A stretch of 64,000 bases of DNA. Source: Schmidtea nova (taxonomy: Eukaryota). Below are positions 1-64,000 of the stretch, piece by piece; the stretch's first letter is position 1; the number at the start of each line of letters is the position of its first letter. The DNA is taken from contig CM097883.1 in the NCBI GenBank assembly GCA_044892505.1, positions 348,130,001-348,194,000 of the forward strand, in the 5' to 3' direction. The translations under genes and the position numbers were made by a program. The notes under the pieces are model-generated. The model searched no databases. It was not told the origin of the DNA and was given only the letters and a program-made list of their open reading frames with translations.

Positions 1-1439
1 AAAAAACTTTCAAAGAAAATACTTTTAATTAAAATTTATTATTATGATTATATTACTTATTTTTAATAGTAGTATAAATATTAACTAAAACTACGTAAAA
101 TTAGATATTGTATAACAGACAAAGTGCATTTTATGTAGTCATTTTTCAATATAGCAATGCCTTTCTATAAATATATTTTCGTTATAAGGATTAAAACAAT
201 TAAATATAATTTGTCAAGTCCCAAAGAAATCGTTATATCGAGATATGGCTACGTAATTAATTTGTAAAATTATCATTTTTATAATAAGTGGTGTAAGAGT
301 AAGTGTAATTATAAATTAATTATAAATTAATTATAATTATAAATTAATCAACATATTAATAAATATAAGTTTGAACATTTTATTTATTTTTAGTTATGAA
401 CATTTTTATTTATTTCTTGGAATTTTATTTTAAAAATCCACCATTTGAAATTATTAAACTAAGTCATTTCTGGGTTTTTCCTCTTAGCTAATAAATAATT
501 CAGAATAACTGCTTTCCGCCTAACTATAACCATTGTGGGCCTAGCTGCAGTTGAAACGGTTTGTTCAAATCACTATCACAAGACAATTGTTAAACAAACT
601 AACTATTTTACTTGAGTAGATTGTATATAAAACTGTATAATATTTGTAATTCATCCAATGTCATATTCATTTGTATACTTAAATAGTGAGGCTTCTCAAG
701 ATTTGAAATCATTGCAGTCTATACTTTTAGCAATATTATAATACCACCATAAGACAATATTTTGTAGTCTATTAAAACTGAAATAATAAAGTATCTTTAT
801 TTCTTCAGCATACTTTCCGTTCATTTGCAGCTCAATTAGTTAATTAAACTAATTTGATAGTTATCGAAAAAATATTATAACAAACTTATAAACGCTAAGG
901 AAATGAAATATAAATCAAGGAAATTATCCTCATCATCAGTCTGCCATTATAATCTGTCTCGCGTATTGTATACGGAAAAATAATGACATATTAGTTATGT
1001 TTTATTGAGTTAATTAAATAATCTCAATAAATTCGTTGCTGATTAAATTCGTATTGAAGAGGGTTGTGATTTACTCACCAATGCCTTATATAAAATTCTT
1101 TACAACTTATTATTAAATTTCTTATATACAATTTTTAATCTTTTAAATCTGTTGTTCCTTTTCACATAATGCTATGCTCAATAATATTACTCAAACCTTT
1201 CAATTGGTATGTTCCTGAATGCTTGTGCGGACATGATGGTAAGTTTATCCAAAGTATTAGGCATTGTGAAAATTTAGGTGAAAATTAATATAATAAATTA
1301 GAAACTAAACCTATTGTGGTCTGCGATTTATTTCTAATTATATTTAATGATTTTAAAGATTTCGAAACAATTTTAAATATCATAATTATCTTTTAGTTTG
1401 ATCTTTGATTTCAATAATTTCCATATTAATAATTGTATA

Positions 1440-2220
1440 ATAAAAATCAAAAAATGTTTTTTGGTTAGATACACGATCTTTCGTCACAACATTTATCAGG
1501 TGTATATTTCTTTTTGATAAAACTTGATAAACCTGTGCCGAAATATCGTGTACCTAACAACAAAACTTTTTTGATCTATAGTCATACAATTATTAATATG
1601 AAACTATTGATTTAAATTTTAAATATATTAGAATTACCTAAATATTATGTCCTTATTGAAAAAATGAATTATTTATGTATTTTTGATTATTCTTGTTGCG
1701 AGAGCATTTTTGTAATCTATTTTGAATTCTTTTTATGAATTTTTGATATTATTTTTACAATAATAATATATAATAAGGTAAAAGAGTTAAGCTTCTCCAC
1801 GCAATGTTTATTTGAAAAAAATATTTCGATTTCAAAATGATCATGATCACTTCAATACACAATTCTTTCCTATTGACTTATCATATTCACAAAAAAATGG
1901 TAAGTCAATCATATTGGAGTGATCAGGATCTTTTTAAGATCGAAATATTTCATTGAAATAAAGATAGCGGAGAAAGGCTTAATACTTTCACCTTGTTATC
2001 ATATTTTAATAAACTCTTCGAACGACAAAACAAAATACTTAATGATAATATAATATCAATAATTTCCATAATAGTATGACTATAGATCAAAATTTCTTTT
2101 GTATTGTAAGTACAATATTTCGTCACAGTCTTTATCAAGTGTTTATTTCAAAATACACACTTGATAAAAGCTGTGCCGAAATATTGTGTGCTTAAAAGCC
2201 AAAATAAGATTTGATCTATA
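1440..2220. repeat. Cluster of family A palindromes (about 1440-1620 and 2040-2220) around a family B palindrome
   Basis: Motifs CTTGATAAACCTGTGCCGAAATATCGTG (1523) and CACACTTGATAAAAGCTGTGCCGAAATATTGTGTG (2156) with inverted partners and the TTTGATCTATAGTCAT tail. Further family A copies or tails lie at about 7021-7160, 10090-10205, 19680-19910, 21730-21880, 30250-30670, 58720-58800 and 61745-61910. Confidence 0.7.
1765..2035. repeat. Family B outward-facing palindrome with G3:C8 hammerhead-like motifs
   Basis: + copy 1916-1952 GGA-GTGATCA-G-GATCTT[TTT]AAGATC-GAAA-TATT-TC; - copy about 1815-1853. The tail GCGGAGAAAGGCTTAA...ATTTTAATAAACT is shared with a third copy at 51091-51215 (-). Confidence 0.55.
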
Positions 2221-2442
2221 NNNNNNNNNNNNNNNNNNNNNNNNNNNNNNNNNNNNNNNNNNNNNNNNNNNNNNNNNNNNNNNNNNNNNNNNNNNNNNNN
2301 NNNNNNNNNNNNNNNNNNNNNNNNNNNNNNNNNNNNNNNNNNNNNNNNNNNNNNNNNNNNNNNNNNNNNNNNNNNNNCAAAAAGACAATTATGATAATAA
2401 AATAATAATTATTCTATTATTTAATTGTCTTCTAATTTTAAG

Positions 2443-5400
2443 GAAAATACAGAGAAACTCAACAAATTAATTGACGAATGCAAAGTTCCTTGGCTTAAAG
2501 TTCTCTTGAATCGGGATGTTAATGTTCCTCCTCATGATATTAATGCAACTAATAATATTCTTCAAATTCGACACGCAAAAGTTATTGCAAAAATGTTTGA
2601 AATATATAAATCAGTGAGATTTATTTTAATTTATTGAAATAATCATTCATTTTTATGACTCTATTGTATGGGTATAGAGCATCGATCGGGAACCGGTGGC
2701 TCTGGAGCCGCATGCGGCTCTTAGCTTCAATATAGCTCGAATATGTCTGTGACTGCGGCTCTTAAATTTCATTTTTTTGAAATTTTTTGTTAATTTGACT
2801 CTTTACTTAAAAAAGGTTCCCGACCGCTGGTATAGAGATACGAAATTATGTAGCATTCGTTATAAATATAATAAATTGTTTGCGGTGATGATATTTTTCT
2901 TGAAGAAAACAATTGCCTTGGAATGCACAGAGACATACTAATTGTGACAAAAGTTGTTAAGCAAAACACTAAAATATAATTTTTTAAAGACTATAAGTGT
3001 TGACTATCGGTATCTGTTGACAATTGTTTTAATTAAATATTATCACAAATAAATAAAATGATTGTGGGAAGACGGACAGGGTAAATGATGTGATGTTTTG
3101 AAATTCGGAGAAGAAGGAAGGAAGAGCAAAAATTTAGAAATGAAATGATTGTCGCGAAATAAAAGAAATCGAACAATTAGCAAGAAACGGTCATCCCTAA
3201 TTAAGTAGTACCAAAAGGGATAGGGATTTCAAAATCGAAAAACAAAAACAAGAGCAAAGTTCATATCTTGACGGCTTGTCAGAATACAGAAAAGAAAAGA
3301 GCAGAATAACAAAACGAAGACATGGCATATATTGACATGTGTCAGAAATAATGCTAGGAGAAAAAAAATAAGTATACTGAAGCCAAAAACGGGAAAAACA
3401 GAATTTATTTCTAGAGCCGGAAAATGACGAGCTATAAAAGGGAAAGTCGCAGTAGTTGAATCAGAAGTTTAGATTGAGAAATTTAGATTGGGGAAAAATT
3501 TTTAAAGCTTGGATAAATTAGAATTACATTATAGGAAAACTTGTATTGAGAAGATAAAGTGAACGAAGCAAACGAGAATTAGAAGAGTCAAAGTATATTG
3601 AATAAAGCATCTAGTAAAAGCACGAAAACAACCGATTATTGGACCTAAATCAGTGGTCAGCGGTTTTTGTATTCTAGGCATTATACATTAGGGATATTCC
3701 TCACGAAGCTCTGTATATTGGCCTATTTCTGGTTTGAATTGAACGTGTCATTGTAAATTGTGTAATGAACTGTGATAATCAATAAAGGTTTATATTATTT
3801 GAAAATTGTTGTTTTGTGGATCAGATAAAGCACGCTTTGGAGTCAGAGAATTAATTAGCAAATTTCAAATTTCACCAATAACCCAACACAAGTTTTACCA
3901 TACCGCGGGAATTTAAACATTAAGAAAATTAATACACGACAATCTCAATTTTTATGAAAGTTTACGGTTTCATGTTGAGCCAAATCAATCCTTGTGTTGG
4001 AGAGACCTTGTTTACGGGGGACCCTCGAATTACACAGTTAAGCGGTTCATTGTAAGCCGATACTCAGAATTAGTGTAAATAATTGCACAACTCAATTACT
4101 ATGTAACTAGACGGACCTCGGCATTCCTTCTCCCGTGTAACTTGACAGTTATCCGTATGTAGCAATGAATTACGGTAGAAAATAAATAAACTAAAATAAT
4201 AAGTTTTACTTTGTTTTTTTCATTTCCATTAATATTCTTTTTCATTGCTATTTTTTTTGAATGGTTTAACAGATATTTATTCAATGACTTTTCCTCGTAG
4301 CTATAATTGCTGAAGATCAAACCACGCCCTCTCTACCATTGCACCTAACTATTGTGAAATTACCTAATTTGGTTCCATAAGAAATTAACTTCATAAGAAA
4401 CAATTAAATTTTTTTTTAATGAAAAGAATGTGATAAACAGAGTTTTTAAAATAGTTTCTGCAATTTTATGTAGTTTTTGTTTGCTTCAAATATTTGAGGT
4501 TTAGCTTTAGTTTTGATTCTTCGATTTGAACCAATATTATGTTGAATAACAATTTGGTCAAAATTAGAGGTTTACTACGATAATGTGGTCAAATAATTAA
4601 CAAACGATTTTCTACTCATCCAATCACCTTGTCCTGCCATGTTTATTGGTTAGTTGTGTATCTCTGGGCAATTGTCATGACAACGCTATTAAAATGACCT
4701 TATTGTACATAATGTATCGTATTATTATGTATTGTATTATAATGTATCTTATACTTGATTCATCTAAATATATGTTCATAAATGTCATTAACACGTTGGC
4801 TGCCCATCGCATGTATTAAATACAATTGTGCATGTCTGAGATGCCAACGATTTTTTTTCCAATATTTGCGGAGAAAACGAAAATGTATTAGTGTCTAATT
4901 AGATACGAGAGTGGTGGATGGCTCTCCGTTGTTTTATTGTAAGTGATCACACGTGATACACAGGTCTATGGAAAATTTATTATATTCAATGGGCCAATGT
5001 ATGGGCCCCAACAATCATTTTTCTGTTAAGAACATTTTGAAATATTTAATGAAAATAAATAAAGATTTTTTCTGAAAATCAATATACAAGAAACGTAATT
5101 GTTTTTTACCTTTTTATTAGTTCCTCTTTCTATAAATGTATGAAATATCGAAAGAAAAAGCAAAAGTTAAACTTATTTTCTCATTTAGTCCTTAAAAATA
5201 TGTACCAATTGTTAAGTGATTCTAATTAACTTATTTTTAGCAGAAACATCTGGCCATGTTAATACATAAAAATTCTATCTTCCTTGAGAGGCCAAACACC
5301 GTAATATTGACCATTCCATGCAAGCCTATGAAATGATTTACTATTATATTTACAGAGCTCAAGTGTTTACTGGCTTATAAGCTATTTGTATCACAGGTGA

Positions 5401-8400
5401 TCCATGAGCAGCCAGCGTGTTAATGTTAATTACTTTATCTTAATATAAAATTTTGATTCGACAAATTTTTATAATAACCTGAAACTTTCAATTGGTTTAT
5501 TACAGGGCTGCCCAACCCAAATTGCACTAAGGGTCGCACATAAATAAGAATAATTGGAAAATTTTGTTCTTATCATTTTTTCTGGCTTTACAAATAATTT
5601 TGTACTTATTAATTTTTTTAAAAATAAATTTGAGAGGAAAAACTAGATCTAAGAAGAAAAGATGTAATGAACGAACAACAAAATATATTTGTGAGGTTAT
5701 AGATATAAGAGTGCCGCGGGTTGGCCACTCCCAGTTTATTACATGTTTTATGTTTGTTAAAACTGAAAATTAAGTCAACAGTTACTTTCAAAAATGCCTT
5801 CGGAATAAAATTAAAAAGAGGAATTTGAAACCTAACCGATCCCTAGAATGACTATTAATTTGATTTTCACTCAACCAAGATTACTTTTATGCTGTTTCCT
5901 TATCAAAGTTCACATGATGAAGAAGGCAGTATATGATGAAAGATTGGCTCTTTACACAGACTGGTAGGTGGCTTGCCCTTGCCAGAAATTTACTAAATTT
6001 ACACCTAATTCGACTTAATCGCATAATAATAATAATTAATTAATTAATTTAGTTGGAAAAGTGGATGATCATATTGCAAGATCTCAAGGTAAAATGGCAG
6101 GAGCTGAATGCTAACCAAGTTCAATTTCAATCTTGGTTAATTGAAATTGAAAGAAAAGAAGATTCGAGTGACGGAAAACCTCTTCATCTAAATGACAATT
6201 CTTTGAAAGAAAAAATTTACTTTTTGAAGGTTTTAATCTCTATTATTTCAAGATTTATATTATTCGTGAGCTCTCTAGAACCTGAAATCAGAAATTGATA
6301 GCAATTCCTCGGAACTGGTAAAAATGATGATGATTGACGATGAAGTGACGACAGTGACGTTCTCCCCGGAATTGAATAATGGAGAAAACCTTCGGTCGGC
6401 AAATACGCTCAGTGACAAAATCAACGGCCAGTATACCCTTCTCACGAACAGAATTCTGCAGCAAATAGAAAAGTGGCACAATATTTTCGATAGAGTGGAA
6501 ATGTTCCATAAATCTGCTAATGATTTGAAAGAGGATTTCATTCACCTGAATGAACGAGTCCAGAAATTGGAAATACAAGGTCCACTGACCAAGGATAAAT
6601 TTAATTCTCTAAAAGCAAGTTTTTTAAACATAAATATCTTATCTCATATAAAGCTTGTAAATGATCAGGATATTTAATTTATTTAATCTTTATCTCAATG
6701 ATTTTTACAATTTTGTTACATTAATTACGCTCTTTTTGTTGGTTGGTTATGTGTAAAATTTTGGGGAATTTTATTTTCGCTTACATTTGCGAGATTTGAT
6801 TGGTTACTATTGTGCTACCGCAACAGATTTATTGATTGTTCTAGCAGCTAAAATAATTNNNNNNNNNNNNNNNNNNNNNNNNNNNNNNNNNNNNNNNNNN
6901 NNNNNNNNNNNNNNNNNNNNNNNNNNNNNNNNNNNNNNNNNNNNNNNNNNNNNNNNNNNNNNNNNNNNNNNNNNNNNNNNNNNNNNNNNNNNNNNNNNNN
7001 NNNNNNNNNNNNNNNNNNNAAGAATAATATCATAATAATCTTTTTGTTTAACCTTTGATCTTTTTTTATTATTAATATCAATAATTCCCATAATGGATAA
7101 CTATAGATCAAAATTTCTTTAAATATTGTGTACTTATTTAAAGAAATTTTGATCTATAGNNNNNNNNNNNNNNNNNNNNNNNNNNNNNNNNNNNNNNNNN
7201 NNNNNNNNNNNNNNNNNNNNNNNNNNNNNNNNNNNNNNNNNNNNNNNNNNNNNNNNNNNNNNNNNNNNNNNNNNNNNNNNNNNNNNNNNNNNNNNNNNNN
7301 NNNNNNNNNNNNNNNNNNNNNNNNNNNNNNNNNNNNNNNNNNNNNNNNNNNNNNNNNNNNNNNNNNNNNNNNNNNNNNNNNNNNNNNNNNNNNNNNNNNN
7401 NNNNNNNNNNNNNNNNNNNNNNNNNNNNNNNNNNNNNNNNNNNNNNNNNNNNNNNNNNNNNNNNNNNNNNNNNNNNNNNNNNNNNNNNNNNNNNNNNNNN
7501 NNNNNNNNNNNNNNNNNNNNNNNNNNNNNNNNNNNNNNNNNNNNNNNNNNNNNNNNNNNNNNNNNNNNNNNNNNNNNNNNNNNNNNNNNNNNNNNNNNNN
7601 NNNNNNNNNNNNNNNNNNNNNNNNNNNNNNNNNNNNNNNNNNNNNNNNNNNNNNNNNNNNNNNNNNNNNNNNNNNNNNNNNNNNNNNNNNNNNNNNNNNN
7701 NNNNNNNNNNNNNNNNNNNNNNNNNNNNNNNNNNNNNNNNNNNNNNNNNNNNNNNNNNNNNNNNNNNNNNNNNNNNNNNNNNNNNNNNNNNNNNNNNNNN
7801 NNNNNNNNNNNNNNNNNNNNNNNNNNNNNNNNNNNNNNNNNNNNNNNNNNNNNNNNNNNNNNNNNNNNNNNNNNNNNNNNNNNNNNNNNNNNNNNNNNNN
7901 NNNNNNNNNNNNNNNNNNNNNNNNNNNNNNNNNNNNNNNNNNNNNNNNNNNNNNNAGTATGTTAATAATAATAATCGCTATAAGGAACCACTTTTAAACT
8001 TGTTCTTCAGTTTACGTTCATCACGAGGCATCGTATCGAATGTTAATCAGTTTATATTAATAATAAATAAACCGCTACGTCACTCATCTCTAACCGATGT
8101 CTAGTCTGTATTTTTATGAGCTGCCACTTATTAAATTGAACTAAATATTTATTACATTTTCATTACATTTTCGGAAACCAACATTCCTAATCATGTGAGA
8201 TTTGTCAGTTGATTTATTTGAAAACATGTGCAAGCTTTGCAAATTTTTTTGTTGAAATAATTGTATATTTGGATGTTGTTCACATTTGTGTTTCTTGTTA
8301 ATAACTGAAACATTCAACTGATTGTGGCTCATCAATGTTTAAGTTAAAGGTGCTCTTTAAAAACCAAAAACCTTTATAATTACTGATATTGTTGTATATA

Positions 8401-11021
8401 ATAACCAAATCAGTTTCTTCTTACTTTCTACAGTTTTCAAACGCGGGTAATTCTTGATTAGTGTAACATTCGATAACTATTTTGATGGATAAATAAATTC
8501 CTCAGAAAAATGAATCAAAAATTGATTTATTAAATTTCGACAACTGCCAGTCTTTCATTTTGTCTGAAACTAAATCCCATTGGTCTATTAACGAATTTCC
8601 CATTTGTTCTCGTTGTACAGTAAAATTTTGATAAATGTCATAAGTGAGTCATTTTTTAAATACCCAAAAATATTAGGTCAACTATGTATTAAAAAATTAT
8701 TTTCTTTACAAAGTTTGTTTTTAATTTCTTTGACCTCATCAACTCTTTCATCTTATTTATTAGGTTCTTTTGTTGATTTGACTCAAGTGACAACTTCTTA
8801 TAGTTCATTAAACATGTTGGAATTGAAATTTTTTATTTGGAAACATAAATTTACGAACAAATGTGTAGATCTATTTAATATTTAACTAATGCTGATATCA
8901 AGAAACCAACATTATATATTAAATTTGGGTTTGATTCACAATCCCGAAATTACTAACCCTAACCCAATAGAACCCTAACCCGACAATTTTTCGGGATTGT
9001 GAACGGCTACCATTTAATTTATACTATAAATATTGCAATATACTAACAATAAAATAATATACAAATGTAATCAACACTATCGAATTTTAAGAAATTAATT
9101 TTTATATAAATAATTTTCATAATTGTATGACGATAGATCAACATATTTTTCTGTTTTGGGTTTCTTTTGGTTGTTAAGAACACGTTATTTCAGCACAGCC
9201 TTTATCAAGGGTGGATTTCAAAAAAAGTGTATTTCTTGAAATACACATTTGATAAAGACTGTGTCGAAATATCGTGTACTTCGCTGTAAAGCCTCTACTT
9301 TATGCATATTTATAATATNNNNNNNNNNNNNNNNNNNNNNNNNNNNNNNNNNNNNNNNNNNNNNNNNNNNNNNNNNNNNNNNNNNNNNNNNNNNNNNNNN
9401 NNNNNNNNNNNNNNNNNNNNNNNNNNNNNNNNNNNNNNNNNNNNNNNNNNNNNNNNNNNNNNNNNNNNNNNNNNNNNNNNNNNNNNNNATATTATAAATA
9501 AAAATTAAAGCAGACACTACAATAGCCCCATCCGAACTACGCGGGGACTGAAAGAAACGGAAGAGGATGAATTATCGAGCGCAAAAATCGAATCACTTGC
9601 GCCATCCAAGCAAAATACAATCTCAACGAATCCAAAAGAAACATCGAAAACTTTATCAACTGAATCAACACCGCTTACGTTTTCGGTGGAAAAGAAATCA
9701 GATGCAATCGTTTCTTCAATATCAACATCATCGATGGCGCTAACGTTCAGACAAATATCTTCTACAAAATTACATGTTGTTGTATCGAGCTCAATTTCAT
9801 CAAATCCAATGATAGTTGGTCAAATATCTACCAGCCATTCAAAGTTAGCAGCTGCAAGTGTCGTTTCGAGTTTTTCTATCACACCATTCACACCGTCTAG
9901 CACTGGAACTTTACCGTCTACACATATTCTATCAAATGCCGAGCCAACACCATTGCTAGATCATCAAATAAACGTTGAATTAGACGTTGATGTGATTCTA
10001 AAAGAAGAGATTTTCGCGTTTTCATTATTTGTTGAGTTGGAAATTGATAGTTTAGATTAGTTATTTGCTGATTTTAGAGAATATTATAAATATGCATCAA
10101 AAAATCAAAAAACAAAAAAAGCTCTGATCTATAGTCATACAATTATGAAAATTATTGATATAAATAAAATGAGATCAGAGGTTAAAACCAAAAGATAATT
10201 ATGATTGAATCAATTTTTGATTCATTTATTGAAGGCTTTATTTATCCAGCAAATTAGCTATTGATTGTTGCATTTGCTATACTTGTTTGTAATATAATTA
10301 TTATATTTGCCACTTGTAATTAATAATCATTGTATGCAGCCTTTTAAGAATATTTACACTAAAAAGTTTCCATTCAGATTCAAATTTTTTTACATGTTTG
10401 TGAATAAAATTATTTTTCTATATATTTAAATTATAAATAGAAAATAAATTTCCCAGTTTTATTATGATCTTTATATTTTGTCAAAATGTGTCTTGTATGT
10501 TATGTCTTTTTACTTTGAATTTGTCTAATTCATTATTTTAATTATTGTAAAATTGTATTTTTTGAAAGTGTAATAGTACTCATCGACACTGATATTTGTT
10601 ACTACCATGATCTTGACGGTTCCAATGCTTCTTGGGAATGGCATGATTCTATACTTGATGTTGTGCTTATGTTTCTATTGTATTTCTGTTACTGAATTGA
10701 TTGTTATTCTATGGCCTGTTATTTCACTTTTGAAGACTTTTCTCTGTATATCCTTGGCTGAAAGCATTCTTAATATGATCAATTGGAATGGGACTAACAC
10801 AAGGATGTAACTTATAATTTGTCAATTTTATCTTTTATCAAAATTGCTGAATACTAATAATCTAATCCTGTTTCTCAATTTGGCTGCATGTTACAAATGT
10901 ATGTGTGTATGCCTCGAATGCTCTACACATTTTTCTATTTATAACAGAATGAATTCAGAAATGATGTATATAACATAATCTTAATACATTCGATGCCAAG
11001 TTGAATTTATGTGGGGTAATA

Positions 11022-11100
<79 letters not shown>

Positions 11101-14100
11101 TTGATGTATTTGGCTATTTTGACGTTCCGGCTTGATTTTGTGTTTATGTAGTTAAAAATGTTTATTTAATACATGTCATTCTTGTTGTAAATGTATGTGT
11201 TGTATCGTCACTCAGTCCTGATTCAGTGTTGTCTTCATATATTGGCATAGTAATTTAGTTTTTTTTGTTGAAAACAGACTGCAACTGAACCATCCTTTTC
11301 TCAACACTCTTTGAAGTATACAAAGACCAGCTCAAATCTAAGAAACAGTGGTTCTAATCATGGCATTTCTAAACTCCTTTGGCCATATTCGAGGAAATCC
11401 GATCATTCCGTTGGAGATTGTGAAATGAATAAATCATCCCAATCTCTTCTCTGTTATAATTATGAAGATGTCCGTAACAGTAGAGAGAAACGATTCTCTT
11501 CCAGTGTTAATATTAACTGTCTCGCTACTTCAATAAACAGTTTTTCAGAATGTCTGACCATAAATGATAAGCTATCAACGATTGACTGTCCAAGTTTCCG
11601 ATCCGAGGTCAGCCAGTCCACAAATTTTATGAATTTTGTATCTAATTCACATATCAAATCGACCGAAGGTGCCGGTGATTCGTGCATTTTGATCAGCTCA
11701 AGATCTGATTTGTCAATGAAGAAAATGAAGACCCATTCGTCTGGATATCGCTCCTATATATCATCATCTAATTGTTCTACATATCGGTCGTGATTTTATA
11801 TTGTTCTTTTTTTATTTTACTTTCTTTTTTTTGATTTTGAATTTATCATGATCATGGTAGTGACTGTCTGTGATTTATTCAGATTTATTAGATTTTATTA
11901 ATATTACAATATTTTTATTGTACAAGATCTTTATATATATTGCTAATATAACGATAAATATTATTATTTTATAAATTATATTGGCCTTGTTGAATTCTAT
12001 ATTATATATCTTAATAAATTCACCGTTTGTTTTTTGTGACATTTTTTCACGTAATCTCAATATAGATTTTAGTAATTATTTTCATCAGATTTTGGCTGTG
12101 GCGCAGTCTTTCGAAAATGTCAAATTTTCGCCAAGAGAACAATATTTTTTACATAAATGATTTCTCAAAATATCCAGTGAATTTTGACACTGAACATCCG
12201 TTTTATGGCTTACAAACCATTATTTTCACTATTTTGCGGATTGCAAGTTTTTCCTAGGTATTCTGAATGTGGTTGATAATTAGTTTTATTTTTGTTCTTG
12301 ATATGCACAATTTCCGATTTGAATCTGCTACGAGGAAACAATTTGTACGTCACACTCACATGACATTTTTATGGTTTGATAGGAATTTATAAAAATTAAC
12401 TGTTTGCTCATTATTAAATTTGATAGGTATATATAGATTCGGATGTATTTAATTTCTATTTTTGTGAGTTGTCGCAAGATTTTGACTGCATGCCATTACT
12501 ACGTGTGTGAGTGTGTGTACACATCGGGTAGTGTAGGCAATTTTCTGTTTATATTGGATAGAATTTAGAAACGGTATATGCTTAATGATGTCTTATTTAT
12601 TTTACTTTACTTTTAGAATATTCTTTAATCATAAATGTCTATTTTCGTCTTTGTGCGCAATTCTTTAAATGCCATAATTCAAGATATTCCTGCAATTTAT
12701 TAGTTTTAATTAAGACTACAGAAATTTGTTAAACATGAATCTCGCCCCAGTCTCATTGAAATAAAATTAGCCCTAGATCATACAAATAGGTGATTTTATA
12801 TTTATAATCTTAGGAAAATGAATTTATTTTACTAATTTTGAGGGTATGGTTAACCAAACTATATTTTTCAAAAGAAATTTTTAAAATGAGTTCATGATTC
12901 ATTTATGAAAAAGCGATATTAAAAGGTTTAGTGGTATCATAGAGAGCATCAAAATTAAATCCAAAAAATTTATAATAATTATCTGTAAAAATCTTCACTG
13001 ATTAAACAATATCAAATATGAAAATAAAATTAATTTCATTATTTTCTTAATGTTGTCAGATTTGACAAATCGTTGTCTGCTAAGAGGCACTAGAAATTTT
13101 CAATTAATTTCTTTGATCTTCTTTGAGAACAACAGGATGAATCTCATTAAAAATAACTTTGAAATTCAAAATTATTAAACTTAATAATATTTTACAATTA
13201 ATTTTATTTTATTATTTACTAGCTTTATTACCCAGCTTTCAGTGGGATAGATTTAAACTCATTCTTTATTATTAATATCAATAATTATTATAGTGGTAAG
13301 ACAATAGATCAAAGTTTCTTTAAACAAGTACACAATATTTCGGCACAGCCTTTATCAAGTGTGTATAATATTGTGTACTTGTTTAAAGAAATTTGGATCT
13401 ATAATCATCCATTATGGGAATTATTAATATTAAAAAAGATCAAAGGTGAAACAAAAAGATAATTATCATTCTTTATTCATTATAATTAATTTTACATGCC
13501 ACGCTTACTTTATACTAAATCACAAACATGTATCTTTTTACTGGAATACGGCAGTTTATATACCGTGATTAATAAATAGAACCTCTGTGTTCTATAGACA
13601 GATTTTAAAGGTGTACTGTATGGCTTCTCCCTTGGTAGGATTGAAGTAGCAAACGCAGACTCAGAAAATCAAATATTTGTGTCAATATGGCGTTATTTTG
13701 GCGCTAATATTAGGTCATTTAGACTTTTAGCGTTTTTGGTACTACATAATGTTGAAAATTGACAATATCACCGTGCACCTTACCCCGTGTGGCACTCACA
13801 AGATATTGTCAATCAATTAATGGACTAATAATAATGTTTAAAAGTTAAAGATTGAAAAACTAATGTAAAAAGTTAAGAATTCAATGAAAATAATAATAAC
13901 TCTTTTAACAACCAAAAAGCATAGTTGAAAATTAAAAATAACACAGTTGACCTAGAAGTGGCAGACAGAATGGCATATATTTCTGATGAATTTTGAAATC
14001 ACGCTAACACAGTAAGATGAAGTGCTGAATTAATGCCTAATTATTTCTGATTTCACTTTATTTTGGCTTTTAGAAAAATCATTGAAATCTTTGCTTTTAG

Positions 14101-17100
14101 TGGCCTTCAATCTTTACTAGTTGTAGCATAATGAAATAGCGAAAATATATAATTTTAATTTAAAACTAATTATTAAATTAAACTCAGAGAAAAGTAAAAA
14201 AAAGAAACCAAAAATTTGTAATTATCATACATTAAAAATTTTAAAAAATGAATCTAATTATAGAGGTAACCCGAATTAATGATGTTCGGCATGTGTATAA
14301 TCTTGTTAGAACTTTGATATATAATTGTAGTTGTTTAATGTCTTACCAGGATGTAATAAATTATACAATATTGAATAATAGTGTAATGATGCAATGATCG
14401 GCTTTTGACCTTTTATATCAGACTTGACCACTGGTAGCATATTCGATCTTGGACATTTACATCACCTTGAGCCATATTGACCTTTCGTTACTATAGTTAC
14501 ACGCGTCATCACTTACATACATCTGACTCCTTTACCCGCAAGTCTATATCCTACAAGCGTACACTGTGTGTGTGTCATATTCCCTATCTCACTGCCTCTG
14601 CGTCTCAGTTTTGCTGCCCACTTACACTCCCACTGTACTACTGAGCTATTTTATGTACTTAAATTCAATAAAATCTCATTTGATTTTCATTTAATTTTTT
14701 TTTCTTTAAAAGATCTTTACAGTCTTCCTTTAAAATATATACATTATAAAAAACCCTAGAAAACCTGGCACTTCTCATGTCTGCAGGTTGCAATGGTTTT
14801 GAATGATAACTGTATTTGTAAAAGTACTACAATTATGTGAAAAAATTAAAGAAATTTACGAAAAAGTGATTGAAAAAAAGTGATAATTTGATTGATAATT
14901 TTAAATAATAAATTCACAAATTTAGATTCAAAATTAAATTTTGCACATATTTCTTCGTCGCCAAGCAACAATTCACTAAATAATTCATAATCAGTGCCAC
15001 ACGGCTGAATTATTTATAAAAATAGATACCAATTTGACTTTTATTAAGAGTAAGAAATAATTTTATTTGATTTTGAATAAAATGTTTAGTCAGTAGATAT
15101 CATTATAATAAGTTTTTTAATTACTTATCCAAAACTTAAATTAATTTTTGAATCTTAGGATAAAGTTGCTAGATTTTAGTAAAAATTTAAATTAAAATTG
15201 ATATTTTTAAATAAAGTTCTATAAATTTGTAGGGTAAAATGATACTTACACAATTAATAATCAATTTTATTGTAAATAACCGGCAATCAACTATTAAAAA
15301 CTTATTAACCTTCATCTGTCTCTCGGGTCCTTTTCGATCCGAAGTGATTTTATCTTAGAACAAAAATGCACAACTGCATCTCCTTTAAAAGTACCAACAG
15401 CAACGATATGTGGTCAAAAAAGAGGTAGATGTCACATTTACCCAAAATCGAAAAATAAAAATGCATTAAAATGTAAATATTGTAAAACATTTATTTGTAA
15501 GACACATTTCTATAATGTATGTAATAAATAAATAATTAACACATAAATCGCTCTTTATTATTCCTAAACTGTTAACATTACCGTTACTAATTAAATTAAT
15601 TAAATTATTTGCATTTTGTTTCTTTTAAGTCAAAGATTTCTGCCTCTGTCGAAAAAGACCCGAGGGACTTTAGTGTACAGTCGATTTGAGGGACAGGTGA
15701 AGGTTAATAATTCAATTTTTTATAAGATTGAATACATTACTGAGTTCCAAAATCATTTTAGAATACTACCTGGATACCGGCATATTTATGTATTTATTAA
15801 TGAAAAAAGTATTTCTTTTGCTGTAAGGGAAACATAACGATCATTTAATTGAAAATGAGTGGATTTTTAAATCGTAATATTCCAATAAAACTTTTTTATG
15901 CTTAGCTTTTGAATATAATTTTTATTTTTCAATTAAGTTGGAAAAAATTTTTAATAAATAACAAAATAAGCCCATGTTGCAAAATTTTTTAATAAGTGAA
16001 AATTTTCGATTAAAATAATCCTTATCAATCTCTAATTCAAAATATCCAAAAATTTAATTCCTTTATATATTCTTCATGAACGTCAGGCAAATAATATTAT
16101 TAAGAATTCTAATAAATAATCTGGCGTTTATAGAAGCTAAAATCTAAATAAGTAGATTGTAATTAAACTAGATTTTAAAATTGAACTTTGGTTTTTGATT
16201 GGTCAATTGCGTAGGTAGGAGGTCAAATATAATGTAAGAGGCCAAATGACATTATTACGCCATTAATTTATTATATGATATTACGTTGTTTATTATATCA
16301 TGGCAGATGAATACTTTATCTGACGGGGAAACATCCTTCTACTTTTGCCATACACCTTGCTTTTTTATTAACCCTTTCCTATCCTGTGTCTATAAAAATA
16401 TGACAAAAAAATTTAACCATTCTATCCTCTGTCTGTAAAAAAATGACATTATATTTGAATAGTTTATTTCCAATGCACTGTCGATTATATTATGACCAAC
16501 TGTTTATAGAGCGATTATGAACTTTTTTTTGAACTTTTTTTGAAATTTTATTAGGATTGGAACGGGCGGGACACATAAAATAAAGAAGATAGGAAAGGGT
16601 TGAGGTACTCTATTTCTTATAATATTTTTGTTCCAGCTCTATATCATTTGGCTATAGCATTTATATTAGCACTTAACTCATTTTCTTTTGTTATTAATAA
16701 TATGTGATTTTCTCTCAAGTCGAACGTCATTAATATTCTTTTATTCTTATCCATTAACTCCGTTTAAGTGAATTCAACTTGAACAAAATGAATAATTTAT
16801 TAACTTGTAATAAAGGGATTATTTCCTGTAAGCTATATCAATGTTTATGTATCCGTTTGGCGGAATAACTGTTAAACAGTAAAGTGATGGTGTTCTAGTT
16901 GAACGGTCAGGTTTTCTTTCATGTACACTTATTATATAATACAGTGTATATATTCTGACGCCTAAACTTGGGAAATCTTTTTTTTATCTTTAGCTTTGAA
17001 AACATTAAAACAAATTACAATCTAGTGAAACTTCATCGAATAAAGTTTATAACATATTTGTGTGGTTTAAATTCATAAAGATGTAATAATAATTAAAAAA

Positions 17101-20100
17101 TAAAATTAACATAATAAAATAAAAGTTAAACACTATTAAATGCAAAGGTCACAATAATATATGAAAAATCCTAAAATGCATTGCCAAAGAGTTTCACAAC
17201 TACTCATCAATACGCTTAATTTTCTGGCAAATTTCTATTTTGAATTCATTTTCATTTCATCCGTCAATATTAGAAATTCACTTCATACATGAATGTGCTG
17301 TAAGCGGACAATTTGCACATTTACACGTGCGTAGCAATTTTTGTGGGCTGATAGAAGTCGTGTTGATTGGTATGTATAGATCCGGATGCATTTACTAATC
17401 ATTTTGTGAGTTTTCCCGTGACTTTGACTGTACACCCTCGTTCCTCAACATGTGGTCCGCGGACCACCAGAGGTCCGCGGGGTATTTGAGAAATTTTATT
17501 AATTAAGATACAATTTTTATGTAAAATTCTTAATAGAACTACATTTCTCTCCTTTTTTAATGCACAAAATTCCTTCCTTGAAATAGAATAATAAATTATA
17601 GAAGAGAAATATACTTACTTATCAATACTTATCATGTTTTACCAGATATTTTAAAATTAGTTTGTTTTAAGTATGTGATGGTCATACTGCTGGACACGAA
17701 AGGGTTTCTTCGTGCAAATCAAAGTTTGTATATGTTATTTGCTTATTCTAAAATGTATTTTTTATTTTTGACTAGTGCGCTCTGGACCGCGTAAATAATT
17801 TTGTTGGATATCCCTGTTTTAGTTCATAGTGTTGCTCCAAAGATTTAAAAGTTTTGATTCTGTTATTTGTGCTTTAACTTAGAAAGTAGACCGCATTTTT
17901 ACTTGCCTTGTTTTGGTACGTATGTTTCCTTAATGTTTTAAACTTTATTATAAACTATAAGACCCTCGAATTGATAAAGAATGGATTCGCGACCTATTTC
18001 GAAACATAGTATGTCTGTGAAAGAAGATCAATTATTAGAAATTAGAAATAACGGTGGGCTTAAGGCTGCATTCAAGACATCATTATTACCAATGTTTTGG
18101 ATAAAAATATGGCAGAATATCCCGAGTTCTCAACCACAGCTCTTAAATCTTCGTTGCCTTTTCCATCACTTATCTATGCGAGGCAGTATTTTCTGTGATG
18201 GCTGCAACCAAAACAAAACGCTTCGGGTATCCTTGTCGAAAATTATCCCAAGATGGGCCGGTCTAGTTGCAAATAAGCAATCGCAAGGTTCCCATTGATA
18301 TTTTGTGATATGAGAGTTTGCGTGTTTTAACAAAATTTTACAATAAAATAAATTATTAAAAGTACTAATCATTTTTTTAAAAAACCAAAAATATTATAAA
18401 ATTCCTAAAAGCGTAAATATTATACAACTATTATCAGAAAATTTAGGTTTCCGACGCCAACTACATTTTTATAAAAATCGACAGTAGTTGTCCCCGGCGA
18501 CAAATTTTTTCATCCAAAAGGTCTGTGGCTACAAAACGCTGTGGATCACCGCTGTACACCTCTAATGAATTCACGTAAATGCATCGAACAGGGTGCACAT
18601 TTTTTCGCTTATAGCAGATTGAATTTTGTTTGTTTGTTTTCAAATAATTTCTTTATAAAATTATACGAGTATATTACTAAGTTTTAGTAAGTAAATAAAT
18701 AATTGAAATATTTATATATAAAATATTTTTGTTAAGCTGTTCATTGCTTTTGATAAGTATACGCGTCATAATAAAGTGTGAATTTTGCTCGTTTGTTGTA
18801 TATACTCGTCGTGTTATTTTCCTTGTTTTTAATAGATGCATTTGCTCTGCATCTGACGTGCACACTCATCATTGTTTGATTTTATTTAAACACTTAGAAA
18901 TAAATTTTTATAACTGGATTTCATAATTAGTAGGTTTTTTCTACTGTTTTTTATTTTTCTCTCAATGAGTTTGAACAAGGTAAAACTGCTGGGAAAATTA
19001 CTCGGAACATTCAATATATTAATAGAGCTAATGTGATGAGACGTATATAGTTTTTATGTGGATATCTTTGGGCCCATGTTGAACTATATTCAAATTAGCA
19101 GAAGCCTTTGATTGGATTTCATAGACTTGCCGATAAAAATGCATCAAAGATAATTAGTTTGTTCTTTACTTCTTTCTCTTCTCAGAGGCGAAAATTTTTA
19201 GACTCAATTTGAACAAGTATATAATGCATATAAAGTTATATAATAAATAATTTGAGGCTTTTTCATAAATTGTAAATAATGCAAATATATTTCATATCAA
19301 TGCCATTGAAACAGATTCAAGGAAATTAAATATATCATTTTATTTATTTAAAAATTATTTTATTTTATATTAATATTAAAAATATTTTTTATAAATTATT
19401 TTTATAAATTTCATTTTTTTAAATATTATTAACATCTATTTTTTCACCTTTGATTTCATTTTTCTATTACAGAAATTTTTTTTTCTACTAGAATAAATTT
19501 TTTTATATTACGCGATTTTTCGGCACAACATTTTATAAATATGTTAAAATATTTTTCTTATAATGACTTGAAATTACTATTATTATATTTTTAAAATTTA
19601 TTTTATGAATTTTTTATTTAAAATTTAAATTTATATGTTAACTTTATTTCGAATTTTTTTTATTTTTAAATTTAATTATTTTTATCAATAATTTTCATAA
19701 TTGTATAAGACTATAGATCAAAAATTTTTTTTTGGTTTTTTGGTTGTTAAGTACACGATATTTCTGCACAGCCTTTATTACACCCTTTATACACTTGATA
19801 AAGGCTGTGCCGAAATATCAACAACTAAAAATCTATAATCATATAAAATTTGAAAATTATTGATATAAATAAAAAAATATCAAAGTTGAAACCAAAAGAT
19901 AATTATTATAAAATTTCTGTACCACAAATATTATGTTTAATGTTCCTATATCGATACTGAATATCTGTTTTTGTAGAACGTCGAGCTAGCATTGAATAGG
20001 ATCTGGGCAAAATTTGAATATTTTCGTGAAGTGGCACAATCGCTATTCTCGCTTCTAAGCGAGCTGGATAGGAAGGTTCTAGAGGAAGATATCAGGTTAA

Positions 20101-23100
20101 TAGATTTCAATAGAATTTTTTGTCATAGAAGTGCTATTTAGAAAATGGGAACAGAATATCAATGACCTAAAAGAATCCCTTCATACAAGAAATTCTTCCT
20201 TGATTCATTCAATGACGAATTATTCGAATCTATTGTGTGAGATTGATAGCAATTTGTCGGCATTGGAACATGTGAGAATGAGGTTGCGTAGTTACGTGTT
20301 GCTACCGCTAGCTCGGGAGTTGGTCGAAGAAAAACAAATTGAATTCCAGGTTATTTTATTTTTATCAGTAGTAAAAAATTCCCAATTTCCCAATTGTTAG
20401 CAAATCGCGTCTGACATTGCTGAGCAGGAACAACGAAATGAAATTATAAAAATTTCTTCGGAGTGTTGTATTGAAAATCTCGCAAAGCCGGAAATAGCCC
20501 AGCTTCAGTGTGCCTTGGATCGGCTGTTGAATGTATTCTCGGATGTCAAATCAGAAGTGGAACTTACGCGTGTCCATATCGATAAAATATTCACCCTTCG
20601 AATGAATGTCTATGAAATCCTCTCCAAGATCGACACCAATGGCATTGAGATTACGAAATTATGCGCATGTTTTCACCATCCGACCAATGATGAATCAGCT
20701 CTTATTTTGAAATTTGAAACGTTGCAGGTACTTCATTTATTTAAAGATTTTTGTTTATTTTTGTAAAAATTTTTATTAATCTAGAATTTGAAAGGCCTGA
20801 TTGAGCAGCAGCAGAACAATATCATGGACCTCATCGAATATTGGCATGATATAAGCATCAGTACCGTTAATGATGAGAGGAACTTGTTAGAAAACAAAAT
20901 TAAAGGTTATTTTATTTATTTTTATTTTATTGTAAAATTTTCTGTTTATTGTTAAAGGATTCATAATATTGAATTGGTCAAATTAAAATATATTGTCACT
21001 AAATTATTTGCCATATTTAAAATCAACTGTTAATAAAATCAAATTATATAATTACCAGTGTAAATCCGAAAATTTTGTGGTCAATTCTGAAAGAAATTTA
21101 AAATTTTTATTTTTGTTTTTATCGCTTTATTTTGAAGGGGGATTTTAAGTGGAAAATTTAAAAGATAAAAAATTGTATGTTTATTTGAACTTTTAATGGC
21201 GTCAGATGAGACGTAAAAATGAATGGACAAGAAGACAGTGATGTCAATATTGAAATGACAATTGAAAAGGCAAATGAAAACCAAAATAAAGATGATGTTT
21301 TAAATGAAAAAACGAGTGAAGAAATACTGAAAATTGAGAAGAAGTATAATGATATCAGACTGCTTTATTGGACAAATAATAGACCTCATTTTGGGCTTTT
21401 ATGATTCATCTACAATTCTCTGGGTATAAAGTAGTTTTCAAGTTTCCTTAAATCAATATGTCAACAGTACTGCTTTAACTAAACAATTCAATGTCAATAA
21501 AGAATGTGAGGCGTCAGAATCGGCAGAAATCGAAGAGTTTCAAAGCAAAGAAAGTCGCAGTAATAAAAATATGACTGTTATATTTTTTGTGAATATTGTG
21601 AAAAAAATTGCGTTTTGTTATTTTGTATTGTTTAATTTTTAAGATTTTTCTATACTAGGCCTACACAACTTAAGAAGCGCCAAGGGCTAATAATTTCAAG
21701 GAAAATAGTTGAGAGCCGAACGGGTAGTTAATATCATAATTATCTTTTGGTTTCACCTTTGATCTCTTTTTATTTATATCAATAATTTTCATAATCATAT
21801 GCCTATAAATCCAAATATTTTTGGTTTTTAAGTACACAAAAAACTTTTGATCTATAGTCATACCATTATGGAAATTATTGATTTAGGGTAGTTTGGAAAA
21901 AGTATAATATAAACCGGATGAGACCAACATATATTCATCATTGACATTGAAGATAGAATAGTTGATTGAAAAGTTCCTTGACTTTTTAATTACTAATCTT
22001 TGACAGCATAATCTGTTGATTTGTATTGATTGTGCTGGAATTCGGCCTTGTTTGGACATTAGTTGAAATGCTTGTAGAACTTAGATATGTTTAACTGTTG
22101 AACTTTCACTGTTTCTTGTCCCAGTCGTTGACGATATAACAAAAGAACTTTCTACGCTACTCAAAATTGATGATTTCTCACTCGTTTTGTCTGGTAATAT
22201 CGAAGAAAATTCTGGTTGGTTACACGACTTGATTGATGTGCCTGTTAAGTGCGTTGATGGCGTCTCACTTGAAGAACTAGTGCTTCTTATGGAGCTCGAA
22301 ATCTGTGTACTTGATGTCGTCGGTGATTCTGAACTTGTTACAATTATTTTCTCACTAGGTGAAATGCTCATTGAAACATTTTGATTTGAGAGCACTTCAT
22401 TGGATTTCTTGTTGGCCATGATGATTTTTTGAAAGTTAGTGTTATTTTCGATTATTTAAAACAAAAGAAAAAAAATTATTTAATATAATATTACATTAAT
22501 TATTTAATTATTAAATTAATGTCATTATTAAATTGAAAAGCCTGAGGCACTAAGGTAGTTAATAGAAAAGACTTTATATGATTTAAGTACAAGAAATAAA
22601 ATGCATTTTAATAATTTAAATGAAACTCGGTTTTAAGAGACTGCAATTCTTTCATAGATTTATTTAATTAAAATTTTATAAAAAGCGCCAAAATACTCAA
22701 TTATTAAAACACCAGTTAATTTAAATATCCAACTTAATATTTTTAATAGCGGCTTTTAAACATATTATATTTGTGTTTTTTACATTATTTCGTATTTAAT
22801 ATATTCGTTCGTCCGTCTAATAAATATTATTTATTGATTTAAAAATTTATTAAATCAGTTAATTCATTTTAAATATTTACTTCCATTTCTTTATGTGACA
22901 CAATGTGTGAACAGCCCAATAGTTATTCTAAAAAAATTACTTTTCCATAAACTTGATCATCCGAGATGATCTCCATTGTATAATTTTTTTTTCAAATGTC
23001 CAATTTCTTTCTAAACATCTTCAATGAAATTATTAAAGGGGCTTGGGTTTCGATCAGCAACTGGCATACAAAATCGATTGAACTGTACCTCTAGGAACGT

Positions 23101-25689
23101 CAAAAATAAATTCAAAAAATGCGACCATCATTTGATGGACTGCTAATATTTTTTATTTAACTACAAGATAAATTTTTATTTTTTTCAAAAAAAAACCCTC
23201 GTTCAACTTTTTGAAAAATTAAAATATGCCGCTGACTTATTTTCGTAAGAAGACGGAGGCAATCATTGAGGGATAATCATTGAATTTCTATTCTGACTAG
23301 GATAATGGTTTTATTATTAATTATTGTTTATTTAGAGTGGAATACGTGTAATCAAGACTTGTCAAAACAAACATGTCGAGAAATTAAAGCAACGGGAAAA
23401 ATGATAAAATATTACCAAACATGTTCCAATGATTTCAAAATTGTAAATGCTTTCACAGACGATCTAGAAGATCATTTTAAACAAAATCATCAATTCGATA
23501 TTAATTCATTTTATTTTCTAAAGGTTTGTAGAGTTTTATTTTTATTTTAGTTAATAATTACGCTTTTAATAGTTAATTTAACATGTGTAAAATAAATTTT
23601 AATATTCTTAAATAAATTTAAATTCATCTAAAATAAAAATTTCTGTACAATTTTATCCTTGATGTGAAGTTTCATAATTTTCAAATTTAACATAAATACA
23701 AGTTTCATTAAAATATTTTTTATATATTCAATTTTCATGTTTTATCTATCAATATCTTGTTGTATATTTAACACNNNNNNNNNNNNNNNNNNNNNNNNNN
23801 NNNNNNNNNNNNNNNNNNNNNNNNNNNNNNNNNNNNNNNNNNNNNNNNNNNNNNNNNNNNNNNNNNNNNNNNNNNNNNNNNNNNNNNNNNNNNNNNNNNN
23901 NNNNNNNNNNNNNNNNNNNNNNNNNNNNNNNNNNNNNNNNNNNNATGACTATAGATCAAATTTTTTTTATAAACAATAACACAATATTTCGGCACAGCCT
24001 TTATCAAGTGTGTATTTGAAATACACACTTGATAAAGGCTGTGCCGAAATATTGTGTTATTGTTTATAAAAAAAATTTGATCTATAGTCATTATGAGAAT
24101 TATTGATAATAATAATAAAAAAAGATCAAAGGNNNNNNNNNNNNNNNNNNNNNNNNNNNNNNNNNNNNNNNNNNNNNNNNNNNNNNNNNNNNNNNNNNNN
24201 NNNNNNNNNNNNNNNNNNNNNNNNNNNNNNNNNNNNNNNNNNNNNNNNNNNNNNNNNNNNNNNNNNNAATTGAGTTTTAGTGGTTTGTGTATGTGAATGT
24301 TTACGAACGGGAAGAAGAGTTGTAGGACCCGAGAGAGTCAGCCCGGTTGTTGTGGGGACACTCGGGGTGTATGCTGTGTATTGGTAGATTATAAGTGACA
24401 AAATAAAATAATAAACAATGTGATAAATTAATTATTAACTATAACCAGATATTGTCAAATATACAATTTTACAGAAGTTACTTTATAGAGTTTCGGAGAG
24501 AGAGTCTTTTTAATATATTTGCTTTTGATTTATTTGATTAAAATTTTCTTAAAATTTTTGAATTTACAAAATATTTCAGAATAGGAAATTCAATGTCTTG
24601 GCTCTCTCTTTTCAGTCTTCGTTTACAAAATATTTCAAAATAGGAAATTCAATGTCTTGGCTTTCTCTTTCCAGACTTCGTTTACAAAATATTTCAGAAT
24701 AGGAAATTCAATGTCTTGGCTTTCTCTTTTCAGATTTCGTTTACAAAATATTTCAGAATAGGAAATTCAATGTCTTGGCTTTCTCTTTTCAGACTTCGTT
24801 TACAAAATATTTCAGAATAGGAAATTCAATGTCTTGGCTTTCTCTTTTCAGACTTCGTTTACAAAATATTTCAGAATAGGAAATTCAATGTCTTGGCTTT
24901 CTCTGTTCAGTCTTCGTTTACAAAATATTCCAGAATCGGAAATTCAATGTCTTGGCTTTCTCTTTTCAGACTTCGTTTACAAAATATTTCAGAATAGGAA
25001 ATTCAATGTCTTGGCTTTCTCTGTTCAGTCTTCGTTTACAAAATATTCCAGAATCGGAAATTCAATGTCTTGGCTTTCTCTTTTCAGACTTCGTTTACAA
25101 AATATTTCAGAATAGGAAATTCAATGTCTTGGCTTTCTCTTTTCAGATTTCGTTTACAAAATATTTCAGAATCGGAAATTCAATGTCTTGGCTTTCTCTT
25201 TTCAGACTTCGTTTACAAAATATTTCAGAATAGGAAATTCAATGTCTTGGCTTTCTCTTTTCAGACTTCGTTTACAAAATATTTCAGAATAGGAAATTCA
25301 ATGTCTTGGCTTTCTCTGTTCAGTCTTCGTTTACAAAATATTCCAGAATCGGAAATTCAATGTCTTGGCTTTCTCTTTTCAGACTTCGTTTACAAAATAT
25401 TTCAGACTTCTGATGTATTATTTAATTATTACATAATTTTTAAAATCAATTTTTTATTAATTTTTCAATTTGGCTTACTATAGCTTTTGCTATAGCAAGC
25501 CAAATTTGAATTTTAAATTTAATTATAATAAGGTCGAGAATAATAATAATAATAAAAATAAATATTTACATTCACGATGAAAATAAAGGGGGGTCCCAGG
25601 TGACCGCAAGGGCACCGTCCATAACAATGACGGCGTGTACAACTGCATAGGTAAATAATCATATAAAAATAACCATTAAATTAGACATC

Positions 25690-25764
<75 letters not shown>

Positions 25765-28700
25765 ATTAAATATAAACACAAAAATATATTAATATTAAAA
25801 ATAAAAAATTAAATAACTAAATAATATAAATTATGAGAGGGTGTGATTTTCAAATTTTATATTCGTTATTATTTTTATTATGATAATAATTATTAATTAA
25901 TTATTACACTTGACATGTGTAAAAATTAATGGAAATTATTTGATTTATGAAGCAAATGTAGAAAAATTGTTAAGATTTGTTACTGTATGAACAAAATATT
26001 TTTATATTTTTCTACATTTACTTATTTTTATTTTCTTTATCTTCATTTCAAACTGTAAATCAATATTTTCTCAACCTTTTTTCTTTTGGTGGAACACCAA
26101 GTGTCAAATCAAGTTATCTATAAAAAGACTTCTTGAAATGATTTATTATATATTATCGCAATGTTATTAAAATGTTATGTGTATACATAGTTCAATAATT
26201 CTCAACCTTTTTACTTTGCAATTTATTGGATAAACTAGTAGGATAGTACACGTCAGATAAAGAACCCCAGTATGACCTCTTATTATAACAGGTAATTATT
26301 AAGCAATTAACCTCGCCATATTTGGCCTGTTATTAATAACTGTCCTTTAACTCATGAAGTCATAAATGACATTTGACTCCCGTGTAACCTTAACTCCAGT
26401 TTTCCTTCAGTTACTATGTGGTAACATGCGTACTCACCTAAGCACACACTTAGTAACCTATACACATGATTACTCATTTACACACCAACTATAATCAACA
26501 CGCTTACTATCCCACTCTTACTGCATTTCACATGTACTTCCTGCTGTCATGATGGAATCCAGGTGAAAAAGCTAGTAATGGAGACCTATCAAGGACCTCT
26601 AGCCTGAAAGGAAGATAGATGGGAATTGATCAACGGTGTTAATGAAAAAATATTACCGATTATAATAATGTTAACAAATTCTTCGTATTTAAGCCTTAGT
26701 AATTATTTATTTATCACATTATCTAAAGTATATTGAAATATTATTATGCATGATTTTTACTATCAATTTGTCATAAATGTGTATTTGGGCATTGTTATTA
26801 CTTGGCGAGTCTTACACAACTTGATGGTGCCTATTAAATATGTTGAGACCCCTATATTTTTCTACGACTATTATAATCTTATTCTATATTGGAATTGAAC
26901 CTAAACAATTGAATAACGGAGAAATTATTTCAGAAAAAACAAAATCATCTCAGTGAAATATTTACCACATTAAATCGGATTTTTGAAGCTTTCGTGGAAA
27001 ATGAACATTCGATTCCCGTAGAGGTCTACCGGACAATGTTTGATCATGCTATTCAGTTGAGATCCCGTTTAAAAAAGTGATTTATTTGGCACAGTTTCAT
27101 TTGATAAATATTTGTTTTTCTAGGCTGGAAGAAAAGATAGCTAGCGAAATTGAAACAAACGAACAATTACATTTGCCAGTAGATTTAATAAATTGGAATA
27201 GGAAGCTTGCAAATTTGACTGACCGTTTCAATTTCTTGAATCAGCCGTTTCTTGATGAAAATAATGACATTATACTTGCTGATATTAAGGTACTTTTAAT
27301 GGTATATTGTTGTTTGCTATGTTGGCTTAGGATCTTTTGAATGACATTACCAGTTTCCATAAAGATTTGAAAGCATTTGAAGCCCCTGACAAAGAATCGT
27401 TAACGGTAGCTCTTATCGAAGTAAGCAGGGAATTAGCCGCCTTAGAAAGTCGGACCAACGAAATATTAAATAAGACAGCCAAAACACTGGAGCATCAAAA
27501 AACATACAATTTAGTCAAGGGAAATATTGAAGGCAAAATTGCTGAGATCAAAAATCATTTGGATATTATTGAAATTCCCGGTGTATCGTTGGCAGCTAGA
27601 AATCACAGATACGAAGTACTTTATGTTTATTATTTTAATTATAATGCAGTAAATCCCTGACAAGTGTCACACCATTATCTATGTTGATGGATAAATAACG
27701 CCTTCAGAAGATGAATTATAAATTTATTTATTAAAATTCGATAGCTGTCACTCTTTATTAAATATCATTTAAAAAAAGGTTTATCATTTGTGATANNNNN
27801 NNNNNNNNNNNNNNNNNNNNNNNNNNNNNNNNNNNNNNNNNNNNNNNNNNNNNNNNNNNNNNNNNNNNNNNNNNNNNNNNNNNNNNNNNNNNNNNNNNNN
27901 NNNNNNNNNNNNNNNNNNNNNNNNNNNNNNNNNNNNNNNNNNNNNNNNNNNNNNNNNNNNNNNNNNNNNNNNNNTAATACTTATAATAATAATAATAATA
28001 ATAATAATAATTATAGAATAACGCCAACTCAGTAAATTCAACATAAACGCGATATATTTCGATTGTATAACAATCTTCTTCAGGCGAGGCAATCAGGACA
28101 ATCAATAATAAAATAGAAAATATGCTAAAATTTGAACAAATTAATCAATAAAAATCATCTTAATACCATATCAAAATTTTAATTAAAAAATTTAAAAATT
28201 TATTTTATTTTATTACACAAAAATCTTTTAAAATTTAATTAAAAACAAACATTATACATAGAACAACATACGTATTATTTTAAAAATAAAATTTAATTTA
28301 ATAAAATTTTAACACAACATAAAATTTACAAATTTTAAAATTTAAAAAAAATTAAAATTTTTACAAACAAACAAACAAACATAATAATACCACAAACATA
28401 ATCCGCAACATTCAACCTTCAGTTACTTAAACACATTCAAAATATCAGTGGAACGGGCAACTTGATCATTTATTTTTGGATTAAAATATCTAATCAGCAA
28501 TGCCTCACAAGTTACTCGTTCCCAATAATTACTTAAACCCTTTGAAATAATTTTAAAATCAGAGATACCTATTTTTTTACTGACACATTTCCTAAAATGA
28601 TCAGTAAAAAAATAGGTATCTCTGATTTTAAAATTATTTCAAAGGGTTTAAGTAATTATTGGGAACGAGTAACTTGTGAGGCATTGCTGATTAGATATTT

Positions 28701-31700
28701 TAATCCAAAAATAAATGATCAAGTTGCCCGTTCCACTGATATTTTGAATGTGTTTAAGTAACTGAAGGTTGAATGTTGCGGATTATGTTTGTGGTATTAT
28801 TATGTTTGTTTGTTTGTTTGTAAAAATTTTAATTTTTTTTTAAATTTTAAAATTTGTAAATTTTATGTTGTGTTAAAATTTTATTAAATTAAATTTTATT
28901 TTTAAAATAATACGTATGTTGTTCTATGTATAATGTTTGTTTTTAATTAAATTTTAAAAGATTTTTGTGTAATAAAATAAAATAAATTTTTAAATTTTTA
29001 AATTAAAATTTTGATATGGTATTAAGATGATTTTTATTGATTAATTTGTTTAAATTTTAGCATATTTTCTATTTTATTATTGATTGTCCTGATTGCCTCG
29101 CCTGAAGAAGATTGTTATACAATCGAAATATATCGCGTTTATGTTGAATTTACTGAGTTGGCGTTTTTCTATAATTAAATCATTGCCACGTTTTNNNNNN
29201 NNNNNNNNNNNNNNNNNNNNNNNNNNNNNNNNNNNNNNNNNNNNNNNNNNNNNNNNNNNNNNNNNNNNNNNNNNNNNNNNNNNNNNNNNNNNNNNNNNNN
29301 NNNNNNNNNNNNNNNNNNNNNNNNNNNNNNACAGTCACTAAGTAATTTGAATGAAGATTTTGATCAACTATGTTCACTTAGTCAAAGATTGACAGAAACT
29401 TGCGATGAAAATTATAAAGAAAAGATTGTTGGAGAAGTATTATTTTTTTTGTTTGTAAGGTAAATATTGTTCGATGTTTAGTTGTTGATGATACGGTCGA
29501 GCATAAACGATTTGACACAATATATAGCAAGGGCCAGTTTGCAGACAAAAGCGTCTATTAAAGAAAGGAAAAACCTATTGGAAATGATTGTCAAAGCATT
29601 AGAAAAGCTAAAGTTGATGGCCGATTCGGTTTCAACTCCTGAGAAAGTTGGACTGGAAGTAAAAGATGTCGATCAAAGAATACAATTTTATCAAGTATAT
29701 CATTTTTATTTTATTTTATTTATTTAAAAAGCAATAAAAATAAATGAGTGAAAAATTTTTTTTATTTACAATTATTTGTTATTTCAATTTTAGTTGTTTT
29801 CATATTTTTAAGATAATAGATCAAATTTTTTCATTGGAACACAAATTTCATATCTTGTCTCAAAAATGAAAATATCTAAAATTGTAAATAAATTTAAAGT
29901 TTACCAAAATTAAAGCTGTTTAATTTTTGAACACCAAAGAAAAAAATGTTAGTTGTCCTTTTACACTAGAACTACCAAGTCATTCACATTGGCTGGCTAA
30001 AGATTTATACGGATTCATTCTATTTAAAGTACGTTACAAAGAATAAATGAAGATTTAATTATCAATACTTTCGTCTAACTCAGTGTTATTCAAGCTTTTC
30101 TTCTTAGTGACACACTTGTGAAAATAAGACTTTCACAACATTTTACAAGTTTCTTTTCCATCTAGGATCATTAATTCATGTACAAAAAAAACTTTTTGCT
30201 TTTATGCCATTATATCAAAGAATTAAACTGTTTTTGCACTAATTATTTTTTGGTTTCATCTTTGATCTATTTTTTTAATTCAATAATTTTCAGATTCATT
30301 TTTGTAAGGTTATAAATCAAAATATTTTTTGGTTGATAGGTGCACGATATTTTGGCACTGCCTTTATCAAATATGAATCACGCGTGATAAAAGCTATGTT
30401 AAAATATCGTATGCCTAACAACCGAAAATATTTTTTTTCAATATATTTTAAAATTTTTTGGCTCTTTAAATAGTAACTATCATTAAGATCTCTTGTTTCA
30501 CCTTTGATTTTTTTGCTAAATATTTCAGAAATTTTCATTTTTTTTCAAAAGACTTGATCAAATTATTTTTAAAATGTACACGAATTTTCTACACAGCGTT
30601 TATCAAGTGTAATTTCACATAATTTTTAATACACATATGATAAAGATAATACGGAAAATTCGTTTACGTTTTAGAAAAACTTTAACATTTGATATTCAGT
30701 CTTAAATAATGAAAATATTATGGTGCGTATAAGACTTACTATATTAAAATTTAAGACTTTTCTAATAGATTTTCATATAAAAATAATTTCTTGAATCGGT
30801 TTTTTGAGAAAANNNNNNNNNNNNNNNNNNNNNNNNNNNNNNNNNNNNNNNNNNNNNNNNNNNNNNNNNNNNNNNNNNNNNNNNNNNNNNNNNNNNNNNN
30901 NNNNNNNNNNNNNNNNNNNNNNNNNNNNNNNNNNNNNNNNNTTCGTGATATTAAGGAATTCTCTTAATATTTTAAAAGAAACCATAGATATCTGACAAAT
31001 ATAATATCTGACAACTATATATGTCCCGGTATATGATTCGTCTACTAATTTATCATTTCAAATTTTGAAATCTGTTTGTGAGTTCAAACTTATAAACGTT
31101 TAAACCAACCATGTTCTTTTTGTGTAACTTCATGATGCTTCCTGGGAGCCATTTGTTGGGTTTAAATTTTTAATAAATGTTTATAATGTTATTACAAACA
31201 TATTTTTAATAAATTAAATGTCAATATTTTCGTAGCATACTAGCATTTGAATTCAATACTTTAAAAAAATACATTATTAACAAAAAAAGTTATATTAACA
31301 AGCAAAATTGTAAAGATTCTACACAAATTAATATCTATTATATATAAATGGAACCAGCCAGTCCCTTAGGCTGCGGAATAGTTTAATCTAATAGTTTGAT
31401 GGATAAACATTTACATAAAACCGTGTGTGAACCTCAATGGTGCATTTTTACTTTGAAATCACGAATTTAGCCGTGTCACGGANNNNNNNNNNNNNNNNNN
31501 NNNNNNNNNNNNNNNNNNNNNNNNNNNNNNNNNNNNNNNNNNNNNNNNNNNNNNNNNNNNNNNNNNNNNNNNNNNNNNNNNNNNNNNNNNNNNNNNNNNN
31601 NNNNNNNNNNNNNNNNNNNNNNNNNNNNNNNNNNNNNNNNNNNNATTCATTATTTCACACTGAAATGTCGGGACAGCAGTTTAGACGGCATTGGTCTAAA

Positions 31701-34700
31701 TTTGTAGGACAGAATCCTTAATTTTGATAATTTTGGGTAAAGAATTTCCCCGGTTATTCTTGTGTTAATTTATGATTTGAGAATATCTTTCTATGTTTAG
31801 AAACTGTCGCATCTCGAAAAATGATCTTTATCTTTTCAGTTGCTGAAGGCTCAATTCGTGGATCTGATTGAGCAATCTTCCGAGTGGGTTGAATCTCTCA
31901 ATGATGATTACAAATCAACTGAGGAAATCATTGAACTTGATATCAAGGAAAAAATAGAAAATTATTCTGAATTCAAAGAAATCTTTCAAGAATATCATCC
32001 GAAAAAGATAGCGGCTTTATATGGGGCGCGAGATACGAGAATAAGAATGAGTAGATGCAAGAAAGAAATTACAGATTGGATTGAATCGGCAACGATTTTA
32101 CGGAGCAGGACAGAAGTCGACAGGAGTCTGGGCACTCTAAAGAATTTGGACATTGCGGATAATTTAATGAATCTCGATTTGGGGCATTTAGACAGAGAAA
32201 GTAGTCAATTGAACATGACGTTTGGGAACGGATCATTTTGTCCTTGTGATGAGGCTTTTGAAAAATATAGTTCTCTCTGTGAGAATTTGATTCCGTATGT
32301 TGCGGAAAACGATTCCGCTTCATTGAAAAGTGATTTAGCAAATTTATCTGGTACTATTGGTGAATTGAAGATGTTTAACTACAAATGTTTGGAGAAAATT
32401 GCATTTTTACAAGATCTGTTGAACACATTCAAGGTAAGGACATTTAATTGATATGCATAAATATAACCAAGAGTTAGGCTGATTGTGAGCATTTGGACGC
32501 CCAAATGGACTCAATTGAAATATGTGTCATGAATATCAGTAAGAGCTTGAACGCAGTAGATTCTGAAGGTGAATTGGCACATCAAAACTTTGCTGCCCTC
32601 ACTATGACATCGGATTATATCAGAGATAACCTGACTCCGCGATTGGACAGAATGTTCGAGTCCTGTCAAAAGATGTATACTATTTGTAATCCCGCCAGCG
32701 TCCAAGTCATCATAGATGATTATCAGCATCGAAAGATACGATTGAAAGATATAGAGTCCAATTGTTGTCAGTTAACAGCTTATATTGATGTTAGTCTTAT
32801 GTTGATTATCTTTTTCCTTAATTATCTTATTTTAATTCCATACTTATTGATGTAAATAATTGGTTCTTCTATCAAGCAGTTTGGAAACAGTTTTTACGCT
32901 ATTTCTTAATTCGATTTAATATAAACAGAAAACTGTACACGGCCAGTAGCATAAACATATACTTAGTAGTGACATGTAGTCATAAACTGAAATTAAATAC
33001 ATGCAGATATATCCACACTCATCAAACTTACAAATGAGCACACTTGATTATTTTCGACTATTTCTTATCGAACCACACAAAATTTCATGCGAATGTAACT
33101 CACAAATTGTCTGCATATAGCATACTCAATTTGGAAATGATGTAAAAGCCGTCACTATATTCAAGACACCCTTTCTAAGTTATTTTTAAGACTCCTTTAC
33201 CAACAATATACGTTGATTAAGAATTGACGGTTTTATGTGATTTTTGTAGTATATTTTAAAAGACAATAATTTTAACGAAATAAATAATTTATTGTTAATT
33301 AAATATTTTTTTAAAATAATTTTTTTTCATATTTGTTTAATATGACTGACTAAACTATTTCTCATTGTAGAGAAAGTAAAAACGTTACTTTATTTTCGTA
33401 TTAAGAGTCAGCAAATTATGTTTTTTTTTAATTAATTTCCTTGTTTTTTATTTATTTTACAAATTTAAAATAATTCTAAATAAAAATGAAAATTTTATGT
33501 TTTACTAATAAAAATAATTTTTTGAGTAATCGGAGCCCCATCTTCCAGCGTTACAGATATTTATTACATTTTTAATTCAACTATTATTTATAATAATAAT
33601 ATATTTTTGTAAAAATTTATATATTACTTATATTAATCNNNNNNNNNNNNNNNNNNNNNNNNNNNNNNNNNNNNNNNNNNNNNNNNNNNNNNNNNNNNNN
33701 NNNNNNNNNNNNNNNNNNNNNNNNNNNNNNNNNNNNNNNNNNNNNNNNNNNNNNNNNNNNNNNNNNNNNNNNNNNNNNNNNNNNNNNNNNNNNNNNNNNN
33801 NNNNNNNNNNNNNNNNNNNNNNNNNNNNNNNNNNNNNNNNNNNATATAAATATTTTTTAACCAATAGAATCAATTGAAATCCAAAACCACTGAAGACCTT
33901 CTGAACAATCGAGTAAGGATTGAATTGGCTGATGCGTCAAAAGCGATTTGGTCGAATGAATTTATAGAAAAAGAATCGTCTAAACATATTTTGAACAACA
34001 TTGAGGATATAAAAGTAATTTTTGTATTAAATTTATAATTAAATTTAAATAGTGATTAATAATTACGTAGATAAGAGAAAAAGATTTTATTGTAAGCCAT
34101 TCTAATTGTTTTTGTTTACTAGTTTTGTTTATATATATATATATATATAATATGAAATGAAACGCCCACCTTATGAATCAGATCCATCATTCCGTGGCAT
34201 GTACTCCTTCAAAATCACATTTACAATGGTTATCCCAATTCTAGTGTTTTCCATGTTCTATTTATAGTGTATAATTTCTTTATCTTTTTTTTTGTTTTAT
34301 AACAAATTTATCTTTTAAATGATCTTTCCGCATCACTTCCAATTTTAATCAAAATATCTTATGGGTATGACAATATGTTTATTCAAGATGTTTATGATTG
34401 TTTATGACAAGATGTAGATCCCTGAATGATAATGCGCTTCATTAGCAGATTTATAATTACTAAATTGTATTAGCAGTTAATAGTTGACTATCTTGATAAT
34501 GATATTATTTAGAGCCACCAAAGAATTCTCACAGATTTGGAAGAGACAATAACTCTTAATTGCAATCTTGAAGATTATCTCCAGACTGGACCTCAGCAGT
34601 TAATATTTGAAGAAATTGAAAAGTTTATTTAATATTTGTTTATTTCTGTATTTTTTGTACATTAAAAATGCTTGATAAATGCAATTTAGCTAAATGAAAC

Positions 34701-37700
34701 TTTCAGTGATTTTTAATTTTCATTGTGAAATGTAATGCTGAAAGCGATATTTTATATTAAAAATTTAATTAACAAATAAAATGAAAAATAATAAAATCCC
34801 AATGAATGAATGAGTCAAATCTTTGTTGAGCGGCGCAAAAAATCGACAGAAAAAATTTTTGTTAGAAAAAAAATTAAATTTGTATTTTTTTATTTAAATA
34901 AAACTACCTTATTATCTTGATTTTAGCGAAAACATAGTGGCAACAGATTTGCACGTAGCGAAATTAAAGATTTTGTGCGAATTTTAATCAAATATATCTG
35001 ACTACACTGTTCAATTATGAAATTTCTTTGAATGATGAAATTTAAAACTTTTAAATTGTTTCATTTTCTAGGGAAAATAATATCGTATTAAAACAAAAGT
35101 GTATTTTTGAAGCAAGTTATGTTTACTGAAAAAAATATTTATTGGCAAACTTTTAATTTTGAAATCTGTTTTTGTAAGATCAAATTCATTTTTGTATCTG
35201 AAATTGGAAAAAATTATTTTTAATTAAAAATGAATAATAATAATGAGTGTAAAAGTTGTATAAATAAATAAGAAAATTAAGAACACTGGAAACTAGATTA
35301 AATATTTTGCGGCGCTTTGAGGATGGATAAAGGGCTGTTGATATTGCTAGAGCACTCGGACTGGAACAGTTTTTTTATTTAGGATTGAAACAAATCTTTC
35401 GTATTTTAGTACAACTCCATACAAAAGTTTATTTTGAATTGTGACTTTTCGTTTGCGACGAATTTTTTGGAAACCAATTGTCCTCGAAAGTTGTTTATGC
35501 AATATTGAGAATAAATAAAATTTAGTTGAATTTATTTTTGAATTATTTGTATTTTCATCGATGTTATAAATACTAGGAGTTCTGAAAATAGAAGCAACTC
35601 TAATACTCGATAAACACATCTTGCAAACACGTATTGTAATAAGCTATATTTACAAATTTTGTAACATTTCTATGGCATCAACTTATTAGAAAGTCATAAT
35701 TATTGGTAAAATTTAAATTTAAAATCTTTATTTTCGTTACTTATTTTTCAAGTGCGTTTATTTTCATTTTTAAAACAATAAATCAAAATACAAGTAGATT
35801 GGTTTCTCAAAAATGCCGTGTAAATCGAAATCGTGTAAATTGAAACCGTACAATTAGTAATTAAATATATATTTTATTGAAAAAATATGTGTTGAATCTA
35901 AAGTAAAAGAATAAATATTAAAAATTTCTTTTTAATAAAGTTAATATATTTTGATATTATATGCGGAATTTTTACGCATTTCATCAATCGTGTTAAACCG
36001 AAACCGTGCAAATCGAGGGCTAAGTGCATTTAAATGCTAAGTATTTTTTATTCAAGAATCAATGTAAAATATAATTATCTATCGGTAGAATAAACGAATA
36101 GTGTGGTTTTAATTACATTCTAAATAATATATTTTTCTCCGCAGTAAATTATTTTAAAAATTGTAAAAACTCTTGAATAAAAATACTTAGCATTTAGTAA
36201 AAATAACACTTAGGAATTAAATCATTCCCTTAAAAAATTCTTTGTTTCCTAAACAAGAACTTTAGGCGCTGTTTTTTTTCAAGTATTTATTTTCAATAAA
36301 AAAACTTGAAATGGGCAGTGCTGAATATTTGTGTTGTTTGAGAAAAAAGAATTTTTTTTTGTCTTAAAAATGAAAATATATATAATTATTGATGTTAAAT
36401 AAATTTCAAAATCATATTTTCTTTCTAGTGGGTGTTTGAATAATTTACATTCATGTTAAAAATATTATTTTACCTCCTAAATAGAATTTATAAATGGTTC
36501 ATAATTAAATGCAAACTAAATAATTCGATTTTGCACACTATAAAATTAATAATTGCACACTATAAAAATGATTTTTGCACACTATAAAAAGATTTTCGCA
36601 CACTATATTTTGCACACTATAAAAATAATTTTTGCACACTAAAAATACTTTTTGCACACTAAAATTAATTTTTGCACGCTATATTAAAACTTCTGTTAAA
36701 TAGATTTTGCTCACTATAAAATTAATTTTTGTAAATTATATTTTGAAATCAATGATATTTTTTTTAAACTACTGTAATCTTTGTTTTGTAAAATATGCGA
36801 TAAATTATTACAGTGCTACATCAACATGAAATGATTTGAAATTCAAAAAACATATAATACATGCAATATTTACGTAATTAATTGATTGAAGGTTTTTGAA
36901 TAATTTCTGAAAAAACGATGTAGAGAGCAATACACTTGGAAACTTGTTTCGAATTTAGCCGTTTAAACGCATTCTTTTTTAATTTAAAATGAATTTTGCA
37001 TTAAATTTGATTTCTTCGACGTTTAGCACATTTTCATTAAATGTATAAAAATTCGAAAAATCCAACGAAATTTATTTCACAAAGTTGCATTTCACAAGCT
37101 TTCTTTGGATAAGGTTTCATTATCGATATTTTTTAATTTTGTTTTGATTTTTTTATATATTTTTAGGGTGAAAAACAGTATGAATTTGTGCTTGTTGAAG
37201 TGTGAAGATGAGGTGGAATTCAGAAATCAAATTAGCCAATTTATAAAACAAATTGCACCCACTTTATCCGACCTAAATGAATCCTTCAATCATCCAATCA
37301 AAGCCAAGCAGCTGTTGGAAATAGCTGGCACTTTTCGCAATATTTCCCAAAGAGTTCATCAATTTCAAAACGACGTAAAACAGCATTATCAATATGGCAA
37401 CCATCGAAATGCTGCAATTCTTTTCGATGTCATTCAGACGTGTCAGGGTGTGAAGTCAAAAATTCAAAGTGCTTTGGAAGGTACAGAAATGGACACTGTT
37501 GAGTCGGATATTCTTTTGAACATTATTGGAATGATTAGTGAGTTCGAGGAGGATGAAATTATGGCTACTCAATTGAAGGACGAAGATCACATATCCGATA
37601 TGTCTATTCAGTCGAGCCTATCCGATACGGATCATCAGGCCGTTGTCATTGATTGGCTGGAGTCGGCTAATCAAATATTGAAAGATTCCTATTTTGAACG

Positions 37701-40700
37701 TGTCGATGATTTGGTTTTGAAAATTGAAGAGTCGAATGAGCTATTGAAATGGGATATCAATAAGAACATTGAAAAAATTCTCCAAGGTTCTGAAAGTTCA
37801 GAAAAATCTATAGAATTCATTGATGAATATCGTAATACACGTGAAAATTTACATCGGAGTCTCAATGACCTTATGTTGAAATCGACAAAGTATCACGAAT
37901 GTGTTATGGCTGCACATAAATGTTTGCAGTGGTTGGATGCCAGTGACATTGATAGGACAGATGTTGAGGGGAAAGCAAAGAAGCTGGAAAGGTGCATCAT
38001 GGAAAAGGAAAATATTGAACAGTTATTATCAAACTTGCAAGACGGCGGCTATTTCAGAGCAAAACCAGTAATTACAGAAAACGTTCTATCAAATTTAAAT
38101 GCTGAAATAGCACAATTATGTGATCAATCCGTAACAGTGAGTATCTTTTTATTTTAGCTATCAAATATGTATATATAATAACACTGTCTGTCCGTCCACA
38201 CATCCCAACATTATTTGACTATACCTAATTTTAGTTAATAATAAGTTTAGTTAATAATTTATGATTTTTTTTAAAAAAAAAGATTTATGTTTTTATATTT
38301 TTTAAAAAATGAAAAATTTTATGTGTAAAACTTTATTAAAAAATTGAATTTTGATACAATTTGAGGATGATTATTATTAATTAATTTGTTTGAATATTTA
38401 GTATTTTCTATTTATTATTGATTCCTGATGCTTGCCTGAAGATGACTGTTATTCGGTCGAAATTAATCGCATTTATGTACAATATAATTAGTTAGCGTTT
38501 ATATATTATTAAATCATAGCCATGTTTTTTTGATTAATAATAATAATAGTAATAATTATTATTATTACAGGAAACCCTCGTTTAACGAGGTTTACTGGTT
38601 CCGCGTTATCTAAAACCGGATTAAATAATAAAAATTTACATATAATAAAAAAATTATAATAAGAAAAGAACGTAAAAATTTAATTATATTTTGAAAAAAA
38701 TTATCTAAATTTTAAAATCCGTGTTCTCAAAGTACCGCGTTATTTTTATTGTTGATTATGTTTTTTAATTTTTAATATTTAATTAATGCCACTATCAGGA
38801 ATCCGCAATTTATATTTTTGGTATTATTATGATTATTATTATTTTGATTATTATATGAATAATATAAATATTTTTATACCAATTACGAACTGTTTTAGTA
38901 ATAAATATTTATAATTTGTTAATATGGATTGAAAAATTTTGACCCATAACTATTTTATTTTTGATTCCAGTGTTAAAATATTGAGCGTAAGTTTGTGATT
39001 CATTGTATAATTGATTGAAAATTAAGAAAAAATTAAATTTTCCTATGACTTTTAATTTTAATCGACAGTATGAACATCAACTTTTCTCTTTTGGATGATT
39101 TATAATAGTGATTTTGATTTTACCTAATAACTTTTCATTTTAAAACTAGAACTTCCGGGGAAATTTTATTACTCAAAACCACTGATCGGTCAAATAGACA
39201 GATGATTTATATTGTCGCATATATAGTTTCATTTAAAAATTTATACGATATTGTTGGTAATTAAATCTTCATTTAATTTTTTAATTTACTATCTTTAAAT
39301 AGAATAAATCAACATAAATATTTAGACACTCAAAATGACTAACCTTGTAATTCTAGTATAAATGGGAAATCTGATTTTTTATTTCATTATTTTCTGAAAA
39401 TCGACTTTCTTATATCGAATGATGCATAATTTATTTTAAATGAATTTAATTTACTGATTTCAAGTTTTGTCTAATAGTCATGCTAACGGTAACTAAATTT
39501 GGAAACCATATGGTTTATTGGATTTACACGAAATTATTATTTTCTAGCCCGCAATATTACTGTCTCGTCAGTCTATGTTAATGGGTATTATGTCATTCTT
39601 CATTTTAATGCCTTTTCTATGGAATTTATTTCTTAAAACATCCCCTATTTTATAGGATACTATGAATTCTTGTAAACTATAATTGCATGAACTTTTCGGA
39701 AAACTAATAAATGACGGAAATGCAAATATCATAACAATCCAAAATATAACACAAATATTTAATAAATAGGGTGACCTTGACATTTATTAAGTTTTCATTA
39801 ACGTGTTTTATTTTAAATTGATTAATTTTATTTTTTAAATATTTATAATTTCGTCTGAAAAAATCTTAAAAAACTAGTTGAAGTTGAAAAGTCAGGTTGA
39901 ATATTTGATAGGAATTACAAAATAAGATTAGCATAAGGAATAATGAGTGTAGTTGACGGATTCAGAATAGTCAATTTTTGATTCATTTCTCTCAGGGCTT
40001 TATTTATCCATTAAAATATCTATTCAATGTGACACTTATCGATAATTTACTGTATATTATTATTTTTTTATTAATATTAATTATTATTAATTGACTATTT
40101 TATTTAGAAAACAAAAACGTTTGATTATAATGAAAGCAGTTTTCCTAATTTAATAAAGAAACCTGTATCATTTGATATTAACGATGACACGTACGAAGAA
40201 TATTTACAAAGAAATTATGATAATCACGGAGATTCCAGTTCGAAAGATTTTAGTGAAATTCCTTTTAAGAAACTGAAAACAAATGAATTAAGTGTCAAGA
40301 CTTCAGAATCAATGTTAATAGAAGACACGTCAATTAGATTCAATCTAGACTCTTCGGCCAAAGTTACAGATTCAAGATACAATTCTAATGAATGCAACAG
40401 TGAAAATAATGCCCCGTTGTCAATTGGGATAGAGGGTGGTGATGAATCAAGGCTGTCCTCCCTTGGTAACTATTCGAGCACTGAGACTGAGTCCATTTGT
40501 ATTGAATCGAATGATTCTGACAATGAAGATGAGGATAATGAAAACAAGATCACTACAAGCAATGTCAATGATCTGTACTTCACTCCGTTGCAGACAAATG
40601 AGGACTTTGTCCCTGACAATAAAAAAGACAATTGTGATATGTCAAACAAAAAACTATTAAATGCAAACAACAATGCCGTAGAAAGCAAACATGAAAATCC

Positions 40701-43700
40701 GATAATGGAATTGCAAATTTTCGAAAACTCTTCGGAATATGAAAAGAATGAAGATAAGTCTGTCTTTTTGGATACTTTGTCTGTGGAGGTTGATTCGGCT
40801 GAGTTGCTGAATGCTACTGAAAACGTCGAAAATGAAAATGCTTATAATCAGGAATTTGAAATTTCTGGCCAGGAAAGGTTACCAAATGAAGACAAAGGTT
40901 TGGAGGCACATATAACGAAAGAAGTCATGGATCTCATCAAAGATAAATCAGAATTTCAAAAGGATTTCAGCAACATTTCTGACAATAATCAAGTAATCGA
41001 GGAGGAATTCACTGACGAAATGTTGACACTAAGGGATAATTTGTTTTATTCTGAAGATGAAGAGGATATCATTTCACTCGAAGAACCAATCGAGTGTGAA
41101 TTCATTCCGCCGACAAAGCAGTCAATTGGATTTAATTTTGCATTGGAAAATACTGACGATCCAGATATAAATAAAGAGTTTTATAACGAAGAAGATCTTT
41201 CTTCTCACTTTAAATTTTCTGAAACTGATAGAAAGGAAATTTCTAAGGAAGACCTTGACAAACCAAATGAGAATGAAACTAGTGGTAATCAGAAACTTAC
41301 AGTAGAAATAGGTACGCTTTTATCAAATAGTGAATTAAATGCGGAAAATAAACGAGATCTAGAAGAATTAATTGAAAATGATAGCCATTTGGCTGTTGAG
41401 CCCATGGATCCTCGAGGAATTCTATTAGAGAATCTTATTACCATATCTGAGATCAAGGCTCGTGTGGACAATCTGGATAGTAGGGAACTGGATATTGAGG
41501 AAGATGTCCAAAAGACCGGAAATGTGATTCCTGTAACTAGTAAAGAAAATTTGGAACTCATTGAAAAAAATCAAAAATCATTGAACAAGAATTCTTTGAT
41601 GATAATAGACGATTGTTCTGAAAGGTCAGAAGATCTATTTGATGGTAATCCTGACAATTTGATTGGATTTCTGAAATCTCCATTAGAAAGTCTGAAACCT
41701 ATGACAGAAGAAGCTTTTTTTGTAAACACTGAAAAGCCAAACGATAAATCTGATACTGTTAAAAATGACGAGGAATTTATTTTGAAAGATCAGGAGTCTT
41801 TGATCGCAATAGAAAATTCCCCTGAAATTCCATTGAAATCAACACCTGAAAAGAATACTTTAGAAAGCGTTAAAATAAAGCCGATTTGTCCGGTAAATGA
41901 AATCATAAGTTCTCAGGAGATTGAAAGTAGAAGAAATATGGAGCTCATTGGGACAAATCAGAAGTCATTGGATGAGAATCTTGAAAAGAAGTCAGAAGAT
42001 TCTTTAGATGAAATTAAGGATAAGAATTCTAAATCGAGCAATGACGATGCATTTACAATTCTCAAATCTTCTGATAATGAGGAGCAAATAGATTCTTCTA
42101 TTAAAATGAACTTGCCTGGAGAAAGTATCAAACCTATTACAGAAGATACCTTTGATGTTAATAAGAATGACGATGAATTTAAAATGAAAGATCAGAAATC
42201 TTTGGTCACAATAGACGATTCCTCTGAAATGTCATTGAAATCAGCACCTAAAAAGAATATTTTTGAAAATGTTAAGATTATATGTTCTCAAGAGGTTGAA
42301 AGTAAAGTTCCTGAAGAAATGAATGAACTTACAGAGGAAAATTCAATTTCTAATGGGAAAGACAAGCAAAGTGCATTTGAACCAGATATTGTATCAGGCA
42401 ATATTCGACCTATACAAGATCCAGATATGGGAAATAAAAGCGGTCTTATTGATGATAAAGATCAAAATAATGATGAAACTAATGATTCCAATTATACAAA
42501 CAAGTCAGTAAGAAGTTCTAGTATTTTACCAGGACAAGCAAGCACAATTGAAAATGAGATTCCTATTGATGGCAAAAGGAATGTGGAACCCATTGAAAAA
42601 GGTGAAAAGTCAATAGATGAGAATCTTTTGATATCAATAGACAATTCTTCTGAAAAGAAGTCCGAAGATTCTTTAGGCGAAATTAAATATAGTGCTTCTG
42701 AATTGAGTGATCTCAACAATGTATTTGCAACACGTAAATCTGCTGTTAACAGCCACCATTTGGAGGGACAAATAGAGGAAGATCAGGAAATGGGTACATT
42801 GATAATCGGTTCAATAGATGCTAAATTGGAGCATATGACATTGTTGAATGCCGAATGTACTGATTCTGACTATAATACCGCAACCATGACTGTTGATCCT
42901 TTCGATACTGACAACGTGTCATATTCATCAAACCCATATGAAAATGACATGTTTTCTGATATTTCTACGACTACATCCAAAATAGAATATCATATACAAA
43001 ATAGCAAACCCTTAATAAAAGAGGTTGACCCTGTGATCTCTGGTATACTAGAGGATTTCTATAATGAATCTGATAACAAGGATGATGATACTTTAATATC
43101 AAGTGATTTTGAAAAGGAGAAGAATTTTCTTATGAAAGATCAGAAATACTTGATAACAGAAGAGCTGCATGAAGTTTCATTGATACCAACCCCTGAAAAG
43201 AAACCATTGACAAATATTGAGTTAAACCTTGATGAGATAATAAATCCCCAGGAAGTAGAAAGTAAATTTCCCGAAGAAATAAAGGATATAACAGAATCAG
43301 ATTCGAATATCAAAGGTGAATGCATTACTATTAATATTCCTAAGGAAATCTTTGTTGACAATGAAAATTTAAAAAATCCAGATGGAGTAGATAACAACAG
43401 TTATGTTGAGGAAGAAGTTCAAATTCAAGATCATACTCTTGATCCCAATGATACAGATACGTCATTAAGGCTTACAAGTATTTTACCAGGATACGTTTAC
43501 CAGGATGTAAATGTAAAGGATGATATTCAACTCACTGAAAGTCATAGGAGGTCATTGCAGGATAACCCTTGTACGATAACAGATAAGCTACCAGGAAAAG
43601 ATCTGACTGGTCTATGTTTGGAAATTGAAGATATGAGTTCTAAATTGACAAATGAAGACACTTTATTGGGAATGCGTAGATCTTCAGCCGCCGATAGTAA

Positions 43701-46700
43701 TTTTGACGGTCAAATGGTGAATCCAAGAAATGAGGAGGAAATAAAAATGGACACAATGATAATTGATCCAATGGCGTCTGAACTGGGAAATAATAAATTG
43801 TTACAAAGTGAATATACTGATGCTGACTATCCTACCACGACAGTCTCTGTTGATCCTTTCAATATGGACAAGTTATGGTCGCCTAATGCCTATGAAGGTG
43901 TTTTATTTTCAGATTTATCTAAGGTAACTTTAAAAGAAAGTATTAAAATTGAAACTCCTGAAGAATCTATTACATTTGGCGACGACAGCGAAATAGGAAA
44001 GCAACGTGAGAGTGAATATATTAAATTGTCTGTCAACGATCAAAGGCTATTTGATGAAAATTTGAGGACTTTAAAACCTTCAGAAACTTCATTACTATTG
44101 GAACTTGAAAGTAAAACTTTAGAAAGTATAGAAAAGAAATCAGTCGATGATCTGCATGAAAATGAAGATTTCCAAGTTTGTGAAACTATATTTACGGAAG
44201 AAGTGAATAAACTTTCAGAAAGTGGTTTAGATAGCAAAAGCGGCAACATTCCAATTGAATTTACTGTAGATGATAATGCAGAAATTTCTATGAATAACAA
44301 GTCAACAGAACCAGACAGTAGAATAGGGGGAAATATTGATAATTCACGAAGCCCAGATATAAAGAATAAAGAAAAGGTGGAAAATTTGGATCCCAATTAT
44401 ATAAATGACCCATTCTGGAGTTCAGATGTTTACCCTAAACAAATGATCATTGATGATGCCACGGATTTGGACTTGTCAATTTCAAGTCCAATCGAAGACA
44501 AAGATCCAATTGTGCATTCTGATCTAGAGATTACTGAGAATAGAAACATTGAAATGATTACAGTTGTCCCAAAATTTAATGAATTTACTTTTCCTGAGGA
44601 TATTGCAACCGATGTAAGTGAGCCTGATAAAGGTAGCGCCTCCTATCATCTTCATCATTCATCTAATGACGCCAATTCAAACTATTCTATTTGTCCGGAA
44701 CCTGACAATTATGTAGGATCTCAGGATTCGAAATATGTCAAATTGAACCTATCAGAAGCTCCAGATGATAATTTAATCACTGCTGACAGTAACATTCCCA
44801 GTATCTTAGATATAAACGGTAAAGAAGTCAGCACGTATCTTGATACTCGTTTAACCAGAGATAATTTATTAAATGTAAAGGATCCTAAAGACCTTGTGGA
44901 AACTAATATAATCCTTGATATGGACAACTTTGATACAGGTGGCAAAAGAGATCGTGAGACCTTAGGTAAAGATTCAAGTCTGTCATTAATGAAAGATGTC
45001 TCTTTCGCAAACGAGCTCGGTGTTCCTTTAGAAATGCTTAATGAACAGGTTGATGATTTAGAAAATCAACTTGTTATTCCATTTGTTACCGCAACGAAGA
45101 ATGAATCCCCTGAAGAATGTAATAATTTGACTGTAAATGTGGAACAATGTTATGATATCAAATCAACTGAAAGTGCAAATTTATACGAAAACGTGTCAAG
45201 TATAAAAGATTTCGATAAAAACGAAACGAGTTCATTTGAAATGAAAACTGAAGAATACGAAATGAATGATGAGCCTGTTCAAATTTGTGAAGAAGATAAG
45301 GCTGATATGTTTGAAAAGAAAGGAATATCTAGCGAGGATATTGAACAGACCAACACAGATCTACCCGTAGGATCTCATATAATGGAAGTCAGTTCTTCAA
45401 GAAAGAGCCCATTTTTTGATATTGAATCTGAAATAGTTCCATCTTCTTCTAGAAGAGTTCAAAATAAACGTAAACCAAAGGAATTTAAAAGTTTAGATGC
45501 AATAAATGATTTTCCGACTCCGTTTGACTTTAAATTACTTCATGACAACGAACCGGAAATTGGCAATACAACCGATATAGAAAATCCTATAATTCCAACG
45601 AAGTCAATTAGAGGTCATCGGAATATTTTGGAAGATAATAGTATCGATGCTAAGGGTAGTGATAAAGATTTTACAGAACAAATAATTGGTGATGAGCATG
45701 ATTTCAGCATGGAAGATGTCGATATGCCTCATCAAATTACGGATAGAAATAAGGGTTACATCGGCACTTCACCATCCAAGCCAAATGATGAAAATGAAAC
45801 TGAAATATCTCTTAAGAATAAAGAAGCTCCATTTGATTTGTTTCAAGGAAATGCTGAATTAAAGAATGAGATATCAAATATGGTGAAAATCGCGGAAAAT
45901 GTTATGAAATCCAGCTCTCGTAAAAGACCGTCGGTAAATGAACTATATAAAGATGAAATTATATTAAATGACGAGTCGTCTGAAAACAGTAGGAATAGGA
46001 GTGACAAAGAAAAAATTAATTTTGAAAAGTCGTCTGATTTGATAAAAGACATAGATAATAAAAATTATATAGAATCAACTTCTGACCGATTCCATAAGAT
46101 GAATGACGATACTTTGTCTGAGGACCAAATGAGTAAAGATATAAAAGAATCGTTCTATGACCTATTTCAAGAGACGAAGGAAATTGTGATACTTGAAGAC
46201 CAAATGAATACAGATATCGGAGAACTAACCTCTGACCGATTCCAAGAAGTGAACGATTATATGCCGCCTCATGACCAAATAAGGAAAGATATAAAAGAAT
46301 CAACTTCTGACATATCCAAAGAGACGAATGAAAGTGTGTTACCTGAAGACAACACGAGTAAAGATATTGGAAAATCAACTTCTAACCGATTCCAAGAAAC
46401 AAATGATAATATGTTGCCTCAAAACCAAATAAGTAAAGATATAAAAGAATCAAATTATGACATATCTCAGGAGACGAATGACAATTCCTTGCCTGAAGAC
46501 CAAATGAGTAAAGAAATCGAAGAATCGGCTTCTAGCCGATTCCAAGAAATGAATGACAGTATATTATCTGAAACTCCAAGTAATACTGAAAGAGCCCGAT
46601 TCTCGGAAACAAACTTCCCTGATAAAGTTAATAAAAGTCATGAAAAACCCATAATGGTTCATTCATGTAACGAATTCCAGTTGTTTGAAATTCCAATGAG

Positions 46701-49700
46701 TTCGTTCAGTGATATTTTAATTAATTGCATTGCTATGAGTTCTGTCAAAGGAGGTCAGATATTTGAATTGGTTCCGGGAGATGTTTTGGCCGTGAACGCC
46801 TACGAATACACAGTCACTGACGAATTGCCAACGTTCATGATCATCAAACCAAGCACGACAAATGGTCAATATACAATGTCTACGCATGAGAAATGTCGAA
46901 TCGCAGTTGACCGACCGATTAGAATCGAAATCGACCATTGTAGTATCCCCGAGGGTACCGGTCCAGAATTATTAGTTGTGTCTCCTGGACAGAAATTGGT
47001 CATAAACAATGAACAGATTGAACTATCGGATACAAAGTATTGCGTAATTGAGATTACCGATCCGAATTGGAACATAGCATGTATTTGGCAAGATCAGATC
47101 CAATCGTTGACGATTAATGGAGTTCCAATTCCTCAAAATCTAGAACCAAAATCATTCAAAACACCGATTGTTGTTGACAATAAAATTGAACTGATCGAAA
47201 TAGGAGAGAATATCTGCCATAAAGCCATTGTGATACCTGTCAATCTATTCAAATGTAACAAGTGCTCAGTGGTGAATGTCGAGGAAGGCTTTCTAGTGTC
47301 AACAGAGTCCACGAGGAAGATTATGAAATCCGATGACGTGATTTTGATTCACGATGTCCCCTCATTCACTGTAAATGATGTTACTATTTGCCGTTTGGGA
47401 AGCATGGAGTCAGTGTTGATCCTTTGCAATGGATCTTTGCCTCTAACACGGGATTTCCAGAAGTTTCAGTCGATTGTGAAACCAGATCTTCAATTAACCG
47501 ATTCAATTCAATCCGATGATCAGGTTAATATATTTTTCATAAACATAGCTAATTGTTTCCCCGTACTTATTTTATCTTTTCAAAAACACTTGAAAAATGC
47601 AGTGCCGAATATTTGTGTTAAATTGAAGAAAAATAATTTTCATCTGTGATCTTTTTATTCTTTAATAACAAGAGTATTTTAACTTTTATTCTTTTACCTT
47701 TATGAAATTAAATTCTAATCACTTTTACCTTAGTTTCGTTTTCATTTCTGAAATTTTTAGTCTTGAGGTTGAGATTGTTCAATCTTTAAGTAGTTAATTG
47801 TTGCTTGGAAATATATGTAGGAAATCTTGGAAATCATGCTAATTATTCAGCAGTATGTTTGAAATTAAAGAAATCAATCTAATCCCTTGCAGTGTATTTA
47901 TTTAGCTAATTTTTGTATCTGTAATGACCATTACAATAGATTTCATACATTCGACATTGGGAATTTTACTTATCAAATACTACAGTGACAAAAAATAAAC
48001 ACAATCTAAAGTCGTTGTAAAGTGCATTATTTCACTGAGATTATTATCACAAGTGGAATACGTGAATGATTCACGAGGAATCTTTTACTTTACATGACTC
48101 AGGCACGTGATTGATTCACAAGGCATCTTTTACTTTACATGACTCAGGCACGTGATTGATTCACAAGGCATCTTTTACTTTACATGAGTCAGGCACGTGA
48201 TTGATTCACAAGGCATCTTTTACTTTACATGAGTCAGGCACGTGATTTATTCACAAGGCATCTTTTACTATACACGAGTCAGGCATGTGATTGATTCACA
48301 AGGCATCTTTTACTATACACGAGTCAGGCATGTGATTGATTCACAAGGCATCTTTTACTATACACGAGTCAGGCATGTGATTGATTCACAAGGCATCTTT
48401 TACTTTACATGAGTCAGACACGTGATTGATTCACAAGGCATCTTTTACTTTACATGAGTCAGACACGTGATGAATTCACAAGGCATCTTTTACTTTACAC
48501 GAGTCAGGTACGTGATTAATGCGCAAGCGGTTAACTATAATTTGGGATACATAAAATGGATGATAAATAGAAATATTGTAATTCTTAATATGAATGCTTG
48601 GTGTGTCTAATAAGTAAGTTAGATAATTACAAAACAATTTTTATTCTTATATAAGCTTTTATTTTTCAATAGTCTCCAAAGACGTCAACACAATTTTGCA
48701 AGGCGCATGGATAGCTCAGTAAAGGTATTTTCGAAGAAAATCACTGATCTTTTACCAAATATTATTTGACTGCACTACAAATCCTCTTTTTCGAGGAGAA
48801 ATGGCTACATTTTAGGGGTTGCTTGAGGTAATTGAATAAAAAGAAATCGGAAATGGCTGAGTCAGAGCTTCAGTTGTATATGAGTTCATTATAACACAAC
48901 CCTAAATTGCTGTTGTTGACTGTTGTTATATGAACTCTCTGTTCGTGATTCTTCTTTCATTTTGAATTATTTCATTAAACTTTTCCATTATGTTTCGCTG
49001 ATTTCAATGTCTTGTTGCTGTTTTCAGACCCACCACAGAGGTTCTTCTAGATTTAAATTCGTTAAACCTGCGTTTTATTTAGCCAATGAAGTACTTTCTT
49101 CGCCGTACACAGTGTCCAATTTCATTTGATGAATTTCATTTAGACTTTTTTCCCTTTTAATACAAAAACCAAATCACGCTACAGGATTGCACTCTTTCTA
49201 ATGATATTTTCAAAGTAACGCAATGCAGCTGGTCAACAGAGAATGACAAATTAAAACAAAATGCATTTAATTTAGCTAAATACATTATACTTTATTTATT
49301 TTAAATATTTTAAAATTCACATTCATTTTTCCATATCAGACTCACTACTTATTGGGCACGCCACGCATGGCTGATGCAAGCGTGCAACAGAATTCTTACA
49401 AGTATTCTTAAACTTTAAAAGGATTTTTATTATTATTCGTTCTTTTTTTGATTTAATTATTTGTCTGTGTAGTTTGTCCTAGATTTTATCAGAAATTGGT
49501 TTGACAACATCTTTTATAAATAAATATATATATATATAAATCAGGAAAATACATAGCCATCCTCTTCATATTTCTTGTGAACCCTACATAGTTTTATAAT
49601 AACTACCCTACCACTCATATATCTTCTAAGCTTTTTGTTATAAACTTCCCTTAAACTAAGGGTGTCAAACTCATAGGATAATTTGTGCCTAACAAATAAG

Positions 49701-52700
49701 GTCTAACTTTAAAATTAATATTCATAGAAACGTAGATTTATTTCGAATAATACATTATAATAAACATAAATAAATGAACAAGAAAAATTTCATTTTTACA
49801 TCCTGACACTTGACATCTCTTCTCTGCTACTATCTTTCCAATTTCGGGAGAAATTTGTTCGCAATTATGACTTTTAACACTGACTCGAGGTGAGCGTCAT
49901 CAATGCGGTTTCTAACGGGAGACTTTTCATTACTGAAAAATGTTCGTAAGAATTTTCGTTGCAGGCCGTGAGTTTGACACCCCTGCCTTAAACCATTAGC
50001 AAAATCAATTACTATACAATGTTTGCACTTTTTGCACTATATCTTTGCTATAATGATTTGATATTTTTCTTTTGTATAGATAAAATGATTCTCATTTGAA
50101 AATTAATTTAAATTACAATTTTTATTTAAAACTCCCTATTATTTTACATTAATGCTATTTTATTGCTTCTTTATGTTTGGTATAGTTGGACTATTTTTGT
50201 CTTCAGGGGACCGACAACGCCTCGCTACCTGGGTTATTGGCCGATTATAATGGTAGGCCAATAGATATTACGGATGATGTCATTCAGAAAGCCCGGGAAA
50301 CGGTGAAAAGAATTAGCAATAGACAAAAGGTTTATCATTTTATTCAATATTTACACTCTTATTCTATTATAGGATAAGGAACTACAAAATGAAACATATG
50401 AAATAGCTAAAGATTTAAATGAGCTCGAAGAATGGATAGACACAAAAAATCAGTTGTTGGCGTCTCTTTCACCGGTAGAAATCGACGACGTGGAAACTCT
50501 GGAAATGAAGGAAACGAAAATAAATGAAATTTTAGTTAATAAATAAATAATTGTTTGACATTTTTTATTGTATAACTCTAGGAAGAGGTTGATCTCAAAA
50601 CTGGTGATCTGGAATCGTTGGAGGTCAAATTAGAACAGCATACCGATACTTTGGAAGAGTCGTTTTCTGCATCATTAAGATCCCGATTTTTAATATTGAG
50701 ATCTGGTGTTAATTCTACAAAGCTTTTAACCCATGATACTTTAGCTGACATAGAAAATCATATCAAGTTAAAATTTTTATTATACCTTTTAAAATGANNN
50801 NNNNNNNNNNNNNNNNNNNNNNNNNNNNNNNNNNNNNNNNNNNNNNNNNNNNNNNNNNNNNNNNNNNNNNNNNNNNNNNNNNNNNNNNNNNNNNNNNNNN
50901 NNNNNNNNNNNNNNNNNNNNNNNNNNNNNNNNNNNNNNNNNNNNNNNNNNNNNNNNNNNNNNNNNNNNNNNNNNNNNNNNNNNNNNNNNNNNNNNNNNNN
51001 NNNNNNNNNNNNNNNNNNNNNNNNNNNNNNNNNNNNNNNNNNNNNNNNNNNNNNNNNNNNNNNNNNNNNNNNNNNNNNNNNNNNNNNNNGAGTTTATTAA
51101 AATATAATAATAAGGTAACAGGGTTAAGCCTTTCTCCGCAATGTTTATTTGATGAAATATTTCGATCTTGATACTCATCACTCCAATAAGAAGTTCTTTC
51201 CAATTGATTTATCATTTCTTTCTGAATATTTTACTTCTCGTGAATTCTGATTTAATATAACTTATTTAAACAAATCAAATCTCATTCTTGAGATAAATTA
51301 AAATTATCTTTTTAAGATCAACATTTTTTTCAAACCAATTATTAATTTCAATTTTTTTTTAAATTTATTTGAAAAAACAAATATTTTAAAAGATTTTTTA
51401 ATTTATAAGCTTTTATAAAAAAATTTATCCGCAATTATTTTTAACATTTATTTACTTAAAAATACAATGTTAATTATTTATATATTTATTTTTGAAAAAA
51501 CAGCATTAATCCACATACACTCGACTTAGCATCCTAATTATTTAAAAACATTCAAAACAGGCGTGTTCATATCATTTTGCGCATGAGTTTTCGGACTCAA
51601 TGATTTTTTCGACAACGTTTTACATTTAACACGTTCTTAATAATTATCAAAGATTTTTCGATTAAATTTTCAAATAAAACATTTCTATTTTACTCTTACG
51701 ACCTTTTATTTGTAAAGTATTTATTACTTAAAGAAAAAACACTTATAGAAAGAGCTAACACAGATACTCTCGGTAAAAGTTATTTAATATTTTTTTTGTT
51801 AAAATGTAGATTAGTTCTCTTTTATAATTTGTTGAACTAGTTTATACAAAAATCTTATTAACATATTACACAATAATAGAAATCGCCGCCATGTTGAGGA
51901 AAGTCGAAAGGATACTGAATGGGATAAGTTGGATGACCTCAGGAAATCCTCTATTATCATTGCTGGGGACGGAGGAAACGCGTTGGAAAATTACCAGGAA
52001 GAAATATTTAAAGTAAATTGGATTTATTATAGTTATTTGTGATAAAGTGCTGATTCTGTACCTTGTGAACTCCATAGGAATTGTCTACTAACCTATTGAC
52101 ATCGCAAAATTTGTTGGAAGATCTTAAACGAGATGCCGAAATTATTACTATTCCGGGAAATATTGGTGAGAAAAGTCACGACAATGACATCCAACAGGAT
52201 CGCGTGGTTTGGCAGCTGTTGTTGTCTCGGTGTAAGGCTCGATACCGACAGATGAAAGACCAGAGTAACAGTCGAATTTCGAAAGTGATTCTTTAATTAA
52301 TTTTATAGAAATGTTAAATGTTGATTTTCTGTCTTTTTATAGAGATTGTCTCCATCGTTTTTGGTAGTGCACACCGACCGAAATGTTAATTTATTGCCGG
52401 TTATCAAAGAAGAAATTGAAAGTCTTTTTGGACATATAAAAGAAAAATCAAATAAAGATGTTATTGGTGTACTGAAATTGATCGAATCGGCGTCACAGGT
52501 CATAGAAAACAGGATTATCAATAGTCAAATGTCGACTGGTGATGAAAATGTAAGCCATTGTTAAATATTTTTATTAACATAATGTCGCTTGATAATTGTG
52601 GGGTCCTGTTAAACTGAGCAGCTTAACTACAAATTTCACGCAAAATTTATTTTTAGGTCCCATTCACAGTTGAACATTTTGAATGAATGAAATACGTTAC

Positions 52701-55700
52701 GAAAAGATCTGAGCAAATTAAAATAAAAATTAAAATATTTCACTATTGATTGTAAATATTTAAGAGTGTGGGATATTCATATTTTAGTGTAACATTTAAT
52801 AGTGTTTTATTTTAATTTAATAATGCTATATATACGATGTGCATTCAATAAGTACCCGACCTAACTAAGAAATAAATAAGATAACCATATGTAACATTTT
52901 TCATTTAATACTTAATTAAATATAGGTAAGAAAATAATATTTTGTTTCATTTCATAATATTTATTAGTTACAATTTAGGTACAATTTTAAAATTTATGGT
53001 TTCGGAGATAGAATATCGTAGTGTTATAAAGTTTTTCGTTTTACAAGGTAGAAAGTGCGATGAAATTGTTTCTCAGTGCCAATCAACGTATAAATCAGAT
53101 GCCCCATCTCTAGCGACTATAAAATGCTGGATTCGAGAATTTAACTGTGGACGCACATCAGTATTTGATGATGAAAAGCCAGGGAGACCACAAGAAATAT
53201 CTGATTCTGTCGATGAAAAATTACTGCAAATCGTGCAAAAAGAGCACAGAATAACGACAAACTTGCTCTCTACTAATCTAAAAGTCTGCGTTGGAATAGT
53301 ACACTCTAAACTGAAAGCTATGGATATACGAAAGTTGTGTTCCAGGTTCGTGACTCGCTTACTAACTTGCGAAATGATGCAGCGTCGCTTAATCAGTTGT
53401 CAAAGTAACTTGTCAGTTTGGGAGCAGTATGGAGACAAATTGTTGTCAAATCTGATTACGGAAGATGAAACTCAATTAGCATTTACCTACCGGATTCCAA
53501 AAGAGAGTCTGCCGAGTGGAAGGTGCCTGGAGCGAAGCCATCATTAAAGATGAAATCAGGGACATCCCATCGAATGATCATGATGTTATCCATTTTTTGG
53601 GATCAAAAGGGGGTTATCCTTATGGACTTTGCTGAGAAAGGAACTATAATCAATGTTGGATATTACAGTAACCTTGTGGCATCTGCTAGAGCAAAAATAC
53701 GGAAGCAACGAAATATTTTACTGTAGTTCCTGCATGATAATGCCCCTGTTCACACGGCACAAATAATTAAGACCACAATTGAAAACTCAGGACTTGTGCT
53801 TCTGGATCACCCACCATATAGTCCAGACCTTGCGCCAAGTGATTTTTGGCTTTTCAGTCATTTGAAGAAACACATGTGAGGCAAGAATTTCGCGGAGAAA
53901 GCGGAATCCAAAGATTTTGTAGAAGAATTCTTTCGAGAATGTACCCCAAAATTTTTTGAAAATGCTTTTTTGGATCTCGTTCATCGATGAAAAAATGTGT
54001 TCTTAAAAATGGCGGCTATGTTGAGAAATGAGACGTATATATGTTTTGTTTAGTTTCAAAAAATGTTTCATATGGTTATCTTCTTTAATTCTTAGTTAGG
54101 TCGGGTACTTATTGAATGCACCTCGTATATATATATATATACTTAAATAAACATGACAAATATTTGACTAATAAAATATATGATGTGTTATTTGTCAAAG
54201 ACATTGAAAAACACATTTATTTAAAAGGTTTATTTCATATAAAAATTCTTTATTTAAACTAAATGTTTAAAAAATATTAATATTGGTAATTAATTTATGT
54301 TTATAAATTAATATCCCAACATGACTCCTCTCTAGATTGTCAGGCTATTGTGGCTGTTTTCTATCCATGGTATTAGTCTGTCAATCGATACTATTCTTTC
54401 ATCTCCATTTATATTGATCTTGATTGTCTTATTGCTTGGTGATATTTCAACTACTTGGTACGGACTTGTATATGGATTGTCTAGCGACTTCCTGAATTCT
54501 GATCGTGGCCACACCTTCTTACAGCCTGTATACAGTTTGCTCACATAGCTTTTTTCTTTTATATTGTTATCCTCTTGAGAATCTTTGAGAGTGTCGGTGA
54601 CATTAGCCTGGATTGTTTCATGTTCATCCTCCTCCGCAACGGTTGATGTTGATATTGTGAAGTCTCCAGGCAGTCTGGTTGTTTGTCCAAATGGTAATTG
54701 GGTAGCTGATAGTTTGCCTTCTCTCCTTGTGCAATTTCTCAAGCCCATAAGAATTGTAGGTAGGTCCTCTACCCAAGTTCTTGATGCATTGTCTAAGTGT
54801 GCTCTGATTGAATTTTTCATTGATCTGTGCCACCTTTCTATTTTCCCATTGGATTGTGGATGATAGGCTGTAGTTCTATGTTTCACTATACCCATGATTC
54901 TACAAAATTCTTTGAACTTTTCTGATTGAAATTGTAAACCTTGATCAGTGATAATTATTTCCGGTACACCAAATCTGCTGATCCATTCATTTTTAAATGT
55001 TTTTATTACTACTTCCGAGCTGATCTCATGTATTGGAATTGCTTCTACCCAAGATGTTCCACGATCAATCATTGTTAAAACATATCTCAAGTGTTCACTA
55101 CATGAAGAGGCCCAACGATATTGATATGGACCGTGTTGAATCTTCCTTTGGTTAGAATTTTTCCTAGCGGAGCCTTAGTATGTCTAGATATTTTTGTAAT
55201 CTGGCATTTTTGACACTCGCTGCACCATTCTGATATATCCTTTTTCATCCTTAGCCAGACATATCTCTCGAAATAACCTTCATTGCTTTTGAGATACGGG
55301 AATACCATCCTTATGTATGCGCAGCTGTGTGAGTGGAACTGTGTTGAAGGCTTGATCTATTGTGTTGAGGGCTTGATCTAAGATAATGTTGTCTTTTAAT
55401 CTGAATATTGTTTTGAGGTTGCAACTGACGTTAATTTTGTTTCTTGAGAGGAAGTCGGCTCCCAATATTGGTTTGGTAACAGCAGCTACCACAAATGTCC
55501 ATATGAACTTGTCCTTGAATCCTTTGATTTGAAATTCAATAGTTTTGTCACCTAAATATTTGATTGGAGAATTGTTGGCTGATAGTAGCTATCGATTTGA
55601 ACTGACCTTGTCTGGATTGTAATCGGTAGAACACTTATATCAGCTCCTGTATCTACTAGGAATGCTACAGATTGACGTTAAATATTTTGGGTTTGATATC

Positions 55701-64000: not shown

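Follow-up and report, generated by a model that had tools for sequence, protein, structure and literature searches.

Minimal type-I hammerhead ribozymes (min-HHRs) are carried by metazoan Penelope-like elements (PLEs), and Cervera and De la Pena (2014, PMC4209133) report approximately 1,300 hammerhead motifs with a U3-A8 core in Schistosoma mansoni. Min-HHRs have an unpaired base between positions 9 and 10.1 and a palindromic 15.2-16.2, show low cleavage and only as dimers, and also occur as opposite-strand pairs 100-700 bp apart (PMC4209133). The insertion signature of PLEs, as outlined in PMC8557442 and PMC3846280, comprises inverted 5'-adjacent copies, palindromic head-to-head junctions, a tail of 30-40 bp at one end and target duplications of 8-10 bp. 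In PAc, the Poseidon element of Anolis carolinensis, reverse transcription starts at two internal sites that bound the tail, the target is AT-rich DNA cut on both strands, and uncleaved RNA serves as the main template (PMC11167929). PLE pseudo-LTRs are the reported source of retrozymes (bioRxiv 10.64898/2026.07.22.740005), which are defined by tandem units (same preprint; PMC6765202).

We analyzed a window of 64 kb from the genome of Schmidtea nova that holds many copies of a short palindrome with a hammerhead-like motif on its arms. In our judgment it is probable (about 0.85) that these palindromes are ORF-less paired Penelope-like pseudo-LTRs (pLTRs), put into AT-rich DNA by the reverse transcriptase (RT) and GIY-YIG endonuclease of a PLE acting in trans. 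A close layout is that of Pen2, Pen2a and Pen3a in Adineta vaga (PMC3846280; scheme in PMC8557442), which likewise have head-to-head pLTRs, a palindromic junction and a one-end tail of 30-40 bp; insertions of EN+ PLEs in A. vaga also share the 8-12 bp duplication and the insertion into other PLE copies (PMC3846280). Unlike the A. vaga insertions as described there, the palindromes have no ORF or captured sequence between their arms, are very dense and keep a fixed short size. The non-autonomous Chlamys elements, e.g. MRC1 (PMC8557442), and the animal non-LTR retrozymes (bioRxiv 10.64898/2026.07.22.740005) are similarly short, non-coding, PLE-related and presumably PLE-mobilised, but both are described as head-to-tail, whereas the palindromes are head-to-head without tandem units.

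The focal palindrome

The focal locus (23945-24132) consists of two head-to-head arms that include a perfect 73-bp inverted repeat (23945-24017 against 24019-24091). A 33-nt motif faces outward on each arm, at 24025-24057 on the + strand and, as its mirror, at 23979-24011 on the - strand, in the orientation that the first-pass annotation had described for most copies. On the + strand the motif has a helix I of 4 bp, a U3-A8 core, one unpaired A, a helix II of 3 bp with a 3-nt loop, GAAA, a palindromic UA and U17, and the cut is predicted between 24053 and 24054. The two 5' ends meet in a palindromic centre of 13 nt (24012-24024). Outward from the + strand motif lies the arm body (24058-24111), which is common to long and short arms and in which an ATG at 24093 opens a candidate short reading frame. 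It is followed by the start of a one-sided 3' tail (24112-24132) that stops at an N gap. Since N gaps lie on both sides (23775-23944 and 24133-24267) and both outer ends fall inside them, the focal ends and any target duplication are unreadable, and the insertion anatomy was therefore drawn from the sister loci.

The identity of the focal arms (100%) and the gaps around them raise the question of an assembly artefact. Of the 13 N runs in the window, eight are no more than 30 nt away from a copy either of this family or of the PLE designated family B below, a count in which the gaps partly set the boundaries; such clustering would be expected if repeats of this kind break short-read assembly. 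However, the six other intact pairs are only 67-83% identical between their arms and four loci carry target duplications, so that at most the focal locus would be affected, and we regard an artefact as extremely unlikely.

The hammerhead motif

A search for the focal motif with up to 3 mismatches gave 7 matches in the window and none in 100 shuffles. We also wrote a descriptor, after the motif had been seen, that allowed a C3-G8, U3-A8 or C3-A8 core and an optional unpaired base and required helices I and II and a palindromic helix III. It matched 8 times in the window, against a mean of 0.1 in 40 shuffles; four matches were U3-A8 arms and one a C3-A8 arm of the palindrome family, and three were canonical motifs of family B. 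The nine core bases are intact in 13 of 19 arms, most of which have U3-A8. The arms also carry the unpaired base between 9 and 10.1, the G10.1-C11.1 pair, the palindromic 15.2-16.2, the short helix I and the opposite-strand pairing described for metazoan PLE min-HHRs, and the 8-nt core is identical to that of family 3 of the S. mansoni min-HHRs (PMC4209133). Differences from the min-HHRs published there are the helix II of only 3 bp, which is at the low end of that set, the spacing of 5-32 nt at a fixed centre instead of approximately 100-700 bp, and the lack of a linked ORF in our window. These likenesses support the assignment of the motif, by its sequence, to the minimal type-I hammerheads of the published U3-A8 kind, as had been proposed at first pass.

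Conservation was scored on 16 of the 19 aligned arms, after two 5'-truncated arms and one identical mirror had been dropped. The nine core positions were 96% conserved compared to 82% for the other 24 (base-stratified p 0.002), a difference that is inflated because the arms were chosen for their likeness to the motif. C3-A8 was present in 2 of the 16 arms and C3-G8 in none. The first-pass annotation had regarded a C at position 3 as an intermediate form; the C is present at 1503 and 61907, but its intermediate status was rejected. In the insertion that holds 1503 the other arm carries U3, C3-G8 is found nowhere among the arms, and the C3-A8 arms are therefore better read as point mutations. 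CpG decay as a source of the C/T variation gained no support from the window, where the observed/expected CpG ratio is 0.95.

Covariation in the motif helices is weak. Within this one window 79% of the cells pair, each pair of helix II shows one two-sided change and helix I none; 14 of 500 shuffles matched the covariation score and 178 of 500 the count of two-sided pairs. The change on both sides of stem II (GAC/GTC) that had been noticed at 9245 is present, but it is absent from the partner arm. The monomer folds into helices I and II (-5.9 kcal/mol, z -1.2), and helix III, as an AU duplex of 4-6 bp, adds almost no stability. We also considered a cis-dimer of the two arms of one locus and rejected it, because the two motifs are not on the same strand and a hairpin would form instead. 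The hammerhead motifs of the genomic copies are probably inert. An Rfam scan at E≤10 gave no hammerhead family and only hairpin miRNA models below the gathering score, a result that is uninformative since the same scan missed the canonical hammerheads of family B. A scan of the 24-nt motif against GTDB gave 0 matches.

The type-I motif with its palindromic helix III would also fit a non-LTR retrozyme, of which tandem hammerhead units self-cleave into circular RNAs that reinsert. This alternative from the first pass did not hold up: no locus in the window has head-to-tail units, and in the absence of tandem units the family is not classed as a retrozyme. In addition, paired motifs are on opposite strands, and the predicted read-through transcript would fold into a 72-bp hairpin (-111 kcal/mol) in which the motif is buried. 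We consider a retrozyme origin highly improbable and retain the reading as paired pLTRs.

Copies of the family in the window

A profile based on 13 arms picked by hand matched 26 times in the window at E≤0.015 and once more at 0.1, while the best match in the reversed window, used as a control, had an E of 0.96. Grouped by hand, the matches form 18 stretches that together occupy 2769 of the 60591 non-N bases (4.6%), so the earlier figure of about a dozen copies was an undercount. A typical locus has two head-to-head arms and measures approximately 250 bp in all. Beyond the motif, the shorter arm extends, by eye, for approximately 65-75 nt and the longer one for 90-105 nt, and not for the 130 bp or so suggested before.

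Locus A (1369-1626) is tailed on the left, has a 12-bp duplication (1369-1380 and 1615-1626) and lies inside an older PLE endonuclease gene. Locus B (2042-2399) has its tail on the right, partly in an N gap, and a 9-bp duplication (2042-2050 and 2391-2399). Locus C (9101-10201), with motifs at 9180-9212 (-) and 9245-9277 (+), is tailed on the right and has no clear duplication (7 bp); its right arm is apparently split by an element with terminal inverted repeats (TIRs) at approximately 9303-10097. In Locus D (13259-13477) the left arm is intact without a tail, the right arm begins in helix III and is tailed, and a 12-bp duplication is found at 13259-13270 and 13466-13477. Locus E (19680-19905) is tailed on the right and again has no clear duplication (6 bp). 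Three loci are centre-truncated: Locus F (21722-21893), with a left arm that begins at the predicted cut site and bears the tail, and an 8-bp duplication (21722-21729 and 21886-21893); Locus H (7020-7159), with a tailed left arm and a right arm that ends in an N gap; and Locus K (58698-58795), truncated near the predicted cut site and tailed on the right. Locus G (30240-30445) and Locus J (30480-30716) have the tail on the left arm, the right arm of the latter being decayed, and Locus O (36233-36410) is an old, decayed pair with a tail detected on neither arm. Other copies are a single decayed arm with a tail (19430-19544, -), a partial decayed arm (29785-29850, -), a decayed arm in which the motif is present (47586-47670, +), a partial arm with a tail and without the motif (61744-61815, +) and a single arm with a C3-A8 motif and no tail (61816-61911, -).

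The copies sit in AT-rich DNA among + strand exon-like frames of a large gene, for which no homologues were detected, and since they are flanked by frames of one gene they are probably intronic. An apparent host intron of 44 nt is present at 32434-32477. At 40108-47649 (+) an acidic open frame of 2513 codons, with internal 75-nt repeats, is probably one giant exon; it has no Pfam match, and the neighbouring exon-like frames are without detected homologues.

Several other repeats share the window. The TIR element at approximately 9303-10097 is bounded by terminal inverted repeats of 17 bp and contains an open frame rich in S/T (9509-10060), and no second copy of it was found in the window. A mariner-type transposon at 52827-54133 has inverted ends of 75 nt, is flanked by TA and contains a Mos1 HTH domain; mariner- and pogo-like fragments are at 57096-57428 and 61093-61431, and broken pieces of an LTR retrotransposon with an integrase core domain are at 54332-56086 (-). 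A repeat family of approximately 80 nt (76-83% identical) occurs at 8449-8525, 10210-10268, 27659-27724 and 39971-40047, and a small palindrome with arms of approximately 18 nt flanking an (AT)n run at 60811-60880. Tandem arrays at 24563-25406 (59 nt x 14.3) and 48060-48517 (45 nt x 10.2) had no match to the hammerhead descriptor.

Centre, tails and target duplications

The distance between the helix I starts was 5-32 nt in all seven pairs with both motifs, and the 13-nt palindrome at the focal centre fills that gap; across the family the centre is fixed just upstream of helix I. No shared sequence upstream of the centre was found in any arm. Arms of one locus were 67-100% identical (mean 78%), compared to 70% between loci.

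For the tail, three tail sequences were aligned to the outer part of 27 arms, with a cut-off of 29, the 99th percentile of random windows. Exactly one arm was tailed in 9 of the 10 two-ended loci (A-G, J and K), both arms in none, and neither arm in one (O). Scores were 30-60 on tailed arms and 12-28 on their partners; just part of the tail can be seen at Locus B (score 30), and on the focal right arm just its beginning. By eye, the tail measures 33-45 nt and the long ends are spread over approximately 8 nt.

Flanking direct repeats were determined at the six loci with anchored ends (A-F), leaving out G, J, K and O, and measured 12, 9, 7, 12, 6 and 8 bp, respectively. Mismatched flanks gave a mean repeat of 5.4 and a maximum of 8, and the true pairing ranked first among 720 permutations; repeats of at least 8 bp occurred in 176 of 5000 random window pairs. 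As mismatched flanks average 5.4 and go up to 8, the repeats of C and E were not counted as duplications, and the accepted target duplications (4 of the 6 loci) vary between 8, 9, 12 and 12 bp. The duplication of Locus A is independently confirmed because the insertion interrupts an older PLE gene that is readable on both flanks. There, the two flanks continue one PLE protein match, so that the insertion splits a decayed PLE endonuclease gene; the five codons ahead of the duplication match PLE protein P0010 at 5 of 5 positions, in a frame set by the other flank, and this is the only such 15-mer among 120,788.

Foldback and Mutator-type MITEs are also short palindromic non-coding repeats with a target duplication. 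A MITE of this kind, moved by a DNA transposase and looking like a hammerhead by coincidence or through a captured relic, would explain a palindromic, ORF-less unit of approximately 250 bp at high copy number. Duplications of 8-12 bp overlap the Mutator range, centre deletions are common in foldback elements, and the covariation of the motif is weak. Nevertheless, 9 of the 10 two-ended loci have unequal ends and none has two long ones, the long ends vary by approximately 8 nt, and the duplications have no fixed length. Moreover, conservation is highest in the motif, at the inner end, and the real TIR elements of the window have matching ends, unlike these palindromes. A MITE origin is improbable and largely refuted already. 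That the family is no MITE had been stated at first pass, and the one-sided tail, the variable duplications and the fixed palindromic centre bear this out in favor of paired pLTRs.

Among 12 truncated arms, the starts at F and K (21836 and about 58732) are no more than 2 nt from the predicted cut, and those at D and H 6-7 nt before it (about 13367, by eye, and 7121). These cut-site-near starts were noticed post hoc and are few, and deletion at the palindrome centre accounts for them equally well.

Penelope-like elements in the same window

At 27975-29194 the window contains a 5'-truncated true PLE, family B, in the form of a 1.2-kb head-to-head palindrome with 98.5% identical arms. The last 54 codons of its protein encode a GIY-YIG C-terminus at 28597-28758 (+), plus a mirror, and canonical C3-G8 hammerheads face outward at 29102 (+) and 28083 (-). 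Its arms begin at the same codon with a 17-nt spacer, and the right arm runs past the left; an ATG lies 6 nt after the cut site and the ends adjoin (AAT)n. In a HMMER search the best relatives of the 54-codon end were 57-65% identical and had GIY-YIG or RT domains, and two of the 15 matches (P0005 and P0006) were discarded as unrelated repeat proteins; among 8000 candidates scored, 1412 relatives of P0010 with RT were found at E≤1e-30. The same 54-aa end gave no match by word-based search and none in Pfam, and Atlas yielded no more than a weak lead to GIY-YIG (score 0.86, 15% of members). A relative of family B at 38297-38528 is 84% identical, and its hammerhead at 38436 has helices I, II and III changed with pairing kept (by eye).

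Two decayed PLE endonuclease fragments with stops and frameshifts were also present, both on the - strand. One (about 900-1641) ends in a dead hammerhead at approximately 939, which by eye is alike at 44 of 49 positions to a row published for Schmidtea mediterranea in the PMC4209133 supplement, a likeness that points to a planarian host; the other is at 51544-51651.

Since family B shows outward hammerheads, joined arms and unequal ends, a genuine PLE in this genome makes the same outward-facing, unequal-ended architecture as the palindromes. Together with the PLE-type tail and duplications, this agrees with the proposed relation to Penelope. Family B itself was rejected as the partner of the palindromes, as DNA similarity between the two was limited to AT-rich matches.

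No RT or GIY-YIG ORF and no PLE protein match adjoins any palindrome copy in the window. A tblastn search of the window with six PLE proteins gave matches only in other elements, and a motif regular expression run over 352 short frames gave no PLE ORF. Autonomous PLE status was therefore rejected for the palindromes, which have no ORF attached. An ATG approximately 40 nt beyond the motif has its frame kept in 7 of 11 tailed arms, as would be expected if the pLTR overlaps an ORF start. The tail peptide showed no likeness above shuffles to the N-termini of 47 long proteins (45 PLE-like, 2 unrelated); 104 and 68 of 200 shuffles scored as well. The approximately 40 nt from the cut site to the ATG (e.g. 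1550-1585, +) contain a GT, a CTAAC that resembles a branch point and a T-rich stretch with TAG at its end. PLEs can retain 5' UTR introns.

Full PLEs, consisting of an inverted pLTR and a pLTR-ORF-pLTR-tail unit, could have lost their ORF later by recombination between direct pLTRs, analogous to solo LTRs. The A. vaga layout with 8-10 bp duplications (PMC3846280) would leave an inverted arm and a tailed arm in this way. This would require a loss at all of the approximately 18 stretches, with no intermediate seen, and the other PLE families in the window retain their ORF ends. We hold such a history to be very unlikely; it shares its origin with the insertion of ORF-less paired pLTRs and differs only in the route.

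Proposed origin of the palindromes

If the palindromes are paired pLTRs inserted in trans, their anatomy may be accounted for as follows. By analogy with PAc (PMC11167929), the PLE enzyme would nick both strands 8-12 bp apart, and reverse transcription would start at either of two internal RNA positions separated by 33-45 nt, so that one end is long and tailed and the other short and tailless. Copying would then halt at a fixed 5' end of the RNA, approximately 6 nt upstream of helix I. The template would mostly be uncleaved RNA, because most arms retain the whole motif. A second arm could be made by fold-back or by second priming, resulting in a head-to-head pair with a short palindromic junction. 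The end product that is seen is a palindrome of approximately 250 bp with unequal ends and a variable target duplication. Two internal starts that define the tail, AT-rich targets and an uncleaved template would thus be shared with PAc, which, unlike the palindrome family, has a C3-G8 core, an ORF and a tandem layout (PMC11167929).

The motif would be inherited from a master RNA, in which it could act only as a dimer or with the help of a protein. The template may have been a short RNA that propagates itself or the 5' end of the transcript of an autonomous PLE; we judge the chances to be about even. More tentatively, and with doubt prevailing, the family may be a self-propagating ORF-less Penelope parasite that forms a fixed-size palindrome and mimics a MITE, with thousands of junctions that record the start of the RNA.

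Implications

The ribozyme variant itself is not new, and every single part of the family, including the U3-A8 cores and the opposite-strand pairs, has already been published (PMC4209133). No description of an abundant ORF-less palindrome family with a fixed centre was found in the open-access literature, to which our search extended.

Some apparent MITEs may be products of retroelements, and the present family could be mis-annotated as a MITE. Being short, abundant and readable in its duplications, with one fixed 5' end and two defined 3' ends, it provides a compact natural dataset on PLE arms and tails. In vitro, insertion of PAc did not require its hammerhead, and none of the RNA reads ended at the cut site (PMC11167929); the dataset bears on whether cleaved PLE RNA ever gets copied. 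If the family is such a self-propagating parasite, and if starts at the cut site are enriched genome-wide, they would record, as a footprint in the genome, that a PLE hammerhead cleaves in vivo.

What the first reader, a model, noticed from the sequence alone, without database searches (positions are those of the whole stretch)
28009..29176. 1.17-kb near-perfect palindrome: inverted Penelope ends with two hammerheads, inside a host intron
Seen: arms of about 575 bp with about 3 mismatches and a 17-nt spacer; each arm holds the GIY-YIG C-terminus, a UTR and a canonical hammerhead. It lies in intron 27616-29334. Inference: this is a very recent or gene-converted 5'-inverted insertion. The host pre-mRNA would fold a dsRNA of about 575 bp (a possible siRNA or ADAR substrate, and a cruciform-prone site), and that duplex would also sequester the sense ribozyme.
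Basis: partly seen in the sequence, partly recalled or inferred. Interest (0 to 1): 0.72.

Follow-up and report, generated by a model that had tools for sequence, protein, structure and literature searches.

The report
Head-to-head Penelope retrotransposon insertion
The 1.17-kb palindrome is real, but it is the usual footprint of a very active Penelope-like retrotransposon, which often leaves two truncated copies joined head to head, here in an AT-rich microsatellite that probably lies in a gene's intron.

Summary
The arms are 28008-28583 and 28601-29177, with 3 mismatches, 1 indel and a 17-nt spacer.

Each arm is the 3' end of a 2.88-kb Penelope-like element (PLE). It holds the last 52 codons of an RT + GIY-YIG ORF, a 379-nt inter-ORF pseudo-LTR with a minimal PLE-type hammerhead, and the first 12 codons of the next unit.

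The spacer is element sequence, so the left copy is 17-20 nt longer. The copies join through a 3-nt microhomology. Only the right copy runs on into the family's short 3' "tail". The left copy abuts (TAA)n.

In 33 other loci of this genome, 21 of 24 resolvable copies have such an inverted partner. With the window, 6 of 22 pairs are near-symmetric (offset 0-21 nt).

Published PLE work already describes inverted 5'-truncated copies, one-sided tails, microsatellite targets and extension of both cut strands. The scan also reached this reading on other DNA of this genome.

The hammerhead is the minimal PLE type, not a canonical one. Rfam gives no hit, and any one transcript carries only one sense copy.

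The upstream exon and its donor are supported by homology. The acceptor is inferred.

Verdict: ordinary and already known.

The parts
27337..27615 (+). 3' part of a host coding exon; GT donor at 27616-27617, phase 0
   Evidence: The open frame is shown. Homologues P0121 (E 5e-13, 47% identity) and P0122 align up to the last residue (..RYE). Both then continue with V, which fits a GTN donor.
27975..28007 (.). (TAA)n-type microsatellite that abuts the left copy; the likely target sequence
   Evidence: Read directly. About 23 of 29 other copies of the family are flanked by (TTA)n or (TAA)n. DNA further left (27796-27974) is masked and was not read.
28008..28603 (-). Inverted, 5'-truncated, tail-less PLE copy. 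It runs from the internal RT start site (28008) inward and includes the 17-nt spacer and the 3-nt microhomology.
   Evidence: The reverse complement of the spacer equals the 17 nt that precede the arm in more than 25 other copies. It is 99.3% identical to the right arm. Of its 4 differences from the right arm, the 2 with a clean test (28134, 28344) occur in none of the other fetched copies. The probe for 28019 ran into the flank, and 28185 was not tested.
28051..28083 (-). Minimal PLE-type hammerhead motif of the left copy
   Evidence: Descriptor scan.
28584..28600 (-). The 'spacer'. It is the extra 17 nt of ORF sequence of the left copy, not filler.
28601..28603 (.). TCA, a 3-nt microhomology shared by the inner ends of both copies
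   Evidence: the element has TGA just upstream of the 17 nt, and the right copy starts with TCA.
28601..28761 (+). Right copy: the last 52 codons and the stop of the RT + GIY-YIG ORF (C-terminal part of the endonuclease domain)
   Evidence: The Pfam GIY-YIG match on the last 132 residues has E 0.0017, below the curated cut-off. tblastn gives 98% identity to the 733-aa ORF of L032.
28762..29140 (+). Inter-ORF region, the body of the pseudo-LTR
   Evidence: In tandem arrays this stretch lies between the stop of one ORF and the ATG of the next.
29102..29134 (+). Minimal PLE-type hammerhead. It has CUGAAGA, one extra A, a 6-bp helix II closed by G10.1-C11.1, GAAA, a 1-bp helix III with the palindromic loop UAUA, then UC. 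The predicted cut is after 29134.
   Evidence: A sister family at 38436-38468 keeps the motif with compensatory changes. There is no Rfam hit.
29141..29177 (+). ATG and the first 12 codons of the next-unit ORF, up to the internal RT start site where tail-less copies end
   Evidence: Most inverted copies in other loci end at this position.
29178..29194 (+). First 17 nt of the family's roughly 25-nt 3' tail, present on the right copy only. It runs into the masked stretch 29195-29330.
   Evidence: Identical to the tail of 29 other copies. Its end here cannot be stated because the mask was not read.
29335..29436 (+). Putative next host exon, with AG acceptor at 29333-29334
   Evidence: Rests on the open frame in the same phase only. 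No homologue was found for the following open frame 29482-29688; 29335-29436 itself got only a blank Pfam scan. Inferred.

Best explanation
The palindrome is one retrotransposition event of a young, very abundant Penelope-like element (unit about 2.88 kb). The element landed in a (TAA)n microsatellite that probably lies in an intron of a coiled-coil-type host gene.

Inferred steps. The element's protein cut both DNA strands, and each 3'-OH primed reverse transcription of element RNA. On the strand that became the left copy, synthesis started at the internal start site, 37 nt into the ORF, so that copy has no tail. On the other strand it started about 25 nt further 3', which gave the tail. Both cDNAs stopped after about 0.6 kb, at points 17-20 nt apart. 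Their 3' ends were joined through a 3-nt microhomology, by a template jump or by end joining, and each strand was then filled in on the other.

The result is two 5'-truncated copies head to head with their 3' ends outward. The palindrome has no function of its own. If the intron is transcribed, the RNA will fold into a hairpin of about 580 bp, which also buries the single sense hammerhead.

Shown here: the anatomy, the family's structure and its recurrence in the genome. Inferred: the order of events, and any transcription or effect of the hairpin.
For: The palindrome and its 4 differences.

The spacer is element sequence with a TCA/TGA microhomology, and the tail is on the right copy only.

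Element identity:
- It has 1697 homologues.
- Tandem arrays have a period of 2876-2891 nt. The hammerhead ends 6 nt before the ATG, and an 834-aa ORF follows.

Recurrence: including the window, 22 of 25 resolvable copies have an inverted partner, and about 23 of 29 are flanked by (TTA)n or (TAA)n.

Youth: more than 1400 candidate copies, many 100% identical.

This junction occurs once in the assembly.

Literature:
- PMC8557442 describes an inverted 5'-truncated copy next to the element, a 30-40-bp tail at one end only, and a microsatellite bias as standard PLE traits.
- PMC11167929 shows a PLE protein cutting and extending both strands in vitro, with two RT start sites that bound the tail.
- PMC3846280 notes palindromes at inverted junctions.
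Against: The right flank and any target-site duplication lie in masked DNA.

Two independent cDNAs would not be expected to stop within 20 nt of each other. Six of 22 pairs do so, so the simple two-cDNA model is incomplete.

The GIY-YIG match is below Pfam's cut-off, and no RT phylogeny was made.
Confidence: 0.9

Rival explanations
1. Snap-back (self-priming) origin. A single first-strand cDNA folded back on itself through the 3-nt microhomology, leaving a 17-nt loop, and copied itself. The second arm would then be a copy of the first arm, not of RNA.
For: The offset between inner ends is bimodal: 0-21 nt in 6 of 22 pairs and at least 147 nt in the rest, with 1 of 200000 permutations reaching this. 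Loops of 8-20 nt are typical of hairpin priming. Self-priming was proposed for PLE junction palindromes in PMC3846280.
Against: The loop belongs to the left copy, so under this model the left copy was made first. Yet the right copy carries a tail that the left copy lacks, and a copy cannot contain what its template lacks. The tested differences lie in the left arm, while the right arm equals the family master. A snap-back copy would have inherited errors made in the first strand. In L020 and L031 the loops are filler, not element sequence.
Confidence: 0.2
2. Assembly artefact: a fold-back chimeric long read, or a mis-join of two copies of a 1400-copy repeat, created an inversion that is not in the genome.
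For: PLE tandem and inverted structures are known to trouble assemblies (PMC8557442). No reads could be laid.
Against: The arms differ at 4 positions, and the outer ends are asymmetric, with a tail on one side only. Both flanks are unique host sequence inside a chromosome-scale contig. The genome copy of this locus holds no N (the masked letters were not read). The same architecture recurs at more than 20 other loci with different junctions, and it matches published PLE biology.
Confidence: 0.04
3. Two independent insertions in opposite orientation into the same microsatellite, or a later inverted duplication or gene conversion of a single copy.
For: The family strongly prefers (TAA)n targets, so repeated hits at one site are conceivable.
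Against: Two independent 5' truncations within 20 nt of each other, with nothing between them, would be a coincidence. It would have to recur in 6 of 22 pairs. In the junctions read base by base, no host DNA lies between the inner ends.
Confidence: 0.04
4. A selected hairpin-RNA locus (endo-siRNA or miRNA-like gene) or a foldback DNA transposon, rather than retrotransposition debris.
For: A 579-bp predicted hairpin at -850 kcal/mol. There are weak Rfam miRNA-precursor matches at the centre.
Against: The Rfam matches are far below their gathering scores and are generic long-hairpin matches (55 bits against a gathering score of 139). The arms are plain coding and pLTR sequence of an autonomous PLE. 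The junction is unique, and the locus is too young for selection to be visible.
Confidence: 0.02

Closest known systems
Complex tandem/inverted insertions of endonuclease-containing Penelope-like elements (Evgen'ev & Arkhipova 2005 as cited in PMC8557442; Arkhipova 2013, PMC3846280; Craig 2021, PMC8557442)
   Same: A single RT + C-terminal GIY-YIG ORF. Pseudo-LTRs that arise from partial tandems. A hammerhead in the pLTR at the ORF start. An inverted 5'-truncated copy directly next to the main copy. A short tail at one end only. AT-rich microsatellite targets. A microhomology or palindrome at the inverted junction.
   Different: Nothing essential. Here both copies are truncated to about 0.6 kb at almost the same point, so the insertion is a pure palindrome with no ORF body. 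The tail is about 25 nt rather than 30-40 nt.
In vitro TPRT by the Anolis Poseidon element PAc (Frangieh 2024, PMC11167929)
   Same: Both target strands are cut and extended. Reverse transcription starts at two neighbouring internal sites a few dozen nt into the ORF. The stretch between those sites is the genomic tail. Targets are AT-rich.
   Different: In PAc the start sites lie 111-118 nt into the ORF; here they lie about 37 and 62 nt in. That paper found no reads ending at the ribozyme cut. Two junctions in this genome lie exactly on it.
Twin priming 5' inversions of human L1 (Ostertag & Kazazian 2001; from my own knowledge, not checked here)
   Same: A second 3'-OH from the other target strand primes reverse transcription. 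The two cDNAs are joined through microhomology, giving an inverted 5' part.
   Different: In L1 the second primer anneals inside the same RNA, so the two segments are different parts of the element and no palindrome results. Here both copies cover the same 3' segment.
Minimal dimer-dependent hammerheads of metazoan PLEs (Cervera & de la Pena 2014, PMC4209133)
   Same: [quoted passage not shown] A G10.1-C11.1 pair. A long helix II (6 bp). A short helix I. A 1-bp helix III with a palindromic loop.
   Different: Activity was not tested here. In this palindrome the second copy is antisense on any one transcript, so no ribozyme dimer can form from this locus alone.

Membership tests
Penelope-like elements (EN+) | Single ORF with a reverse transcriptase followed by a C-terminal GIY-YIG endonuclease | tested here: met
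   RVT_1 E 3.4e-12 at residues 247-446 of the 733-aa ORF in L032. GIY-YIG E 0.0017 at 19 bits, below the 22.6 cut-off, covering profile positions 4-77 of 78. A VYxFxC..C..YIGET..R..EH motif is visible. The endonuclease assignment is therefore moderate rather than strong.
Penelope-like elements (EN+) | Pseudo-LTRs that arise from tandem or partial-tandem copies | tested here: met
   Arrays with a period of 2876-2891 nt. The stretch that follows the ORF stop is the stretch that precedes the next ATG.
Penelope-like elements (EN+) | Hammerhead motif inside the pLTR, near the ORF start | tested here: met
   The motif ends 6 nt before the ATG.
Penelope-like elements (EN+) | Inverted 5'-truncated copy adjacent to the main copy | tested here: met
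   Seen in 22 of 25 resolvable copies, including the window.
Penelope-like elements (EN+) | Short tail present at only one end of the insertion | tested here: met
   Main copies carry about 25 extra nt. 9 of the 10 inverted partners listed, and the window's left copy, stop before it.
Penelope-like elements (EN+) | RT groups with PLE and telomerase RTs in a phylogeny | not tested
   No tree was built. Homologues are unnamed apart from hypothetical proteins of a cestode and a cnidarian. No PDB relative was found by sequence.
Penelope-like elements (EN+) | Target-site duplication at the insertion | not testable with these tools
   The right flank is masked (29195-30), and microsatellite targets hide duplications.
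Hammerhead ribozyme, type I | Catalytic core CUGANGA ... GAAA ... UH, with helix II closed by G10.1-C11.1 | tested here: met
   with 0 hits in 200 random windows. A sister family keeps the pairs through compensatory changes.
Hammerhead ribozyme, type I | Match to a curated hammerhead covariance model (Rfam) | tested here: not met
   No hammerhead family was reported at the gathering score or at E<=10 on the 1.2-kb stretch.
Hammerhead ribozyme, type I | Helices I and III stable enough for a monomer to fold | tested here: not met
   Helix I is 3 bp and helix III is 1 bp. The MFE fold of the isolated motif is no better than shuffles (z +0.6 to +1.9). This fits the dimer-dependent minimal type of PMC4209133.
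Hammerhead ribozyme, type I | Self-cleavage | not testable with these tools
   There is indirect support only. In L037 and L014 a copied segment begins at the first base after the predicted cut.

The most novel reading that the evidence does not exclude
The bimodal offset of the inner ends may show that, in about a quarter of insertions, the two reverse transcriptases of one dimeric particle travel together. The offsets are 0-21 nt in 6 of 22 pairs and at least 147 nt in the others. The two enzymes may move along the same RNA from the two neighbouring start sites, so that the tail-less cDNA leads by roughly one enzyme footprint. The two adjacent 3' ends would then be joined. If so, near-perfect palindromes like this one would be direct genomic footprints of a coupled two-strand TPRT that is specific to PLEs, and the window's tail and loop polarity would be its signature.
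Probability: 0.2. Interest if true: 0.5.

Novelty: already known. Interest (0 to 1): 0.2.

Why it matters
In itself it matters little. It is one of many head-to-head stubs left by an active PLE, and the scan reached the same reading on other DNA of this genome.

Three things give it some value:
- It warns annotators that such palindromes are retrotransposition products. They are not new elements, ribozyme circles or assembly errors.
- Intronic copies are ready-made long hairpins, which could feed small-RNA or editing pathways if the host gene is transcribed.
- This genome's very young family offers hundreds of fresh junctions. From these the still unresolved PLE integration mechanism could be inferred statistically: two-strand priming, start-site choice, coupling of the two cDNAs, and use of ribozyme-cut RNA ends.

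Tried and rejected
Searches and tools that gave nothing or were unavailable:
- Rfam at gathering score on the whole window, and at E<=10 on 27975-29194, found no hammerhead. It found only generic miRNA-hairpin matches far below threshold.
- Pfam on the 54-aa arm ORF alone found nothing. Identity came from longer copies.
- A PDB sequence search of the ORF found nothing.
- Pfam on four putative host exons gave only noise.
- The representative-library search found two short homologues and one coiled-coil plant protein of no annotation value.
- The search for homologous proteins on the downstream open frame 29482-29688 found nothing.
The junction survey therefore rests on 33 loci plus 8 later ones.
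- The look-up of sequencing runs found 4 runs of one study, of unknown kind.

Operators' limits that I kept:
Those places and their mirror, 28967-29009, were sent to no search tool afterwards. Only local scripts on the closed machine touched them.
- The masked runs 27796-27974 and 29195-29330 were not read, although the fetched locus L001 holds letters there. L001 was used only for an N count and for arm coordinates.
- No consensus of the element was built. Natural copies (L032, L035/L036) served as rulers.
- The spliced host model was examined exon by exon. The joined-exon search was left out.

Explanations rejected:
- A palindromic master copy, because the junction is unique.
- Pure snap-back for this locus, because of the tail and mutation polarity.
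- A miRNA or hpRNA gene.
Full report
**1. Observation**

The inverted repeat exists as described. The repeat finder reports overlapping arm pairs. A global alignment gives 576 nt (28008-28583) against 577 nt (28601-29177). The arms differ by three mismatches and one 1-nt indel, and a 17-nt spacer (28584-28600) separates them. The window is AT-rich (29% G+C) and holds 13 N runs. Two of these, 27796-27974 and 29195-29330, lie on either side of the palindrome. I did not read those letters. The genome copy of the locus that a search fetched (L001) contains no N, so they are masks and not assembly gaps.

**2. What the arms are**

A search of the window's own genome (1.25 Gb) with the right arm found more than 1400 candidate copies. 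Dozens are 100% identical over 594 nt.

Longer copies carry an ORF of up to 733 aa in L032 and 834 aa in a tandem array.
- The ORF has a Pfam reverse-transcriptase domain (E 3.4e-12).
- It also has a C-terminal GIY-YIG match (E 0.0017, just below the curated cut-off). The usual motif, with two cysteines between the GIY and YIG elements, is visible in the translation.
- It has 1697 homologues.

The element forms tandem arrays with a period of 2876-2891 nt. In these arrays the 379-nt stretch after the stop codon runs straight into the next unit's ATG, and a hammerhead motif ends 6 nt before that ATG. This is the published architecture of endonuclease-containing Penelope-like elements, in which the inter-ORF stretch acts as a pseudo-LTR (PMC8557442, PMC4209133, PMC3846280).

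Each arm of the window therefore holds three parts:
- the last 52 codons of the ORF;
- the pseudo-LTR with its hammerhead;
- the first 12 codons of the next unit.

**3. The junction and the outer ends**

The spacer is not filler. Its reverse complement equals the 17 nt that precede the arm in more than 25 other copies. The left, minus-strand copy is therefore 17 nt longer. The three bases at 28601-28603 (TCA) fit both copies, which is a junction microhomology.

The outer ends are not symmetric.
- The right copy continues past 29177 with 17 nt that are identical to the family's 3' extension, and then enters the mask.
- The left copy stops at 28008 and abuts a (TAA)n microsatellite.

In other loci the main copy always carries this extension of about 25 nt. 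9 of the 10 inverted partners stop at the same internal position as the window's left copy. About 23 of 29 copies are flanked by (TTA)n or (TAA)n.

These are the 'tail', the two reverse-transcription start sites and the microsatellite bias described for PLEs (PMC8557442; PMC11167929).

**4. Recurrence**

I used a natural copy as a ruler and built no consensus. Including the window, 22 of 25 resolvable copies have an inverted partner joined head to head.

The offset between the two inner ends is bimodal.
- It is 0-21 nt in six pairs: the window, L014, L019, L020, L022 and L031. The arms of L031 are 2.35 kb long.
- It is 147-1519 nt in the other sixteen pairs.
- Only 1 of 200000 permutations gives six or more near-symmetric pairs.

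Loops in the near-symmetric pairs are 8-20 nt.
- The loop belongs to the inverted copy in three cases.
- It belongs to the main copy in one case.
- It is filler in two cases.

The window's own junction occurs once in the assembly. It arose at this locus and was not copied from a palindromic master.

**5. Mechanism**

The best-supported account is a single insertion in which both nicked strands primed reverse transcription, and the two cDNA ends were then joined through microhomology. A PLE protein has been shown to do this in vitro (PMC11167929).

A pure snap-back of one cDNA fits the short loop. PMC3846280 proposed it for PLE junction palindromes. For this locus it is disfavoured for two reasons.
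- The arm that owns the loop lacks the tail that the other arm has.
- The differences I could test lie in the loop-owning arm, while the other arm equals the family master.

The excess of near-symmetric pairs shows that the two syntheses are often coupled. How they are coupled is open (see the novel case).

**6. The hammerhead**

The core is complete: CUGAAGA, one extra A, a 6-bp helix II closed by G-C, GAAA, a 1-bp helix III with the palindromic loop UAUA, and then UC. My descriptor finds it only in the two arms and at 38436-38468, and never in 200 random windows.

The copy at 38436 belongs to a diverged sister family.
- It keeps the pairs through compensatory changes, U-A to C-G in helix II and C-G to U-A in helix I.
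- It keeps a palindromic loop 3.

The motif matches the traits listed for minimal, dimer-dependent PLE hammerheads (PMC4209133). It is not a canonical hammerhead.
- Rfam reports no hammerhead hit.
- The isolated motif folds no better than shuffles.

On any one transcript of this locus only one arm is in sense, so no ribozyme dimer can form. The long duplex would bury the motif anyway.

**7. Host context**

The frame 27337-27615 is open.
- It has two homologues (E 5e-13 and 4e-8) whose similarity ends exactly at ..RYE.
- Both homologues then continue with V, as expected when a gene caller reads through a conserved GT donor.

The acceptor at 29334 and the exon 29335-29436 rest on an in-phase open frame only. 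No homologue was found downstream. Pfam gives no family for the host exons. 'Inside an intron' is therefore likely but only half shown. I examined the exons one by one and left out the joined spliced model.

**8. Consequences**

A transcript of either strand is predicted to fold into 579 arm-to-arm pairs at -850 kcal/mol. Whether the gene is expressed, and whether small RNAs or editing follow, could not be tested.
- The four runs that hold this DNA are of unknown kind.

**9. Verdict**

It is the ordinary product of PLE integration and is already described in the literature. Earlier follow-ups of this scan reached the same reading on other DNA of this genome (my tests agree with them). Interest is low. 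What remains of value is mechanistic: the bimodal junction offsets, and two junctions that sit on the ribozyme cut.

Noticed in passing
L037 about 2084 (minus-strand copy); L014 1076-1119: In 2 of 51 pseudo-LTR occurrences, the copied segment starts at the first base after the predicted hammerhead cut. Both junctions have a 2-nt GC microhomology. About 0.05 such cases are expected by chance. This suggests that the ribozyme cuts in vivo and that reverse transcriptase runs off, or jumps from, the cut 5' end.
   Followed up: partly
window 38300-38560 (+): The 3' end of a diverged sister PLE family. Its hammerhead at 38436-38468 has compensatory changes in helices I and II. Loop 3 is UUAA instead of UAUA, the ATG lies 6 nt after the cut, and a related tail is followed by (TAA)n.
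   Followed up: partly
loci L002-L033 and the window: The offset between the inner ends of head-to-head copies is bimodal, 0-21 nt in 6 of 22 pairs and at least 147 nt in the other 16. The main copy is the longer one in 12 of the 16 asymmetric pairs.
   Followed up: yes
G000:C2:112610552-112634100: A tandem array of the same element with a 2876-nt period. Six units lie on the minus strand and then three on the plus strand, switching head to head near 112,627,800-112,628,050.
   Followed up: no
L031 4688-4700: A near-perfect palindrome with arms of about 2.35 kb. Both arms start at the same element position, and the 11-nt loop is a one-mismatch copy of a nearby arm segment. This points to a slipped or templated filler.
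   Followed up: partly
window 27337-27615 (+): The host exon has only two short relatives in a library of 1.8 billion proteins, plus a repetitive coiled-coil match. The host gene appears to be a fast-evolving coiled-coil protein. Neighbouring introns look very short, about 45 nt at 29437-29481.
   Followed up: partly
window 28512-28672: Rfam E-value matches to several miRNA precursor families (best 55 bits against a gathering score of 139). These are generic responses to a long perfect hairpin and do not indicate a miRNA gene.
   Followed up: yes
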